Shown: positions 1 through 64,000 of the stretch, in pieces | Position numbering within the stretch: position 1 is the first letter of the stretch | Layout of the letters: the number at the start of each line of letters is the position of its first letter | Assembly: GCA_965223295.1 (NCBI GenBank) | Contig: CBDCWC010000002.1 | Coordinates: 512,001 to 576,000 of the forward strand | Source: Nitrospirales bacterium | Lineage (GTDB): Bacteria; Nitrospirota; Nitrospiria; Nitrospirales; UBA8639 | DNA: 64,000 bases | Reading direction: 5' to 3' | Notes under the pieces: generated by a model | Told to the model about the DNA's origin: nothing | Seen by the model: only the letters and a program-made list of their open reading frames with translations | Databases searched by the model: none | Made by a program: the position numbers and the translations under genes

Positions 1-2
1 AT

Positions 3-1130
3 CAAGATACGGCTGCTCAACGCCTTCAGGAAATTCAGAGTTTACTCGAGAAATTTGATGCGGCACCCCAACAGACTCAAGCCATTAGGTTTGCGTTAAA
101 TCAGTTGCCGGCGACAGAAGGATTTGATCAGGGTATTCAGAAGATGAAGCAAGATGGAGTGACGACTTTGCTGATTGATCTTGGTTGCCAACGAAGGGCA
201 TTGATCGGGGTCTCTTCGCAGGAGTCGCTTCCACCTCTCGTGGAGCTCCAAGCCTTATTGCGAAACTATGCTCAACGAATTCATTCTGTCGGGCTACTCA
301 TGTATGTGGGGGTTAATCTTCGCTGTCTAGGTCATTGGGCACCTTCACAGCATCAGGTTTGGCAGGACCTGACCTATCAGATTGCAACAGGAACCTCAAA
401 TCCTTCGAAACAGTTCGATCTGTTTCATCCCGCCTATCAGGAATTTTTGATACGTTTTCTAATCAGGCTCTGCAACGAAGGTGTGGATGGTCTGGTGTTT
501 CTGAATGATCATCCTCTTGGGATGTACGATGGAGTCACTCGAATTGGGGTCAAGCGATTTGAAAAACAATTTGGGGTGAGCTTTGATCCCGCGCGAATTT
601 TTCATAAGGGGTTTGATCCCATCAAGAATTCTAAACGCTCAAAAGGCACTTCTGGGATGAAGGGGGTCAATCAGAAAAATGCGTTGTTTTGGCGATGGGC
701 GGGGTGGAAAGCTCGAGAACGACTAACGATTCTTGAAACAGTCGTGGATCGTCTTCGTGCGCAGTATCCTGCCGTGCAGTTTGGCTTAGAGCTGCATCCA
801 CATGGATTGACGAATCCGGTGGGCGCATTAGTTGAGTATGGAGAAGATGCCATGGATGCGACGGGCCGCCCTTTTTCATTTTTCTTTGTGAGACCAGAAA
901 TTGATCGACGCTCAACATTTACTGAGCAAGCCGTCGTAGAGAAGTTGCGCCGTATTTCAACGAAAGCCGTTCTTGATCGCTTACTCCCCGCAGTTGATAA
1001 TCCGCGGCGAGTGTGGGTCAGTATGCCTGCCAAAAGTGGACAACGTCTCCGTCAGCAAGCAGAGCATTCTCCTCTACACGATTTTCCTTCGGGGATAGGT
1101 GTAGTCCACGATCTCCGTGCCTTTTCTTAA
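3..1130 (+). CDS. PgaB C-terminal (GH153/GHL13)-like glycoside hydrolase domain protein, 5'-truncated by window edge
   Basis: Frame is open from position 3. Segments FDLFHPAYQEFL..VDGLVFLND and FWRWAGWKARE resemble the PgaB C-terminal TIM barrel. Confidence 0.5.
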   Translation, partial: QDTAAQRLQEIQSLLEKFDAAPQQTQAIRFALNQLPATEGFDQGIQKMKQDGVTTLLIDLGCQRRALIGVSSQESLPPLVELQALLRNYAQRIHSVGLLMYVGVNLRCLGHWAPSQHQVWQDLTYQIATGTSNPSKQFDLFHPAYQEFLIRFLIRLCNEGVDGLVFLNDHPLGMYDGVTRIGVKRFEKQFGVSFDPARIFHKGFDPIKNSKRSKGTSGMKGVNQKNALFWRWAGWKARERLTILETVVDRLRAQYPAVQFGLELHPHGLTNPVGALVEYGEDAMDATGRPFSFFFVRPEIDRRSTFTEQAVVEKLRRISTKAVLDRLLPAVDNPRRVWVSMPAKSGQRLRQQAEHSPLHDFPSGIGVVHDLRAFS

Positions 1131-1283
1131 GCCCTCAGGAACTGCTTTCTTTTGCCCTCTCATGAGAGATTGTTTTTGCTTCTTCGAAACAATCGATAGG
1201 AATGTCAGAAATTGGTAAAGCCCGAGAGATCTAGGTTAGACCAGAACTGAATAGACAATATGATAGTAAAAAAAGGGGGAGAG

Positions 1284-1667
1284 ATGGAACCTCAGGATCT
1301 GCGTTATCACAAAGAACATGAATGGGTTCGTATTGAAGGGAAAAGGGCGACGTTAGGAATTAGCAATTTTGCTCAAGATGCGTTGGGCGATGTGGTGTTT
1401 GTTGATCTTCCGCAGGTTGGAGCCAAGCTGTCGGCGGAAGCTGAACTCGGTGAAGTGGAGTCTACAAAAGCGACTTCGACTATATATTCCCCTTTATCGG
1501 GGGCAGTGGTCGCAATTAATCAAGACTTAGAAGAGCATCCTGAATTGTTAAATCAAGACCCCTATGGTCGCGGATGGATTGCTGTATTAGAACTGTCTAA
1601 TCCCAGTGAAGTGGATAGGCTCATGACTGCTGAGCGATATGAATCCTTTTTAACATCTGAAGCATAA
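1284..1667 (+). CDS. gcvH: glycine cleavage system H protein (lipoyl carrier)
   Basis: LRYHKEHEW, GISNFAQDALGDVVFV, VESTKA lipoyl-Lys motif, NQDPYGRGW. ATG at 1284 follows GGGGGAGAG. Confidence 0.95.
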   Translation: MEPQDLRYHKEHEWVRIEGKRATLGISNFAQDALGDVVFVDLPQVGAKLSAEAELGEVESTKATSTIYSPLSGAVVAINQDLEEHPELLNQDPYGRGWIAVLELSNPSEVDRLMTAERYESFLTSEA

Positions 1668-3073
1668 TGTCGAGACCCAAACATATTCTTATTATTGGTG
1701 CAGGACCCGGAGGCTATGTGGCTGCGATTCGGGCGGCACAACTCGGTGCTAAAGTGACGGTGGTTGAAGAACAAGCCGTGGGTGGGGTTTGTCTAAACTG
1801 GGGCTGTATTCCTAGTAAAACACTCTTGAATCTTGTGGACCTTGGAGAGCGAGCTCGGCATGCTGAAGCATGGGGGCTCACCTTTGAAGGTCCGATTGGT
1901 TTTGATCTTACGCGAATGATTGCTCGAAAGAATGAAGTGGTGCAGTCTTTAGTGAAAGGGATTACCACTTTATTCAAACATTGGGATATCCAGCATATCA
2001 GTGGACGCGGTACCTTGGTGACTGAGCGGCAGGTGCGCGTGACTTATGAAGATGAGAGCACGAGTCTCTTGGAAGGCGATGCAATAGTGTTGGCGACTGG
2101 GTCCTCATGGCCGCAATTACCTCAATTTCCTCTTGACGGTCAGAAGGTTCTTTCAAGTAAAGATGCCCTGGATTTAACAGAGATTCCGAAAAGTGTGCTG
2201 ATCGTCGGTGGTGGCGTTGAGGGTTGTGAGTTTGCGTGTTTATTGAGTGGACTGGGGAGCCAGGTGACACTTGTTGAGATGATGCCCACGGTGTTGCCGA
2301 CTGAAGATAGTGACACCATTGCGATGCTCACTCGGGAATTCAAAAAGCGTAAAATTCAGCTCTACGTGAATACGACAATTGAAACATGGGCATTCACCCA
2401 AGGGGGAATTCAGGCTACTCTCGATTCAGGGGAGACCGTGTCGGCAGAGAAGATGCTTGTTTCGGTAGGGCGCCGTATGAATTCCAGTGACCTCGGATTA
2501 GAATCTGTCGGTGTACAAATCGGAAAACGAGCGGAGATTTTAGTGAATGATCATATGGAGACTTCGGTTCCAGGTGTGTATGCCATTGGGGATGTCACCG
2601 GGAAATCTATGTTGGCTCATGTGGCGTCAGCTCAAGGGAAAGTTGCTGCGTCCAATGCCATGGGCGTTTCTCAGACAATGAATTATGACGTGATCCCTGC
2701 AGGCATCTTTACGCTTCCAGAAATTGGACGAGTGGGCTTGACGGAACAACAAGTACGGGAACAAGGCATACAGCCAATGATCGGACGGTTTCGTTATGGA
2801 GGACTGGGAAAAGCTCAGGCTGTTGGTGAAACCACGGGACAGTTTAAAGTTATCGCAGATCAACAATCTCAAAAAATTGTAGGCGTGCATATTGTCGGTT
2901 CCCATGCGGCAGACCTTATCCATGAAGGCGCATTAGCCATGTATTCAGGTATCACTGTCTCTGGCGTAGCTAATATGATTCATGCGCATCCCACTCTATC
3001 GGAAGGTTTTATGGAAGCGGTTGAGGACATTGAAGGTTTGGCCATTCACCAGGCTAGGAAGCGCCCGTCTTAG
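1667..3073 (+). CDS. lpdA: dihydrolipoyl dehydrogenase
   Basis: GAGPGGYVAAIRAAQLG, GGVCLNWGCIPSK redox disulfide, HAHPTLSE. TAATG overlap with gcvH. Confidence 0.95.
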   Translation: MSRPKHILIIGAGPGGYVAAIRAAQLGAKVTVVEEQAVGGVCLNWGCIPSKTLLNLVDLGERARHAEAWGLTFEGPIGFDLTRMIARKNEVVQSLVKGITTLFKHWDIQHISGRGTLVTERQVRVTYEDESTSLLEGDAIVLATGSSWPQLPQFPLDGQKVLSSKDALDLTEIPKSVLIVGGGVEGCEFACLLSGLGSQVTLVEMMPTVLPTEDSDTIAMLTREFKKRKIQLYVNTTIETWAFTQGGIQATLDSGETVSAEKMLVSVGRRMNSSDLGLESVGVQIGKRAEILVNDHMETSVPGVYAIGDVTGKSMLAHVASAQGKVAASNAMGVSQTMNYDVIPAGIFTLPEIGRVGLTEQQVREQGIQPMIGRFRYGGLGKAQAVGETTGQFKVIADQQSQKIVGVHIVGSHAADLIHEGALAMYSGITVSGVANMIHAHPTLSEGFMEAVEDIEGLAIHQARKRPS

Positions 3074-3091
3074 TCGTCTGGAAAAAACTGG

Positions 3092-3592
3092 ATGATTATG
3101 CCTTTCTGGAATCCCCATCTCTATGAACTGTCTTGGAAAACATCCCTAGCTCTGAAAAGTGCCATTTTGGTCGTCGGCATTGCAGGTATAATGTGGATGG
3201 GTTGGCCATCTGCACCCATCGGCGAATTGGGATCTGACTTGCCCACTGTGGTTGTCTCACAGCCTCAGAAGTTTCCGGTTGTCTCTGTCCGACATAACTT
3301 TTCCAAGAAGCCTCCTGGTAGGAATGTCGTGAGTAATCTCCAAAAACCAGGTCGGCGGATTGGTGATCTTGCATTATCAGTTGATCTCAATCACAGTTCT
3401 CAACAGGACCTAGAAGCCTTGCCTGGCATTGGCCCAGTATTAGCCGACCGAATTGTTACGTATCGTTCAGCGAACGGAAATTTTCAACATATCGACGAAT
3501 TAGTGAATGTTTCAGGAATTGGTCAGAAACGACTTCAACAGCTTCAGCCATTTGTGAAAGTTAAAAGCACCGTCGATAATCTTGGGAGTTAA
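3092..3592 (+). CDS. comEA: ComEA-family helix-hairpin-helix DNA-binding protein
   Basis: N-terminal TM helix; VDLNHSSQQDLEALPGIGPVLADRIV..VSGIG HhH motifs. Confidence 0.8.
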   Translation: MIMPFWNPHLYELSWKTSLALKSAILVVGIAGIMWMGWPSAPIGELGSDLPTVVVSQPQKFPVVSVRHNFSKKPPGRNVVSNLQKPGRRIGDLALSVDLNHSSQQDLEALPGIGPVLADRIVTYRSANGNFQHIDELVNVSGIGQKRLQQLQPFVKVKSTVDNLGS

Positions 3593-3609
3593 TATTTTCT
3601 ATCTAGAAA

Positions 3610-4839
3610 GTGACTGACGTGCTATCGGAACTTGATCGACAATTAGCCCTTATCCTTCGAGGAACTGTTGAAGTGATTCAGCTTGACGAGCTGAAAGCCA
3701 AATTAGCTTCGTCCTTGAAAGAGCAACGTCCTTTGAAGATAAAAGCAGGGTTTGATCCAACGGCTCCTGACTTACATCTTGGGCACACCGTGCTGATTCA
3801 GAAGCTGAAACATTTTCAAGATTTAGGGCATCAAGTTATTTTTCTCATCGGAGATTTTACTGGAATGATTGGGGATCCCAGTGGAGTATCTGAGACTCGG
3901 AAGGCTTTAACAAAAGAGCAAGTATTAGCGAACGCTAAAACCTATGAACAACAAATTTTTAAGACCCTAGACCCGAAAAAAACCCAAATTGAATTTAATA
4001 GTCGTTGGATGAGTGAGATGCGAACAGAAGCTTTGGTTGCTTTGTGCTCACATTATAGTGTGGCTCGCATGTTAGAGCGTGACGATTTTTCTAAACGTTA
4101 TCGAGATCAAAAGCCTATTAGTATCCATGAATTTCTGTATCCACTGGTTCAGGGGTATGATTCGGTGGCTTTAGAATCAGACGTTGAATTGGGCGGGACT
4201 GATCAAAAATTTAATTTGTTGGTGGGGCGGGATTTGCAGCGTGACTATGGGCAAAAGCCACAGGTGGTACTCACGATGCCATTATTAGAGGGGACAGATG
4301 GTGTCCGAAAAATGAGTAAGAGCTTTGGCAACGTTATTGCGTTAGAAGATTGTCCTGCAGATATGTTTGGAAAGTTAATGTCAATCAGCGATGACCTGAT
4401 GATGCGATATTATGAATTGTTGACTATTTCGAACCTGGATGAGGTGAAACAACAGCACCCCATGGAAGCCAAAAAGCAATTGGCAATGCAGTTGGTACAA
4501 CAATACCATGGTCTGGAAGGTGCGGAAGAAGGGAGGGCCGATTTTCAACAGCGCTTTCAAAAGCGAGATTTTCCGGATGAACCGGATGCATATATCGTGC
4601 TTACAGAACAAGACTTTAAGGATCCCAATGATCTCTCTTTCTCTTTAGTTGATATTTTGCTAAGGACGGAATTAGTGCCGAGTAAGGGTGAAGCGCGCCG
4701 GCTTATTTCTCAAAATGCCATTCAAGTTGATGGAAAAAAAATAAACGACAGTAACGGTGTCGTTTCTTTTACGCCAAAACAAAAAGTTTCTCTGAAAATT
4801 GGTAAACGTAAATTTGCAGTGATTGAAATGAGTAGTTGA
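3610..4839 (+). CDS. tyrS: tyrosine--tRNA ligase
   Basis: [13 protein letters not shown] (HIGH), KMSKS, C-terminal S4 domain. Confidence 0.97.
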
Positions 4840-4921
4840 TAGATTAGAGTCTTGTGCTTTGACTAAGCCATCCTTGACTAACCTGTAGCTCCTACCTAGA
4901 ATGCCATACCTAACCTGTTGA

Positions 4922-4996
4922 GCGGGCGTAGCTCAGTGGTAGAGTCCTTGCTTCCCAAGCAAGTTGTCGTGGGTTCAAATCCCATCGCCCGCTCCA
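4922..4996 (+). tRNA. tRNA-Gly(CCC)
   Basis: Cloverleaf GCGGGCG/CGCCCGC; anticodon arm CTTGC-TTCCCAA-GCAAG; TTCAAAT T-loop; encoded CCA. Confidence 0.97.
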
Positions 4997-5731
4997 ATCG
5001 CATTCCCTCTATTCAATATCAGTCTGCTTTAGAGAAACACTCCCATAATGGCACCATCTGTTGAAACAAGGTCGCCTCTCGCGAACCTATGAAGCACTGG
5101 TGGTGAGGTAAACCGAAAGCCATGTCGGTGCCGGCAATTTGTAACTGGCGAGTGATTGATTTCGGCACGAGCAGATTTCGTCAATTCCTTTCGTCTGTAA
5201 AAAGCTTTGAATGCCATGGTGTATCAGACACTTTTGATGCCTATACGCTTGGATAGACTTTTGACGTATCTGTCGTCTCTCAGGCTGTATAGAAGAACAA
5301 TCTTGATGAACATGAAAGTCTCTAGTCAAAGTTTTTATGATTTTCATTGATCTCATGTAATTTGAATAAGAACATTACGATCAGAGAGAAAATACATTTA
5401 ACACATGTAACGTAAGTCCACTTGAATGTAGCATGCATAGTTTTTATGTGAGTTAGTTTTGAGAGTTAAAAAACTCGAAGCTAACCAAACAAGTTAAGCC
5501 GAAAAGTAAAATGTTAGAATAGCCCAAGATCAAGAATTTGAAGCTCCTCCCATTTCAGTTCTTTTCTTAATTGTTGTATTCACAATTACTGCATTGTATT
5601 CCCAAAAAGTCTTTTGTTTTTTTCTTACAGGTTTCGGGGTTCTTGCCGAGAAAGGAAAGCTATAGGAGAGAGTTTCTCGTTGATCAGAAACAGGGAGCGA
5701 AACCCCTCTACTTGAAATTTATATATTTGGC

Positions 5732-5819
5732 CTCTTCTCGATAAGGGCAAACTCATCGTGAGGTGAGGACGCAAAGCCACGGGTCAGCGTGACTGATAGC
5801 CGGGTTACCGAAAGAAGGG
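5732..5819 (+). ncRNA. c-di-GMP-I (GEMM-I) riboswitch, intact
   Basis: CG-ATAAGGGCAAAC-TCATC-GTGA-GGTGA-GGACGCAAAGCC-ACGGGTCAG..CTGATAGCC-GGGTTACCG matches the class I consensus. Equivalents of Vc2 G20, A47 and C92 are present. Confidence 0.92.
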
Positions 5820-5861
5820 AAGACGTGGGGATGAGGCCTTTTTTTGCGAAGGAGGTATCTC

Positions 5862-8800
5862 ATGTCCAACGTTCTATCCCACCCTTTCATTCAAAAGACG
5901 CTAGTTGGATTTGGATTGTTGTTTAGTCTCGTCCTTTTTTCTGCTCCCGTTCAATCTGCCGAAACTCTGCAATGGGATGAGAACACGGAGCCAGATTTAG
6001 CCGGATACATTGTTTATCAAGGTACAACAGCGGGATCCTATGAGACTCCTATAGATGTGGGGAACGTCACAAGCTACACGGTATCGGACCTCGAACCTGA
6101 TACGACGTATTATTTTGCGGTCACGGCTCATGACACGGGGGGGAACGAAAGTGGGCCTTCCAATGAAGTGAGCATACATGTTGCGGCGCCGCCGGACGAC
6201 ACGTCGCCTACAGTGATGCTCACTTCGCCTACTTCAGGTTCGACTCTATCGGGAACTGTCATGTTGCAGGCCGAGGCGAGTGATGATACAGGGGTGGCGG
6301 GTGTACAGTTCAAGATGAACGGGACGAACTGGGGAGCTGAGGACACGACGGCCCCCTATGTTATGGCGTGGGATACGACGACTGTAACGCCAGGGGCCTA
6401 TACGTTGACAGCCGTGGCGCGAGATGCGGCAGGCAACACGGCTTCGTCGATCTCGGTGCAGGTGACCGTGACGGAGACGGAGGGAGGCTCGCGCGTGACG
6501 GCTGGGTTAGTAGCTTTGTATGAGTTTACTGAGGGGGCCGGGGCCACGGTGGCGGATACTTCAGGGATGGGCACGCCGCTAGATTTAACCATTGCAGATG
6601 TAAACGATGTGACGTGGCGACCAGGTGTGGGTGCCCTGCAGGTGAACGCGGAGACCATCGTCAGTTCAGACGGGCCTGCAACTAAGGTGCACACGGCGCT
6701 GATGGCCAGTAACGCGGTCACAGTAGAGGCCTGGGTGAATCCGGCCAATCTGACCCAGAACGGCCCGGCCCGCATTGTGAGCCTCTCGGCCTCACCCTAT
6801 TTGCGAAATTTAACGCTTGGACAGGGGGTGTTTAGTAGTGCAAGCGATCGACTTGAAGTACGCTTGCGGACAAGCAGCACGAGCTTGAATGGAACGCCGG
6901 CGGTTCCGACCGCCGAGGGCACACTGGCTGATAGATTACAACATATGGTCTACACGCGGGATGCCGCGGGCAACGTGAAGATTTACCTGGATAACACCAT
7001 CTTAGCCACGAGCACAGTCGGAGGGGACTTCAGCACGTGGGATACCACGATGCCGCTGGTACTGGCGAATGAGGTGAATGGGGAACGGGCATGGTTGGGC
7101 GAGTATCACTTAGTTGCGATTTACGACATGGCCCTGACGACGGCCCAAGTTACCCAGAACTTCACGGCGGGACCTAGGGGTAAGGGAGGAGCAACAAACC
7201 AAGCGCCGACGGTAACAGCCGGACTGGATCAGGCGGTCACGTTACCAACGGCAGTGACGTTAGATGGGACGGTGACAGATGATGGGTTGCCAACCCCACC
7301 GATGGTCAGCACGCTCTGGAGTGTGACAAGTGGGCCGGGGCCGGTGACGTTTGGGGCGGCGACGTCGGTGGATACGACGGCAAGCTTCACGGTGGCAGGA
7401 GTGTATGTACTGCGGCTGACAGCGGATGATGGTGAGTTGACCGCCTTTGATGAGGTCATGGTGCATATGGCGGCCCCACCAGATGAGACGCCGCCAACAG
7501 TGGCGCTGACTGCGCCGACAGCCGGAGCGACTCTCACAGGGACGGTCACGGTACGGGCCGACGCAAGTGATAATCGAGGGGTTGTTGGTGTGCAGTTCCA
7601 GATGAATGGGACAAATTGGGGAACCGAAGATGCGACGACGCCCTACAGCCGGGTGTGGGATACGTCCACTGCGACGCCAGGAGCCTATACAATCACAGCG
7701 GTGGCCCGAGATGCGGCGGGTAATGCAAGTACTTCAGTGCCAGTGACGGTGCACATTGCGGCCCCACCGGATGAGATGCCGCCAACGGTGGTGCTGACTG
7801 CGCCGACAGCCGGAGCAACTCTCACAGGAACGGTTACGCTGCAAGCAGCGGCGAATGATGATCAAGGAGTCGCTGGCGTGCAATTCCAAATGAATGGGAC
7901 GAATTGGGGCGCTGAGGACACGACGGCACCCTATAGCCGGGTGTGGGATACGTCCACTGCGACGCCAGGGGCCTACACAGTAACAGCTGTGGCTCGAGAT
8001 GTAGCGGGCAATACGGGTACCTCGGCCCCGGTGACGGTGCATATTGCAGCTCCGCCTCCACCGGCACAACTACCAACCCTCACCAGTCCCGAGGTGGGAT
8101 CAATTTTATCAGGGTCGACAATAAAGCTTTCTTGGAATCCGAATACGACCTCAGTCAGTGAGTGGTGGCTGTACGTCGGCAGCAAACAAGGTAGTAAGGA
8201 CATTTTAAATACTGGTTCCATGGCGAGTAGTACGCTCTCTCGGACGGTGTCGAACTTGCCAACGAATGGCCAGCCGGTGTGGGTGCGCTTGTGGTGGAAG
8301 TCGGGAGGAGGCTGGCAGTCAGAGGACTATGCCTATACTGCTGCTAGCGTCACTAACAGCACCCCAGCGATCAGTAGTCCTGCTGCGCAATCGACGTTCG
8401 CAGATAGTACAGTCACATTCAAGTGGACTCCCCACACGACCGCGGTGAGCGAGTGGTGGCTGTACGTCGGCAGCAAACAAGGTAGTAAGGACATCTTAAA
8501 TACTGGTTCCATGGCGAGTAGTACACTCTCTCGGACGGTGTCGAACTTGCCAACGAATGGCCAGCCGGTGTGGGTGCGCTTGTGGTGGAAGTCGGGAGGA
8601 GGCTGGCAGTCAGAGGACTATGCCTATACTGCTGCTAGCGTCACTAACAGCACCCCAGCGATCAGTAGTCCTGCTGCGCAATCGACGTTCGCAGATAGTA
8701 CAGTCACATTCAAGTGGACTCCCCACACGACCACGGTGAGCGAGTGGTGGCTGTACGTCGGCAGCAAAAAAAGTAGCAAGGATATCTTTAACAGTGGTTC

Positions 8801-8939
8801 TATGGGGAGTAGTACGCTCTCCCGGACGGTCTCAAATATACCGACAAACGGCCAGCCAGTGTGGGTACGGCTGTGGTGGAAGACCGGGGGTGTCTGGCAG
8901 TCAGAGGACTATGCCTATACTGCTGCAACTTCTCAATAA
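5862..8939 (+). CDS. large secreted multidomain surface protein (signal peptide, FN3, bacterial Ig-like x3, LamG/ConA-like lectin, PKD-like, three C-terminal Trp-rich repeats)
   Basis: GGAGG RBS at 5851; signal peptide ending VQSA; FN3 (YTVSDLEPDTTYYFAVTA); DTSPTV..ASDDTGVAGVQF..WDT..LTAVARDAAGN repeats; LamG-like TVEAWV..HMVYTRD..IYLD. Confidence 0.85.
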   Translation: MSNVLSHPFIQKTLVGFGLLFSLVLFSAPVQSAETLQWDENTEPDLAGYIVYQGTTAGSYETPIDVGNVTSYTVSDLEPDTTYYFAVTAHDTGGNESGPSNEVSIHVAAPPDDTSPTVMLTSPTSGSTLSGTVMLQAEASDDTGVAGVQFKMNGTNWGAEDTTAPYVMAWDTTTVTPGAYTLTAVARDAAGNTASSISVQVTVTETEGGSRVTAGLVALYEFTEGAGATVADTSGMGTPLDLTIADVNDVTWRPGVGALQVNAETIVSSDGPATKVHTALMASNAVTVEAWVNPANLTQNGPARIVSLSASPYLRNLTLGQGVFSSASDRLEVRLRTSSTSLNGTPAVPTAEGTLADRLQHMVYTRDAAGNVKIYLDNTILATSTVGGDFSTWDTTMPLVLANEVNGERAWLGEYHLVAIYDMALTTAQVTQNFTAGPRGKGGATNQAPTVTAGLDQAVTLPTAVTLDGTVTDDGLPTPPMVSTLWSVTSGPGPVTFGAATSVDTTASFTVAGVYVLRLTADDGELTAFDEVMVHMAAPPDETPPTVALTAPTAGATLTGTVTVRADASDNRGVVGVQFQMNGTNWGTEDATTPYSRVWDTSTATPGAYTITAVARDAAGNASTSVPVTVHIAAPPDEMPPTVVLTAPTAGATLTGTVTLQAAANDDQGVAGVQFQMNGTNWGAEDTTAPYSRVWDTSTATPGAYTVTAVARDVAGNTGTSAPVTVHIAAPPPPAQLPTLTSPEVGSILSGSTIKLSWNPNTTSVSEWWLYVGSKQGSKDILNTGSMASSTLSRTVSNLPTNGQPVWVRLWWKSGGGWQSEDYAYTAASVTNSTPAISSPAAQSTFADSTVTFKWTPHTTAVSEWWLYVGSKQGSKDILNTGSMASSTLSRTVSNLPTNGQPVWVRLWWKSGGGWQSEDYAYTAASVTNSTPAISSPAAQSTFADSTVTFKWTPHTTTVSEWWLYVGSKKSSKDIFNSGSMGSSTLSRTVSNIPTNGQPVWVRLWWKTGGVWQSEDYAYTAATSQ
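8073..8936 (+). repeat. three tandem 291-bp (97-aa) intragenic repeats
   Basis: AGTGGTGGCTGTACGTCGGCAGCAAA recurs at 8161, 8452 and 8743 (period 291). Segment 8161-8451 is nearly identical to 8452-8742. Confidence 0.95.
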
Positions 8940-8952
8940 ATAGAATGCATTG

Positions 8953-8977
8953 GGGAGCCGAGGGTAACTCGGTTCCC
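8953..8977 (+). terminator. GC-rich hairpin after surface-protein gene (no U-tract)
   Basis: GGGAGCCGAG-GGTAA-CTCGGTTCCC. Confidence 0.4.
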
Positions 8978-9500
8978 TGTGCGATGGCGAGAGAGATGAT
9001 CGGAGCGACCCTGAGGCACGCTCTGTGAAAGCCCTAGATCGAGAGGTCCTTGCGATAACCCTATAGCTTCCCGACTCTCTACAAGAATGATTTTGGAAAA
9101 AATTAAAGCCTCATGGCATAACTTTAGAAGTTGAGTCAAAAGATTTTGAGCTGTATTTTGGCACGAGGAGAAAGTGTATAGGTATTTATTAAATAGATAG
9201 AAGATCTTCCTAATTAATCCTTAAAAGATTTTTGTATAGTGAATATTGACACAAAAAAACTTTAAGCTAGCATTTCATATAGTTAAAAAATAGACTGTTG
9301 GCATCATCTAGAATTAGCCTGTTTAGGCTCCTTCCGTTTTAATTTTTTTCTTCATTATCGTTCTACAATTTCTGCTTTTTATTTTCAGGAATTCTGCTGT
9401 TTCTTTCCTTCAGTATTATCTTTTTTTCCCGAAAGATAAATGCAGACGTTAGTTTTTGGAATTGTAGCGAAAAATCTCTTCTAAAATTCAATTTTCAAGG

Positions 9501-9589
9501 TCTTTTCCCGATAAGGGAAGACTCATTGTGAGGTGAGGACGCAAAGCCACGGGTCAGTACCACTAAGAGCTGGGTTTTCGAATGATGAG
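9501..9589 (+). ncRNA. c-di-GMP-I riboswitch paralog, variant/degenerate
   Basis: Shares GTGAGGTGAGGACGCAAAGCCACGGGTCAG with the first copy, but GGGCAAAC becomes GGGAAGAC and GGGTTACCG becomes GGGTTTTCG. Confidence 0.75.
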
Positions 9590-9628
9590 AAGACGTGGAG
9601 GCGAGGCCTTTCCCCAGGGAGGTATTTC

Positions 9629-10252
9629 ATGTTCAATGTTTACTCGAAACCTTCTATTCAAAAATCCTTGGTTGTATTTGGGTTGTGGTGTGGTCTGATT
9701 CTTTTCCCTGCATCCGTTCAATCTGCCGAAACGTTGAAATGGGATGCGAATACTGAAACAGATTTAGCTGGATACATTCTTTATCAAGGTATAACAGAAG
9801 GGTCCTATGAAACTCCGATAGATGTCGGGAATGTCACAAGTTACACGGTGTCGGATCTTGAACCTGGTATGACTTACTATTTTGCGGTCACGGCTTATGA
9901 TACAGGTGGGAACGAAAGTGGTCCTTCCAATGAAGTGAGTGTATACAATGCGGCTGCCACTTCTCAGCTATCAGTATCTGTGAGTGGTAATGGCATTGTT
10001 GTTAGCAATCCCGGTGGAATCCGTTGTGCAAGTGGCATTTGTTCCGCTTCCTATGAGACTGGTAGCGTCATTTCGTTAACACCTGAAGCCAGTCATAAGT
10101 GGAGTTTTTCTGGTTGGACTGGCGCATGTAGTGGAAGTGGGGAGTGTGTGGTTCAGCTGTCGAAAGACCAGGTTGTGGAGGCTATTTTTTCTAAGACTAG
10201 TCCTGGAGGGGGAGGGAAAGGCGGTGGAAGAGGCGGTGGGCGAAATAAGTGA
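9629..10252 (+). CDS. secreted FN3 + divergent InlB B-repeat-like domain protein, paralog of the 5862 gene N-terminus
   Basis: GGAGG RBS; signal peptide and FN3 closely match the 5862 gene; LSVSVSGNGIVVSNPGGIRC..FSGWTGACSG..CVV; Gly/Lys/Arg-rich tail. Confidence 0.85.
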   Translation: MFNVYSKPSIQKSLVVFGLWCGLILFPASVQSAETLKWDANTETDLAGYILYQGITEGSYETPIDVGNVTSYTVSDLEPGMTYYFAVTAYDTGGNESGPSNEVSVYNAAATSQLSVSVSGNGIVVSNPGGIRCASGICSASYETGSVISLTPEASHKWSFSGWTGACSGSGECVVQLSKDQVVEAIFSKTSPGGGGKGGGRGGGRNK

Positions 10253-10525
10253 ATTCTTTGAAGAGAGATCATGGTCGAATTGCAACGGATTGTTAAGGAA
10301 AATGTTTTCACGAAAGCGTAAAAATGAAATTGCCTTGTGCACGAGTAGAGGTACCCTTGTCTAGTCGACTTCGTTTTTCTAGACCTGACCGTTCCTATTT
10401 TATTTTCATAATCTTTCTATAAAATTTATCGTAGAATCATTCAGGAGGGCTTAAAGAGTTTGAATGTCTATTACGTCTTTTGGCGGGTAGCAATGTGAAC
10501 AATTAACGTCTAATCTTGAGGGTGA

Positions 10526-10593
10526 ACGCACATCCTCCTGTGTGTGGCCAGAGGAAGGTTGATTTCGATCAATCGGCCTCTGGCCATTTTTTT
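10526..10593 (+). ncRNA. candidate small RNA 3' module (anti-SD loop hairpin + intrinsic terminator)
   Basis: ACGCACA-TCCTCC-TGTGTGT, then TGGCCAGAGG..CCTCTGGCCA-T7, about 270 bp from any gene end. Confidence 0.4.
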
Positions 10594-10805
10594 ATCCTGC
10601 CGACCTGTCTTTCCTGCCCTAACTAACTTTGGAAAATGATCTACAATCATTCATGCTTCTCAGCCCCATAAGCATCAGAGGACAGACGCAAGTGAACTCA
10701 TCACACCCTCATAGTGCTCGTGGCTTCATGAAAGTAAATCCCTAGGTGGCGGTAGGATCTTAGCTAGATAGAAGAGCAAAATTTGAAAATAGTCCTATGG
10801 GCGGG

Positions 10806-10834
10806 TTGGAAAGAAGGTAGAGGGGCAATATGCT
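10806..10834 (+). promoter_or_regulatory. sigma70-like promoter upstream of STAS gene leader
   Basis: TTGGAA-N17-TATGCT. Confidence 0.45.
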
Positions 10835-10870
10835 CTGAAAATACATTCCTTTTATACCCATATATAGATG

Positions 10871-10912
10871 GGGGCTGCTTGGATAGAGCTATATTCAGGT
10901 GGCTCCTTTTTT
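10871..10912 (+). terminator. intrinsic terminator in the leader of the STAS gene
   Basis: GGGGCTGCTTGGA..TTCAGGTGGCTCC followed by T6. Confidence 0.55.
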
Positions 10913-10933
10913 ATTGCAGGAAGGAATAATACA

Positions 10934-11287
10934 ATGCCAAAGAAAGAACATGTCATGCGTTGGAGTTTCCAAGTCTTCCCACATGCCATTCTCATTCGAA
11001 TCTTTGGAGTTATGGATCAAACATTAAGTCAGATGTTCGAAGAGGCTACGGAACGTGCGATGAAATTCAATGATCGACAAGTGGTGATTGACTTTTCTGA
11101 TGTTGAAGCTGTGGATCCTATCGGGCTGGTGCTCTGTGGGTATGGCCTCCATCATTTTCAACAACTCAGCATTCCTGTAGCACTGGTACGACCTCCTGCT
11201 TCTCTCCTTCCTGTTTTGAAGGAACATGGTTTGCCTGAAATTCCTCAAGTGTTCCAACAAAAAGAGCTTGTAACTGGGCGTAATTAA
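10934..11287 (+). CDS. STAS-domain (anti-sigma factor antagonist-like) protein
   Basis: IRIFGVMD..VVIDFSDVEAVDPIGL STAS signature; AGGAAGG RBS before ATG 10934. Confidence 0.7.
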   Translation: MPKKEHVMRWSFQVFPHAILIRIFGVMDQTLSQMFEEATERAMKFNDRQVVIDFSDVEAVDPIGLVLCGYGLHHFQQLSIPVALVRPPASLLPVLKEHGLPEIPQVFQQKELVTGRN

Positions 11288-11340
11288 TCTCTTGACTTAG
11301 TTATTCAAGAAATATTGAAAAGCCTGAAGTTTGTCAAAAA

Positions 11341-11374
11341 AAAGCGGGACTTGGCTGAAGCCAAGTCCCGCTTT
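11341..11374. terminator. bidirectional intrinsic terminator between STAS gene and htpX
   Basis: AAAGCGGGACTTGGC-TGAA-GCCAAGTCCCGCTTT with flanking A/T runs. Confidence 0.85.
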
Positions 11375-11396
11375 CTAAGCTAATTATTAACAGGTT

Positions 11397-12281
11397 TTAA
11401 AGTCGTCGTAATGCCTCTATTCGATCTTCGATGGGAGGATGTGTGGAGAAAAGCTGCATGAAACTTTGGGATTGTCCAGAAATTTTCATGGTGGCTAACG
11501 CATCCTGAGAACTATATTCAAACTGAGCACGCTGCACCCATCGGTCAATGCCCTCGAGGGCGGAAATCATATATTGGCTTCCGACGGTATTTGCCGCAAA
11601 ACGATCCGCTGCGAATTCCCGTCTTCTTGACCACCAGCTAATGGGGATCATAGCCAAGAAGGAGAGGATAATTTGCAGGAAGATATAGGAAGCAAATCCG
11701 AGCATTGCGTTGCGCTCAGCAATCTGTCGATACACCATCCGACTGATAAAATAGACAAACGTATTCATGAGCCCGGCAAGGACTGTTGTGGTAAACATAT
11801 CGCCGTTATAGACATGGCCCATTTCATGGGCGATCACGGCCCTCACTTCTCCCTCATTTAAATAGTTCATGAGCCCTGTTGAAACGGCAACCATGGAGTT
11901 GTTTTTTGAAGGTCCAGTCGCAAAAGCATTGGGGTCGGGGGAGTCATAGATCCAGACTTCCGGCATGGTGATATCTAACTTTGCGGAAATCTTTTGAACC
12001 GTTTCATAGAGCATGACTTCTGCCTGAGTACGTGGTTCGGTGATTTGCCTACAGTCAATGAAAGCTCTGGCCATTTGCTTAGAAAAGGCTAAGCTAATAA
12101 ATGCTCCACCGAACCCTAAGACAAAGGCCCATAATAAGTCTTGCTGAGCGATAGATCCTCGGAGGTCAATGCCAAAAGCCGGAAGGACAAATTCTGACAA
12201 GACCGTAAAAGAAATAGATAGGGTGATGAAAATAAGGATATTGGCGACCAGTAACAACCCAATTCCTTTAAGCTTTTTCAT
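11397..12281 (-). CDS. htpX: zinc metalloprotease HtpX
   Basis: PNAFATG, HEMGH (HExxH), SRRREFAAD, FSTHPPIEDRI; GAGGAG RBS. Confidence 0.93.
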   Translation of the reverse strand: MKKLKGIGLLLVANILIFITLSISFTVLSEFVLPAFGIDLRGSIAQQDLLWAFVLGFGGAFISLAFSKQMARAFIDCRQITEPRTQAEVMLYETVQKISAKLDITMPEVWIYDSPDPNAFATGPSKNNSMVAVSTGLMNYLNEGEVRAVIAHEMGHVYNGDMFTTTVLAGLMNTFVYFISRMVYRQIAERNAMLGFASYIFLQIILSFLAMIPISWWSRRREFAADRFAANTVGSQYMISALEGIDRWVQRAQFEYSSQDALATMKISGQSQSFMQLFSTHPPIEDRIEALRRL

Positions 12282-12345
12282 AGACAATCTCCTCTAGATT
12301 GATTAAACGCATCGGTGATCTTCCCCTATAACATCGGACACAGCG

Positions 12346-13200
12346 TTAAGCTACCCGTTCAAATACAATCGGGATCTGCTGTCCAATAGCCGAATGCCTT
12401 CTCCGGCGATTGTAATACGTTTCAATATACTCAAAAATACTGATCTTCGCCGTCTGTCGCGTCGGGTACGGCACTCGATGAATCAGTTCGACTTTCAGTG
12501 TATGGAAGAAACTCTCTGTGACGGCGTTATCATAACAAGTCGCTCGTCGTCCCATGCTACAACGCAACTGACTGTTTGCAATCAATTGTTGATAGCGTGT
12601 TGAGCAATACTGGCTTCCACGATCAGAGTGGAGGATGGTGCCTTTGGGAAAGCCACGACGGAACAACGCCATGCTTAGGGCATCACATACCAGTTGTTGC
12701 GTCATGCGTTGGTTCATCGACCACCCTACAATCGCTCGTGAATACAAATCCATCACGACCGCGAGATAGAGCCAACCCTCGTGCGTCCACACATAGGTGA
12801 TGTCACTGGTCCACTTCTGATTTGGGGCCTCAGCCCGAAAGTCCTGTTCCAGCAGATCGGGGGCGACTGGGTTGGAGTGTTTCGAGTTGGTTGTGGCTTT
12901 AAATTTCTTCGCCTGAATCGCTTTGAGTCCCAGAGCCTGCATTCGTCGGGCCACGCGATGCTCGCTACACTTGCGGCCCTCATGGTGTAAAGTCTTCGTG
13001 ATCCGTGGCGCGCCATACCGTTGGCGGTGCTCAGTAAAGATTTCGCGTATCCGTCGATCAAGTTGATGATTCGAGTGCTCCGGCGGACTCTGGCCACGTG
13101 CGGCCCAGTCATAATAGCCACTGCGAGAGACGTTCAGAACCCCACACATGAGGGTGACAGGCCAGGCCTTCTTCTGTTTCTCGATGAATCGATACCTCAT
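12346..13200 (-). CDS. IS3 transposase OrfB (DDE integrase core)
   Basis: WTSDITY, HSDRGSQY, DNAVTESFF; RYGAPRI HTH_21 region. Confidence 0.95.
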   Translation of the reverse strand: MRYRFIEKQKKAWPVTLMCGVLNVSRSGYYDWAARGQSPPEHSNHQLDRRIREIFTEHRQRYGAPRITKTLHHEGRKCSEHRVARRMQALGLKAIQAKKFKATTNSKHSNPVAPDLLEQDFRAEAPNQKWTSDITYVWTHEGWLYLAVVMDLYSRAIVGWSMNQRMTQQLVCDALSMALFRRGFPKGTILHSDRGSQYCSTRYQQLIANSQLRCSMGRRATCYDNAVTESFFHTLKVELIHRVPYPTRQTAKISIFEYIETYYNRRRRHSAIGQQIPIVFERVA

Positions 13201-13493
13201 GTGGGTTCCTTGGCAAAGAAGGCCGTGGCTTTTTTTAAGATGTCTCGCTCCATCCGAAGGCGCCGGTTCTCAACTTCGAGCTCATAGATCCGCTGTTGCT
13301 CAGCGGTGCGTTTCCCTTGGCCAGGAAAGGCTTCCGCTTTATGAGTATCCAGTTCATCCTTCCACCGCCTAATCATACCCCCACTTACGTCTAAACTACG
13401 GCCGGCGGCCGCATAACTGTACCCATGCTCTACAACTAACGCCACCGCTTCGTACTTAAATTCTGGACTGTGATACCTACGTAATCGCTTCAT
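13197..13493 (-). CDS. IS3 transposase OrfA (HTH + leucine zipper)
   Basis: PEFKYEAV..ENRRLRMERDILKKATAFF. An A7G slippery site (13230-13236, minus strand) puts OrfB in the -1 frame. Confidence 0.93.
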   Translation of the reverse strand: MKRLRRYHSPEFKYEAVALVVEHGYSYAAAGRSLDVSGGMIRRWKDELDTHKAEAFPGQGKRTAEQQRIYELEVENRRLRMERDILKKATAFFAKEPT

Positions 13494-13770
13494 TCAATAC
13501 CTCGTTTCGAATTATTATATAATTCTTAACTCGGTGTCCGATATTCCATGGGAAGATCACGGTAACCGACGGTGTTTGATCCTCAAATATCATATAAATG
13601 AACGAATAGTGGTTGTACGACATAGGAAGCGAAGGTGATCGTATACTTTAACTTTTACCTGCTCGTACATAAAAGATAACCATGAAAACGGGAAAGTCAA
13701 GAATGTGAATGAGATGACCATTCTTTGTGGAATCGTTATGATAGCTCTATAATTTCTCAAAACCTCTCTG

Positions 13771-14193
13771 ATGCGACCTTCTTCCTATTATACACGATTT
13801 TTTCTTGGAATGGTCTTGTCCGCTTTCTTCTGGAGCTCAGAAAATCAAACACATGCGCAAGAACCCTTTCAAGAGGGTGCCCGATCAAGTCGGCTACAGA
13901 TTTTGATTAGTATGGAAAGTTATGTCTTTACGCCTTCTGAAACTGTGGTAGGTGCTGGACAGTCGTTAGCGCTGATCTTACACAATCAGTCGTTCCTGGT
14001 CCCCCATAATTTTTTGTTGGATGATCCTCACGGGGTGCGCGTACTAGAAGCTGACCTTTCCAGTGGGGAAAGTCAGACTCATGTCCTGACGTTGACGGAG
14101 CCGGGGGTCTATTCCTTTTATTGTGACAAACAATTACTGTTTTTCCCAAGTCATCGTGAAGAAGGTATGGAAGGTCGTCTCATCGTTCAGTAA
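13771..14193 (+). CDS. cupredoxin-domain protein
   Basis: YVFTPSE, PHNF, PGVYSFYC..H..GMEG type-1 copper ligands. Confidence 0.85.
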   Translation: MRPSSYYTRFFLGMVLSAFFWSSENQTHAQEPFQEGARSSRLQILISMESYVFTPSETVVGAGQSLALILHNQSFLVPHNFLLDDPHGVRVLEADLSSGESQTHVLTLTEPGVYSFYCDKQLLFFPSHREEGMEGRLIVQ

Positions 14194-14196
14194 CGT

Positions 14197-15237
14197 ATGT
14201 CCCTGTCTCCATCTGACCGACTGCTGTTGGGAGACGTGCTCAAGGGCGTTTCCCGTTCTTTCTATCTGACTCTCGCCATTTTGCCTCAAGCTGTTCGTGC
14301 TCAAATTGGGTTAGCGTATCTGTTTGCGCGTGCCGCTGATACGATTGCCGATACAGGCGATTTAGATAATAGTGTGCGATTACAGTGTTTACAGAAATTG
14401 AAACAACAATTTAGAAATGAAACTCCTACTTGGCCGCATATTCAAAAAATCCAAGCGCAGGTCATTACAAAACAATCCGATCCAGATGAACGTCGGCTCT
14501 TAGAAAAACTCGAGCAATGTTTTCGGCTGTATCAAGGGGCGACCAGTTCTGATCAGTTTCAGATTGGACAGGTGGTATCCACGCTTATTGGTGGAATGGA
14601 ATTTGATTTGCAACAATTTCATCAAGGTGATGAAGGAACGGTTAGAGCTTTAGCGGATATCCCTGACTTTGAATATTATACTTATGCCGTAGCTGGTTGT
14701 GTGGGGGAGTTCTGGACAAAAATGATGTGTGCCCATCTCTCAGGAATGCGGTCTTGGAATCTGGCCCACATGATCCCGTTGGGGATTCGTTATGGGAAGG
14801 GACTTCAAATGATCAATATTCTTCGAGACTTACCTCGGGATTTGCAAAATGGGCGGTGTTATATCCCGCAAGTCCTCCTCAAAAAACATAATCTTTCACC
14901 TGAGCAACTTCTCAGTCCAGCATCGGCTCAGGCTTTTCGACCAGTGTTTCGACAATTGATTCAAGAGGCGAGGGAGCATTTGGATCAAGGTTGGCGATAT
15001 ACAATGGAGATTCCCCGCTTGGAAATTCGTTTGCGCTTGGCTTGTATGTGGCCTTTGTTAATTGGAATTCGCACCTTGCAAGCCCTCTCGATGAGCCCTC
15101 ATTTCCTCAATCCTGAATCGCCTATTAAGGTTACACGTCGTGATGTCTATGGAATTGTGGCTGCAACGGGAATCACAGGAGGTTGTCGCTCTCTGGGGGC
15201 AGCGTATTGGGGGTACTGGCGGAAACGGATTGTCTAA
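14197..15237 (+). CDS. squalene/phytoene synthase family protein
   Basis: VSRSF, RAADTIAD, YAVAGCVG, GLQMINILRDL..D..GRCYIP. Confidence 0.9.
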   Translation: MSLSPSDRLLLGDVLKGVSRSFYLTLAILPQAVRAQIGLAYLFARAADTIADTGDLDNSVRLQCLQKLKQQFRNETPTWPHIQKIQAQVITKQSDPDERRLLEKLEQCFRLYQGATSSDQFQIGQVVSTLIGGMEFDLQQFHQGDEGTVRALADIPDFEYYTYAVAGCVGEFWTKMMCAHLSGMRSWNLAHMIPLGIRYGKGLQMINILRDLPRDLQNGRCYIPQVLLKKHNLSPEQLLSPASAQAFRPVFRQLIQEAREHLDQGWRYTMEIPRLEIRLRLACMWPLLIGIRTLQALSMSPHFLNPESPIKVTRRDVYGIVAATGITGGCRSLGAAYWGYWRKRIV

Positions 15238-15242
15238 ATGCT

Positions 15243-15521
15243 TTATTCTTGTTTGGGGCCCAGGAGCTTTTCCCCTTTACGGAATACGCCATAAATAGCT
15301 TGAGTGGGACAGGCATCCAGGCAGAGTCGGCAGGATTCCAAGCATCGGGAAGAATCAAATTTGTAGGGAGGGGTTGAAAGCCAGGACCCGGTTGGACATA
15401 CCGGAATGCAAATCCCATTATGGGTGCAGCGGTCGGGGTTTCTGAGTAAATGATCTCTTCTTACCATCATGGGGCTGACTCCTTCAAATAAAGCTCCAGA
15501 AAACATTTCTAACATATTCAT
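15243..15521 (-). CDS. dicluster ferredoxin-like protein
   Basis: CTHNGICIPVCP and CLESCRLCLDACP motifs. Confidence 0.8.
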   Translation of the reverse strand: MNMLEMFSGALFEGVSPMMVRRDHLLRNPDRCTHNGICIPVCPTGSWLSTPPYKFDSSRCLESCRLCLDACPTQAIYGVFRKGEKLLGPKQE

Positions 15522-15955
15522 GAGCGAGGCCCTTCATGATCCCACTGATTAACTAATTTTCGAATATGGGATTTGAGTTCAGGAATACGTTCAAGGTTAT
15601 TATCGATGGCATTCATAATGTTTTTCAAACGTGCTGCTCGTCCAGCTTCTCGATCAGCTTCTGTGAGCCGGTCGTATTCATGAAAGGCTTCAGCATGTGT
15701 TGATTCAAGCTGTGGGCGTGCGGCTAAAAGGCCCGCAGTCACCATTTGAGGTTCGGTATGCACCGGAGGCGTCACAATAAATTTTCCCTGAGAAAGGAGT
15801 AACACGGTATGGAGGTCTTGCTCCGGAATGGGAATAACCTGTTCAATGGTCGAGCCGATGCTCTTGTCCCATGATGAGACCCATCCGGGGAAGGTTTGTA
15901 AGTATGCCACTTTTTCTAAGTTGGCTTGCCATTTGGCTTCATTGGTCATGAGCAA
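15518..15955 (-). CDS. hypothetical protein
   Basis: 145-aa ORF with ATGA overlap to the ferredoxin gene; operon-like context. Confidence 0.7.
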   Translation of the reverse strand: MLMTNEAKWQANLEKVAYLQTFPGWVSSWDKSIGSTIEQVIPIPEQDLHTVLLLSQGKFIVTPPVHTEPQMVTAGLLAARPQLESTHAEAFHEYDRLTEADREAGRAARLKNIMNAIDNNLERIPELKSHIRKLVNQWDHEGPRS

Positions 15956-15991
15956 GATCGTTAGGACTTGTCAGTCAGTAAGTATAAGATA

Positions 15992-16336
15992 TTACGATTT
16001 GACCAATGGGAGGGAGCCATTTTTTCCAGGCATGAGGAGCCGTTCCACAATTTCCCCTTTGCCGATGTGCCGTTCCATAATTTCAGTGACATCGGCTTGG
16101 CTGCCAACCCAGTACCAGACACCTTCTGGGTAAATGACGACACTCGGTCCATATTCGCATTGATCAAGACAGCCAGCTTTATTGGCACGCACGATGCCTT
16201 TTAAGCCTAAACGCTCAACCTCTTTTTTAAAAAAGGCATGCAACCCGATAGATCCCAGTGCGGCACAACATCCTCTGGGATCTCCCTTAGGCCGTTCATT
16301 CAGGCAGATAAAAATATGGTGAGTAAATTTACTCAT
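15992..16336 (-). CDS. thioredoxin-like [2Fe-2S] ferredoxin
   Basis: HIFICLNER..CC..GCLDQCEYGPSVVIYPEGVWY. Confidence 0.9.
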   Translation of the reverse strand: MSKFTHHIFICLNERPKGDPRGCCAALGSIGLHAFFKKEVERLGLKGIVRANKAGCLDQCEYGPSVVIYPEGVWYWVGSQADVTEIMERHIGKGEIVERLLMPGKNGSLPLVKS

Positions 16337-16528
16337 TTTGAAGCAAATTCATTGATTATTTTCAGGAATTTTCCGATAAAGAACTGAGGCAATCTTACCT
16401 GAGCATTCAGGAAGCTGTCTAGGAGAGAAACACATGGGCGCACAGGTGTTCTCGACACGTTGGTCGGGACGGCAGCTGAGGTAGTTGTCAGGACATCGTA
16501 TCTTAGAACATGGGAAAGGAGTCTAGCC

Positions 16529-17635
16529 ATGGTGATTGGCGTTCCCAAAGAAATTAAAGATCATGAATTTCGAGTGGCCCTGACCCCTTCAGGGGTGAAG
16601 GAGCTCTGTGGACGAGGTCACCGTGTGGTTGTACAACAAGAGGCTGGAGTTGGGAGTGGCTTTGAGGATCGGGCATATCATGAAGCAGGGGCTGTGATGG
16701 TATCCACCGCTCAAGAGGTCTTTGGGGCGGCACAGCTTATTGTGAAGGTGAAGGAGCCTCAGCCCGAAGAGGTCCTATTGTTGAAAAGTCATCATGTGGT
16801 ATTTACCTATCTGCATTTGGCTGCATCAAAAGTTCTGACTGAAAGCCTGTTAAGGAGCGGGTGTACAGCCATTGCGTATGAAACGACAGAAGATAAACAA
16901 GGCCAATTCCCGCTGTTGCGACCGATGAGTGAAATTGCCGGTCGGATGTCAGTACAAATCGGCGCTCATTTTCTGGAAAAATTGCAGGGTGGCTCAGGGA
17001 CCATGTTAGGAGGCGTTCCTGGTGTTCCGCCAGGAGAAGTCCTGGTCCTTGGCTCAGGCGTTGTGGGGTCTTCGGCCATTGCAATTGCGGTCGGCATGGG
17101 AGCCAGGGTCACGGTGTTAAGCCTGGATCTCTGGCAGATGCGGGCGTTGGATGCGCAATACCAGAATCGTATCGTGACTGTGGCGTCCACTCAAGCCATG
17201 ATACATGAGTATCTCAGACGTGCGGATTTGGTGATAGGGTCGGTCTACTTACCAGCAGCACGAACACCTCGAGTGATTACGCGATCGATGGTTGCAGATA
17301 TGAAGCCGGGTTCTGTCCTTGTCGATGTCTCTGTCGATCAAGGCGGTTGCGCGGAGACCACTCGTCCGACGACTCATACCGATCCTGTTTTTGTAGTTGA
17401 TGGTGTGCTTCATTATGCCGTTTCGAATATTCCGGGTATTGTCCCCTATACCTCTACCCTAGCCTTGACCAACGCCACGCTTCCTTTTATAGTCCAGCTG
17501 GTTGAAGGAGGGTTGGAAGAGGCGATTAAGGCCAATAAAGGCTTGCGCAAAGGCGTCAGTATCTTTAAAGGCCAATTAACCTGCCAAGCTGTTGCTGAAA
17601 CACATGGATTGGCTGCGCAGTCTCTGATCCTCTAA
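16529..17635 (+). CDS. ald: alanine dehydrogenase
   Basis: IGVPKEIKDHEFRV, FTYLHLAA, PMSEIAGR, VDQGGC; AAGGAG RBS. Confidence 0.95.
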   Translation: MVIGVPKEIKDHEFRVALTPSGVKELCGRGHRVVVQQEAGVGSGFEDRAYHEAGAVMVSTAQEVFGAAQLIVKVKEPQPEEVLLLKSHHVVFTYLHLAASKVLTESLLRSGCTAIAYETTEDKQGQFPLLRPMSEIAGRMSVQIGAHFLEKLQGGSGTMLGGVPGVPPGEVLVLGSGVVGSSAIAIAVGMGARVTVLSLDLWQMRALDAQYQNRIVTVASTQAMIHEYLRRADLVIGSVYLPAARTPRVITRSMVADMKPGSVLVDVSVDQGGCAETTRPTTHTDPVFVVDGVLHYAVSNIPGIVPYTSTLALTNATLPFIVQLVEGGLEEAIKANKGLRKGVSIFKGQLTCQAVAETHGLAAQSLIL

Positions 17636-17666
17636 ATTCATCTGAGTTCATTGGTATGGCAGTGAT

Positions 17667-17744
<78 letters not shown>

Positions 17745-17826
17745 TTCACCTTCCCGTTATTTGCTCGTTCTTCAGAGTGGGTTTCATTTTTTTTCATTCA
17801 ATACATACATAGATTCCAGAAATGCG

Positions 17827-18477
17827 ATGAATGAACTTGGCTTCATCATGAGCGGTGTGAGTTTGCTCGTTGCTATCGTGGCATGCTGGCTAACCTGGCG
17901 ATTGCGGCGAGAGTTATCTGATAGTAAACGAGAACGGTATTATTTGGAGCAAAAAGTCAAATCGCTGATTGCTCACATTGAATCGACCGTCGAGACGTTG
18001 CGGATTCAGACTGCACTGTTAGCTCAGGGGAAGAATGTGTCTCATTGTCTCATTCGGTCGGGCCAGTTGTATCATGAAATTTCTGCGAACGAGGCCAAAG
18101 AGTTCTTAACGAAGTCTTCGCAGTCTGAACACGTTCTATGGCTGGATGTTCGTACGACGGCTGAGTTTTCTCAACGGCATATTGCTGGAGCTATCGTCAT
18201 TCCTATTGAAGAATTGGAGACGCGTTATCGAACAGAAATTTCGCCAGCGATTGAAAAAATTGTGGTTTATTGTGTGGGTGGGGATCGAAGCCGGCTCGCA
18301 TGTGATTTTTTAAGCCGACATGATTTTTGCAATGTGTATTATATGAAAGATGGGTTACAAGCCTGGACAGGGCCTACCGAAGGCAATGAACCCAGGGGAT
18401 TGATTCAGATAACGTCAAAGGCACGGGCTTCAGCTCATGTCGGCGAGACCATATCCTCATCGGCTCATTCGATTTGA
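17827..18477 (+). CDS. membrane-anchored rhodanese-domain protein
   Basis: N-terminal TM helix, coiled coil, LDVRT..EF..HIAGA, VVYCVGGDRS active-site Cys. Confidence 0.8.
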   Translation: MNELGFIMSGVSLLVAIVACWLTWRLRRELSDSKRERYYLEQKVKSLIAHIESTVETLRIQTALLAQGKNVSHCLIRSGQLYHEISANEAKEFLTKSSQSEHVLWLDVRTTAEFSQRHIAGAIVIPIEELETRYRTEISPAIEKIVVYCVGGDRSRLACDFLSRHDFCNVYYMKDGLQAWTGPTEGNEPRGLIQITSKARASAHVGETISSSAHSI

Positions 18478-18496
18478 CAGGAGATCATTCAGTTCC

Positions 18497-18907
18497 ATGC
18501 CATCGGACTTAATTATTTTAAATGTGATGGGTCCCTATCGAGAGCCGAAGGAGCCTGCGTTCTCGTATGATTATTCAGTGCAACGACCAGATTGGGCGAC
18601 ACCCCAAGGTGTGAGAATTAAAGTTTCCATTGAACATGAGTTGGACTATCTCAAGAACAAGATTCTTAATCTTTCCGGAGGTTCGGTTGGCCAACAGCTT
18701 CGCTGCAATCAGTTGCTTGTACGAGCCATTGCTGATCAGAAACTAGAAATAGTGGATACGGATGGGCAATTGGCTGAACGCTTAGATGTGATGATTGGGC
18801 CGTTTCAAGGGGATTCTTTCGCTCATCTTTTTGGACAATTAGAGCAATGGATGAAGACTGAAAAAGAATCATTAAGGCAATCGATAAAAGATCAAATCGG
18901 GATCTGA
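18497..18907 (+). CDS. hypothetical protein
   Basis: AGGAG RBS upstream of ATG 18497; 136 aa. Confidence 0.7.
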   Translation: MPSDLIILNVMGPYREPKEPAFSYDYSVQRPDWATPQGVRIKVSIEHELDYLKNKILNLSGGSVGQQLRCNQLLVRAIADQKLEIVDTDGQLAERLDVMIGPFQGDSFAHLFGQLEQWMKTEKESLRQSIKDQIGI

Positions 18908-18977
18908 TTAGTTTCTTGGTCAGGTTGTCTTCTTCAGTATCTTTATAAAGTGATCATGTGTTTTCCTGACACTATTC

Positions 18978-19604
18978 TTAAAATACCCGCTGATACCGTT
19001 TAGAATAGACGCCCGTTTCGTCTTCTCCAAATCCAATAGAAGCCTGCTCGGGTTTTGTCTTGTTATACAAATCAATAGCGTAATGTCCACGAACTTGTTC
19101 CATGGCGACTTCATAGGGAATGGAGCTGGGGTAAAATTCGCCAGGGGCATGGGCTCCTCGACTTAAGGATTTCGCTGACTCCTGATTGGCATACTGTTTT
19201 TCTGAAAAAATATAAATGTCAGCGATAGCAAAAGGGCTCAGTTTATCTTCTGGCGTCGTGGCAGGAATGAGTTCCTCAAGCGTCTCATCAAGACGAGCTT
19301 TCTGAAATGATTGCAAAAGAGCAATAATTTGACTGTCGGTTGTCGCGGAAGGGACGAGTATGGTTACCGCGTTCATGCCCACCACAGTATCCGTCACGGT
19401 AAAGCTAGGAATGAGATCACTGGAAACAATCCCAGGCAAAGGCCCCTTCGCAGAAGGCGAGGCGCCTTGTCGATGAGCCGGAATATCCTTCGATTTAGGG
19501 ATAATCAAGCTAATGAATAACCAAAGCCCAAAGATGACTCCAAAGACGACAATAATCGGATGAATGCCGACTCGACGTCCCTCTGTTGGTTTCTCCTCAT
19601 TCAT
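18978..19604 (-). CDS. hypothetical single-pass membrane protein
   Basis: TM segment IIVVFGVIFGLWLFISLII; ATGA-coupled to mazG. Confidence 0.75.
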   Translation of the reverse strand: MNEEKPTEGRRVGIHPIIVVFGVIFGLWLFISLIIPKSKDIPAHRQGASPSAKGPLPGIVSSDLIPSFTVTDTVVGMNAVTILVPSATTDSQIIALLQSFQKARLDETLEELIPATTPEDKLSPFAIADIYIFSEKQYANQESAKSLSRGAHAPGEFYPSSIPYEVAMEQVRGHYAIDLYNKTKPEQASIGFGEDETGVYSKRYQRVF

Positions 19605-20518
19605 GGTGTTGGGTGATGGCTAGATCGTATTTGGCTTGATGCTGCGCTTTCTTGACGCTTGGCCGCTTCCCACCATTCATCAAGTTTCTCTAGAGGAAAA
19701 TCGTTGAGTGGTTTGCCATGTTTGGTCGCTTGTGATTCGATATAGTGAAAACGCGCAACAAATTTATTAGTGGCTTTTCGCAGAGCTTCTTCTGGATTAA
19801 TTTGAAGAAACCTCGAGATATTGACGAGTGAAAATAGTACATCTCCGAGCTCTTCCTCGATGTGCAAATCTGACTGCTTGGTTGTCAGAGACATTTGAAA
19901 CCGGTTTAGCGACTTAGATGTGCGTGTGGTGGCATCATAGAGTTCATCAAGTTCTTCTTTCAATTTGTAAAGAACCGGCTCAATCGTGTTCCAATCAAAG
20001 CCTACTTTGGAAGCCCGTTTTTGTACCAGAAAGGCCCGTTGAAGCGCTGGCGATGCTTTGGGAATTGAGGCTAAAACCGACGATGGTCCCTCTTGCTGAA
20101 CTTTTTCTTGCTGCTTTAATTGTTCCCATTGGCTGACAACCTGGCCCGACGTTGTCGGTGACTGATGCTTGTGTTTCTGGAAAACATGAGGGTGTCGACG
20201 AATAAGTTTTTCGCCCAAGTTCGTCTTGACCTCCTGATAGGAAAAGTGGCCTTGTTCTTCAGCAATTTGGCTGTGGAAGAGAATCTGGAGTAGAAGATCG
20301 CCTAACTCTTCTTTTAAAGCAGAGGGATCATTAGTATCAATGGCTTCGAGGACTTCATAAACTTCTTCTAATAAAAAAGGTTTTAAGGACTGGGTGGTTT
20401 GTTCCCGATCCCAGGGGCAGCCTTCTGGGCCTCGCAATTTAGCCACGATGGCCACGACATCAGTGGCCGGCGGCGTGTGCGGGTTGGGCACAGGAGCTTC
20501 AGGAGATTCGGTGTTCAT
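19601..20518 (-). CDS. mazG: nucleoside triphosphate pyrophosphohydrolase MazG
   Basis: LRGPEGCPWDREQT, EEVYEVLEAI, EELGDLLLQ, RRHPHVF, second EELGDVLF domain. Start codon uncertain. Confidence 0.92.
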   Translation of the reverse strand: MNTESPEAPVPNPHTPPATDVVAIVAKLRGPEGCPWDREQTTQSLKPFLLEEVYEVLEAIDTNDPSALKEELGDLLLQILFHSQIAEEQGHFSYQEVKTNLGEKLIRRHPHVFQKHKHQSPTTSGQVVSQWEQLKQQEKVQQEGPSSVLASIPKASPALQRAFLVQKRASKVGFDWNTIEPVLYKLKEELDELYDATTRTSKSLNRFQMSLTTKQSDLHIEEELGDVLFSLVNISRFLQINPEEALRKATNKFVARFHYIESQATKHGKPLNDFPLEKLDEWWEAAKRQESAASSQIRSSHHPTP

Positions 20519-20654
20519 AAAAATAGGTTTTTCAAAGGCATCTGGTGTGAATATCGAGAGTATTATACTAATTTGGTCTTTCCTTGTAATCTCTGGATTC
20601 TTGATAGCCATGCCCTGATAATGATACTGTTTTCCTCTACTGGGAGGTTCGAGG

Positions 20655-21077
20655 ATGAGTGAAGAAGAGCAAGGCTTTGTAATTCGGGATAAACGGGGGC
20701 GTTCTTCGGCATCGGAAGAATCGGCCGAGCCGACGGCTCAACCGTCTTTAGGTCCTGAACCATCAGCGCCATCACCGTCTTCTGATGATTCTGTTCCTCC
20801 TTCTCCTCCGCTGACGTTTTCATCGTTCGTTTTTTCGCTTGGGACTTCTTCTTTAATGCTCATGGGCGAGTCTTTGGATCCTCTACAACCATCGCCACCA
20901 GTCAATTTGCCTCAAGCCAAGGAAATTATTGATATCCTCTCGATGCTTGAAGAAAAAACAAAGGGAAATCTCACGTCTGAAGAAGGATCCGTTATAGGGG
21001 ACATGTTGTATACCTTGCGGATGAAATATGTTAGTGCCACATCTGGTCAAGCCAACAAGGTTTCGCCGTTGTCTTGA
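20655..21077 (+). CDS. DUF1844 domain protein
   Basis: FSSFVFSL..AKEIIDILSMLEEKTKGNLT..LRMKY. Confidence 0.8.
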   Translation: MSEEEQGFVIRDKRGRSSASEESAEPTAQPSLGPEPSAPSPSSDDSVPPSPPLTFSSFVFSLGTSSLMLMGESLDPLQPSPPVNLPQAKEIIDILSMLEEKTKGNLTSEEGSVIGDMLYTLRMKYVSATSGQANKVSPLS

Positions 21078-21218
21078 ACGCCGTCTTTCAAGCGCACACG
21101 CCTCGCTCCCTAAGCATGTTTTCAAAAGGGAAAGGGCGCCAGTCGACGCCCAACCCCTCACATTTCCTTGCGAAGTCCTCAACCTTGAGGAATAATGGAT
21201 CTGTTCCCTAGTTTTTGA

Positions 21219-23558
21219 ATGTTTCACAGGCAAGTCTCCGTGAATCTGATCTCTGAACATTTGCCAGAATCTCGGAAATTCCCACGAGCCAAACCGGCTG
21301 TGGAATCGCCAGCGGACAACTCATCCAAAACAGAATCAGCGCAAAAACGTCAACGGCGTCATTATATGCCGGTTTGGATTGTTCTGGTTCTCCTGCTGCC
21401 GTGTATTGCTTTGACCATTTATTATGCGCGGTATGGCCTCTCGGGCCCACTGCTTCCTGATTCGATCCTTCCGAGTCCTAGTTATGCTTTAGTACTCTTT
21501 CTTGTCTATTTAGATAGCGTGGGTTTGGTTGTGCTCACGCTCTTGCTCTCCCGCAATTTAATCCGGGCCTTTTTTGAAAAACGGAATAAGTTATTAGGGT
21601 CAGGGTTTCGATCAAAATTAGTGGCAGCGTTTATTGGATTTGCTCTGATCCCTACGGTCCTCCTCGCCCTGGTAGCCAGCGGAGTGATTAGTGAAGTGAT
21701 TGATGTGTGGTTTAGCGATCAAGTTATGCATGTGTTGCGAGATTCCGAAGATGTTGCACATTTATACCAAGAGGAACGAGAAGCCTTAGCCTCTGACACG
21801 GCTCGGGTCATTAGCAAAGAAATTTTTCGAGAGGATATTTTACGGCCTGAACATCGTGAATTGCTAAAATCCGTCTTGGTCAGGATGCAACATGAATATC
21901 ATCTAGCAGGAGTCGAAGTATTTTCTCCGAAAATGGAAACCCTGGCACGAAAGATGGATCCTCAGTTATCTGATGCGGTCTTGAGTTTGCCGGTTGGACA
22001 ATTGGTCTTGCAAGTGTTGGATAGAGGAAAAGCGCAGACTTCGGCACAGGAAGCCCCGGTTGGAAAATTGATTCGTGCGGCGGCTCCAATCATGGGCACT
22101 GGGAGGGGTGCGCAAGTACGTGGTGTGGTAGTCGTGTCGTCCTATGTGCCTGAATCACTATTGCGAAAAATGGATGCGATTGCTAAGCAATTTGACGAGT
22201 ACCGTCAGATTAAATCCATGAAAACTCCCATTAAGGGGGGGGCGTATCTTTTTGTCGGGGTTGTCACCTTGCTCATTTTATTTGGCGCAACATGGTTTGG
22301 GTTTTATGTGGCTCGGGGTATTACCGTACCCATTCAACGCTTAGCCGAAGGAACCGAAGCGATTGCCAAAGGACATTTAGATATTAATATTGATGTGAAA
22401 GCCACAGATGAAATCGGTACGCTGGTCCAATCGTTTAATCGCATGACCACGGATTTGCGCACGAATAAATCGCGGTTAGAGGAAATGAACTTATCGCTGA
22501 TTCAGTCAAATGTGGAAATTGACCAACGCCGGGCCTATACCGAAGCCGTCGTAGAAACGATTGCCGCAGGGGTCTTGTCTATTGATATGTCTGGACTGAT
22601 TACCAGATTTAATCCGTCCGGCGAACGTATTCTTGGCGTTCAAGGAGAGGAGTTGCGTGGGCGGCCTGTTTATGAAGCCTTTAAGCAATTTAATTTGTAT
22701 TTGTTTCAGAAGGCTTATGACCAAATGCTTGTGGAAGAAACGGATAGTTTGTCGATGGAAGGGCAGATGGAAACCCCCAATGGACGGCTCTTGACCTTAG
22801 GCCTCAGTATTTCCAGAATGCAAAACGAAGCAGGCGAGAACTTAGGGTTTGTGTTTGTGTTTGAAGATCGCACGGAGTTCATCAAGGCCCAAAAAACCGC
22901 CGCTTGGCAGGAAGTGGCTCAACGGATTGCCCATGAAATTAAAAATCCGTTGACGCCCATTCAATTGTCTGCTCAGAGGTTGCGTAAAAAGTTTTTTGAA
23001 AAATCGGCAGGCTTTGAAGAAATATTTGATCAGTCTACCGGTGTCATCATCAATGAAGTGACGAGCTTAAAAGGCATGGTCGATGAATTTTCGAAGTATG
23101 CCCGTATGCCGTTGCCTCAAATGTCCCGGCAATCATTGCATGACATTATTCAGAAAGTGATCTCTCTCTATACTGGAGCGCACCGTGATGTAAAATTTGT
23201 CGTGGAATTTGATGAAGGGCTTCCTGATTTGAATTGTGACCCTGAGCAGATGCGGCGGGTCTTTGTGAATCTCTTTGATAACGCTATTCAGGCTATTAAC
23301 GATCGAGGGCATGTTTGGGTGACGACTAAGGCAGATTGGCGGCGGCATCGTGCTATTGTGCACGTAGCTGATGATGGCATCGGTATTCAATCGGACGACC
23401 AAGAAAAGTTATTTGTGCCCTATTTTTCTAAGAAACGAACTGGGACTGGGCTGGGTTTAGCCATTGTGCATCGTATTATTTCTGATCACAATGGCACGAT
23501 CCATGCCGAAAATAATCATCCACAGGGTGCGCTATTTCGGTTTGACTTGCCTTTGTGA
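21219..23558 (+). CDS. ntrY: NtrY-like sensor histidine kinase (HAMP, PAS, HisKA, HATPase)
   Basis: AAWQEVAQRIAHEIKNPLTPIQLSAQRL, GTGLGL; four TM helices. Start uncertain. Confidence 0.8.
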   Translation: MFHRQVSVNLISEHLPESRKFPRAKPAVESPADNSSKTESAQKRQRRHYMPVWIVLVLLLPCIALTIYYARYGLSGPLLPDSILPSPSYALVLFLVYLDSVGLVVLTLLLSRNLIRAFFEKRNKLLGSGFRSKLVAAFIGFALIPTVLLALVASGVISEVIDVWFSDQVMHVLRDSEDVAHLYQEEREALASDTARVISKEIFREDILRPEHRELLKSVLVRMQHEYHLAGVEVFSPKMETLARKMDPQLSDAVLSLPVGQLVLQVLDRGKAQTSAQEAPVGKLIRAAAPIMGTGRGAQVRGVVVVSSYVPESLLRKMDAIAKQFDEYRQIKSMKTPIKGGAYLFVGVVTLLILFGATWFGFYVARGITVPIQRLAEGTEAIAKGHLDINIDVKATDEIGTLVQSFNRMTTDLRTNKSRLEEMNLSLIQSNVEIDQRRAYTEAVVETIAAGVLSIDMSGLITRFNPSGERILGVQGEELRGRPVYEAFKQFNLYLFQKAYDQMLVEETDSLSMEGQMETPNGRLLTLGLSISRMQNEAGENLGFVFVFEDRTEFIKAQKTAAWQEVAQRIAHEIKNPLTPIQLSAQRLRKKFFEKSAGFEEIFDQSTGVIINEVTSLKGMVDEFSKYARMPLPQMSRQSLHDIIQKVISLYTGAHRDVKFVVEFDEGLPDLNCDPEQMRRVFVNLFDNAIQAINDRGHVWVTTKADWRRHRAIVHVADDGIGIQSDDQEKLFVPYFSKKRTGTGLGLAIVHRIISDHNGTIHAENNHPQGALFRFDLPL

Positions 23559-23658
23559 TACAGGCGGTTGTTCTTGGCTGAGCAGTGCCTGAATCGAGGA
23601 GGTTGAGCTTGCATGTGGCTATGAAATTCCTATTCATGCCTTTGATGAAGGAGGTCTA

Positions 23659-25032
23659 GTGGCAGAATCAATTTGTATTGTCGATGATGAACCAGCCATT
23701 TTACATTCCCTGAGTAATATTCTTGAAGACGAAGGGTATCAGGTTATTGTCGCCACCAATGGGGTTGAAGCCATGAAAGTTGTCCGCAGCGACTCTCCGG
23801 ATCTGGTCATTCTGGATATTTGGATGCCGGAGATGGATGGCTTAGAAACATTGAAGCGATTGCGTTCTCAGCATCCTGGGATACTTGTTGTCATGATGTC
23901 TGGCCATGGTTCCATTGAGACTGCCGTCAAAGCGACCAAATTAGGTGCCTATGATTATTTGGAAAAACCGTTAGATTTAGAAAAAGTGACTATTTTCGTC
24001 CGTAATGCTTTGCACCAAAGGAAACTGGAAGAAGAAAATCTCAATCTTCGTATTCAAGTAGAACGACGGTTTGAGTTGGTCGGGTCTTCCCCAACGATGA
24101 ATCGTCTTCGAGACATGATTGAGATGGCAGCCCCGGCCAACAGCCGGGTCTTAATTTCCGGAGCCAATGGGACAGGGAAGGAACTTGTGGCCCGTGCAAT
24201 TCATTTGCAAAGTCCACGGCACAATCGTCCGTTTGTTGAAATTAATTGTGCGGCCATTCCGGAAACCTTGATTGAAAGTGAATTGTTCGGCCATGAAAAA
24301 GGCGCGTTTAGCGGCGCGACTGCGATGAAGCGTGGTAAGTTTGAATTGGCTGACGGCGGTACATTATTTTTGGATGAAATTGGCGATATGAGTTTAGCCA
24401 CACAAGCCAAAGTCTTGCGAGTGCTACAGGAACAACAATTTACGCGGGTAGGTGGGACCAAATTGTTAAATGTCCAAGTCCGCGTCATTGCGGCATCAAA
24501 TAAAGATTTGGCTGAAGAAATCGGCAAAGGCAATTTTCGAGAGGATTTGTATTATCGACTGAATGTACTGCCCATTGTTGTGCCGCCCCTCAAAGAACGA
24601 CGTGAAGATATTCCCGCTCTTGCGCAACATTTTCTCAAAATGCATTCTGAGGAACAGGGGATGAAGCCTAAAGAGTTTAATGCCCAAGGCCTGGAAGCTC
24701 TTGCACGACATGATTGGCCTGGGAATATTCGAGAACTTCGTAATCTAATTGAGCGTTTGTTGATCATGGTGCCAAAGCCGGTCATTGATGCCCCAGACGT
24801 GGAAATGTTTTTGCAAGGTCGAGCGTCCAGTGGTGTGCCAGCGCTGTCCGTTGGCACGAACTTTGATTCTCTTCGAGAAGCCAGAAATGTATTTGAGCGG
24901 GAAGTGATTTCTCAAAAGCTGAGAGAAAATAATTGGAATGTCTCGAAGACTGCTGATGAGTTGAAAATTGAACGTAGCCATTTACACCGAAAGATCAAGC
25001 TTCTCAATGTCGAACTCCGGCCTGAACATTAA
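23659..25032 (+). CDS. ntrX: NtrX-like sigma54-dependent response regulator
   Basis: REC (LDIWMP), GANGTGKE, ESELFGHEKGAFSGA, C-terminal Fis HTH; follows NtrY-like kinase. Confidence 0.8.
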   Translation: MAESICIVDDEPAILHSLSNILEDEGYQVIVATNGVEAMKVVRSDSPDLVILDIWMPEMDGLETLKRLRSQHPGILVVMMSGHGSIETAVKATKLGAYDYLEKPLDLEKVTIFVRNALHQRKLEEENLNLRIQVERRFELVGSSPTMNRLRDMIEMAAPANSRVLISGANGTGKELVARAIHLQSPRHNRPFVEINCAAIPETLIESELFGHEKGAFSGATAMKRGKFELADGGTLFLDEIGDMSLATQAKVLRVLQEQQFTRVGGTKLLNVQVRVIAASNKDLAEEIGKGNFREDLYYRLNVLPIVVPPLKERREDIPALAQHFLKMHSEEQGMKPKEFNAQGLEALARHDWPGNIRELRNLIERLLIMVPKPVIDAPDVEMFLQGRASSGVPALSVGTNFDSLREARNVFEREVISQKLRENNWNVSKTADELKIERSHLHRKIKLLNVELRPEH

Positions 25033-26416
25033 GCCTTATAGCTCTCACTTGTCTTCAGAATCTCTAGCGCCTGGATCAATCCAATCCCTCCATATTGAAA
25101 AATTGGTCGCTGGCGGATTCAGCCTTGGACGTTTGAATGGTCACGTGGTGTTATGTGATGGAGGCATTCCTGGTGAAACTATTCAAACTGAGATTTTGCA
25201 CAGGCGAAAAGGAGTGACTCAGGGGAAAATTCTCGCAGTTCAAGAGTCGGCAGAAAGCCGGGTGTTACCTGTCTGTCCGCTTGTTGATCGATGTGGGGGA
25301 TGCCAGCTTCAGCATGTGCAGTATGAGGAGCAGATTGCTCAAAAGCGGTTAATTTTAGAAGATAGCCTCCGTCGTATTGGGAAGATTTCTGATTTCTCAA
25401 TTTCATCAGTCGTTCCATCTCCTCAAGCTTATGGCTATCGGCAAGTCCTTCGTATGGGAATAGGGGAGGGGCCTGATGGTGCTTTTTTAGGATTTTTTGA
25501 ATCGGGAACTCAACAACTGTTATCTGTTGAGACCTGTTTTCTGGTCAATGAAAAAGTTCGAGCTGTTCTTGATGCTGTCCGCTCAAGGCTTTGCTCTATG
25601 GGTATTAAGGAAATGAATTTGGAAAGTGTGGAAATTCGGTGGTCGTCAATGGATGGAAATGGATTGTTGATCTTTCGTGGACAGCCAATGGCAAAAGATC
25701 ATGTTGAACGTCTGCTGAATACCTGCGCAGACATTTCCAACATTAAAGGGTGGATCTATGAATCTGTAAAAACGGAACAAAATGGAAAGCGAGGGAAGAG
25801 GAACGAGCCAATTGTAAAGGGCATTGACCATCTATGGGAAGACTTTCGAGGGATACGTCTCAAGTTAGGGTTTCGATCATTTATGCAAGCTAACTGGCCA
25901 TGCTTTCAATTGGTAGGCAAAACTATCGTGGAATGGTTGGGAAAAAACTTAAAAAGTCAACGGATATTAGAGTTATATGCGGGCACGGGGCCGTTAGGTC
26001 TCCTGTTAGCCAAACAGGGTGCCCATGTGACCTGTGTGGAAGGTAATCCCTTTGCTATGCATGATGCTCGCGAGTCAATACGTGTCAATAAGATTGGCGG
26101 ATGTCGCGTGAAGATTAGCTCGGTTGAATCCTATCTGCTCACTGTGCAATCCGGTTTCTACGATGTTATCCTTCTCGATCCTCCGCGTTCAGGGCTTACT
26201 CTGAACGTTCTCGAGCTGTTAGGAGCGTTGAAAGTTCCGAGATTGCTCTATCTGTCTTGTGATGCGCCGACATTAGCCAGGGACATCAAGGCGTTCTGTG
26301 AAAAGGGCTATGAGGTTCAGCGGATACGGCCCTTCGATATGTTTCCCCAAACAGCGCATCTAGAGGCGTTAGTGGAATTAAAAATTTCGCAACCTTCAAC
26401 TAGCCCCAAGCAGTAA
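25007..26416 (+). CDS. rlmD: 23S rRNA (uracil-5)-methyltransferase, RlmD/TrmA family
   Basis: TRAM domain, CPLVDRCGGCQLQH, SFMQAN, LDPPRSG, YLSCD, DMFPQTAHLE. Confidence 0.85.
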   Translation: MSNSGLNIKPYSSHLSSESLAPGSIQSLHIEKLVAGGFSLGRLNGHVVLCDGGIPGETIQTEILHRRKGVTQGKILAVQESAESRVLPVCPLVDRCGGCQLQHVQYEEQIAQKRLILEDSLRRIGKISDFSISSVVPSPQAYGYRQVLRMGIGEGPDGAFLGFFESGTQQLLSVETCFLVNEKVRAVLDAVRSRLCSMGIKEMNLESVEIRWSSMDGNGLLIFRGQPMAKDHVERLLNTCADISNIKGWIYESVKTEQNGKRGKRNEPIVKGIDHLWEDFRGIRLKLGFRSFMQANWPCFQLVGKTIVEWLGKNLKSQRILELYAGTGPLGLLLAKQGAHVTCVEGNPFAMHDARESIRVNKIGGCRVKISSVESYLLTVQSGFYDVILLDPPRSGLTLNVLELLGALKVPRLLYLSCDAPTLARDIKAFCEKGYEVQRIRPFDMFPQTAHLEALVELKISQPSTSPKQ

Positions 26417-26428
26417 CAAGGATTCGTC

Positions 26429-27466
26429 ATGACGACCTATCGTGATGCGGGTGTCGATATTCAACGAGGCGACGAATTTGTCAAGCGTATCGGGCCACTC
26501 GTGCGGTCGACATTTCGTCCAGAGGTCTTAGGAGATGTGGGTGGATTTGGAGGCCTATTTCGATTCCCCTCGGGTCGCTATCGTGAGCCGATTTTGGTAT
26601 CTGGAACTGATGGGGCTGGGACAAAAGTAAAACTAGCCCAGATGATGAACCAGCATGACACCATTGGCATTGATCTCGTGGCCATGTGTGTGAACGATAT
26701 TCTGGTGAGTGGTGCAGAACCGCTCTTTTTCTTAGATTATTTAGCTACTGGACATTTGCAAATTGAAGTTGCTGAAGCGCTGGTTCAAGGTATTGCTGAG
26801 GGTTGCCGGCAAGCTGGATGTGCATTGATTGGCGGAGAAACCGCAGAAATGCCTTCGTGCTATCCGGAAGGGGAATATGATCTGGCTGGTTTTGCCGTTG
26901 GTGTCGTTGAAGGTTCCGACATGTTGGGAAAAGAGAAAGTCAGGCCTGGCGATGTGGTGATTGGAGTGGCATCCAGCGGTATTCATAGTAATGGATATTC
27001 TTTGGCGCGAAGAGTCTTATTTGACGAACAAGGGTGGACTCCTGAAAAAAAAGTGGCAGATCTCTCAGAGTTGCTAGGAGAAGCGCTACTTCGGCCTACC
27101 ACGATTTACGTCAAGTTGGTGAAGGCGTTATTGGCCAAGTGCCAATTGCATGGGCTTGCGCATATTACCGGCGGGGGCATTACAGGAAATTTGCCTCGTA
27201 TCATTCCTAATGATTGTTGTGCTGTGATTGATCGCTCAAGTTGGCAACCGCCCCCGCTTTTCAATGTGATTCAACAGGCGGGGAAAATCGATCAAGAAGA
27301 AATGTACAACGTCTTCAACATGGGTGTTGGTCTCACAATCATCGCTCACCCGGATGAAATTGGCCAGATCTTGGACGCGACACAAGGGCAAGGGATTGCC
27401 GGGTGGGTGATGGGGGAAATTGGTCCCTCGCATTCTTCTAAATCCCAACTTGTCTATTCATCTTAG
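26429..27466 (+). CDS. purM: phosphoribosylformylglycinamidine cyclo-ligase
   Basis: YRDAGVD, GTDGAGTK, GGETAEMP, HSNGYSL, HITGGG. Confidence 0.97.
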   Translation: MTTYRDAGVDIQRGDEFVKRIGPLVRSTFRPEVLGDVGGFGGLFRFPSGRYREPILVSGTDGAGTKVKLAQMMNQHDTIGIDLVAMCVNDILVSGAEPLFFLDYLATGHLQIEVAEALVQGIAEGCRQAGCALIGGETAEMPSCYPEGEYDLAGFAVGVVEGSDMLGKEKVRPGDVVIGVASSGIHSNGYSLARRVLFDEQGWTPEKKVADLSELLGEALLRPTTIYVKLVKALLAKCQLHGLAHITGGGITGNLPRIIPNDCCAVIDRSSWQPPPLFNVIQQAGKIDQEEMYNVFNMGVGLTIIAHPDEIGQILDATQGQGIAGWVMGEIGPSHSSKSQLVYSS

Positions 27467-27475
27467 AAAGTTGCA

Positions 27476-28099
27476 ATGATGTCCCTGGCGCTGGGTGTGT
27501 TAATTTCAGGACGAGGATCAAACCTTTTAGCGATTCTTGAGGCAATTGAAAGTGGTAGACTGGATGCCACAGTCAAAGTCGTTGTGAGTAACAAGGCCAC
27601 GGCGCCTGGGCTGGAATTCGCGAAGAGTCGAGGTATTCAGACAGTCTTTCTTGCTCCTAAGTCCTTTGCGCAAGAAAGTCAGCCCCGTGAAGCCTATGAT
27701 TTGGCGGTGGGAAAGGTTCTTCAGGAACATGAGGTTGAATGCGTTGTGTTAGCAGGCTACATGCGTATTGCGACTCCTGCACTGATTCGGATGTTTCCTC
27801 ATAAGATGCTGAATATCCACCCCTCTCTACTCCCTGCTTTCCCAGGACTAAATGCCCAAAAACAAGCCTTGGAGTGGGGTGCTAAAGTGAGTGGCTGCTC
27901 AGTCCATTTTGTTACAGAGGGTGTAGATGAAGGGCCAATTATTTGCCAACAGGCTGTGCCGATTCACGAAGAAGACACGGTCGAAATGTTAGCTGTCCGG
28001 ATTCTAGAACAAGAGCATCGCCTCTATCCGTTAGCATTGCAATTGATGGCGCAAGGACGGCTGCGGGTAGAAGGCCGAACCGTGAAAATACTTCAATAG
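27476..28099 (+). CDS. purN: phosphoribosylglycinamide formyltransferase
   Basis: ISGRGSNL, LAGYMRI, NIHPSLLPAFPG, VDEGPII. Confidence 0.97.
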   Translation: MMSLALGVLISGRGSNLLAILEAIESGRLDATVKVVVSNKATAPGLEFAKSRGIQTVFLAPKSFAQESQPREAYDLAVGKVLQEHEVECVVLAGYMRIATPALIRMFPHKMLNIHPSLLPAFPGLNAQKQALEWGAKVSGCSVHFVTEGVDEGPIICQQAVPIHEEDTVEMLAVRILEQEHRLYPLALQLMAQGRLRVEGRTVKILQ

Positions 28100-28122
28100 T
28101 GTAGGTTGAGGAATTTAGAAAT

Positions 28123-28156
28123 TCCCCTCCTTTGTAAGGAGGGGGAGGGGAGGTAG
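28123..28156. repeat. REP-like palindrome CCCCTCCTT-N3-AAGGAGGGG
   Basis: Perfect 9-bp inverted repeat followed by GGGGAGG; degenerate second copy at 48728-48760. Confidence 0.5.
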
Positions 28157-28272
28157 AATTACTGATTAGCAGAAAAAACAATTCAGACGATCAAAGAGAT
28201 AGCAAGATCGCACAAGCTTCGTTATAATTCCAACGGTTACGAGGTCCTTCAGATCCCAACCTTCTCAAGCGT

Positions 28273-28348
28273 GGGGGGCTAGCTCAGTTGGGAGAGCGCA
28301 ACGTTCGCAACGTTGAGGTCGCGGGTTCGACTCCCGTGCCCTCCACCA
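28273..28348 (+). tRNA. tRNA-Ala(CGC)
   Basis: GGGGGGC/GCCCTCC acceptor with G3:U70 identity pair; CAACG-TTCGCAA-CGTTG; CCA end. Confidence 0.97.
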
Positions 28349-28575
28349 AAATATGTAACGCATTGCTGTTACAGATATTATTTCAGTTTCTCTTAAGCAC
28401 ACCCCCTTAGACTCTTCGCTCCTCAAATCACCTAAAAACCTTGTAGAGAGCCAGTTCTATGCGGTTCGAATGTATGGTGCTGGGAAAATCTAACCCTTCT
28501 CCTGGAATTATTGTTACATTTTTGCTGAAGCACACGGTTTAGCGGAGAGCATACCGAATCCTCTGCAACTGTCTC

Positions 28576-28857
28576 TTATAAGCTTTTTGACTTATAGCCA
28601 TAGTATATTGGGCAATTTTCTGTTCCGAGATTTTTAATACTATGGCTAGTTCCGGCTGGAATAAGAAATTCACTGTTACCATCTTGGATGAATGTCTCAT
28701 TCTCAATAGTAAATTCGTAGGTTCCACTCTCCATAAAAACCAATTCATCTTTATCAGCATGGGCAGCTTCCGTAATTCCGTTCCCTGCCTTAATGGTTCC
28801 AATACCAAATGAAAAACCTCGATCAGTCCAATTCTTCTCTAGTTCGTTTTTATTCAT
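28576..28857 (-). CDS. small cupin-domain protein
   Basis: HADKDELVFMESG..LIPAGTSHSIKN cupin motifs; AAGGA RBS. Confidence 0.8.
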   Translation of the reverse strand: MNKNELEKNWTDRGFSFGIGTIKAGNGITEAAHADKDELVFMESGTYEFTIENETFIQDGNSEFLIPAGTSHSIKNLGTENCPIYYGYKSKSL

Positions 28858-28866
28858 GCTGGTTCC

Positions 28867-29667
28867 TTAATTATGTTGTTGATTGTCCTTGGCAGATATC
28901 GGGACACTATCCAGAAGCTTGGGGGTTGTACCAGAAAAATCGATCCACGAATTCGTGCCCAATAGGTGAGCACCGCTGACACTGGGTTCTTCATAACGCA
29001 TCACAAAGTTTTTGGGTCCATGAGCATAAGCAACGACCAAGCCATATTCAGCATCTAAATAGCCACCATGCGGCCCCAAGCCTGGATAACTAATACGCCA
29101 TCCTGGTCCCTCAAGTCCCACATGCCCAAAAGTCAGTTTGCCAATCACATTATCGGGCAAGACAAAGAACCACGTCCATGGACCACCTGATACGATCGTC
29201 ATCACTTCATCAATGCCCATCCCATTCTCTGCGCTATTCACGTGGAGCTTTCCAAATTTCTCTTGAAGAAAAGCCATAACCTCTGGCGTAAGAGCCTTCA
29301 TATCATACACTTTTGGATAGGGAGGGACTCCAACTTCTGATGTGGATAAAAACCCGCCCCGGTGGACCTCGGGTTTTCGACCTGCTTTGCGAATTTCATC
29401 CAGCAATTCGCCTCGATGCAGAGGGAAAAATGACAAAAGCTCGGTGCCTTCCTCTGGAGTCAGAGCTCTGGTTTGTGAGATTTTGAGCAACGGTGTGGCG
29501 GCTTTAGGTAAGGGCAATGTACTCACACGAACCCCGACGGAACGTAGCACGGCATTGACGTTATCTAACCCTTCCGTCACCGGCTTCCCATCACTGTATG
29601 AGAGTGTAAGTTGTCCTTTTGTTGGCATTGGTTCTGCAAAACTGTGTGTTGTGAGCAGAACAAACAA
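28867..29667 (-). CDS. putative exported cupin-fold (acireductone dioxygenase-like) protein; true 5' end uncertain
   Basis: FGKLHVN..DEVMTIVSGG..WRISYPGLGPH; hydrophobic signal-peptide-like N-terminus. Confidence 0.6.
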   Translation of the reverse strand: MFVLLTTHSFAEPMPTKGQLTLSYSDGKPVTEGLDNVNAVLRSVGVRVSTLPLPKAATPLLKISQTRALTPEEGTELLSFFPLHRGELLDEIRKAGRKPEVHRGGFLSTSEVGVPPYPKVYDMKALTPEVMAFLQEKFGKLHVNSAENGMGIDEVMTIVSGGPWTWFFVLPDNVIGKLTFGHVGLEGPGWRISYPGLGPHGGYLDAEYGLVVAYAHGPKNFVMRYEEPSVSGAHLLGTNSWIDFSGTTPKLLDSVPISAKDNQQHN

Positions 29668-29806
29668 CGCGGGGAGGGCAATATTAATCCATTTTGGAAT
29701 GACAAGTTTCTTCTCTGGGACTTGATATGAGTGAATCGAACATCCCGTTCTCCTTTGAATCTTGATTAGTAGTCATCATAAGTATGTAAGGAGTTAATGG
29801 TATTAT

Positions 29807-29864
29807 ATCTTTATATAAAAATACTTTATATAAAGATTTATGTCAAGTATCTTCATGTAAAGAT
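29807..29864. promoter_or_regulatory. three palindromic MarR operator sites overlapping divergent promoters
   Basis: ATCTTTATATAAAAAT (29807), TACTTTATATAAAGAT (29822), ATCTTCATGTAAAGAT (29849); minus-strand TTGACA at 29846-29841; plus-strand TGGTAGAAT at 29868-29876. Confidence 0.7.
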
Positions 29865-29883
29865 TTATGGTAGAATGAAAGTA

Positions 29884-30393
29884 ATGAAATCGGATTTTAT
29901 CGATGGTCTCATTAAACAATGGTCAAGAGAGCGACCGGACTTAGACTCATCAGCCATAAACGTCGTGGGGCGAATCCTGCGGTTGTCTACCTTGCTTCAA
30001 CGGCGTGGAGAGGCGAGTCTTGAGCCATTAAATTTAACCTTGTGGCAATATGAGGTCCTCGCGGCCCTGCGGCGAGTGGGCCAACCCTTTCGATTGTCAC
30101 CGACACAATTAAGGCATGCGGTGGTATTGTCCTCAGGTGCTATGACCAACCGGATTGATCGTTTAGAGACGGCGGGTTTAGTAAAGCGGGTACCTGACTC
30201 CTTGGACAGACGAGGATTGCAGATTGTTCTCACTTCTAAAGGGTTGGAGTTGATTAACCGGGCAATCGAAGCACGACTACAAGACGCAGAAGATGTGGTT
30301 CGACTCCTCAACCATAAGGAGCGTCAATTGTTGGAACCACTTCTGCAAAAACTTCTTGCAGAGATCGAAGGTAACTCAAAAAGCAGAGAATAA
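29884..30393 (+). CDS. MarR-family regulator, UrtR/PecS/TamR-like
   Basis: N-terminal DFIDGLIKQWSRERPDLD helix, EVLAALRR, SGAMTNRIDRLE, DRR wing. Confidence 0.85.
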   Translation: MKSDFIDGLIKQWSRERPDLDSSAINVVGRILRLSTLLQRRGEASLEPLNLTLWQYEVLAALRRVGQPFRLSPTQLRHAVVLSSGAMTNRIDRLETAGLVKRVPDSLDRRGLQIVLTSKGLELINRAIEARLQDAEDVVRLLNHKERQLLEPLLQKLLAEIEGNSKSRE

Positions 30394-30732
30394 CGCTACA
30401 TAATTAAAATCTCATTAGTCCTTTGCTGGCGTCTTCAAGCCGTTTACTCTAAATAACTGCATCGACTGGTATTGCAAAGATGGGCAAAGATCGGCTGAAG
30501 TACTCTAAAGAATGAGGTTCCATTCTTCTAGAATCTTGAGCAATTAGTTCAAAGTTTCTCCATTGGCGTCCTACAAATCCTGCCTATAGCCTATTAACTT
30601 GCCTAAACTTCGGAGGAACGTTGTTTCTCCTCCGGCGTCAAACTTGTTTATTGAGACTGAAGCTGGTTTCCTCTAAAAGTAGAAGAATTTCATTGTTGCC
30701 GTTGAGTAACCAAATTTTTTAAAAGAGAACGA

Positions 30733-32400
30733 ATGGGTAATATTGTGAGCTCTGGGACTATGAGGTGGAATAAAAGGTGCTTTTTTACGGCCGTATTGCT
30801 GATTGCTCTGGCTCCGATTGCTGTGTTTGCTGTTGAAAAGGCTCAACGTGAAGTAGCGATATTGGCTGTTAACGATGTGTATCGAGTGGAGGGTGTGGAA
30901 GGTGGGCGGAAAGGTGGCTTGAGCATGGTGCGAGCACTTCGTACAGAATTGGAGGAGGACTATCCAGATTTACTTTTGCTTCATGCCGGAGATTTTTTAT
31001 TTCCATCACTCCTGTCGAAATGGACTCAAGGGGCTCATATGGTTGACACGATGAATGGACTGGACGGGGCACTGGGAGTTCATGATTCACATATGTTTGT
31101 GGTGTTTGGGAATCACGAGTTTGAAAAATCAAAGCCTCAGCATGCGGCCCTTCTACAAAGTCGCATTCGTCAATCTGAGTTTCAGTGGCTTGGATCGAAT
31201 ATACGGTTTTCCCAGAAAGGTGGGCGGCCGTTAGTCGCGTCGGATAATTTGCAAATCTCCAAAATTGTCAAAAGCGGAGGTGTACGAGTAGGAATTTTGG
31301 GGTTGACCACGAATAAGAAGTCTGCCCACAAGATTGCATATGTTGATGAATTTGTAGACCCGGTGAGTGTGGCCCTCACACAAACTCACCTGTTGCGGGA
31401 GCAGGGGGCTGAGGTGGTGATTGCTTTGACTCATCTGGCACTTCATAAGGATCGCGAAGTTCTTGAAACATTAGGCGAAAGAGGGCCGGATCTGATCATT
31501 GGAGGACATGAGCATCAACGACATCATGTCGAGGTCGATGGCCGCTGGATTTTAAAAGCTGACTCGGACGCTCGTACGGCAACTGTTGTCCATATACAAA
31601 TGATCGATAGAAAGCCTTTCATCTCATTTGGGTATCGCTTTTTAGACCGAACTGTCCTGACTCCAGACTCTGACATGCAGCAGTGGGTTAGCCATATTTT
31701 GAACAATCATGGGAAGTGGTATTGTGCGAATAAGAATGAAGGGCCGGGGTGTCTTAAGCAAGCGGTGGGGCAGACCTCTGTGCCGTTAAATGGTGAGGAG
31801 TTCGAAATCCGGAGTTACGAGACAAATCTGGGTAATTGGGTCGCGGACCAGATACGTTCCGTGGTTCCCAGTGCAGATATTGCATTTATTAATGCTGGGT
31901 CACTTCGCGTCAATCAAACCATTCCTCCTGGAGCGATTACACGGCGTCATGTTGAGGAATTGCTCCACTACGATAGCAAATTGGTTCAAGCCGAATTGAC
32001 AAAAGAACAATTGCATGCTGTCTTGGAACGCGCCACAGAAGTTTGGGGTGGGAAAGGACATTGGCTGCAAATCAGTGGTTTTGCGTACAAACATGATCCG
32101 CGAGCCCCCAAAGGTTCCCGTGTCGATGAGATTCGATTATTTCAACATGGAAAAATAAGTGAGTTGCCGGATCGACCGCTACAGGTGATTACGAGTAAAT
32201 TTCTTATAGAAGGTGGTGATGGATATTCCATGTTGAAATCTTTGAAGTGGATTTCAGTGGAACGATCGCTTAAAGGCCTGCTTCTCACTACTCTTCGCAC
32301 AAGTCCTCATGCGATACAACCCCGCCTAGATGGTCGAATTTGTAATGTGGCTGCAACACCAAATAGGCCTTGTGCCTACGACATAATTTCTCATAATTAA
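30733..32400 (+). CDS. bifunctional metallophosphatase/5'-nucleotidase, secreted
   Basis: NDVY, HAGDFL, GNHEF, ALTH, GGHEH, ETNLGNWVAD, NAGSLR; signal peptide. Confidence 0.88.
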   Translation: MGNIVSSGTMRWNKRCFFTAVLLIALAPIAVFAVEKAQREVAILAVNDVYRVEGVEGGRKGGLSMVRALRTELEEDYPDLLLLHAGDFLFPSLLSKWTQGAHMVDTMNGLDGALGVHDSHMFVVFGNHEFEKSKPQHAALLQSRIRQSEFQWLGSNIRFSQKGGRPLVASDNLQISKIVKSGGVRVGILGLTTNKKSAHKIAYVDEFVDPVSVALTQTHLLREQGAEVVIALTHLALHKDREVLETLGERGPDLIIGGHEHQRHHVEVDGRWILKADSDARTATVVHIQMIDRKPFISFGYRFLDRTVLTPDSDMQQWVSHILNNHGKWYCANKNEGPGCLKQAVGQTSVPLNGEEFEIRSYETNLGNWVADQIRSVVPSADIAFINAGSLRVNQTIPPGAITRRHVEELLHYDSKLVQAELTKEQLHAVLERATEVWGGKGHWLQISGFAYKHDPRAPKGSRVDEIRLFQHGKISELPDRPLQVITSKFLIEGGDGYSMLKSLKWISVERSLKGLLLTTLRTSPHAIQPRLDGRICNVAATPNRPCAYDIISHN

Positions 32401-32474
32401 CAGTCGATATTTGGATATGCCGGCTTCCTTTGTGTTATAATAGTTATCTAATTTAATTAACTTAATGGTGTTTT

Positions 32475-32939
32475 GTGCGGTTTTCCAAAAAAAGTGAATA
32501 TGGCCTTCGAGCAATGATTGAGCTCACTCAGCAATATGGGCAGGGGATGGTGCAACGAAAAACCTTAGCTGATCGCCAAAGGATTCCGTTGGGTTTTCTA
32601 GAAATGATTCTTTTATCGTTAAAAAATGCTGGACTGATAGGGAGCCGCCGTGGCTTGAATGGTGGAGTGTTTTTGATACGGTCTCCTCAGGAAATTACCT
32701 TGGGACAAATTATTCGTACTCTAGATGGCCCCCTTGCGCCGATTGCGTGCGTAAGTCAAACCGCCTATCAAAAATGTTTAGACTGTCCACATGCAGAGAC
32801 AGCCACTTGTCCCATTCAAGGAATCATGTTGGATGTGCGGAACGCCATTGCGTCTATTTTAGATCATTATTCGTTGGAAGATTTTGTAAAGACCCAAAAC
32901 GGTTCTCGCTTAAAAGGCCTATCTAAAAAACAGAAATAG
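32475..32939 (+). CDS. Rrf2-family transcriptional regulator
   Basis: YGLRAMIEL, SRRGLNGG, LDGPLAPIACVS..C..C..C. Confidence 0.9.
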   Translation: MRFSKKSEYGLRAMIELTQQYGQGMVQRKTLADRQRIPLGFLEMILLSLKNAGLIGSRRGLNGGVFLIRSPQEITLGQIIRTLDGPLAPIACVSQTAYQKCLDCPHAETATCPIQGIMLDVRNAIASILDHYSLEDFVKTQNGSRLKGLSKKQK

Positions 32940-32999
32940 CATTTTTGAAATTCTAATTATTTTTATAGTGAAATATTTACATGAGGCAAGAGGGAAGAT

Positions 33000-33221
33000 A
33001 TGGATACGCATTTACGCAGTGTAGTCAAGGGGCTTAGCTGGCGAGTCATTGCAACTTTGGTGACTACAATCGTGGTTTTAGTGATTTCCGGGGAGGTCTC
33101 CATGGCCCTCTTTGCAGGCTTCAGTGATTCATTGATAAAGATTGGGTTATTTTGGGGGCATGAACGTCTCTGGCAGACCGTGGCGTGGGGGCGACAGATG
33201 CCGCCCACAAGTTCTCCATAA
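33000..33221 (+). CDS. DUF2061 small membrane protein
   Basis: RSVVKGLSWRVIAT..HERLWQTVAWG. Confidence 0.85.
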   Translation: MDTHLRSVVKGLSWRVIATLVTTIVVLVISGEVSMALFAGFSDSLIKIGLFWGHERLWQTVAWGRQMPPTSSP

Positions 33222-33251
33222 CGTAGGATATTGATACCTGAAGGGAATGCT

Positions 33252-33638
33252 ATGGCTAATCGAATTCTATGTATCGGGGCTATCTTGGCGGGAATCGGGG
33301 TGGCAGCCGGAGCCTTTGGAGCACATGGCCTGCGCCCGATTCTCTCGGAAAAAATGATGGCCGTGTTTGAAACAGGTGTGCGGTATCATTTGTTGCATGC
33401 TCTAGCGATGCTGATTGCCGGATTAAGCACACATTGGTTTAGCCATAGAAAATTTGTGAAAGCGGGCTGGAGTTTTTGTCTTGGCATCCTCATTTTTTCA
33501 GGCAGTCTATACACGTTAGCTCTCACTGATATTCGTATGCTGGGTATGCTCACACCTTTGGGTGGGCTGGCTTTCCTCATTGGCTGGGGGTTCATGGCAG
33601 GGGGATATTGGTCTAACTTGCATAGCTCCAAGTCCTGA
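33252..33638 (+). CDS. DUF423 (YgdD/TMEM256) membrane protein
   Basis: GAFGAHGL, FETGVRYHLLHA, FSGSLY, TPLGG. Confidence 0.9.
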   Translation: MANRILCIGAILAGIGVAAGAFGAHGLRPILSEKMMAVFETGVRYHLLHALAMLIAGLSTHWFSHRKFVKAGWSFCLGILIFSGSLYTLALTDIRMLGMLTPLGGLAFLIGWGFMAGGYWSNLHSSKS

Positions 33639-33756
33639 ATCTTTTTCTTGCTTTCTTGAATCCGCATCATCAAGCTTCTACTAATCCTGCTATTACATCG
33701 GTTTAAGCGTAGTTTTTCGCTGACCTACCTTCGGGGTTCAACATCATTTGGTCAAC

Positions 33757-33944
33757 GGACTGTTGAATGATGAAGATATCAACGACCAAATTTGATCTCT
33801 ACAATGTGACATGTTTGAAGCCTCGGGTTGTTCAAAAAGGTCCGTCCACTAAGGCTGCAGCCATTTTTGCGTGCGGAGCGTCCTGGTATTACGTGAGCAC
33901 GGGAAAATGGCGAGAACACTGCTGGCGGCTTTTTTCAACAGACC
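33757..33944. repeat. MITE-like intergenic repeat, copy 1
   Basis: Outer TIR GGACTGTTGAA / TTCAACAGACC; core 33825-33944 similar to 35347-35468. Confidence 0.75.
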
Positions 33945-33957
33945 TTAAATGTATAGT

Positions 33958-34878
33958 TTAAGGTGTGGATTGAGAAAGAGATCCCGTGATGTGGAATGCT
34001 GGGCTGGCTTCGCCCATATAGAGAGTTCTGTGGGGAAAAGGGATTTCAATCTTTTCGCGATCAAAGGCCTTTTTCAGGCGCCGTCGATATTCTCGTCCTA
34101 CCGACCATTGTTCAATGGGGCGTGTCTTGATTCGAGCCTTGATCGTGACTTCTGATTCTCCGAATGCATCCACCCCGAGGATTTCAATGGGTTCAAGGAT
34201 TTTCTTGCGCCAGAGCTCATCCTGTTGTAATTCCGCTCCCACCGATCGCATGATGTCCGTGACATGGTCTGTATCTTCTTTGTATGCCACGCCAATATCC
34301 ATGACATAGGCTGACCAATTCTTGGTCATATTGGCTAATGTCGTCACGGTCCCATTTGGAAAAATATGGACGGTTCCGGATAAGTCACGCAAGGTAATGG
34401 TGCGAAAGCTAATGGCTTCGACTAGGCCGCCTGTGCTGTTGACAACGGCCACATCACCGACTCGGACTTGGTTTTCTAGGATCATAAAAAATCCGTTGAT
34501 GACGTCGCGTACCAAATTTTGTGCACCAAATCCTACGGCTAATCCGACGATACCCGCTCCTGCTAAAACCGGGGCGATGTCCAAGCCTAATTGATCCAAC
34601 CCCATGACCACTGCAATGACCCAGATCAAAGTAAGGCAAATCGTGCGGACTAAACCTATAAGCGTTTTAATTTGTTTTTCATTGGCAAGGCGTTCTTTGT
34701 CGTCATCTTCACGCCAGAGAAGCAAGAAGTGTTCGAGTTTATTGAGTCCAAAGCGAGCTGCCCTAATGGCCATATAGGCGACGATTCCAATCAACAGAAT
34801 TCTGAAGCTTGTTTCCATGATGACCATGGAATTTTTGGCGAGAAATGGCGAGAGTTGTTCGGTGAGAAATTGATCCAT
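33958..34878 (-). CDS. mscS: small-conductance mechanosensitive channel (YbiO/YkuT-like MscS family)
   Basis: LAGAGIVGLAVGFGAQNLVRDVINGFF..VGDV..FPNG..IEIPFP. Confidence 0.88.
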   Translation of the reverse strand: MDQFLTEQLSPFLAKNSMVIMETSFRILLIGIVAYMAIRAARFGLNKLEHFLLLWREDDDKERLANEKQIKTLIGLVRTICLTLIWVIAVVMGLDQLGLDIAPVLAGAGIVGLAVGFGAQNLVRDVINGFFMILENQVRVGDVAVVNSTGGLVEAISFRTITLRDLSGTVHIFPNGTVTTLANMTKNWSAYVMDIGVAYKEDTDHVTDIMRSVGAELQQDELWRKKILEPIEILGVDAFGESEVTIKARIKTRPIEQWSVGREYRRRLKKAFDREKIEIPFPHRTLYMGEASPAFHITGSLSQSTP

Positions 34879-35100
34879 CACACGTACTCCTTTTTCCTGT
34901 TTGTTATACAACTTTGAGGTTGCTTCATCTTGTCAAGACGCATTTCTTTGTTATTCTTACAAGTGTCAGGGCCAATGCCAAGTCGATCACTCTGATAAAC
35001 TGTTTCTCCCAGCGCTCAAAAAAGAATATCTCAGGCGGAGAGTTTCTTGATTCATTTTCATGAACGGAGACAAGACTCTACGGTTGGGACAAAATTTCTC

Positions 35101-35129
35101 TTGACACATTATCATTTCAATGGTAAAAA
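35101..35129 (+). promoter_or_regulatory. sigma70 promoter of the nitrogen operon
   Basis: TTGACA-N17-TAAAAA with TG extension. Confidence 0.65.
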
Positions 35130-35145
35130 AATATTTACAATTGAT

Positions 35146-35238
35146 GAGTTGAAACAACGACGTTTTAACTCTCAAACCAATAGAAGCCGGACGATGAAGT
35201 CCTCAACCAGCGAAAATCTGGGTGAGGGCTTTTTTTTT
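35146..35238 (+). promoter_or_regulatory. ANTAR-type dual hexaloop hairpin overlapping an intrinsic terminator
   Basis: P1 GAGTTGAAAC-AACGAC-GTTTTAACTC; P2 GGAC-GATGAA-GTCC; terminator AAGTCCTCAACCAG..CTGGGTGAGGGCTT + T run. Confidence 0.7.
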
Positions 35239-35278
35239 GCTGTTTCAATCTATCGTTGATACAAGTTTTTGACATTTA

Positions 35279-35468
35279 GGGACTGTTGAATAATTTAATT
35301 TCAAGATACGAAAACGCTTTCAGTGCAGTGGAGACTTCGATGCGACGGGAATGGTCAAAAAAGTCCGTCCAGCAAGGCCGCAGCCACTGTTGTGCGCGGA
35401 GGGTACTGGTCTTACGTGAGCACGAAACAATGGCGAGAACGCCGCTGGCGGCTTTTTTCAACATTCCC
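35279..35468. repeat. MITE-like intergenic repeat, copy 2
   Basis: Outer TIR GGGACTGTTGAA / TTCAACATTCCC; inner GGGAATGGTCAAAAAAG at 35347. Confidence 0.75.
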
Positions 35469-35570
35469 TTTTAGAATGTGAGATTAGCAGGTCAGGAAAA
35501 AGGTATATGGCGCATGCCTCTACATTCAGATGGCAGCATGGACGTGGCTATCGTAACCAAGGAGAGATGA

Positions 35571-36713
35571 ATGAAGAATCATGGTATGAATCGAGCAACC
35601 AGTGACGGCATGATGCGGAAAATAAGTCATCTGGGCTTGTTCACTATGATGGCAGGAATGCTCGTTCTGGGGGCTGCGATGGTAGGCCAGGCTGCTTTAT
35701 TGACGAAAGAGGATTTTAATTTTTATGGGTATGTGGAAGCCTCCTACACGCATAATTTCAAAAATCCAAATTCACAGACGAATAATCTGCGTATCTTTGA
35801 TGTGGATGCCAATTCATTTCGGCCGCATCTGGCGCAATTGGTATTTGAAAAAGAAGCAAAGTCAGATGGTGAATTGATCGACCGTGCAGGTTTTCGCACG
35901 AAACTTAATTTTGGTAGAGATGCCCAACTGACTGGAGGTTCAGGGTCGGATGATGTGGATTTTCAGGAAGCTTATATTCAGTACATAGCCACGATCGGTA
36001 ATGGCTTGGATCTACGTATTGGCCGGATGAATACGTTAATTGGCTATGAAGTGATTGAAAGCCCATTGAATCCAAACTTTTCTCGGTCCTGGCTTTTCGG
36101 CCTGGGTGAACCTTTTACCACAACAGGCATTCGAGCTTCCTATCAGTTTACCGACATGGTCGCACTTTCCGTTGGTTTGGTGAATGCGTGGAATGGCGCC
36201 ACTTCAGATTTTAACCGTAGCAAATCGGTTGAAGCCCTACTCGGTCTGACGCCGATGGACTGGCTGAGTGTATCGCTCTTTGGGTTCTGGGGCCCAGAAG
36301 GCGCCGTGGGGGCAAAGAACTCTGATCTTGGTCAAGCAGGTGGGATTATCACAGCCCAGGTTTCAACGCAAACTTCTCTCGTTCTTGAAGGCTACTGGGC
36401 TGAACAGGAAAATGGAGTGGCGGGGAGAGATGCGCAATGGCATGGGATAGCGGGGTACGTGATCCATGATTTTGACGATCAATGGGGGATGCGGCTTCGT
36501 ACGGAATGGTTTAAGGATGCTGATGGGTTTCTCACTGGAAGGGATCAAAAACTTTGGGAGGGAACCATCACCGCTCAATATAAACCTGTTCCCTATTTAA
36601 TTACACGTTTAGAATTTCGTTATGACAAATCAAATCGCAAGTCTTTTCAATATGGAGCGCGTCGGGTCGATCATCAAGAAACGCTCGCCACTGAAGTGAT
36701 TTTTCTTTTTTAA
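35571..36713 (+). CDS. outer-membrane beta-barrel porin (BBP2/OmpL-like)
   Basis: Signal peptide; FYGYVEASY, FQEAYIQ, IGYEVIESPLNPNFSRS, RLEFRYD; terminal Phe. Confidence 0.8.
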   Translation: MKNHGMNRATSDGMMRKISHLGLFTMMAGMLVLGAAMVGQAALLTKEDFNFYGYVEASYTHNFKNPNSQTNNLRIFDVDANSFRPHLAQLVFEKEAKSDGELIDRAGFRTKLNFGRDAQLTGGSGSDDVDFQEAYIQYIATIGNGLDLRIGRMNTLIGYEVIESPLNPNFSRSWLFGLGEPFTTTGIRASYQFTDMVALSVGLVNAWNGATSDFNRSKSVEALLGLTPMDWLSVSLFGFWGPEGAVGAKNSDLGQAGGIITAQVSTQTSLVLEGYWAEQENGVAGRDAQWHGIAGYVIHDFDDQWGMRLRTEWFKDADGFLTGRDQKLWEGTITAQYKPVPYLITRLEFRYDKSNRKSFQYGARRVDHQETLATEVIFLF

Positions 36714-36817
36714 GATCAGAGGAAAAGCGCACCTGAGGCTTTTTAATCAAATTTGAGGAGCATGAGGTTTTGAAATGACAGAGGATGTGGCGACTCAAGC
36801 TGCCCATGATTCTGTAA

Positions 36818-37225
<408 letters not shown>

Positions 37226-37279
37226 TGAGTATTATTTTTTCTATCTAATCGTCATATGTGATTGTTTGAAGGAGACAGT

Positions 37280-38584
37280 ATGAAGGTATCTCGCGTATTT
37301 CTACAGATAGGGTTGTTCCTAATATTAGTCCTGAGTATAGGGGAATCCTCTCTGGTGTTTGCAGAGGGAGTCGGATTAAAAATTGATACGGGTGATACGG
37401 CCTGGATTTTAATGTCTTCTGCATTGGTCTTATGCATGATGCTCCCTGGATTGGCGTTATTTTATGGAGGATTAGTTCGGAGTAAAAATGTGTTGGGAAC
37501 TATCATGCATACGGCAGTGATCTTATGTTTGATTACGCTAGTTTGGGTGATTTGTGGATATAGTCTCGCGTTTGGTCCTGATATCGGCGGCGTGATTGGA
37601 AGCTTAGCTTGGGTAGGGTTGCAAGGCGTTGGTATGGATCCCAGCCCAGATTATGCTTCAACGGTTCCTCATCAAGTATTCATGGTGTTTCAGCTCATGT
37701 TTGCAGCGATTACCGTTGCTCTTATGACAGGGAGCTTTGCTGAGCGCATGAATTTTAAAGCATTACTTATATTTTCAGTTGCATGGTCCGTGTTTATTTA
37801 TTCGCCATTAGCGCACTGGGTATGGGGTGGAGGTTGGTTACAACAAATGGGGGCTTTAGATTTTGCGGGAGGGGCGGTTGTACACATTAGTTCTGGGTTC
37901 GGTGCTTTGGTTGGTGCCCTGATGGTTGGTCCTCGCAAAGGATTTGGAAAAGAGCCGATGCCACCACATAATTTACCTATGACTGTATTGGGAACTGGTT
38001 TATTGTGGTTTGGATGGTTTGGATTTAATGGGGGGAGCGCCTTAGGTGCCAATGGCGGAGCCGGAGTGGCCTTTATTGCCACGCATATCGCAGCAGCGGC
38101 TGGTGGGTTAAGTTGGATGGCGGCTGAATGGGTGCATCGAGGCAAACCTACTGTTCTGGGAATCGCCAGTGGGATTATTGCTGGGTTGGCCACCATTACT
38201 CCAGGAGCCGGATTCGTCGGGCCCATGGCAGCGATCATCATTGGTCTTGTTGCTGGGACGATGTGTTATGTCGCGGTTGTCTGGAAAATGAAGTTAGGCT
38301 ATGACGACTCGTTGGACGTCGTGGGCATTCATGGGGTCGGCGGTCTAATAGGTATTCTGGCAACAGGGCTCTTTGCATCTGTAGGGGCAACAGGTCTGTT
38401 TTTTGGGAATGCGGACTTGTTCGGTATACAAGTCTTTCTGGCTTTGGTAACCTTAGCGTTTTCAGTTGTGGGTACCTATCTTATTCTCAAAATTGTTGAT
38501 CTGACAATTGGTCTTCGCATATCCCCGCAAGACGAAGAAATGGGCTTGGATTTGAGTCAACATAGCGAACGAGCCTATTCTTAA
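37280..38584 (+). CDS. amtB: ammonium transporter
   Basis: PGLALFYGG, FQLMFA, DFAGGAVVH, WFGWFGFNGGS, DDSLDVVGIHG. Confidence 0.96.
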   Translation: MKVSRVFLQIGLFLILVLSIGESSLVFAEGVGLKIDTGDTAWILMSSALVLCMMLPGLALFYGGLVRSKNVLGTIMHTAVILCLITLVWVICGYSLAFGPDIGGVIGSLAWVGLQGVGMDPSPDYASTVPHQVFMVFQLMFAAITVALMTGSFAERMNFKALLIFSVAWSVFIYSPLAHWVWGGGWLQQMGALDFAGGAVVHISSGFGALVGALMVGPRKGFGKEPMPPHNLPMTVLGTGLLWFGWFGFNGGSALGANGGAGVAFIATHIAAAAGGLSWMAAEWVHRGKPTVLGIASGIIAGLATITPGAGFVGPMAAIIIGLVAGTMCYVAVVWKMKLGYDDSLDVVGIHGVGGLIGILATGLFASVGATGLFFGNADLFGIQVFLALVTLAFSVVGTYLILKIVDLTIGLRISPQDEEMGLDLSQHSERAYS

Positions 38585-38672
38585 TTGAAGAAATTGTAGT
38601 TGGGCTAAGCCACAGATATGAACAAGAGTTGAGTTTTTATAAATGACTATTTCAGACGAAGGAGGTATGTGA

Positions 38673-40082
38673 ATGACCCCGAAAGAAGTATTGGATTTTG
38701 CCAAAAAGAACAAGGTAGAAATGGTTGACCTGAAATTTATTGATTTGGTTGGAACATGGCAGCATTTTTCAATACCAACCTCAGAATTATCCTTGGACTT
38801 ATTTAAAGAAGGGTCCGGTTTTGATGGTTCATCAATTCGTGGATGGAAGGCGATTCAAAACAGCGACATGTTGATGGTGCCGGATCCAAATACCGCTCGT
38901 TTGGATCCCTTTACGGAGATTCCCACGCTCAGTATGGTTGGAAATGTTCAAGATCCCATCACCCGTACGATTTATGAACGCGATCCCCGCGGCGTGGCTA
39001 TGCGAGCCGAGCAATATCTTAAGAGCACCAAGATTGGTGATACTTCCTACTGGGGGCCTGAAGCTGAATTTTTTATTTTTGACCATGTGAGTTTTGAACA
39101 AAATAGCCATTCCGGTTATTACTTTGTGGATTCGGAAGAAGGTATTTGGAATTCAGGAAAGGATGGAGAAAATTTGGGGTCTCGACCTCGGCACAAGGAA
39201 GGGTATTTTCCTGTTTCCCCCGTGGATTCCCAGCAAGATATTCGTTCAGAAATGTGCCGAGAAATGGAAAAGGCGGGTATTCGAGTTGAAAAACATCATC
39301 ATGAAGTGGCCACGGCGGGTCAAGGGGAAATTGATCTCCGCTTCGATACGCTCCTCAAAATGGCGGATCAGATGATGATGTATAAATACATTGTCCGCAA
39401 TGTGGCTCGTCGTCATGGGAAAACAGCCACGTTTATGCCGAAACCCGTTTTCGGAGACAATGGCACAGGCATGCATACTCACCAAAGCATTTGGAAAGGA
39501 GGTAAGCCAAATTTTGCTGGAAAAGATTATGCCGGTGTGTCACAACAATGCTTGTATTACATTGGTGGGATTCTCAAGCATGGTCCAGCCTTAGCCGCGT
39601 TAACGAATCCAACAACAAATTCCTATAAACGGTTAGTGCCAGGGTTTGAAGCTCCCGTGATGCTGGCCTATTCCAGCCGTAACCGTTCAGCGGGGATTCG
39701 AATTCCGATGTACTCCCCAAGCCCCAAAGCCAAGCGGATCGAAGTGCGATTCCCCGATCCTTCTTGTAATATGTATTTGGCGTTTAGCGCGATGTTAATG
39801 GCAGGGTTGGATGGCATTCAAAATAAAATTCATCCGGGTGAAGCCATGGATAAGAATCTTTACGATTTAGAGCCTGAAGAATTAGGCAATATTCAAACCT
39901 TGCCGTCGAATTTAGAAGATGCTTTAGATAACCTTGCCAATGACTATGAATTTCTCTTGAAGGGTGGAGTCTTCAGTGAAGATTTAGTTGAGGCGTGGAT
40001 TACCTATAAACGAGACAATGAAGTGGATCCCATGCGTCTCCGTCCGCATCCCCATGAATTCTTCATGTATTACGACGTGTAA
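38673..40082 (+). CDS. glnA: glutamine synthetase type I (adenylylatable)
   Basis: [34 protein letters not shown], adenylylation site NLYDL. Confidence 0.98.
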
Positions 40083-40168
40083 ATTACAGTAAAGAGTGAG
40101 GAGTAAGGGGGTTAGGAGAAATTCTGAGTTCCTTTCTCCTCCTCTGCTTCCTTTCTCCTCTTTATTTC

Positions 40169-42424
40169 TCACTGTTGACTTGAGAATCGCCAAAGAAACC
40201 GTTCATGAATCTGCTTCATTCGTGAATGCGTCGTTTTTTCAAACGCTTCCGCACTTTTTTGCCAGTCTCTTGACGTCATGCCCAAACGGCGAGCCAAGAA
40301 TACCATTTCATCAGATCCCGAAGGAGGCAGCACTAAGTCTTTGGCATGTCCCCGCACAATTCGCAAGCCATCAATGAGTTGCCGAAGAAAGATATAGTCA
40401 TCATGTAACGTTTCTCTCTCTGATAATGTGAGAATGGATTCGTGACAAAGTTGTTCAATGGCTTCTAGTGTATTGGGTGTTCGAATTGAAGGATGAGCAT
40501 GGCCATGTATCAGTTGGAGATATTGAACGGTATACTCCACATCGATGAGCCCGCCAGGGCTGTACTTGACATTCGTCGCACCAGGTTGAACTAATTCGGT
40601 TATTTGGCGTTGACGCAGATTGAGCGCAAGACCTAAATCCCACGGGTCTGGCCCATACACGAACTGATTTCTATGGGTTTCAACAGCTTTTCCGACGCGA
40701 GAGTTTCCAGCAATGAAACGAAGCTTGATGAAGGCTTGCCGTTCAAATGGGGCGGCCCCTCCCTGACTGCGATAATACTGTTGAATTTCTTCTACGGTGT
40801 TGGCCAATGTGCCTTTGTCACCATTCGGACGAAGCCGGGTATCGATATGAAAAATACCTTCCTGTTTGGCTTCGATCCATTGCAGAAATTCTTGTGCCCA
40901 TCGTTCAAAAGTATCGGCGGACATTCGAACAATGTTCCGTTTCTCAGTGCGTTGAGGATTGGCGTAGACAAATAAAATTTCAATATCTGACGCATACCCC
41001 AGTTCGCCTCCACCTAATTTCCCTAACCCAAAGATCGCCATGGGAATCGAAGAGGTCCGTGAGGCTTTAGGCTGAATCACTCGATATGATTGTTCGAGTG
41101 CATGATTCAGGATGACATCAGCCAAATTTGTTAAGGCCTGGGAAAAATCGTGAAGAGAACTATTTTCTAAAAGGTGCCGCATATCGATACGAAAAAGTTC
41201 TTCATCTTTCACTTGATTTAAACGCTGCTTTCTTTGCGCAATGGTTTTTGCCGGCAGCAAAGCTTTTTCGAGACTTTTGCTTAAAGTCGTTTTTGAGCGA
41301 ACCAACGATCCTTTTTGATACCGCTGCATCATAGGCAATAGGTTGTCATGCTGACGGCGTAGTAAGTCTTCCCACAGATAGTCGCTGCTTCCAAACAGTT
41401 GAGCCAGGTTTCCCATAGTGGATCCTTTACTCAAAATGGCAAGGGTAGCCCCCTTTTTCGGTTGCTCTAATAATTGATCGAGAAATTGATCAAAATGATC
41501 CAGAGCTTTTCCGGGGTCAGGAGCCCAACTTAAATAATGCGTGAATTCTTTTAATAAGACGGCAGCCGTTCGTAGTTCTTGTTGTTCCTGTTTACGTAAA
41601 ATTCTTCTTCCATGGCGGTCGTGAATGTAGAGACGATTCAAGACTTGTGTGCCTTTGACTTCAATTTTTGCTTTCACCAAGTAAATGCCTCGCATGGCCA
41701 AGGCATTTGCAAATGTATATAAAAAGGCAGGCGTATCAGTTGAGCGAATATCCAAAATAGTATTCGGAGAAGATGCACTGTTCGAAAAGGTAAGATGAAC
41801 GGGATGGAGTAAATCAACGGTTTTTCTTTTTCCTTTTTCCATATGTTCAATGAGTCGGCGGTTAACAGAACGACGAGCCTGGCGTACCTGATTCTTCTGT
41901 AACAAGAGGAGAAGAGAGACCAACATCTGTTGGAAGTCTTGTTGAACAGATCTCTCAAATGGAGAATCTTTTTTCGCTTGGACTTCAAAGACGTCGACTG
42001 CGATTTTCCGAGATAATCGTCCTGATGACCGTCGTACAGGGAGGGATTTCCAGGCCTGCAAGGTTTTTGATCTGTGAATGGGTACAGGTGGTGCGGCAGA
42101 GGTTGGAGTAGAGGTAAAAATGGCTGCCTCTCGTATGTCCAGCCCAAACGAGGCAAGTATGCCGCAGAGAGTGGCAAACTCAGAAAAATAATCGTAGGCG
42201 ACGATGTGAATATGATAGCGCCGCGATGGAAGTGTGTTGATGGTCAACGCACAAGTTTGTTCGAACGTGAGTTGATGGACCATGTTTGCATGTTGGCTTA
42301 TGACCTCAGAAGAAAATTGCTCTAAATAATCTTGGTCCATTTGCGTGATATAGTCTTGGAGAAAAGAGGAGGGTAAATGAGGAGACAGTTGTTCGAGGCG
42401 TTCAATGAGGACAGAGGAATTCAT
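40169..42424 (-). CDS. glnE: GlnD-type ACT-ACT module fused to a GlnE adenylyltransferase-like domain
   Basis: ACT1 IVAYDYFSEFATLCG..IREAAIFT; ACT2 IRSTDTPAFLY..; GKLGGGELGYASDIE, IDTRLRPNG, VKYSPGGLIDVEYTVQ. Confidence 0.85.
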   Translation of the reverse strand: MNSSVLIERLEQLSPHLPSSFLQDYITQMDQDYLEQFSSEVISQHANMVHQLTFEQTCALTINTLPSRRYHIHIVAYDYFSEFATLCGILASFGLDIREAAIFTSTPTSAAPPVPIHRSKTLQAWKSLPVRRSSGRLSRKIAVDVFEVQAKKDSPFERSVQQDFQQMLVSLLLLLQKNQVRQARRSVNRRLIEHMEKGKRKTVDLLHPVHLTFSNSASSPNTILDIRSTDTPAFLYTFANALAMRGIYLVKAKIEVKGTQVLNRLYIHDRHGRRILRKQEQQELRTAAVLLKEFTHYLSWAPDPGKALDHFDQFLDQLLEQPKKGATLAILSKGSTMGNLAQLFGSSDYLWEDLLRRQHDNLLPMMQRYQKGSLVRSKTTLSKSLEKALLPAKTIAQRKQRLNQVKDEELFRIDMRHLLENSSLHDFSQALTNLADVILNHALEQSYRVIQPKASRTSSIPMAIFGLGKLGGGELGYASDIEILFVYANPQRTEKRNIVRMSADTFERWAQEFLQWIEAKQEGIFHIDTRLRPNGDKGTLANTVEEIQQYYRSQGGAAPFERQAFIKLRFIAGNSRVGKAVETHRNQFVYGPDPWDLGLALNLRQRQITELVQPGATNVKYSPGGLIDVEYTVQYLQLIHGHAHPSIRTPNTLEAIEQLCHESILTLSERETLHDDYIFLRQLIDGLRIVRGHAKDLVLPPSGSDEMVFLARRLGMTSRDWQKSAEAFEKTTHSRMKQIHERFLWRFSSQQ

Positions 42425-42431
42425 GATGCGA

Positions 42432-42482
42432 AGTATACTGAAAAAAATTGTCGTTGTAAGGTCTAAAAGAGTCTCGTATAAT
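42432..42482. promoter_or_regulatory. overlapping divergent sigma70 promoters between the two glnE half-genes
   Basis: Plus: TTGTAA(42454)-N17-TATAAT(42477). Minus: CTTACA(42460-42455)-N17-TATACT(42437-42432). Confidence 0.6.
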
Positions 42483-42493
42483 CTGCTTTCTTC

Positions 42494-44137
42494 ATGAAAT
42501 CCTCATCGACTCGGCACATCTCAAAACACACCAGTAAAAAGGTAAAAACGCAGGTCATTTTTCCTGATCCAACTCCAATCCTCCTGGCCTCTGATCTTGC
42601 TCCACAAAAGGTCGCACAGTTGCTACAAGCTTTCGGGATTCAGGATTGGAAACGGGCCGATTTGAATCTTCAAGCGATGGCCGGCGAACCGAATACACGC
42701 AAGATCTTAGCAGATTTTCTTCCTTCTCTTTTGGCGACCGTGGCGAAGACCGCTGACCCTGATCAAGCTTTGAATGAATGGGAACGGTATGTGGATTCTG
42801 GCATTCACCGCCTCCAATTGTTTCAGTATTTGATAGCGGTCCCTCATCTTGTTGAGGTGTTAGGGACGGTGTTTGGCAACAGTCAAGCGATGGCACAGAC
42901 GCTCATCCGAGATCCACTCTTAGTGTATTGGATTGAAGATGACCGAGTCTTAGTCCGACGGCAAACACGATCAAATTTGTCAGGGTCGATACAAACGGTA
43001 CTGGCAGGAGTGAAGAGCTTTGAGGGTAAATGCGAAGCCTTGAGACGATTCAAACGACGGGCAATGCTTCGCCTTGGCATTCGTGATCTGCTTGGTATTG
43101 CTACTCCCATTGAAACGTATACAGCACTATCGGATGTAGCCGCAGGGGTGATTCAGGCCGCGTATGAACTTGTGGAGCAAGAGCTCCAGCGGCAGCATGG
43201 GGACTGGGGGGAGCAAACCCCTATGAAAAGGAAAAAACGAATAGGTTTTTCTGTGCTGGCCATGGGAAAACTTGGTGGGTGGGAATTAAATTATAGTTCA
43301 GATGTTGATCTGATTTATGTCTATCAGGCTCCAGAAAGCAATACGAACGCAGGAATAGGGCAGCGGTCTCTCTTAGGTTCAGATTATTTTCATGCTGTAG
43401 CCAGAGAACTGACGAATGTGTTGTCTGCTTCAACGGCCGAGGGAGCTTTGTTTCGAGTAGATATGCGTTTGCGTCCGGAAGGGCAGGTCGGGGCATTAGC
43501 CTGTTCGGTAGAAGATGCCTGTCATTATTATCAAACACGGGGGCGAACTTGGGAACGTTTAGCATTCTTAAAGGCCAAGCCTATTGCAGGGGATATTCGA
43601 ATAGGGCAATCACTCATCCGAAAATTGGGAAAATTTGTGTATGGAGGCCCTGACACCGCTCCTCAGGTCTTCTCAGAGATTCGTGTTCTTCGTTCTCAAA
43701 TGGTGTCCAAAATGACTCGTAAAGGAGAGCTGCAACGCAATGTAAAGTTAGGCACGGGCGGTATTCGGGAAATTGAGTTTATCGTGCAAAGTCTTCAGTT
43801 GCGGTGGGGCTATCGGTATAGCAGTATTCGTGACAGGCAAACGCTCAAAAGTTTATTGAAGTTGGTGAAGGTTGGAAAACTGAAAACGGAGGTCTTTCAG
43901 CAATTGAAGGAGTCTTATATATTTTTGCGAAATCTTGAGACAAAAATTCAAATGGTTCACGAGATTCAAACGCACTTGTTACCTGCGAAAATTGAAGAGA
44001 TCGCTAAATGTGCCATTCGAGTGGGCTACCCCAAAGAAGATAACGTCAAACAGACCGCTGAGCATTTACTGATAGATTACCGTGGGCATACCCTAAGAGT
44101 TCACCAGCTTTACCGACAAATTGTCAAAGCGTCTTAG
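42494..44137 (+). CDS. glnE: stand-alone GlnE N-terminal (adenylyl-removase-like) domain protein
   Basis: LRRFKRR, AMGKLGGWELNYSSDVDLIY, FRVDMRLRPEG, WERLAFLKA, VKLGTGGIREIEFIVQ. Confidence 0.85.
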   Translation: MKSSSTRHISKHTSKKVKTQVIFPDPTPILLASDLAPQKVAQLLQAFGIQDWKRADLNLQAMAGEPNTRKILADFLPSLLATVAKTADPDQALNEWERYVDSGIHRLQLFQYLIAVPHLVEVLGTVFGNSQAMAQTLIRDPLLVYWIEDDRVLVRRQTRSNLSGSIQTVLAGVKSFEGKCEALRRFKRRAMLRLGIRDLLGIATPIETYTALSDVAAGVIQAAYELVEQELQRQHGDWGEQTPMKRKKRIGFSVLAMGKLGGWELNYSSDVDLIYVYQAPESNTNAGIGQRSLLGSDYFHAVARELTNVLSASTAEGALFRVDMRLRPEGQVGALACSVEDACHYYQTRGRTWERLAFLKAKPIAGDIRIGQSLIRKLGKFVYGGPDTAPQVFSEIRVLRSQMVSKMTRKGELQRNVKLGTGGIREIEFIVQSLQLRWGYRYSSIRDRQTLKSLLKLVKVGKLKTEVFQQLKESYIFLRNLETKIQMVHEIQTHLLPAKIEEIAKCAIRVGYPKEDNVKQTAEHLLIDYRGHTLRVHQLYRQIVKAS

Positions 44138-44375
44138 ACCGATTCATTCGCAATTACATATTGGGGTCGTTTTAAGTGCGCTGTACTCAACGACAGCTTT
44201 CGACCTATAGCGGACACAATTAGGAGTAATAAAAGTGCGCCGATCCCGCTGTATTCCGATTGTTCTAGCATCTGTTGCCTCTCGTTTGTGGTTCTTCTCA
44301 TCAGTTGATTTCGCTTTAGAAAGTTCTCATCGTAGCTAATGAACAGCAAATCCTTGAATCTGCCGATGAGGAGGC

Positions 44376-44753
44376 ATGTATTGGAAGGGATATAGCTGGA
44401 GCCTATTGGGTATTCTTAGCGTTCTCATGGCGATTTGCTTCGACCGTTCACCTGAGCATATTTTCACCTGGCTCAACGGGTTAATGGCCTTGCTGTGGAT
44501 CTTTGGACTTTGCGGAATCTTTGCATTTGCTTATGGGATTGAACTATCCACTTCGTCTTTCTGGAAATATATCTTTTGGGGGTTTATGGTCCGTGAGGGT
44601 ATTGTGACGTGGTTATGTTCCACTCCTGATGTGTGGAATACATGGAACACTGGAATATTCTTTGTGGAAACAATCCTGTCGTTAATGATGTTTTTCCCTT
44701 TGTATTTAGCACTGTATAAGATGGCCTACGCGAATGACCACGATGGTCAATAA
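44376..44753 (+). CDS. hypothetical integral membrane protein (4 TM)
   Basis: GAGGAGG upstream; four hydrophobic segments. Confidence 0.6.
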   Translation: MYWKGYSWSLLGILSVLMAICFDRSPEHIFTWLNGLMALLWIFGLCGIFAFAYGIELSTSSFWKYIFWGFMVREGIVTWLCSTPDVWNTWNTGIFFVETILSLMMFFPLYLALYKMAYANDHDGQ

Positions 44754-44774
44754 TCCGAAGAATGATAGTGTGGA

Positions 44775-45014
44775 ATGTGTGGAGCCACTGGGGTGAGGAA
44801 GCGCAGCATTAACATCCCATTGTTAGCCTTCAGTCTCCTTATGATTGGAGCTGATATTTATGCCGTGAACATCGAAGAGTTGACGCTTTACTCCAGTAGA
44901 CCCTATGCCACCCAATGGTGGACGATTGCCAATCCTTATAAAGACATATTGGGATGGATCTTGCTCTTAGTAGGTAGCTATTTTTGCTATCGTTCAGTAT
45001 ATAAAATTAACTAA
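44775..45014 (+). CDS. hypothetical small membrane protein (2 TM)
   Basis: Two hydrophobic segments; may be a fragment. Confidence 0.4.
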   Translation: MCGATGVRKRSINIPLLAFSLLMIGADIYAVNIEELTLYSSRPYATQWWTIANPYKDILGWILLLVGSYFCYRSVYKIN

Positions 45015-45234
45015 GGGTATTGGGGCAATATGTCTACCGTTCCACCGAAGGCATTCTGCGCAATGAGATTACAAAATTACGCGCGAAGCTCGAAAGTGCG
45101 AATGTGAATAGCAATATGCTTACCATGGAAGTGAAGCCTTAAAGGGGAGTAAGCCGTCTACTCAACATTTTCGAGACTTCCCCTTTCGATCCAAAGAGTG
45201 ACTTTCACATGGGAGTTCGATTTGCGAATATAGT

Positions 45235-45495
45235 GTGATGAGGCTTCGCGGAAAAATCGAAATCGTTGCCGCTGTCGGTTTGTTGCTCGTAGCTCTCGAC
45301 GGATATCTATGGGTCATTTCGTCGTCTCACTTAGCACACCAATTCTGCCAGGGTGATTTTTCATTGTTTCATGAGCACTTTCGCTGCCGACAGCCTTACC
45401 TCGGGCTGGTACTGAGTATTGCTGCATGTCTACCATCCTTCGTGCTGTTCGTAATTGGCTGGCGACATTTGAAGTTGGCGAGAAGAAACGGATGA
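45235..45495 (+). CDS. hypothetical small membrane protein (2 TM, periplasmic Cys pair)
   Basis: TM-loop(FC..RC)-TM with basic tail. Confidence 0.5.
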   Translation: MMRLRGKIEIVAAVGLLLVALDGYLWVISSSHLAHQFCQGDFSLFHEHFRCRQPYLGLVLSIAACLPSFVLFVIGWRHLKLARRNG

Positions 45496-45843
45496 ATGAC
45501 TACTTCTGGTCGATGCCGGACATTTGGACTGCACCAAAAGGTTCCCTTTTATATTCTCGGTTTTAACCCAACCCTCACTTTCTGGCCGAGCATTAGCTGC
45601 CTTTTCCTCATCGTTGAGCCCAATGAACGTCCTTCCAATTTCCGTCCGACCAATCCTCTGCTGGAAGATTTTGAATATTTGTGTTTGATCATATAGGTAA
45701 AAATTTTAAACAAGGACTTGAAATCTATAAAAAAATGGTTATCTCGGTGGTAGATCATAAGAAGGGAAGATTGAGATGTCCATCGAGTGATTGAAGAAGT
45801 TTTGTGAATAAAAAAAGACGAAAATAAAGAAAGAGGTGCTCCA

Positions 45844-48444
45844 ATGAATCCTAATGAAATGACGATAAAGCTCCAAGAAGCCTTACAAACCGCCTCGGGG
45901 TTGGCGATGCGGCGGAATCATCAGGGCATCGACGTTGAACATTTGTTGGTTGCCTTATTGGAGCAAGCTGATGGTTCGACCATACCGATTCTTGAGCAGG
46001 CAGGAGTCTCTCCAAAATCTGTCGGTAATGCAGCAGAACAAGCCCTTCAAAAAATTCCTCAAGTTCAGGTCAGTGGCTCGGCGCCTGGTCAAGTCCATTT
46101 GACGCCCAGACTCGGCAACGTTTTGAGCCAGGCCGAAAAAGAAATGAAGGAGCTTAAAGATGAATACCTCAGCGTAGAACACATCTTGTTGGCTATGGTT
46201 GAAGAAGGCGGTGTATTTAAAGCCTTAGGGCTCAAGCGGGAAAAACTATTAGCGGGTCTTCAGCATGTGCGAGGCAATCAACGCGTAACAAGTCAAGACC
46301 CTGAAGGCACCTACCAATCTTTAGAGAAGTATGGACGAGATCTTACGCGATTGGCCAGTCAAGGGAAGTTGGATCCTGTCATTGGCCGTGATGAAGAAAT
46401 TCGTCGAGTGATTCAAATCTTGTCCCGGCGTACCAAGAATAATCCAGTCTTAATCGGTGAACCTGGCGTAGGGAAGACGGCGATTGTTGAAGGTTTGGCC
46501 CAGCGAATTATCAAAGGTGATGTTCCTGAGGGCCTGAAACAAAAACGTGTCGTGGTCTTGGATATGGGAGCTTTGGTAGCAGGTGCAAAGTTTCGAGGAG
46601 AATTTGAAGAACGTTTGAAAGCCGTGCTGAAGGAAGTGCAAGCTTCGCAAGGCCAAGTGTTACTCTTTATTGATGAATTGCATACCGTGGTCGGAGCTGG
46701 TGCAGCGGAAGGAGCCATGGATGCTGCTAACCTTTTAAAGCCCATGCTCGCTCGTGGCGAAATGCATTTAATTGGGGCGACTACTTTAGATGAATACCGT
46801 AAGCATATTGAAAAAGACGCGGCGTTGGAGCGGAGGTTTCAGCCGGTTGTGGTCGATCAACCTTCGGTAGAAGACACCATTTCAATTTTACGGGGCTTGA
46901 GAGAGCGCTATGAAGTGCATCACGGGGTACGTATCAAGGATTCGGCGTTGGTCGCCGCGGCCAGGTTGTCTCATCGATATATCAGTGACCGATTTTTGCC
47001 AGATAAGGCCATCGATTTGATTGATGAATCGGCGGCTCGATTAAGAACGGAGATCGATAGCATGCCAGCTGAGATGGATGAGATCTCCCGAAAAGTGTTG
47101 CAGCTAGAAATTGAACGAGAAGCCTTAAAAAAGGAAACAGATTCTGGAAGCCAGACGCGTTTAGCGAATTTAGAACAAGAACTCGATAGTAAACAACAGA
47201 CCTTGGCTGACCTGAAGGCTCAATGGGATGCTGAGAAATCTTCAGTCGGCAAACTACAAGAGTTGCGGCAGTCCATTGAAGAAATAAAGCAGAGCATTGA
47301 ACAGGCTGAACGAAACTATGACCTCAACAAAGTAGCAGAATTGCGGTATGGAGAATTGCCGCGTTTAGAAAAGGAAATGCAGGAAGAGGAAGAGCGCCTG
47401 ACCAATAAAAATCAGGAAAATCGCTTGTTGAAAGAGGAAGTCGACGAAGAAGATATTGCCGAAGTCGTGAGTCGTTGGACAGGTATTCCGATGAATCGTC
47501 TGATGCAGGGGGAGATAGAAAAGCTCCTTCATTTAGACGACCATTTACATCAACGTGTCGTAGGTCAAGACGAAGCCGTCCGAGCTGTGGCGGATGCCGT
47601 ATTACGCGCCAGATCTGGCATAAAAGACCCGAATCGCCCCATTGGCTCCTTTTTATTCCTAGGTCCGACTGGAGTAGGGAAGACGGAGTTGGCGCGTTCG
47701 CTTGCCCATACACTTTTTGATGATGAATCTAATTTGGTGCGGATCGACATGTCCGAATATATGGAAAAACATACGGTGGCCAGATTGATCGGCGCACCTC
47801 CAGGGTATGTGGGCTATGAAGAAGGCGGCCAGTTGACCGAAGCCGTTCGACGGAAACCCTTCTCAGTCATTTTGTTTGATGAAATCGAGAAAGCGCATAA
47901 TGATGTATTTAATGTGCTACTTCAAGTTTTGGATGATGGGCGTTTGACAGATTCTCAAGGACGAACAGTGGACTTTAAAAATACCGTGCTCATCATGACA
48001 TCTAATTTAGGCAGTCAAGAGATTTTGGAAGCGCAGCAGCGTGATATGGATTATGAAGGAATCCGCGCAGTGGTGCTTCGAGAAATCCAACAACATTTCC
48101 GCCCGGAATTCTTAAATCGAGTTGACGAAGTCGTCGTCTTCCATCCCTTGACACAGAAAGAGTTGGGACCAATCGTAGAAATTCAATTAGAGCGATTACG
48201 ATCTCGTTTGGCAGATCGGCAGATGACCTTAGAGCTGACTCCGGCAGCGGTCGCAGAATTGGCCGAGCGAGGATATGACTCGGTCTATGGTGCCAGACCC
48301 TTGAAACGGTTGATCCAACAGGAGATCGAGACGCCCCTGTCGCGCCTGATTATTCAAGGCAAAGTTGTGGATGGTCAAACCATCATAGGCGATCTCATCG
48401 ATAGCAAGTTTGTGCTGCACGCCAAAGAGACCACTGAAACATAA
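45844..48444 (+). CDS. clpB: ATP-dependent chaperone ClpB
   Basis: [21 protein letters not shown]-domain coiled coil, [23 protein letters not shown]. Confidence 0.97.
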
Positions 48445-48445
48445 A

Positions 48446-48613
48446 ACCTTAACGATTTCAGGCTCAGCGTCAGTAGAAGCTTATCAAGCCGCCTTACGGT
48501 CACTGACATATGAAAATCGTTCACCGGCACCGACCGTCGCTCCGCGTGTGATCACGGTCCTGACTTCCGACGGCATGCTCACGAGCCAACCGTTCACGAC
48601 AAGAGTCATGATT
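48446..48613 (+). pseudogene. relic fragment of a large adhesin repeat domain
   Basis: TLTISGSASVEAYQAALRSLTYENRSPAPTVAPRVITVLTSDG; no start codon or RBS. Confidence 0.55.
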
Positions 48614-48764
48614 GAAGGATTTCATGCTACCCAACAGATTGTGAAAAATACAGGATTTTTGTTGATACAGTTCTACGAAGTTGATAGAAGACTCAACCTT
48701 GCAAGCTTCCCTTTCTTCGAGAGAAGTTCCTTCTTTAACAAAGGAGGAGGGGAAGATGGGAAGC

Positions 48765-49868
48765 TTAATTAACAGCTTGGAGAGTGATGGTAACAGTGCG
48801 TTTTTTGTTATTACGGCGAAGCCCAACTTTGATTCTGTCACCAACATTGTGACGATCCAATATAGTCGCGAGATCGTCGAAATTGTTCACTGGAGCGCCA
48901 TCTATTGAAACAATGATGTCTCCTAATCGAATTCTTCCAGAGCGAAGTTCTTCGAGACTTTTCAAGCCTGCTTTTTCTGCCACGCTGCCCGGTAGGACAC
49001 GGGCGATGATGATTCCTTTGACTCCCCAACGATTGGCAATGGAGTCTGGTATGAGAGAAATGCCCAGGCCGGGTCGAATGACTTTTCCATATTGAATGAG
49101 TTGCGGCACGATGCGCTTGACGATGCCGACAGGTACCGCAAAGCCAATTCCTGCAAAAGCTCCGCTAGGACTCATAATTTGGGTGTTGACGCCAATCAGT
49201 TTTCCCGAACTATTGAGGAGTGGGCCACCGGAATTGCCGGGATTGATTGCAGCATCGGTTTGAATCGCACCTTCAATAGTACGATTGTTTACCGATTTAA
49301 TAGAGCGGCCTAGGGCACTAACCACTCCTGTGGTTAGAGTATGATCCAGCCCAAATGGATTCCCTATGGCTAAAACTTGTTGGCCCACGAGCAGATCGAT
49401 TGAGTTACCAATGTCGAGGGGTGTGAGTTGATTTTTAGGAACCTTGATCTGTAAGACCGCTAAATCGTGATCGGGATCTGCGCCAATGACTCGAGCGGCA
49501 TGTGTGGATTGATCGTCTAGAATGACTTGAATAGAATCGGCCCCATAGACAACATGATAATTTGTGACAATGTGCCCTCGAGTGTTCCAAATAAATCCAG
49601 AACCAGAACCTTGAGGTACTTCAAATGTATTTAAAGACCAGAAATCCCTTCGAAGGGCGGTGTTGGTAATATACACAACCGACTTTGCGGCTTTTTCAAA
49701 GACGGCAATCGTATTGCGTTCTTCGGTGCTCAGCGATTGATTGGCAGCCAAGTGCACAACGGAGGAAAGCTCTTTATCCAGTATTGAAGGTGTTTTAGCA
49801 TTGGCGGGGAAGCATATAAATCCCATAAAGAGGATAAGAATATAACATTGGGGAGTTGGAGTATTCAT
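48765..49868 (-). CDS. htrA: HtrA/DegP-family serine protease (trypsin + PDZ)
   Basis: GSGSGF, TNYHVV, DLAVL, QTDAAINPGNSGG, single PDZ. Confidence 0.9.
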   Translation of the reverse strand: MNTPTPQCYILILFMGFICFPANAKTPSILDKELSSVVHLAANQSLSTEERNTIAVFEKAAKSVVYITNTALRRDFWSLNTFEVPQGSGSGFIWNTRGHIVTNYHVVYGADSIQVILDDQSTHAARVIGADPDHDLAVLQIKVPKNQLTPLDIGNSIDLLVGQQVLAIGNPFGLDHTLTTGVVSALGRSIKSVNNRTIEGAIQTDAAINPGNSGGPLLNSSGKLIGVNTQIMSPSGAFAGIGFAVPVGIVKRIVPQLIQYGKVIRPGLGISLIPDSIANRWGVKGIIIARVLPGSVAEKAGLKSLEELRSGRIRLGDIIVSIDGAPVNNFDDLATILDRHNVGDRIKVGLRRNNKKRTVTITLQAVN

Positions 49869-49936
49869 AGTAAGGGTTGCGTGAAACTGAGGTAGAAAAT
49901 GTGATCGGGTGCGAGTGTTAAACGATTTTCTTTTTG

Positions 49937-50359
49937 TCAGCCTCCCATGACCTGTATGACGAGTTCCCGGGTGCGCGCACGGGTATCAAAATCAATTAAC
50001 ACAATCTGTTGCCAGGTGCCTAATGTCAGCGATCCTTGAACAATGGGAATGGTGAGGGAAGGGCCTTGCAATTGCCCGCGCAAATGGGAATGGCCATTGT
50101 CTTCTCCGTGATTCTGAACATTATGCTCCCATTCGTTTTTGGGGGGAATGAGGTTAGTCCAAAAGTTTTTCGTGTCCGCTCGGATGCCTGGTTCGTCTTC
50201 GATAATCATAACGCTCGCAGTGGTATGTTTCACAAATACTGTCAAGGTTCCATTTAATATACATGATTTCTTGAGTATGTTGTTCATCATGAGAGTGAGA
50301 TTCTCTATAGAAGAATCCCCTTGCATGGCAATTTGTAGAGAATGAGTTTTAACCGTCAT
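49937..50359 (-). CDS. yjbQ: YjbQ/UPF0047 family protein
   Basis: HTTAS..E, DNGHSH, LGTWQQI. Confidence 0.9.
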   Translation of the reverse strand: MTVKTHSLQIAMQGDSSIENLTLMMNNILKKSCILNGTLTVFVKHTTASVMIIEDEPGIRADTKNFWTNLIPPKNEWEHNVQNHGEDNGHSHLRGQLQGPSLTIPIVQGSLTLGTWQQIVLIDFDTRARTRELVIQVMGG

Positions 50360-50365
50360 GATACT

Positions 50366-51220
50366 TTAGGCCGCTACCGAGGTCAGATAGCGTTGCTCGG
50401 CAGTCGAAAGTTTTCCGCCGCGGGATTGTCGCAATGTCGTGGTAAAGCATCCTTCACGGGTTAACTGACAAATGGTTGCTAATACCTCTCGACTGATGAT
50501 GTTTTGTTTGGTGAGTTGACGGAGATAGGTAAATGCCGTCTGAAAACTCTCTTCGGACCGGGCATAATAATCTTTCCCACGTCGATGATTGCTATAGGCT
50601 TCGAGCTGTTCGCAGGCGACGAGGATCTCTCCCAATTGATGCATCCAAGCTGGGGCCGTATCTAATTTTTCTGGGTAATAGTAATACAACATAATCCGTT
50701 CCATCCAGGGGGCCCATGTGATGTTCAGAGTTGGTAATAGAGTTTTGACCGGACGAAGACATTTCTTGAGTCTCCTGGCAAAGCCCAAGCGCATGTCAAT
50801 ATGGTCTTTGACTGCTGCGGTGATAGGGAGCCCGAGTTTCATCAGCTCGTTCTTATAGCGTAAGATAAAGGCTTGTGATTCTTGCCCATATGGTGTCTGG
50901 GGATATTTCGCCCGCCATTCTCGTGGTCTTGTGGGTATACCTTTTTGCTTCGCCCATGACCAAATAGTGCCAAAAACTTTTGGGTCCAGGCCAGCTCGTC
51001 CCATATCATGTAGCAGACAGGCAACTTCAAATTGTTTAAGCCGAGAGAGCGGATGGCCTAATGTCTCGGCAACGGGTACACACATGCGAGCAGTGCGATG
51101 GGCATGGGCCTTATCATAGCCTGAAAGCATTTTTTCAGGATTAACTGGATGTGGTACATCATATAATGTCAGGAGGGATGAAACCTGAAATCTTGTGAGA
51201 AAGGTGTGCGATGGCTTCAA
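50366..51220 (-). CDS. HD-domain protein
   Basis: YDKAHAHRTAR..LLHDMGRAG. Confidence 0.75.
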   Translation of the reverse strand: MKPSHTFLTRFQVSSLLTLYDVPHPVNPEKMLSGYDKAHAHRTARMCVPVAETLGHPLSRLKQFEVACLLHDMGRAGLDPKVFGTIWSWAKQKGIPTRPREWRAKYPQTPYGQESQAFILRYKNELMKLGLPITAAVKDHIDMRLGFARRLKKCLRPVKTLLPTLNITWAPWMERIMLYYYYPEKLDTAPAWMHQLGEILVACEQLEAYSNHRRGKDYYARSEESFQTAFTYLRQLTKQNIISREVLATICQLTREGCFTTTLRQSRGGKLSTAEQRYLTSVAA

Positions 51221-51557
51221 GGCTGAGCAAGGCTTTAATCTAGGGTGAGGAATTCTGTGGATTAAAAGATTCAGGTATAGCCAATCTATGGTACTCTTCT
51301 AGAGTATCTCACCTTTGCTGAAAGGGTCAATCAATCTTTACTCACAGTGAAGATGTTTTGTGAAGATAAAGCACTTCGCCTATTCGTCTAGTACATACTG
51401 TATGTATGAGCTATCGACGTTGAGTTGGAAGTACTGCCCCATCTTTTTATCTTTGAATTAAAATTCAGTAAGATACTCAAGCGAAATCTGTCGTACTAAT
51501 GTTTCAGGCTTTTCTCAACTGCCGTATTAATCGTCATGGCATAGTGGAGTTTATGGC

Positions 51558-54500
51558 TTGAGGGTTGCGCGAAAAAAGATCATGATATGGGGAGGTCTTG
51601 GACTCCTTCTCCTGACGAGTCTCTTACTCATTCTTCCCCGACTTTTGAATCCCGAATATTTACAGGAGTTGGTGCTTGAACATATCCAGCAAACCGTTGG
51701 GTCGCAAGTGACGGTAGGATATACATCGCTTGCGTTGTTTCCGTCTCCTCATTTTCTTGTTTCAGATATTGTTGTCAAAGAGCAGCCAGATTCTCATGCT
51801 GTTTTTCGTGCACAGTCAATGAGTCTAGAATTAGGTTTGGGGCAGTTGCTGCAGAAAAAGCTTGTCGTGAAAGAATTTTTTCTTGATAGTCCCGAAATTG
51901 AAATTCATCGAGATTCGTCGGGAAAATGGTGGGTATTAGGCCACTCTGATGAAAATTCATCCCTTTCCTCTCTTGCCTCTTTTTTAGTGCTTGGCAAACT
52001 CGTCGTCGCGAATGGAAAGATTATTATTATCGATGAATCCCCATCTGATAGTGTGAGAGGCATTGTATTAGACAATGTTACCTGTGAGACCGAAACCTCG
52101 TATGAAGGTGTCAACGTTGACTCAAGCCTGACCGTATCAGGGAACCTCCGACAAGGCCAAGATACTGCCCCGATTCAACTATCTGGCACATTGGTGGGTC
52201 AAACCAATGCTTCACCTTCTCTAGATAGGCAATTTATATATTTTGACCAGTTAGCCTTCAATGGACAATTTGAGACCAAGAATATTGTTGTGAGTCAGTT
52301 AGCCGAATATGTTCACAATGGTGGGCTTCTTGCTAAATTTCCTGGAAATTTAGAAGTCACATCTCAAATCAAATGGGTGAAAAAAGGGAAGGGTTCTCAA
52401 CTTCATCTATCTAATATTGCACTGGCTAATTCGGCCATGACCTTAGCGGGTAACGTGAATGTTGAGGGTTTGGAAGATGGCCATCAAATGATGTCAGTAT
52501 CGATGCGATCCGCTAGTCTTGATCTTAAAATGATTCGACAGACGGTGTCTCGAGCTTGGCTCCCTGATCCTCTTGTGGATATTTGGGACAAGGCAAAATG
52601 GGGCGGAGAATTAGAGTTGCTTGAAGCACGGGTTATCGGTTCAACGCGGTCAGATGTGGAGACTTCTGTGACAGGAACCTTTCGCCTCAATAACGGATTT
52701 CTGAACGTGCCGGAAATTCCTCAAACTGAACATGTTACTGCTACTGTGAGTGTGGAACCTGATCGGATTCAAGTTTCTGATGCGCGGGGGGTCTATGATG
52801 GCATACCTGTTAACGTCAATCAGGGGGTCTTGTTTTTTAAGGAACTGGGTCCTTGGGGTGAGGTGGAAATTCAGGGTCAAGTTCCCGCCAAAAAAGTGTG
52901 GGATTTTGTCAGTCATTTAGGCGATTCTAGTGATAGCGCAAATCCAATGCAGTCTTGGACGGTGTCCGAAGGTGATGGAATGTTACGCTTGCGATTTGCA
53001 GGGTATGTGTTGGATGAAGACGGTCTCGTATTTCAACAAGGCGACTATCAGCTTCAACATGTGACATTCACGATTCCTGGCTTACCCTATTCGTTGAGTC
53101 ATGCTCAAGGGACCATTCAATTTTCTCCGGATAGTACGGTCTTAAAAAACATTCAAGGAACAGTAGGAGTCTATCCATTAACGATGGACGGGACTATTCT
53201 CCACCAAGGAGATCTTCGCTTGGAACCATTGCGGGTGCATGCGGGGTTTGATGGACAAGATATTTTTTCCAATAAAGGGCCAGTGAGACAGCAATCCGGG
53301 ATTAAAGTTCGAGGGCCTTTACAGGCCTCGGTTACGATGCGGGGTCCCGTAAATCGTTTGCAGGCGAAAGGAAAAATTGATGGAGAAAAAGCTTCATTGT
53401 CGATTCCCTTCCTTTTAGAGAAAGAGGCAGGTCAGCAGGGAACATTGACATTCGATGGTCAGGTGCGTTCCGAAGGAACGATTCGTGTTGAACGAATGGA
53501 ACTTGCCATGTTGCCTCTGCGTCTTCAAGGTCAAGGTGTCATACGCTATCAATCAACATTGGCATGGGAAGGACGTCTTAATTCAGGACCAATTTCGATC
53601 GGGTTACTCCCAAACAAAGTGCACATGTTTGGGAATGCCATGGAAACAGGAATTTTTGAATTGCAATTGGGTGGGAAGGGGGTTGGCCAAGATTGGAAAA
53701 AGTGGGACGTTAAAGGGTGGATGGCGATGACGGATGGCGTGGCGAACATTCCTGGCATCGAAGAAACCATTGAAAATGTGTTTGTGCGATTGCGGATTGA
53801 TCGGGATCTGCTTGATTTAAAGCGAATGGAATTTCGTATGCGAGAAAGTGAAGCGGTGGTAAAGGGATTTATGAGAAATTGGCATACGAATCCACAAGTC
53901 AGTCTGATGTGGGAGTCGCCGCGATTTGATATTGATTTACTGATTCCTAAAGAAGAGCGATCAATCTTACGTGATGGATTTGAATGGCTCGCCGATCATG
54001 GAAAGTTGGAAGGGTCCATTTTAGTTGATCGCCCAATCTATAAAGCCTTTTCTGGTCAAAAACTATCAGCTGCCATAAGTATTCATGACAACTTAGTTTC
54101 AATCGATAAAATCCAAACAATGGTAGAAAAAGAGGGAAGTCTCAAAGGACGAGTGTTTGTGCTTCTTCCTCCTGGGAAACCAGCAGCGATGCGTGCGTCC
54201 TTTGATGGAAATAATCTGCCGTTTGAAAAATTTTTATTGGTGTTGGGCGATGAACGGCGTTTCGTGTCAGGAAGCATGAACATTCGAGGTATGTTGCAGG
54301 GCCATGGACGAAATCCGAGAGGAGTCATTCCGTCATTACATGGAGGAATCCAACTCTCGTTGCGTGATGGCTACGTTCGGAAAGAAACCATCCTGCCGAA
54401 AATTCTGGGTATTTTAAACCTTCCTCATGTCCTGCGAGACAAAGTGAGCTTTGAAAAAACTGGATTTCCTTTTGAAGCGATCAGCACGTCTCTGAAAATT

Positions 54501-54932
54501 GAAGAAGGAAGCTTCTCAACTAAAGATTTTCTCTTACGAAGTCCCATTATGAAAGCCACGGCAGCGGGAATGTATGACTTAGACAGAGATGACTTGAATG
54601 CAGTCGCGGCGGTGAGTCCATTTGGAGCCTATTCTGATACGCTGCAATCTATTCCGCTGTTTGGAAAAATATTTTCTGGAGATCGGAAAGGTATTGCGAC
54701 AGCGATGTTTGCCATGGGTGGGCAGTTAGCTGAACCGCAAATTGCCTATATGCCAAAGGAATCGTTAAAGAATGGATTAACGGGACTTGCGCAATTAGCG
54801 TTTGATGTCTTGAAAAATACCGTGCTGGTCCCTGTTGAGGTCCTGAATGGATCAAATGCAGAGAGGTCATCCTCTACCTCCGAATCGTCAAATCTGACGC
54901 CACAACAATCAAGTGAAACGACGGCAAAATAG
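51558..54932 (+). CDS. AsmA-family (YhdP-like) envelope protein
   Basis: N-terminal TM anchor; beta-rich 1124 aa; C-terminal AsmA_2-like region (GFPFEAI..IPLFGKIF). Confidence 0.8.
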   Translation: MRVARKKIMIWGGLGLLLLTSLLLILPRLLNPEYLQELVLEHIQQTVGSQVTVGYTSLALFPSPHFLVSDIVVKEQPDSHAVFRAQSMSLELGLGQLLQKKLVVKEFFLDSPEIEIHRDSSGKWWVLGHSDENSSLSSLASFLVLGKLVVANGKIIIIDESPSDSVRGIVLDNVTCETETSYEGVNVDSSLTVSGNLRQGQDTAPIQLSGTLVGQTNASPSLDRQFIYFDQLAFNGQFETKNIVVSQLAEYVHNGGLLAKFPGNLEVTSQIKWVKKGKGSQLHLSNIALANSAMTLAGNVNVEGLEDGHQMMSVSMRSASLDLKMIRQTVSRAWLPDPLVDIWDKAKWGGELELLEARVIGSTRSDVETSVTGTFRLNNGFLNVPEIPQTEHVTATVSVEPDRIQVSDARGVYDGIPVNVNQGVLFFKELGPWGEVEIQGQVPAKKVWDFVSHLGDSSDSANPMQSWTVSEGDGMLRLRFAGYVLDEDGLVFQQGDYQLQHVTFTIPGLPYSLSHAQGTIQFSPDSTVLKNIQGTVGVYPLTMDGTILHQGDLRLEPLRVHAGFDGQDIFSNKGPVRQQSGIKVRGPLQASVTMRGPVNRLQAKGKIDGEKASLSIPFLLEKEAGQQGTLTFDGQVRSEGTIRVERMELAMLPLRLQGQGVIRYQSTLAWEGRLNSGPISIGLLPNKVHMFGNAMETGIFELQLGGKGVGQDWKKWDVKGWMAMTDGVANIPGIEETIENVFVRLRIDRDLLDLKRMEFRMRESEAVVKGFMRNWHTNPQVSLMWESPRFDIDLLIPKEERSILRDGFEWLADHGKLEGSILVDRPIYKAFSGQKLSAAISIHDNLVSIDKIQTMVEKEGSLKGRVFVLLPPGKPAAMRASFDGNNLPFEKFLLVLGDERRFVSGSMNIRGMLQGHGRNPRGVIPSLHGGIQLSLRDGYVRKETILPKILGILNLPHVLRDKVSFEKTGFPFEAISTSLKIEEGSFSTKDFLLRSPIMKATAAGMYDLDRDDLNAVAAVSPFGAYSDTLQSIPLFGKIFSGDRKGIATAMFAMGGQLAEPQIAYMPKESLKNGLTGLAQLAFDVLKNTVLVPVEVLNGSNAERSSSTSESSNLTPQQSSETTAK

Positions 54933-55017
54933 AAAACACGAAAATACTCTAGAGAACAGAATACAGATCAAGATTGACATTTCTTGGTCTGACAGGTTGC
55001 TATGAAAGGTCAATGCC

Positions 55018-56034
55018 ATGGTTCCAACCGTAGAATGGAAGAATGATCAAGTCCGTATTTTAGATCAAAGTCTGCTACCTGAAGAAGTGTGTTTTTTGAA
55101 TTGTTCTGACTATGTCTGTGTGGCTGATGCTATTCGGGAGTTAAGAGTGCGCGGAGCGCCTGCCATAGGAGTGACGGCGGCTCTGGGTATCGCTTTGGGT
55201 GCGAGACAATATAGAAAAGTGAGTCTTGATGGTTTTCATCGGCATATGGCAAATGTGTGTGACACGTTAGCGACGACTCGTCCTACGGCGGTTAATCTTT
55301 TTTGGGCTGTGAAGCGCATGAAACGAGTTCTTGGTGGAACTTCGTTTCATGATGTGACGGCCCTACAAGAATCTTTGTTAAAGGAAGCCTTACTGATACA
55401 TCAGGAGGACATTCAGATTAATAAAGCTTTAGGAAAGTATGGTGCCGCGATTATTCAGGATGGAGACAATATCTTGACACATTGTAATGCTGGGGCGTTA
55501 GCCACTGCCGGCTATGGTACGGCGTTGGGTGTCGTGCGAGCGGCGTGGGAAGAAGGCAAGCAGCTTCGTGTCTATGCGGATGAAACGCGGCCTGTGCTTC
55601 AAGGTGCGAGGCTTACGGCCTGGGAACTTCATCAAGATGGGATCCCGGTGACATTGATTACAGATAATATGGCAGGAGCCCTGATGAAAACCCAAAGTAT
55701 TCAATGTTGTGTGGTTGGTGCTGACCGCATCGCAGCTAATGGAGATGTGGCCAACAAAATTGGAACCTATTCGGTTGCTGTGTTGGCAAATGCCCATGAG
55801 ATCCCTTTTTATGTTGCCGCCCCTTTTTCAACAATTGATTTAGAGACTCCAAATGGACACGGCATCCCAATTGAAGAGCGAAATCCGTTAGAAGTGACTC
55901 AAGTGCATGGAAGCCGGGCGATTGCTCCTGCTGGCATTTCAGTATGGAATCCCGCATTTGATGTGACACCAGCACATTTAATTACTGGGATTATTACAGA
56001 ACGAGGTATATTAAAGCCCCATGAATTACGGTAA
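55018..56034 (+). CDS. mtnA: S-methyl-5-thioribose-1-phosphate isomerase
   Basis: [40 protein letters not shown]. Confidence 0.96.
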
Positions 56035-56072
56035 GAACAGGGGAGATAACCAGACAGGCGGTATGGAAAACG

Positions 56073-58511
56073 TTAGAGTATTTGACTCAGGACTCTGGAG
56101 AGATCCAAGAGGTTATAGGGTTTGGCAATGACGCCGGAAAATCCAAACTCTTGAAAACGTGACATCACAGGGTCATTGGAATAGCCACTTGAGACAATCA
56201 CAGCAGCGTTGGGGTCTAACGCCTTAATTTTTCGAAGAGTTTCTTGGCCACCCATTCCACCTGGAATGGTCAAGTCTAAAATGGTGGCGACATAAGAAGC
56301 ATTACTTTCTAACGCCTGTGCATAGTAGCTCACAGCGGTTTTGCCATCATGGGCCAGATCGATGTCAAAGCCAAGATGTTCAAGCATTTTTCCCAACACA
56401 TCTTGGATTTCTTCTTCATCATCCATAATGAGAATTCGCCCCTTCCCCTGGATCAACACGTCAGAGGATTCGGGAGGCGGAGCCTCTTGAAGAGAGGAAG
56501 CTGGAAGATAGAGCGTAAAACAGGCTCCTTTTCCCAGTGCTGAAGAGACAGCAAGGTGTCCCTCATGCCGTTTAATAATCGAATAAGTGGTGGCTAAGCC
56601 CAGCCCGCTGCCTTTTTGTTTGGTCGTAAAATAAGGATCAAAAATCTTAGAGAGATGATCTTCTGGAATGCCGATGCCTTGGTCGGTCACTGACACGCAA
56701 ACATAGTTCCCTGGTTTCAAGGGAAGGTCAGCAGGGGAAGGTATAGAACAATTTTCAGCTTCGACTGTAATTGCACCGCCCTCGGGCATAGCCTGATCGC
56801 CATTGATCACAAGATTTTGTATAACTTGGCTAATCTGGCCTTCGTCGACTTCAACTGGCCAAAGATGCTCCGGAATAGACAGGTGACAACGAACTCTCGA
56901 GCCTCGTAACGCAAATTCCACTGTATCGGTGATAATCGAGGCAATCGAGGTCGTACTCTTCACCGGAGCTCCACCTTTGGCAAATGTTAAGAGTTGTTTG
57001 GTCAGATCGCGAGCTCGCAAACAGGCTTTTTCAGCAGCGGTCAGTCGTTCAACAACAGATTCCTTACTTGAGGAAGCTCCTTTCCCAGTAATCATTTTGG
57101 CTAACCCAATGTTGGCAAAGACCGAGGTTAAGATATTATTGAAATCATGTGCGATACCTCCGGCCAGTAACCCCACAGATTCCAATTTTGTAGCGCGTAG
57201 GCGCTCTTCCTCCAATCGTTTTTGCTCCGTGATGTCACGTGTCACAATGACACCAATGATGGTACCGACACTTGTTCGAAATGGATGAATATGGCTTTCG
57301 AACCATCGCCATTCAGCTTGTTTGGTTTGAATACGGCAGATCATGTCAATTTCTTCAAGCGAATGTATTTGCCGATGAAATGACTTCAAGAGCTCTTGCC
57401 GTTCCTCTGGATGGACGAAATCAAAAAAACTTTTCCCTAACATGTCTGTGGAATCATATCCCAGGACTGCCCGACAGTTGGGACTCACATAATTGCAGTG
57501 ACTGTGATTGTTAATTTCAACAATTAAGTCATAAGCATTTTCCATGATGGCTCGATACCGTTGCTCACTGTCGCGCAAAGCGTCTTCGGTCTTTTTCCGT
57601 TGAAGTTCGCTCGCGGCTCTGGCAGCAAACAATTGGATGATGGATGTTGCCACGTGAGTTTGTGCGATTGGTTCGGGACTGAGTACTAACAGTAAGCCAA
57701 TGACTTGTCCTGCCTGTCCCCGCAACGCGCTACCTAAATAACTTGTGACTGGCCATGCCGAGAGGAGAGATGTTGGAGGAAAGAGCGGCGTGGAAAGAAT
57801 ATTGCCTGTGCAACCTTTGATGTGTATCAGATCTTCAAAGACCAATGGGGGTGGGGTCCATGCGATGTTTTCCGCAAAAGATCCATTTGCCCAAATAGCG
57901 ATCGTTTGTGTGTTGGGATGGGGAACGTGTTCAAGCTCAGCAAGAATCGCATAGGGGGCATTCAGAGCCTGACATAAATCTTTGACTAATGATCGTAAAA
58001 AGGCAATGCTGCCTGGCGCCGGATCGTTCTGCGCAATTTTGCGCAAAGCTTCTTCGAATCGCTTGGAATCAGTAATATCTTTGACGACCGAAATCGCACC
58101 CCATTGCGTCCCTTGAGTATCAAACAGTGGATAACACGATACGAGAAAATAGCCGGACAGAGACGGAAAAGAGGTTTCAACAACAGCTGAAAGCGCGCCC
58201 GCTAATACCGTGTCCCATGGAGGAGGATGTTGTGGATTGATGTTCCCATAATAGGGCAAGCGGTAGTGTTGGCCAACAATGGGGCCGATGTCGGGCTCAA
58301 CCTGATCACGCAGAGCTCGGTTCGCCCAAACAATGTTCCCAGAATGATCCAAGATCATGACATGATCGGTGAGTGCATCAAACGCTTGCTCCCACTTCTC
58401 GGTCATATGGGATTGAGGTAATTCAGTCATGTGTGACATTATCTTGTCCATACGGTGAGAAATGGATGCCGTGGTCTTGTGAAAGGGTCCGTGACGAATA
58501 GTTCTTACCAA
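56073..58511 (-). CDS. hybrid sensor histidine kinase (PAS-GAF-PAS-HisKA-HATPase-REC)
   Basis: LAGGIAHDFNN, FTTKQKGSGLGL, ILIMDDE..LDLTIPGGMGG. Real start may be 58451. Confidence 0.9.
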   Translation of the reverse strand: MVRTIRHGPFHKTTASISHRMDKIMSHMTELPQSHMTEKWEQAFDALTDHVMILDHSGNIVWANRALRDQVEPDIGPIVGQHYRLPYYGNINPQHPPPWDTVLAGALSAVVETSFPSLSGYFLVSCYPLFDTQGTQWGAISVVKDITDSKRFEEALRKIAQNDPAPGSIAFLRSLVKDLCQALNAPYAILAELEHVPHPNTQTIAIWANGSFAENIAWTPPPLVFEDLIHIKGCTGNILSTPLFPPTSLLSAWPVTSYLGSALRGQAGQVIGLLLVLSPEPIAQTHVATSIIQLFAARAASELQRKKTEDALRDSEQRYRAIMENAYDLIVEINNHSHCNYVSPNCRAVLGYDSTDMLGKSFFDFVHPEERQELLKSFHRQIHSLEEIDMICRIQTKQAEWRWFESHIHPFRTSVGTIIGVIVTRDITEQKRLEEERLRATKLESVGLLAGGIAHDFNNILTSVFANIGLAKMITGKGASSSKESVVERLTAAEKACLRARDLTKQLLTFAKGGAPVKSTTSIASIITDTVEFALRGSRVRCHLSIPEHLWPVEVDEGQISQVIQNLVINGDQAMPEGGAITVEAENCSIPSPADLPLKPGNYVCVSVTDQGIGIPEDHLSKIFDPYFTTKQKGSGLGLATTYSIIKRHEGHLAVSSALGKGACFTLYLPASSLQEAPPPESSDVLIQGKGRILIMDDEEEIQDVLGKMLEHLGFDIDLAHDGKTAVSYYAQALESNASYVATILDLTIPGGMGGQETLRKIKALDPNAAVIVSSGYSNDPVMSRFQEFGFSGVIAKPYNLLDLSRVLSQIL

Positions 58512-59506
58512 ACAACTGTGGCAAACAGGTTAGCTAGTTCTGGGTCGAGGCTTTTTCCAGCTTCTTGTCGAATGGTCTCTCGTGCTTCAGGTACCGGCAT
58601 GGTTTGGTGAGTACTTTGCCCTGTGCAGTAATTGTCAAAGACATTGGCTAATCCTACTATCCGAGCCGGAAAGGGGATTTTGTCTCCAGCCAGGCCATCG
58701 GGGAAGCCCGATCCATCGAACTTTTCATGATGAGAACGAATAATCTGTTCAACAGCGGGATGAAAGGGAATGTTACTGATGAACTGCGCTCCAATCGTCG
58801 GATGACATTTCATGAGTTCCTGTTCCTGTTCCGAAATGGATGTATGTCCGGCAATTAATCGATCATGGATGCCAACCTTGCCAATATCGTGCAAATAGGC
58901 ACCAAGGTGAATGGCTTCCCGTTCATCTTGATTTAGTTGAAGATGTTCCGTGAGTAAGGATGAATAAAAGTTGACTCGGCTGGCATGTTGGACCAGCTCA
59001 GGATGTTTGGCGCCTAATAGGGTATCAATATTGGTCATGGCGGTTTTGACATCAATGCCTGAAGTCCAGAGGTTTCCCAGGGCTTGGAGAGCGCCCTGGA
59101 GTGAGGAGAGGCGTGTTCGACGCTCTAAAGCTTTTTTGATAATTTCTAGCAGGTCGGAGACATTGAACGGCTTCAGAACATAGGCCGCGACCCCAAGTCG
59201 TATCGCGTCAATGGCTGATTGTAATGTGCCATACCCTGTAATGATCACGACATCAACATCGTGTCCATTTTCGCGGATTTTGGCAAGAAGGTCGGTGCCT
59301 GGTTGATCCGGGAGCTTTAAATCAAGGGTGACCAGATCGATGGGGTGAGTGGCAAGGATTTGCAACGCAACTTCGGCCCGGTCGACCGTATACAGATTGA
59401 AATACGGTGAAAGAATAAGTTTTAACGCTTCTCGTGGGCCATGCTCATCTTCAACGATGAGAATGTTCGATTGAGGGAGAGAAGATCCGGTAGGCTCTCG
59501 ATTCAT
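58505..59506 (-). CDS. response regulator with HD-GYP-like output domain
   Basis: REC (VEDE, LDLKLP, KPF); LHDIGK, HHEKFDGSGFP. Confidence 0.88.
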   Translation of the reverse strand: MNREPTGSSLPQSNILIVEDEHGPREALKLILSPYFNLYTVDRAEVALQILATHPIDLVTLDLKLPDQPGTDLLAKIRENGHDVDVVIITGYGTLQSAIDAIRLGVAAYVLKPFNVSDLLEIIKKALERRTRLSSLQGALQALGNLWTSGIDVKTAMTNIDTLLGAKHPELVQHASRVNFYSSLLTEHLQLNQDEREAIHLGAYLHDIGKVGIHDRLIAGHTSISEQEQELMKCHPTIGAQFISNIPFHPAVEQIIRSHHEKFDGSGFPDGLAGDKIPFPARIVGLANVFDNYCTGQSTHQTMPVPEARETIRQEAGKSLDPELANLFATVVW

Positions 59507-59732
59507 TCACAACTCCTTTTCCAGTGATTTCGCCTCATGAAAACGGAAAAAATGAAAAATCGTTCAAGAGTGAAAAAGCAATACGAATTCTGGAGAAGTT
59601 GCTCGAAAGTTCCTCAATTCATTGCAAGGTGAGTTTGTTTATTCGATAAAACCTCCTGATAAAAAAGTGGATTTCTAAATTAACATAAATCTCTCGTATA
59701 TCTAGAGTCTGGCATATTTCAGACAAGAAAGG

Positions 59733-60389
59733 CTATGGGTTTAACCCATAGCCAGATTGCAAGCGAAAGGCTTTGTCTTTGACAATCAGATCTTGAAATA
59801 ACTGTTGGTACAAGTCTTTCGCGACCACATTAATAAGATGGTCGACATCGGATGGAGAAAAGGTTGCAACCCTATCTGAGCCGTTAGCTCCTAACACCAT
59901 TCGAACGGTACTTCCATCCACCTTATTATTGGCCTCAAAGCGGACCCTCATATCCACGGTGATATCTGTAAAGCCAAATCCACTTTTTGCGTTGGCATTT
60001 AAGGATAACACTGTTCCGGTTAAGGTCACATCTTGATAGGAGTCTTGTCCTGATTGGTTTTCGCCTTGTTGAGAGGCACGCCAATTCCGTTCGTGAAGAT
60101 ACTCTAGCGCCAGATCCGCCATGCCTTCGCTGATATTGCCATTCCAGGCATTGAAATGGGTTTTCCCGCCCCAGAAATGTGTTCGAGACCCTAGTCGATG
60201 TTTTTGGGGACGTGCATCCTGAAAAGGCTCGACCAAAATCGTTAAGTCTTCATGGACGGCTTGTGCTCTATTGGAGGGAAGTGCATGTGGGTCAAAATTT
60301 ATCGTATTCCCTTTCCCTTGGCAGCTACTAAGTAACATGCTGAGTCCTAGGCAGCAAAATAATGTAAGGCGCATAGATCGTATGGTCAC
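59733..60389 (-). CDS. putative lipoprotein
   Basis: Lipobox LSSC; GAGGAG RBS. Confidence 0.75.
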   Translation of the reverse strand: MTIRSMRLTLFCCLGLSMLLSSCQGKGNTINFDPHALPSNRAQAVHEDLTILVEPFQDARPQKHRLGSRTHFWGGKTHFNAWNGNISEGMADLALEYLHERNWRASQQGENQSGQDSYQDVTLTGTVLSLNANAKSGFGFTDITVDMRVRFEANNKVDGSTVRMVLGANGSDRVATFSPSDVDHLINVVAKDLYQQLFQDLIVKDKAFRLQSGYGLNP

Positions 60390-60648
60390 AAATGTCTCCT
60401 CCTAACTCATTTTAGTGAATATCTATAATGTATGGTCCCGTTTTGCTGGGATAGTCCCATGACTAGAGAGGGCAAAAAAGAGGAATACTTGACGAAAAGT
60501 CTCTAATTCTAACTTAAAAGGATGGTAAATTTAAACCGTAAAGTCTCTCCCTATGAGCAAAAACTCTTCTTCCTTGACTTTCTTCTAAATCCCTTGAGAC
60601 TATCGTTTCCGTTATTCCTTCGTAGCTTTTGATAAAGGATAAGTCGCG

Positions 60649-61023
60649 ATGTGGAAGAGAAATTTTTTATTTCGAGCAGAAGACGCGGTGCCATTAGAGC
60701 AAACCGAAAATGAGTTATTTCACGAAACGGATCCAGCTTTAGATAGCTCGGGGCTGCACATGGATAAATATATATCAGTTTGGCTCCAAGGAGATGGGGA
60801 CGAGCAGAGGCCTTCCGTGTATACCAATATGTATGTACGTACCGCTACTCTAGATCCTGTCAAAAAAGTTGGATTTCTCCAACCACTCCAGGGGCGGTCG
60901 CACCAAATACGATCCATGCTCTCTGGCCCACAAAAGGTCTACCTTCGTGATTGGTTATCTCATTCATTTCCGCAAGCATGGCAAGAAGCGGATGAACATT
61001 TTCAAGCCATTCTTTCAGACTAA
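60649..61023 (+). CDS. hypothetical protein
   Basis: AAGGA RBS; 124 aa. Confidence 0.7.
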   Translation: MWKRNFLFRAEDAVPLEQTENELFHETDPALDSSGLHMDKYISVWLQGDGDEQRPSVYTNMYVRTATLDPVKKVGFLQPLQGRSHQIRSMLSGPQKVYLRDWLSHSFPQAWQEADEHFQAILSD

Positions 61024-61110
61024 CGCATCGGACTTTGGTGTCAGTCCGTTCCTGCATGGGAGCATTAACTTTAAGTATTATATGAGTATTTTTTGTCGAT
61101 AGAGTAAAAG

Positions 61111-62370
61111 ATGGATCTTGCCACTGAAGTGTTAATCGTTGGAGCTGGTGGAGGAGGGGCGGTTCTTGGCATTGCCTTATCTAGAAAAGGGATTCCAAGC
61201 CTTACCTTAGAGCAAGCGGCTGGGCCTCCTCAAGGATTGCGGGGAGAAATTCTTCAACCCAATGGTCAAGCATTACTTCAAAATTTAGGATTGTTAGATG
61301 CACTCTCTCCTTCGGCCTCCAAGCCTGTCAGGTTTTTTCACTTTCGTAAAAGCGGTGGGCAGAGACTCTGTACAATCGATTATGGCATGCTGCCTGCTCC
61401 ATTTAATCGTGCTTTGGTCATGTTTCCGAATATCGTACATCGTACGATTCTTGATTGTCTGCAACAAGAAAACCCTGACGGGATCAAATTCAACGCAAGG
61501 TTTAAGTCCTTTTTTTTGGAAAAGAATAAGATTGCGGGTGTTCATGCCGAAATTGGTGGTGAACCTGTTCGTATTCGCGCTCAGGTCATTGTGGGGGCTG
61601 ATGGTCCTTTCTCGCACGTTCGAGATGCCATGGGAATTTCAGCGTCCTTGTATCGCTACAAAGAAAGTTATTTGGTCGCGGCTTTAGATTCATCGCAAGA
61701 CTTTGATGACGGACAATATTATGTTGGACAGAAAACCATTCTCAGTCTGTTCCCGGCTCCCGATAAAAAGGTCTATGCACTCTATATGGTATCTTCAGAC
61801 TCTCTTGGGCAGATGAAATCTGAAGGGGTATCGGCTCTTCGTGAAAAATGGAAAAAGATTGCTCCCGAAGTCGGCTCTCTGTTCAATTCATTGATTGATT
61901 GGACACAAACCGCGTATATGGGCACGGGACGAGTCCGGGCTAAGACATGGGTCATTGACCGTGCGGTGGTAATAGGTGATGCAGCGCATGGAATGAATCC
62001 CCATGCCTCCCAAGGTAGAATGCAGGCCATGGTGGATGCCATCACCCTTGCCGATATTCTTGAAAATTGTCATCGGAAGCAAGATTGGTCAGTGAAGTCC
62101 CTCAAACCTTTTGAAGTAGCTCGGCGCCCTCAAGTCACGATGTTACAACGGTTGGCTGATGAAGAAGTCTTTTTTTGGAATACAGGAAATCCTCTTTTAG
62201 CCAGGCTCCGGGATCGCGTATTTTGCAAAATGGATTCAAATCGGCGTTTGCAATATCAAGTTCTTTCAGCTACTGCTGGGCTGCGAGCTGCGGCCCCATT
62301 CGGATGGCTCGATCGTTTTCAAGCCGCAGGGTTCTTGCCTGATCCAAGAGCGAATCACATACCCGCATAA
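61111..62370 (+). CDS. FAD-dependent monooxygenase (UbiH-like)
   Basis: VGAGGGG, VGADG, IGDAAHGMNP..QG. Confidence 0.88.
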   Translation: MDLATEVLIVGAGGGGAVLGIALSRKGIPSLTLEQAAGPPQGLRGEILQPNGQALLQNLGLLDALSPSASKPVRFFHFRKSGGQRLCTIDYGMLPAPFNRALVMFPNIVHRTILDCLQQENPDGIKFNARFKSFFLEKNKIAGVHAEIGGEPVRIRAQVIVGADGPFSHVRDAMGISASLYRYKESYLVAALDSSQDFDDGQYYVGQKTILSLFPAPDKKVYALYMVSSDSLGQMKSEGVSALREKWKKIAPEVGSLFNSLIDWTQTAYMGTGRVRAKTWVIDRAVVIGDAAHGMNPHASQGRMQAMVDAITLADILENCHRKQDWSVKSLKPFEVARRPQVTMLQRLADEEVFFWNTGNPLLARLRDRVFCKMDSNRRLQYQVLSATAGLRAAAPFGWLDRFQAAGFLPDPRANHIPA

Positions 62371-62403
62371 TCTTCAATCACTTTTGGCTATTCATAAAGT
62401 ACC

Positions 62404-63162
62404 ATGTCCATTCCTCGTACCCTAGATCTGCCTGAAGACGTTCAGGACGTGTTGGCCCAGTATGTCTGTCAGATTACGCAAACGTGGGCATCTGATGTAA
62501 GCAGCCTCATTCTTTTTGGAAGCGTCGTACGGGGTGATTATATTGTTGGCCGTTCGAATATCAATCTTCTTCTGGTGGGAAGTAAAATATCTATTGACCA
62601 ATTACAACATGCAGCCCGGTTGCATAAAGAATGGGGGAAACATCAAATTGTCGCACCTTTACTAATGGGAAAAGACGATTTTGAGAAGACTGCTCGAGTA
62701 TTTCCGTTAGAATTCTTCCTCATGAATCAGCATCATATCGTATTGGTTGGCCAAGGCCCGTTTGGAAAAATTAACTTGGATAAAAACAAATTAAGTTGGC
62801 AATGTGAACAAGAATTAGTAGCTAATCTTTTGCGGTTACGACAGCGGTTTATTGAAGGCGAGGGTCGGATTGAGGCTATTCAGGCATTACTCATTCTTTC
62901 CATAACTGCTGTTATTCCTTGTCTTCGTGGTGTGTTGCATTGTCTAGGGCAGTCTTCACAGGAAAAAGATCTACGCATTCTTGAAGCTCTTCCAACGACA
63001 CTGCAGTTTGATTCGGCTGTTTTTGTCGAAATTTTGAATATTAAAAAAGGGCTGAGTAGCCCTGGTTCATTGGAATGGCCAAAAACTTACCAGCGATATC
63101 TCCAGTGCTTAGAAAGAGTTTTGGAAAGGGTCAGGGTGATTCGGCAAGAGGGGCATCTATGA
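62404..63162 (+). CDS. nucleotidyltransferase-fold protein with degenerate catalytic motif
   Basis: LFGSVVRGDY..SNINLLLV; FPLEF. Confidence 0.7.
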   Translation: MSIPRTLDLPEDVQDVLAQYVCQITQTWASDVSSLILFGSVVRGDYIVGRSNINLLLVGSKISIDQLQHAARLHKEWGKHQIVAPLLMGKDDFEKTARVFPLEFFLMNQHHIVLVGQGPFGKINLDKNKLSWQCEQELVANLLRLRQRFIEGEGRIEAIQALLILSITAVIPCLRGVLHCLGQSSQEKDLRILEALPTTLQFDSAVFVEILNIKKGLSSPGSLEWPKTYQRYLQCLERVLERVRVIRQEGHL

Positions 63163-63890
63163 TCTCCCTCTATCGCCTCCTGATTGTGCTGATGTTCAGT
63201 AGTATACTGCTTGTCTGTTCGAAAGCTTGGGGTGGGTCTCAGGAAAACGAACAACTTCCAACTCCACTTGGCTATGTGAGTGACTATGCCCAGGTCTTGA
63301 GTGAAGAATGGTATGCCCAAATTCGGGCTGTCTGCAAAGACTTAGAAACCAATACGGGCGTTGAAATGTTAGTGGTGACTGTCGAGACGATTCATTCATT
63401 TTCTCATGCACAAGACTATGCCAAGCGGCTGTATGAAGCCTGGCGAATAGGAACGGCTCAACAAGAACGAGGCCTCCTGTTGTTAGTTGCCATGCAGGAG
63501 TGGCAGGCTGTTGTCGTTGTTGGGAAATCGCTTATCACGGTGGTTGCTCCTCAAGTGTTAGATGATATTTCGTTAAAGTATTTACAGCCGATGTTTCATT
63601 CCGAAGAATATGGGATGAATGTGTATCGTTCGTCACTGGCCTTGGCCTCTATTGTCGGGCAAGCTCCTCTTCCAAAAGAAAAAAGTCGTCCGACCAGAAA
63701 AGCTGGTTTTTGGATGAACCTGACTGTGGTGTTTCTTATGCTGTATGCATTGTGGCGGTTTACCCGTCCTGAAAGGCAGCACCCATTTCCACGTTGGAAG
63801 CGTGGAGAATATTGGGGTATAGGGCAGGGAGGTTTTGGCGGAAATTTTGGTGGTTTTGGCGGAGGAATTGGAGGTCAGGGTCTACGTTAA
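63159..63890 (+). CDS. TPM-domain membrane protein
   Basis: GYVSDYAQVLS..LETNTGVEMLVVTV..WRIG..GLLLLVA; TM helix; Gly-rich tail; ATGA-coupled to upstream gene. Confidence 0.85.
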   Translation: MISLYRLLIVLMFSSILLVCSKAWGGSQENEQLPTPLGYVSDYAQVLSEEWYAQIRAVCKDLETNTGVEMLVVTVETIHSFSHAQDYAKRLYEAWRIGTAQQERGLLLLVAMQEWQAVVVVGKSLITVVAPQVLDDISLKYLQPMFHSEEYGMNVYRSSLALASIVGQAPLPKEKSRPTRKAGFWMNLTVVFLMLYALWRFTRPERQHPFPRWKRGEYWGIGQGGFGGNFGGFGGGIGGQGLR

Positions 63891-63960
63891 CGCTTCAGAA
63901 GTCGTGTCTTCACTAGAGCGAAGACAACGTCTCTTCTTTTCTTAGGCTAATGAAAAATAA

Positions 63961-64000
63961 GGCGGAGAGAGAAGATTTTCTATCTTCTCTCCCTCTCGCC
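63961..64000. terminator. hairpin at window end
   Basis: GGCG-GAGAGAGAAGAT..ATCTTCTCTC..CGCC; downstream context is cut off. Confidence 0.35.

Follow-up and report, generated by a model that had tools for sequence, protein, structure and literature searches.

The RNA target of ANTAR-domain antiterminators has been described as two small hexaloop hairpins with A at loop position 1 (A1) and G at loop position 4 (G4), the second of which (P2) overlaps a terminator (Ramesh et al., 2012, PMC3369931). In the same study the closing pairs A27-U36 and C28-G35 of the eutP leader were needed for induction by their sequence and beyond their pairing, mutations of A1 lowered eutP induction, and A1 and G4 of the hexaloop were also reported to be important in nasF. 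The linkers of the Enterococcus faecalis eut leaders measure 5-12 nt, and linkers of 3 or 14 nt impaired induction (PMC3369931). According to the EutV structure (Walshe et al., 2022, PMC8934654, PDB 6WW6) G4 is the sole base-specific contact of the protein and A1 is not contacted. Twenty extra linker nucleotides abolished EutV action (PMC8934654).

The natural ANTAR matches in Table S2 of PMC3369931 span 41-76 nt, and matches before P-II, ammonium-transporter and glutamine-synthetase genes are given there for many bacteria. Among them, three Geobacter genomes (G. sulfurreducens, G. uraniireducens and a Geobacter sp.) have matches that span 55-72 nt before genes annotated as "hypothetical protein; P-II; ammonium transporter" (PMC3369931). 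GnfK/GnfR-dependent antitermination was reported at nifH in Geobacter sulfurreducens (Ueki and Lovley, 2010, PMC2995071), and the alignment of termination-like leader signals in that paper includes the hypothetical-glnK-amtB operon.

The window studied here, by which the whole analysed stretch of 64,000 nucleotides is meant, comes from a Nitrospirales bacterium and has a GC content of 46%. The Nitrospirales include the main nitrite oxidizers of soils, of the oceans and of wastewater plants, as well as some complete ammonia oxidizers. To our knowledge the sensing and regulation of nitrogen assimilation in this order are essentially uncharacterized. A leader with two hexaloop hairpins and a terminator was found in the window before genes for a porin, GlnK, AmtB and glutamine synthetase. 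It is likely, on sequence grounds, to be a transcription attenuator of the ANTAR-substrate type, an ANTAR protein being the best-supported candidate for the effector.

Leader structure and the choice between two folds

A sigma70-type promoter was located on the plus strand at 35101-35129. It comprises the -35 element TTGACA (35101-35106), a 17-nt spacer and the -10 element TAAAAA (35124-35129). The spacer ends in TGG and its TG at 35121-35122 gives an extended -10. Among the 74 leaders aligned below, TTGAC followed by A or T was present within 90 nt 5' of the P1 loop in all 74, and a -10 of the form TAnAAn at 17-nt spacing was present in 59. The consensus promoter scan demands T at the sixth -10 position and so did not list the leader promoter. 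This simple promoter and terminator scan missed both the leader promoter and the leader terminator through its own rules, and its counts in 34500-40500 were at chance level. No sigma54-like site (TGGCAC-N5-TTGC, at most two mismatches) was found on the plus strand between 34912 and 35570.

The P1 hairpin is encoded on the plus strand at 35141-35175. Its core pairs 35146-35155 with 35162-35171 (10 bp, one of them G-U) around the hexaloop AACGAC at 35156-35161, and an optional 4-bp extension pairs 35141-35144 with 35172-35175. The predicted folding energy was -10.0 kcal/mol for the core and -13.3 kcal/mol for the extended form. The single-stranded linker between P1 and P2 occupies 35176-35188 (13 nt) if P1 is extended and 35172-35188 (17 nt) if P1 ends at 35171. 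The predicted antiterminator hairpin P2 follows at 35189-35202 on the same strand as GGAC-GAUGAA-GUCC, with its loop at 35193-35198 and a folding energy of -4.8 kcal/mol when taken alone. The distance from loop to loop is 37 nt.

An intrinsic terminator was predicted on the plus strand at 35196-35238. Its stem is formed by 35196-35210 and 35218-35232 around the loop CGAAAAU, with a core from G35199 to C35229, and a run of nine U lies at 35230-35238. The stem contains 14 pairs (35196-35205 and 35207-35210 with 35218-35221 and 35223-35232) and one A.G mismatch. The terminator alone folded with -17.2 to -19.0 kcal/mol. RNAfold of 35136-35240 returned P1 together with the terminator at -33.4 kcal/mol (z = -4.2), and none of 200 shuffled sequences was as stable. 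When the 3' arm of the terminator was withheld the RNA folded into P1 and P2.

The 5' arm of the terminator holds the last three bases of the P2 loop and the entire 3' arm of P2. P2 and the terminator therefore have the seven bases 35196-35202 in common and are mutually exclusive. As the terminator is energetically dominant and shares these bases with P2, it would be the default state, and read-through would need P2 to be held. The initial annotation had described this exclusion, the promoter as TTGACA-N17-TAAAAA, P1 at 35146-35171 with a 10-bp stem and the loop AACGAC, a 17-nt linker, P2 at 35189-35202 with the loop GAUGAA, and the lack of a sigma54 -24/-12 site. All of its coordinates for these elements agreed with the sequence, the two folds do share 35196-35202, and the lack of a sigma54 site held for the strand, interval and mismatch limit given above. 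Control by attenuation through a leader peptide was considered and rejected; the sole ATG in the leader meets a stop after one codon.

Conservation and specificity across Nitrospirales

The porin encoded after the leader had 587 relatives at E<=1e-20. An alignment of the porin with 40 relatives was used for a search of genome contigs, which yielded 80 loci, nearly all of them labelled Nitrospirales or Nitrospirota. Porin identity to the window ranged from 93% (L001) down to 46%. In BLAST comparisons of the upstream region, close relatives retain the entire leader, and nearly all loci retain the P2-terminator part at about 80-88% identity. A P2-type hairpin with a T-run was found 5' of the porin in 75 of the 80 loci. 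Three of the other five (L021, L026 and L059) have at most 122 nt of contig upstream, and in L033 only the 3' end of the terminator is left at the contig edge. In L067 the leader lies on the opposite strand before a second operon, porin-amtB-glnK-amtB-glnA, the porin chosen there by tblastn being a divergent paralogue.

The leader alignment comprised 74 sequences, the window and 73 loci. The five loci just named were omitted, together with L019, whose P1 is a variant containing a mismatch, and L077, which lacks the P1 loop. Both hexaloops were present in all 74 leaders. The inner six pairs of P1 were paired in 95.9% of cells (alignment A2), and four of these pairs change on both sides; the outer P1 pairs also covary. 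The closing C-G pair of P1 was found in 74 of 74 leaders and the adjacent A-U in 73. The four pairs of P2 could form in every leader, with the closing C-G again in 74 and the A-U in 72; the other two (L049 and L057) have G-C at this place, a compensatory GGGC/GCCC change under which the terminator stays pairable too. The terminator was paired in 94.6% of cells over 11 pairs, and its overlap with P2 was kept in all 74 leaders. RNAalifold alone predicted P1 and the terminator as the consensus structure. Over the alignment 99 cells had changed on both sides, against 38 +/- 7 in shuffles, and sliding the partners by 1-3 columns lowered pairing to 37-49%.

In the loops, G4 was invariant in both hairpins (74/74 each). 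P1 has A1 in 68 leaders, including the window. In P2 position 1 is G in 58 leaders, again including the window, and A in 16, while A2 is kept in 73 and A6 in 72. The C-G closing pairs and G4 given in the initial annotation recur in all 74 leaders; A1 recurs in most P1 loops, and G1, which the annotation had noted for P2, recurs in most P2 loops. Sequence in P2 and the terminator arm was conserved well past the needs of pairing, as in GUCCUCARCC. The loop-to-loop distance was 29-50 nt (median 38 nt). Linker sequence and length were poorly conserved in the alignments; among loci with a correctly assigned P1 the linker was 11-33 nt long, mostly 19-21 nt.

This pattern bears on two readings in which no protein opens the terminator. 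A riboswitch in which a metabolite (glutamine, 2-oxoglutarate or similar) binds the twin hairpins and stabilizes P2 would agree with a conserved, structured 5' leader that carries an expression platform before nitrogen genes. The conserved bases, however, are limited to the hairpin loops and closing pairs, and the variable length (11-33 nt) and sequence of the linker mean that there is no conserved junction or ligand pocket. The P1 loop varies where the P2 loop is nearly fixed, which argues against loop-loop pairing. The Rfam search returned no family for the leader, neither for the window at the gathering score nor for 34900-35700 at E<=10, where neither a glutamine riboswitch nor any other family fitted and three sub-threshold matches were unrelated. 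A riboswitch is considered highly improbable. Equally little credence is given to a partial terminator without regulation, whose role would be to keep basal expression low or to insulate the operon, with upstream hairpins that merely stabilize the RNA. The thermodynamic dominance of the terminator and the fact that no regulator was identified would suit it, but it leaves unexplained why G4 never varies in either hexaloop, why the closing pairs are invariant, and why the compensatory change in L049 and L057 leaves both P2 and the terminator able to pair. The reading of the leader as a conditional terminator/antiterminator is well supported.

Specificity was examined with two kinds of search. 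The first was a generic scan of the window and of 1.44 Mb of loci on both strands, in which any two RNNGNN hexaloop hairpins closed by C-G, spaced 22-51 nt apart and succeeded by a T-run counted as a match. It gave 71 matches, all at porin leaders, three of which were duplicates or overlaps at the same sites. A covariance model of P1, linker and P2 with the terminator excluded (R1) recognized a single site in the 64-kb window, at 56 bits (E 4.5e-12), and the runner-up there reached 11.7 bits. In the loci R1 found one site of 32-65 bits in 75 of 80, including L067 and L077, which were both absent from model building. In L067 the site is on the same strand as the porin-amtB-glnK-amtB-glnA operon that it precedes. 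The other 21 locus matches at E<=1 scored at most 23.4 bits, and 20 of them were antisense echoes of leaders. The arrangement of the leader before the porin operon is not due to chance. No second target or regulon was detected in the sampled DNA, which amounted to about 20 kb per locus with one target each.

The operon and the interval before it

The first gene after the leader encodes a BBP2/OmpL-like outer-membrane beta-barrel porin at 35571-36713 (Pfam PF07642, E 5e-66). It is followed on the same plus strand by glnK for a P-II protein at 36887-37225 (PF00543, E 9e-32), amtB for an ammonium transporter at 37262-38584 (PF00909, E 3e-127) and glnA for a type I glutamine synthetase at 38673-40082 (PF00120 and PF03951). 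The listed glnK ORF starts from TTG at 36821; the ATG at 36887 fits the P-II domain, which begins at residue 23 of the long ORF. Two GlnE-like genes were seen downstream of glnA.

No convincing terminator-like site was found between 35460 and 40082, the next being at 40200-40228, and a single transcript from porin to glnA is plausible because the genes are not separated by such a site. From this we infer that glnA shares the transcript of porin, glnK and amtB. The initial annotation had placed the leader before a porin-glnK-amtB-glnA operon; the Pfam assignments and the leaders of 75 of the 80 loci agree with this, with the co-transcription of glnA read from the absence of a terminator. Across the 80 loci and the window glnA was in the same neighborhood in 69 of 81 sources, and in the one locus inspected (L067) it lies 3' of the amtB genes on the same strand.

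The U-run and the porin start are 6 to 479 nt apart in the loci and 333 nt apart in the window. A dispersed palindromic repeat of about 120 nt lies in this gap at 35347-35470 (plus strand), between the leader terminator and the porin and outside the conserved leader. It is not part of the initial annotation. A second copy with 85% identity is present at 33829-33940, and L001, L002, L008, L013, L030, L054, L058 and L066 contain further copies elsewhere, in either orientation. L001, whose porin is the closest to that of the window, matches the window on either side of 35280-35469 and not across it. The length of the gap in the window is thus attributed to insertion of the repeat. The repeat is predicted to form a single long hairpin (-52.7 kcal/mol, z = -3.6) and would lie inside the read-through transcript in the window genome. 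A second terminator-like site within it, GCCGCUGGCGGCUUUUUU at about 35440-35458, was rejected; it is the end of the repeat, and its U-run pairs with an upstream A-run.

A stretch of 6-34 nt separates the end of the U-run from the porin match in four loci (L022, L034, L060 and L061), and in L034 and L061 both AAGGAG and ATG lie no more than about 25 nt past the U-run. A ribosome binding site so close to the U-run leaves no room for another promoter in L034 and L061, so the operon there must be transcribed through the terminator. This requirement for read-through speaks against a purely independent small RNA gene, that is, a promoter-hairpins-terminator unit whose product of about 100 nt acts in trans and whose adjacency to the porin is secondary. 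A small RNA gene would account for the strong promoter, the strong terminator and the high sequence conservation of the 3' hairpin, and also for a porin distance that varies from 6 to 479 nt and tolerates insertion of a repeat. There was a weak resemblance to NsiR1, with a score of 16 bits (E 2.2) that falls short of the gathering score of 39. Against it, several genomes leave no space for a separate porin promoter, and the unit is always directed into the operon and in L067 has moved along with it. The GGAC arm of P2 is not needed by the terminator, yet it is invariant or compensated, and no Rfam family matched. A mainly independent small RNA gene is regarded as distinctly unlikely. The leader may, however, have a dual role as attenuator and small RNA.

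Candidate antiterminator, proposed mechanism and relation to known systems

No ANTAR domain was found by Pfam in the window among 51 ORFs of at least 110 aa, 11 unassigned ones of which were rescanned at E<=1; this agrees with the initial annotation, which had noted the absence of such a gene from the window. A regular expression for the ANTAR motif, taken as weak evidence, had no matches in ORFs of at least 80 aa from the 80 loci and the window. The 3,222 ORFs of the loci and of a 21-kb slice of the window were clustered and 53 cluster representatives were searched with Pfam. No ANTAR family emerged among those conserved in the 10-kb flanks of the 80 loci; the families there were only NtrY/NtrX-like, TrmA-like, PurM, PurN, Rrf2, DUF423, MscS, AmtB, P-II, GS, GlnE-like and ClpB. 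A phmmer search with three receiver domains from the window found 42 receiver-containing ORFs in the loci, only one of which was 330 aa or shorter.

The gene table of Nitrospira moscoviensis in Mundinger et al. (2019, PMC6606698) contains one "GAF and ANTAR domain" protein, NITMOv2_1249, of 1,263 nt and transcribed. The next gene listed downstream of it in Table_1 of PMC6606698 is that of a UrtA-like binding protein, NITMOv2_1251. The Ramesh supplementary tables have no entry for Nitrospira, Leptospirillum or Thermodesulfovibrio (PMC3369931), and the text of a 2025 review (PMC12591593) does not mention Nitrospirota. The word ANTAR is absent from the supplements of two other Nitrospira papers, whose tables may list gene subsets only. 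A literature search for ANTAR with Nitrospira gave nothing relevant. NITMOv2_1249 and the UrtA-like NITMOv2_1251 may be analogous to the AmiC-AmiR and NasS-NasT pairs.

The protein that opens the terminator could also be a non-ANTAR RNA-binding protein, undescribed or controlled by P-II, that recognizes GAC-RNNGNN-GUC hairpins. The absence of an ANTAR gene from the window and the locus flanks examined would fit such a protein, as would a hairpin spacing that exceeds the tolerance of EutV and an arm sequence shared by P2 and the terminator (GUCCUCARCC) that is kept beyond pairing needs. The RNA features that could be tested nevertheless match an ANTAR substrate, including the specific closing pairs, A-U and C-G, and a G4 that never varies, and at least one Nitrospira encodes an ANTAR protein. 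The window leader spans 56 nt, which lies within the catalogued ANTAR spans of 41-76 nt, so the spacing constraint may be specific to EutV. Since A1 is not contacted by EutV in the published structure (PMC8934654), G1 in P2 would be compatible with ANTAR binding. In sequence and predicted structure the leader has every RNA feature of an ANTAR substrate except the spacing and, in P2, A1. A non-ANTAR protein is therefore judged unlikely and an ANTAR protein is preferred.

With an ANTAR protein as effector, the following sequence of events is proposed. The strong and probably constitutive sigma70 promoter would start an RNA a few bases before P1. By default P1 and the stable terminator would form, and polymerase would halt at the run of nine U to give a transcript of about 100 nt. 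Under nitrogen limitation an activated RNA-binding antiterminator, most likely an ANTAR-domain dimer, would bind the P1 hexaloop first, and would next bind and stabilize the weak 4-bp P2 hexaloop hairpin. With P2 held, 35196-35202 would be lost from the 5' arm of the terminator and the leftover hairpin would no longer abut the U tract. Polymerase could then read into porin-glnK-amtB and possibly glnA. In this mechanism we infer which protein acts, what signal it answers and that glnA is included. Protein-controlled read-through is probably how Nitrospirales switch on ammonium assimilation.

The initial annotation had proposed control by RNA antitermination rather than NtrC/sigma54. The RNA side of this proposal is supported by the 74 leaders and their covariation; for the ANTAR effector no gene was found in the window or within 10 kb of the loci. 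The contrast with sigma54 agrees with the missing -24/-12 site, but the window also encodes an NtrY-like kinase and a sigma54-type response regulator (21219-25032), a pair whose synteny is kept in about 40 loci. A bolder version of the ANTAR reading is considered doubtful. It would have the whole module (porin, GlnK, AmtB and GS) run solely by antitermination from a constitutive sigma70 promoter, with a one-component GAF-ANTAR effector like NITMOv2_1249 and not a REC-ANTAR protein. The wide spacing and the G1 of P2 would then mark a distinct geometric subclass of ANTAR substrates, and the terminated leader would possibly also serve as a small RNA.

Throughout the order, the leader marks a concrete point at which ammonium uptake and glutamine synthetase would be controlled, and one that can easily be tested. 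It would extend the association of ANTAR proteins with nitrogen, known from Firmicutes, Actinobacteria and Proteobacteria including Geobacter, to another phylum. The 74 natural variants indicate which positions of an ANTAR-type leader may vary (loop position 1 and the spacing) and which may not (G4 and the closing pairs). The advance is incremental for RNA biology, but the leader is a useful lead for nitrifier physiology and the first concrete handle on nitrogen regulation in Nitrospirales.

The kind of element is already known; its phylum and its purely sigma70-type promoter are unreported in the literature searched. The EutV/EutW-controlled eutP leader of Enterococcus faecalis likewise has two hexaloops with G4 and with A-U and then C-G closing pairs; its A1 recurs in the Nitrospirales leader mainly in P1. 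In both leaders P2 lies within the 5' arm of the terminator and the terminator is the default. The Nitrospirales leader differs from eutP in its loop-to-loop distance (37-38 nt compared to 24 nt), in its long P1 (8-10 bp) and in the predominance of G1 in P2. Its linker of 17-21 nt is longer than the 5-12 nt of the E. faecalis eut leaders and so lacks their short spacing, and the genes controlled would be those of ammonium assimilation instead of ethanolamine use.

The Geobacter GnfK/GnfR system (REC-ANTAR) is similar in that a leader terminator precedes an uncharacterized or outer-membrane gene, glnK and amtB, and in its theme of nitrogen assimilation. Transcription in Geobacter starts from RpoN-dependent promoters that GnfL/GnfM activate, and antitermination adds a second layer of control, whereas the Nitrospirales leader has a near-consensus sigma70 promoter and no -24/-12 site. 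The conserved Geobacter element is CAGGCAANGGCGCC, and the P2 stem sequence is thus unlike that of the Nitrospirales leader; the phylum differs too. A GnfR-like gene, which is present in Geobacter, was not found in the window or the locus flanks. NasR at nasF in Klebsiella, AmiR at amiE in Pseudomonas and the NasT-type proteins are also ANTAR antiterminators that act on leader terminators of nitrogen-source genes. These systems answer to nitrate/nitrite or amides through NIT, AmiC or NasS partners. Their targets are genes for alternative nitrogen sources, whereas the Nitrospirales leader stands before the core genes for ammonium uptake and glutamine synthetase.

Nitrogen-related genes around the porin operon

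A pair of genes for a histidine kinase (NtrY-like) and a response regulator (NtrX-like, sigma54-dependent) is located at 21219-25032 of the window, about 10 kb upstream of the porin operon. The synteny is conserved, with the same families found in approximately 40 loci. Toward the operon the gene order is NtrYX, TrmA-like, PurM, PurN, Rrf2, DUF423, MscS and the leader. Immediately 3' of glnA are two divergent genes (40169-42424, minus strand, and 42494-44137, plus strand), each with both GlnE and GlnD_UR_UTase domains. Glutamine-synthetase adenylyltransferase appears to be split over two separate proteins. Across the 80 related loci and the window, the GlnE/GlnD_UR_UTase family was near the operon in 51 of 81 cases.

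Leader variants in related loci

Locus L067 contains two porin paralogues back to back, at 8426-9845 (minus strand) and 10043-11269 (plus strand). Its leader (51 bits with the P1-linker-P2 covariance model) serves the minus-strand paralogue, which is followed by amtB-glnK-amtB-glnA. The plus-strand paralogue has no leader. In locus L077, at approximately 9733-9782 (GTCGAG-TGTCTCGGC), the P1 hexaloop and part of the P1 stem are absent, but both P2 and the terminator remain complete. Either P1 was lost naturally or the assembly is in error here.

Repeats, mobile element and riboswitches

A dispersed palindromic repeat of approximately 120 nt, ending in GCCGCUGGCGGC-U6, was present at 35347-35470 and 33829-33940 of the window. 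Further copies were found in the related loci L001 (7677-7766), L002 (18691-18786), L008 (12465-12588), L013 (7912-8030), L054 (11674-11795), L058 (three copies), L066 and L030. It is intergenic, occurs in both orientations in several Nitrospirales and folds as a single long hairpin (-52.7 and -46 kcal/mol). In appearance the repeat is MITE/REP-like, and no Rfam family matched it. At 12346-13200 on the minus strand, an ORF for an IS3-family transposase (rve, HTH_21) indicates a mobile element approximately 22 kb upstream. Two c-di-GMP-I riboswitch aptamers were identified at 5737-5813 and 9506-9582, one a GGC variant (70.9 bits) and the other standard (39.4 bits). The proteins encoded at 5844-8939 and 9533-10252, each preceded by one of these aptamers, are large, of secreted type and contain Big_7/fn3/PKD domains.

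ANTAR gene in Nitrospira moscoviensis

Outside the window, the PMC6606698 supplement places a GAF-ANTAR gene of Nitrospira moscoviensis directly 5' of a gene for a UrtA-like substrate-binding protein (NZ_CP011801, 1174019-1176978). The two products may form a sensor/antiterminator pair.

Follow-up and report, generated by a model that had tools for sequence, protein, structure and literature searches.

Split GlnE modules beside glnA in a Nitrospira-type bacterium: a putative adenylyl-removing enzyme and a candidate adenylyltransferase with a GlnD-like tail

Adenylylation of glutamine synthetase (GS) by GlnE, under the control of PII and GlnD, is a textbook covalent-modification cascade. To our knowledge, it has been studied almost only in Proteobacteria and Actinobacteria. 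In the Nitrospira-type bacterium considered here, the enzyme that switches GS off and on appears as two back-to-back genes within the window, a 64,000-nucleotide stretch of DNA, and one of the products begins with a segment resembling the C-terminal tail of GlnD. This locus raises the question of whether the writer and the eraser of the GS modification are separate proteins, and of what the GlnD-like tail would contribute.

Two divergent genes in a nitrogen cluster

The nitrogen cluster lies downstream of a gene for an OmpL-like β-barrel porin (35571..36713, + strand; Pfam PF07642 BBP2, 223.6 bits). Its + strand genes encode a GlnB/GlnK-type PII protein (36887..37225; translation and PF00543, 109.9 bits), the ammonium transporter AmtB (37262..38584; PF00909, 425.1 bits), and a type I GS, GlnA or P0003 (38673..40082; PF00120, 455.7 bits, and PF03951, 98.3 bits). 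The listed PII reading frame starts at TTG 36821, and translation probably begins at Met 23 of that frame; counted from this internal Met, PII keeps Tyr51, as the initial annotation had claimed. GlnA also retains the NLYDL target named there, at residues 395 to 399, which makes the adenylylation-site tyrosine residue 397 (codon 39861-39863).

Adjoining glnB, amtB, and glnA are the genes for P0001 (751 residues; 40169..42424, - strand) and P0002 (547 residues; 42494..44137, + strand). Pfam, NCBIfam, and trees mark P0002 as a single-module GlnE and likely adenylyl-removing (AR) enzyme; the same sources together with AF2 models mark P0001 as an ACT-ACT-GlnE module protein and likely GS adenylyltransferase (AT). 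The 69-bp divergent intergenic region between them (42425..42493) contains back-to-back σ70-like matches at 42454-42482 (+) and 42460-42432 (-). These are consensus matches only, and with 4 found against 6.2 expected in the region, they give no evidence of function.

The two genes were described in the initial annotation as divergent, with one GlnE module each, and the reading frames and Pfam agree: PF03710 and PF08335 each occur once per protein, in P0001 with 139 and 59.7 bits and in P0002 with 217.1 and 85.1 bits, all above the cut-offs of 24 and 21 bits, respectively. Nor is the arrangement an assembly artefact, as the divergent pair recurs in 5 of 5 relatives with both genes on one locus and accounts for 33 of 80 named loci. 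In this genome, which is 100% complete, P0001 and P0002 are the only GlnE-family genes over the cut-off. The absence of glnD from the 64-kb window, as reported there, holds, but the genome has a full-length copy elsewhere, which is on another contig and scores 718 bits (cut-off 519.4).

Modules, catalytic residues, and the GlnD-type tail

The nucleotidyltransferase domain of P0001 spans residues 339 to 582 (40679..41410, - strand) and is followed by a GlnD_UR_UTase helical domain at residues 617 to 742 (40199..40576, - strand). In P0002, the corresponding domains occupy residues 122 to 373 (42857..43612, + strand) and 409 to 543 (43718..44122, + strand). By column mapping, the acidic residues D480, E482, and D528 of P0001 match E. 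coli D701/D703/D752, and D270, D272, and D323 of P0002 match E. coli D173/D175/D223. The catalytic G-x-G-G ... D-x-[DE] signature and third Asp of pol-β-type nucleotidyltransferases are kept in both proteins and across both families, and 35 standalone homologs show G-K-x-G-G, S-D-I-E, and D-x-R-L-R-P either without variation or with a conservation of 90% or more. All of the motifs quoted earlier are present in the translations: ELGYASDIE (474-482) and GGLIDVEY (624-631) in P0001, and ELNYSSDVD (264-272) and KLGTGGIREIEF (418-429) in P0002, whose GGIREIEF motif is identical in 1v4a.

The closest known system is the canonical bifunctional GlnE (E. coli b3053, 946 aa; structures 1v4a for AR and 3k7d for AT), which has the same two module types (PF03710 plus PF08335), the catalytic carboxylates, and, presumably, the same substrate, type I GS with Tyr397. 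Here, however, the modules are on two polypeptides encoded by divergent genes, and P0001 begins with about 290 residues (GlnD-type linker and ACT-ACT) that are missing from E. coli GlnE, has D-x-E in place of D-x-D, and belongs to a separate, long-stem clade. Both proteins score below the cut-offs of the canonical GlnE equivalogs NF008292, NF010706, and NF010707 (487, 724, and 625 bits), with 180.2, 153.2, and 197.2 bits for P0001 and 308.1, 396.9, and 291.5 bits for P0002. The only PDB sequence matches for either are 1v4a and 3k7d.

The earlier reading of the 547-aa protein as AR-type is supported by its sequence grouping with AR halves. P0002 falls within a clade of 38 modules (SH-aLRT 97) to which the E. 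coli N half also belongs, aligns to positions 63-438 of 946 in the NCBIfam model of E. coli GlnE, and scores 174 bits against 1v4a (AR) versus 150 against 3k7d (AT).

The corresponding AT assignment for the 751-aa protein stands only in part. Its module is one of 43 in a separate "post-ACT" clade, which has a support of 100 and a long stem of 0.6. With GlnD as the outgroup, this clade joins the canonical AT halves (SH-aLRT 98 under LG+C20, with the same split under LG+G4), but the alternative of AR plus post-ACT is not rejected by the AU test (p 0.286), and the E. coli AR half is slightly closer to P0001 by sequence (98.7 bits against 1v4a, 78.6 against 3k7d) and by fold (Foldseek TM of 0.80 and 0.71, respectively). 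The best NCBIfam stretch of P0001 is in the N half of model PRK14109, and for some fused GlnEs of Nitrospirota, the similarity to P0001 is at least as high in the N half as in the C half (156.5 versus 150.9 bits in genome G051, by our reading of strand order). Five alignment columns distinguish AR from canonical AT; the majority state of the post-ACT clade agrees with AT at 2 of them and with AR at none, and is peculiar to the clade at 3. Every fused relative contains exactly one AR-clade and one post-ACT module, and an AR enzyme calls for an AT counterpart; by complementarity, P0001 would thus be on the AT side. The AT type is therefore favored for P0001, but not proven.

Residues preceding this module, about 300 in the initial annotation, had been described as resembling the GlnD linker plus two ACT domains, and profile and structural comparisons bear this out. 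Family positions 13-287 are collinear with GlnD 651-886 in hhalign (probability 99.8%, E 2e-28, 235 columns), and P0001 residues 19-286 match positions 617-843 of 850 in TIGR01693, the GlnD model (E 5e-24). AF2 predicts a tandem ACT fold of two βαββα units for the N-terminus (pLDDT 89.2, pTM 0.87), packed against the catalytic module in a full-length model with a pTM of 0.82. A helical piece at residues 1-50 (42275..42424, - strand; AF2 helices 3-50) aligns collinearly with the part of GlnD that precedes ACT1, from hhalign column 13 and GlnD 651 onward. ACT1 is placed at residues 58-176 (41897..42253, - strand) by AF2 secondary structure and pLDDT, hhalign, and VIA-align matches to ACT proteins, and includes a low-confidence insertion at about 105-140. 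ACT2, at residues 209-298 (41531..41800, - strand), is placed by AF2, hhalign, and BLASTP against residues 817-892 of the organism's own GlnD (27% identity, E 5e-8); an identity of only 27% indicates that the tail is no recent copy. The best structural match of the N-terminus is the ACT region of aspartate kinase (Z 9.9, rmsd 3.8, 158 residues), with threonine dehydratase regulatory domains next; the VIA Z scores to ACT regulatory domains are 9.9, 7.9, and 6.5. From sequence alone, the ACT signal of P0001 is weak: its one match among Pfam ACT models, to PF24931 (ACR/GlnD-like ACT), has 15.5 bits and falls short of the cut-off of 27, and relatives pass PF01842 (P0128, 29.1 bits; P0130, 38.6 bits). 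Together, the alignments and the model support homology between the first ~290 residues of P0001 and the C-terminal linker and ACT-ACT of GlnD.

GlnD itself, the PII uridylyltransferase/uridylyl-removing enzyme, thus has the C-terminal βαββα pair in common with P0001. Unlike GlnD, P0001 has neither a GlnD-type nucleotidyltransferase nor an HD domain according to Pfam, and its TIGR01693 match, confined to the tail positions, reaches 84.5 bits against the cut-off of 519.4. In addition, ACT1 contains an extra loop, an insertion of about 35 residues without a GlnD counterpart, and the loop Gly of the GlnD motif D-x-P-G-L-L is replaced in both ACT1 (DYFSEF) and ACT2 (DTPAFL).

Precedents for such a graft come from eukaryotes. 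Passages of PMC11190351 state that the glutamine response of GlnD reportedly needs its ACT domains (citing Zhang 2010), and that in the Chlamydomonas α-amylase AMA2, an N-terminal GlnD/ACR-like ACT domain is needed for, and confers, activation by glutamine; the mutants in that paper did not establish glutamine-binding residues for GlnD-type ACT domains. Plant ACR proteins, described as GlnD-like in PMC12702975 and PMC3173338, are a further case. These eukaryotic proteins differ from P0001 in having unrelated catalytic domains and, for AMA2, a single ACT domain. Our literature search found no paper on glutamine sensing by an ACT pair in an adenylyltransferase.

Split, fused, and permuted relatives

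The split divergent pair is present in 42 of 201 Nitrospirota genomes, and the chimera is not peculiar to one genome: the ACT-AT unit has a wide distribution, and its fusion to AR is commoner than the split form, with fusions in either order under about 11 phylum labels. In 34 of 80 loci, a single polypeptide reads AR-ACT-ACT-AT, with the ACT pair exactly between the modules, and another 5 of 80 place AR after AT; in all, an AR-clade module accompanies the ACT-AT unit in 76 of 80, either as a paired gene or by fusion. The AR-ACT-ACT-AT proteins, of about 1200-1300 aa, are database sequences, for instance from Anaerolinea thermolimosa, Caldilinea, Planctomycetaceae, and Thermoanaerobaculia, often with glnA adjacent, and the ACT-ACT-AT-AR proteins are database sequences from Desulfobacterales and Spirochaetales MAGs. 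Both share the ACT-AT unit and the AR-clade partner with the present pair and differ from it in being one polypeptide instead of the products of two genes. Nitrospiria and Acidobacteriota have the two divergent genes, and in Entotheonella the two genes stand in tandem on one strand. Alignments of the fused homologs to the ACT-AT unit cover almost all of it, at 30-36% identity. The trees of the AR and AT modules are congruent with each other, with a support of 98 for the split-divergent clade in both. GlnA is encoded within 24 of 80 loci, and the tyrosine is retained in all 22 of those GlnA reading frames that reach 400 aa. The two-gene and ACT-AT designs are real, widespread, and apparently unstudied.

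Since the AR module is usually fused to ACT-AT, in either order, the halves can be argued to work together rather than independently, which speaks against the original idea of the eraser as an independent protein. The rewired switch that had been read from the lack of glnD fares no better, because this genome has both glnD and PII Tyr51; the classical PII-UMP route may still act, and nitrogen sensing in this organism can be explained without the ACT pair. Unmodified PII could still act where GlnD is missing.

A proposed sensor-writer-eraser switch and its alternatives

We consider it fairly probable that P0002 as eraser and P0001 as ACT-controlled writer are the two halves of a GS adenylylation switch. 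P0002 would phosphorolyse AMP from Tyr397 of GS and so reactivate it, and P0001 would be the adenylyltransferase that inactivates GS. The ACT pair and linker, preceding the catalytic module and packed against it as one compact protein, may act as an allosteric small-molecule sensor that tunes AT activity. The ligand sensed directly would most likely be glutamine, such that high glutamine would turn GS off. The two genes would share the 69-bp divergent control region. That an AT can function without an AR in its chain is suggested by engineered uAT, N-terminally truncated GlnE that, in passages of PMC9249168, adenylylates GS unidirectionally in vivo; uATs are laboratory truncations lacking both an ACT sensor and a separate AR partner.

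Somewhat improbable is an obligate complex in which P0001 and P0002 would bind each other and behave as canonical GlnE, steered by PII/PII-UMP, with the ACT pair as a secondary input or as a docking or linker element replacing the central regulatory region of E. coli GlnE. The congruent trees, the frequent tethering of the halves, and the full GlnD and PII Tyr51 of this genome are consistent with this idea, as is the presence of GlnD in 29 of the 42 split-form Nitrospirota genomes. However, GlnD was not seen in the other 13, of which 12 belong to one genus at 99% completeness; no GlnD over the cut-off was found in any of 61 sampled Anaerolineae genomes, at least 12 of which carry the ACT form; and none was found in Anaerolinea thermolimosa, Tautonia sociabilis, a Thermoanaerobaculia MAG, or a Spirochaetales MAG. 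The absence of GlnD from several ACT-form lineages indicates that PII-UMP is no universal input.

The switch might also respond to something other than glutamine, which we regard as unlikely. ACT domains bind many ligands, and the nearest solved folds, the replaced loop Gly residues, and the ACT1 insertion would suit either another metabolite (a different amino acid, or 2-oxoglutarate indirectly) or a role limited to oligomerisation; against this, the collinearity over all 235 columns is specifically with the GlnD tail, the only Pfam match is to the ACR/GlnD-like ACT family, and the product pathway ends in glutamine, which Jiang, Mayo and Ninfa reportedly described in 2007 as an allosteric effector of canonical GlnE. 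Highly improbable is a target other than GS, such as PII, in which case P0001 would be a GlnD-like nucleotidyltransferase that lacks HD. Relatives do carry the name "[protein-PII] uridylyltransferase family protein" in some NCBI records, P0001 is made up of the parts of GlnD other than HD (nucleotidyltransferase, PF08335, and ACT-ACT) arranged in another order, the post-ACT stem is long, and in Tautonia sociabilis the ACT-AT protein adjoins PII and amtB in a genome in which no AR module was found. Yet the P0001 nucleotidyltransferase scores 139 bits to the GlnE model, against only 21.5-23 bits for the organism's own GlnD, and groups with canonical AT halves; an AR-clade partner is nearly always present, and glnA with the target Tyr adjoins in many loci.

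A broader version of the writer-eraser reading can be offered only tentatively. The ACT-AT unit and its AR partner might form a self-contained, glutamine-sensing GS switch with no need for GlnD or PII uridylylation, which would be the main covalent control of GS where GlnD is lacking (Anaerolineae, Thermoanaerobaculia, many Planctomycetes, and a large Nitrospira genus) and would run parallel to the GlnD-PII route in the present organism. Split, fused, and permuted forms would then be interchangeable wirings of one sensor-writer-eraser device.

The locus represents a natural variant in which writer and eraser appear to be separate proteins and the putative writer bears the GlnD sensor tail, a design conserved across nitrite-oxidising Nitrospirales. 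If the ACT pair senses glutamine, the cascade would collapse into a one-step sensor-enzyme, GS regulation in GlnD-less bacteria would be explained, and a simple system would be at hand for studying apart two opposing activities that are intertwined in the E. coli enzyme. The arrangement would also bear on the nitrogen assimilation of key nitrifiers.

The divergent gene pair and its neighborhood

Two divergent genes encode one GlnE-type module each, as the initial annotation had described and as the ORF listing, translation, and Pfam confirm. P0001 is a protein of 751 residues (40169-42424, minus strand) and P0002 a protein of 547 residues (42494-44137, plus strand); the spacer between their genes is 69 bp. 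Each contains one PF03710 domain (GlnE nucleotidyltransferase) and one PF08335 domain (GlnD_UR_UTase, helical), and both retain the catalytic carboxylates. The D-x-E of P0001 is the conserved state within its family, and all of the motifs quoted in the annotation are found in the translations. Upstream of the pair, on the plus strand, lie genes for a porin, PII, AmtB, and glutamine synthetase (GS, glnA), with 86 bp separating the end of glnA from the end of P0001. GlnA indeed contains the expected target, NLYDL, with its tyrosine at position 397, and PII retains Tyr51 (numbered from an internal Met). The source genome (3.78 Mb, 3 contigs, 100% complete) has no GlnE gene besides P0001 and P0002. 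The reported absence of glnD holds for the window but not for the genome, since a full-length glnD with NTase, HD, and ACT domains (718 bits versus a cut-off of 519) lies on another contig.

Promoter searches gave 40 matches to the sigma-54 consensus versus 33 expected, none within the relevant intergenic regions, and 4 sigma-70 sites versus 6.2 expected; those that lie back to back in the 69-bp spacer are no more than matches to the consensus. The porin gene (35571-36713, plus strand; PF07642, 223.6 bits) encodes an OmpL-like beta-barrel and is first in the glnB-amtB-glnA row; in three related loci (L023, L024, and L041) a second amtB takes its place at that end. The genes downstream of the pair, for a ClpB-type chaperone (45844-48444, plus strand) and an HtrA-like serine protease with a PDZ domain (48765-49868, minus strand), are ordinary. 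Elsewhere in the window, two c-di-GMP-I riboswitch matches, RF03167 (5737-5813, plus strand; 70.9 bits) and RF01051 (9506-9582, plus strand; 39.4 bits), each lie just 5' of a surface-protein-like ORF. The ORF at 5844-8939 (1031 aa) encodes Big_7, Laminin_G_3, and PKD domains within a stretch whose G+C content is 59%, versus about 46% elsewhere; the ORF at 9533-10252 has an fn3 domain.

Assignment of the two modules

Judged by its sequence, P0002 is of the adenylyl-removing (AR) type. Its alignment to the E. coli GlnE model covers positions 63-438 of 946, and it scores 174 bits to the E. coli AR structure (1v4a) versus 150 to the adenylyltransferase (AT) structure (3k7d). In a tree of 88 modules, it falls inside a clade of 38 that includes the N half of E. 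coli GlnE (SH-aLRT 97), bearing out the initial view of the 547-residue protein as AR-like; fused Nitrospirota GlnEs contribute their N halves to this clade, and fused relatives contribute the module that is not linked to ACT.

The P0001 module belongs to a separate clade of 43 modules (support 100, stem 0.6), here termed post-ACT. As three unrooted clades cannot place the post-ACT clade on either side, nine GlnD NTase regions were added as an outgroup. Under LG+C20 with this outgroup, the canonical C (AT) halves and the post-ACT modules share one side of a branch (SH-aLRT 98), a split that LG+G4 reproduces, and at the 5 columns separating AR from canonical AT, the post-ACT majority matches AT at 2 and AR at 0, with a state of its own at 3. 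The initial annotation of the 751-residue protein as carrying a C-domain module agrees with the rooted tree, but the alternative, in which post-ACT modules group with AR, is not rejected by an AU test (LG+G4, p 0.286). This alternative also draws on the E. coli structures, to which P0001 scores 98.7 bits (1v4a) versus 78.6 (3k7d) in sequence and TM 0.80 versus 0.71 in fold, although as a discriminator between AR and AT these structures are ambiguous for P0001; in addition, the N half of some fused Nitrospirota GlnEs equals the C half in its score against P0001. Each fused relative, however, consists of one AR-clade module and one post-ACT module. The strongest argument for AT is this complementarity: beside an AR and a GS that has the target tyrosine, the genome encodes only one other GlnE-type enzyme. 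On balance, P0001 is likely the adenylyltransferase.

The N-terminal ACT pair of P0001

A GlnD-like linker and two ACT domains had been proposed for the N-terminal region of P0001, and three approaches agree with this. Residues 19-286 match model positions 617-843 of TIGR01693 (GlnD) with an E of 5e-24. Profile-profile alignment of 35 standalone homologs with nine GlnDs spans 235 columns (probability 99.8%, E 2e-28), pairing family positions 13-287 with GlnD 651-886, and the collinear block comprises the pre-ACT helices, ACT1, the inter-ACT helix, and ACT2. The AlphaFold2 model of residues 1-330, built from 68 sequences (pLDDT 89.2, pTM 0.87), contains two beta-alpha-beta-beta-alpha units. The Pfam ACT models score below their cut-offs in P0001 and above cut-off in its relatives. 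Identity to ACT2 of the GlnD encoded in the same genome is 27%, which argues for an old acquisition rather than a recent copy. In the N-terminal region, D78, G88, D230, and F234/L235 do not vary among 35 homologs.

The sole Foldseek match to the N-terminal model is the ACT-like N-terminus of the mycobacterial large GDH (E 1e-5). Because Foldseek did not reach classical ACT proteins, VIA-align was used; its best match is the tandem-ACT regulatory region of aspartate kinase (Z 9.9, rmsd 3.8, 158 residues), followed by threonine dehydratase (Z 7.9) and single ACT-like domains (Z 6.5, rmsd 1.8, 79 residues). ACT1 contains an insertion of about 35 residues rich in Pro, Ser, and Arg (residues about 105-140; 42005-42112, minus strand), which has no GlnD counterpart and is modeled as a low-confidence loop (pLDDT 37-61). 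The full-length model (pLDDT 87.1, pTM 0.82) suggests that the ACT pair is packed in a fixed position on the AT module.

Distribution, relation to GlnD, and proposed mechanism

Among 1.84 billion representatives, there are 9076 matches to P0001 at E up to 1e-3. The ACT region is present in 142 of the best 150 of these, in the arrangements ACT-AT-AR (66), AR-ACT-AT (45), ACT-AT alone (30), and one odd form, with Pfam confirming examples; the 8 that lack the region are partly fragments. Such proteins are named 'hypothetical', 'GS adenylyltransferase', 'ACT domain-containing protein', or '[protein-PII] uridylyltransferase family protein' in databases. A literature search, with subscription papers and supplements outside its reach, turned up no description of GlnE as two separate genes or joined to ACT domains. 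In N. moscoviensis, two neighboring genes carry the label 'GlnEB' in one paper (PMC6131200), whose passages on them add no comment.

Within a sample of 201 Nitrospirota genomes, 144 have a P0001 match. In 42, all of the window's class, the match is full length in a frame of 740-950 aa with an adjoining AR gene of 540-590 aa; in the remaining 102, the match is a single fused ORF of about 1040 aa that lacks the ACT region. The divergent orientation is kept in 5/5 relatives for which one fetched locus contains both genes. Two genomes of the window's class, G112 and G108, have GlnD and match neither GlnE half, which fits the published absence of glnE from some lake (freshwater) Nitrospira (PMC9239080).

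A scan of GTDB species genomes gave at least 598 pattern matches; among the matches listed, the presence of the ACT region confirmed 133, and 80 loci were retained, under taxon names that are in part MAG labels and may be wrong. The split, divergent form accounts for 33 of these 80 (29 Nitrospirota, 1 Nitrospinota-labelled MAG, and 3 Acidobacteriota), with 1 similar locus (L055). Fused AR-ACT-AT genes make up 34, from Anaerolineae (including Anaerolinea thermolimosa), Caldilinea, Chloroflexia, Planctomycetia, Thermoanaerobaculia, and Fraserbacteria, and fused ACT-AT-AR genes 5, from Desulfobacterales, Spirochaetales, and others. Four loci have ACT-AT with no AR inside the locus, two of them truncated by contig ends, and 3, from Candidatus Entotheonella (L056, L057, and L058), are split in tandem, with the AR gene immediately preceding the ACT-AT gene on one strand. 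Of the 80 loci, 24 contain glnA, 16 contain PII or amtB, and 4 contain glnD; wherever the adjacent GlnA ORF reaches 400 aa, the target tyrosine is kept (22/22).

For 65 rows, the AR tree and the AT tree share their main groups, with a support of 98 for the split-divergent clade in both, indicating that the two genes have been inherited together. The Entotheonella tandem form, sister to the divergent split clade in the AT tree (support 96), looks like either an AR-ACT-AT gene cut in two or a pre-fusion form. A hybrid origin, in which the Nitrospiria AR derives from the canonical N half of the phylum and ACT-AT was acquired, had been considered since a quick AR tree joined the split-form AR with canonical N halves (SH-aLRT 95); this claim was dropped, as one clade uniting all ACT-associated AR modules is not rejected in an AU test (p 0.323).

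GlnD was found in 29/42 Nitrospirota genomes of the split form. The other 13 comprise 12 of the 18 sampled from one genus, which are 99% complete (G027, G036, G044, G052, G100, G104, G144, G162, G168, G174, G183, and G189), and G124. With GlnD in 87/102 Nitrospirota genomes of other classes that have a fused canonical GlnE, there is no clear difference that would tie the ACT form to GlnD loss within the phylum, and related genomes are not independent. Outside Nitrospirota, GlnD exceeds the cut-off in 1/5 ACT-GlnE genomes (Entotheonella) and was not found over it in A. thermolimosa, Tautonia sociabilis GM2012, a Thermoanaerobaculia MAG, and a Spirochaetales MAG. It exceeds the cut-off in 0/61 sampled genomes of the A. 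thermolimosa class; in 12 of these 61, the sole GlnD-tail match is an ORF of 1182-1292 aa, the ACT-bearing GlnE itself. In T. sociabilis (L102, 5737-8274), the ACT-AT protein adjoins PII and AmtB, and the whole genome shows one GlnE module only, with no AR found, an arrangement in which the writer would have no known eraser.

In the proposed mechanism, P0001 would place the AMP mark on Tyr397 of GS and P0002 would erase it. Truncated halves of E. coli GlnE reportedly retain their separate activities, as Jaggi et al. are said to have found in 1997. The frequent fusions in both orders suggest that P0001 and P0002 may work together; complex prediction for P0002 40-547 with P0001 296-751 gave an ipSAE of 0.00 in two runs, a value that says nothing for or against binding. 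The ACT pair would sense a ligand, most likely glutamine, and control the writer allosterically; this function is plausible, and the papers that bear on it do so indirectly. Glutamine regulates GlnD, which has one site for it (PMC4285133), the glutamine response of GlnD is said to require its ACT domains (PMC11190351, citing Zhang et al. 2010), and a related ACT domain underlies glutamine activation of a Chlamydomonas amylase, in which point mutants left the site undefined (PMC11190351). AT-only truncations of GlnE act unidirectionally in vivo (PMC9249168).

The two-gene GlnE with its ACT pair is a real and conserved variant of a known system. The presence and absence counts indicate that the ACT form operates whether or not GlnD is present, and the source genome has both.
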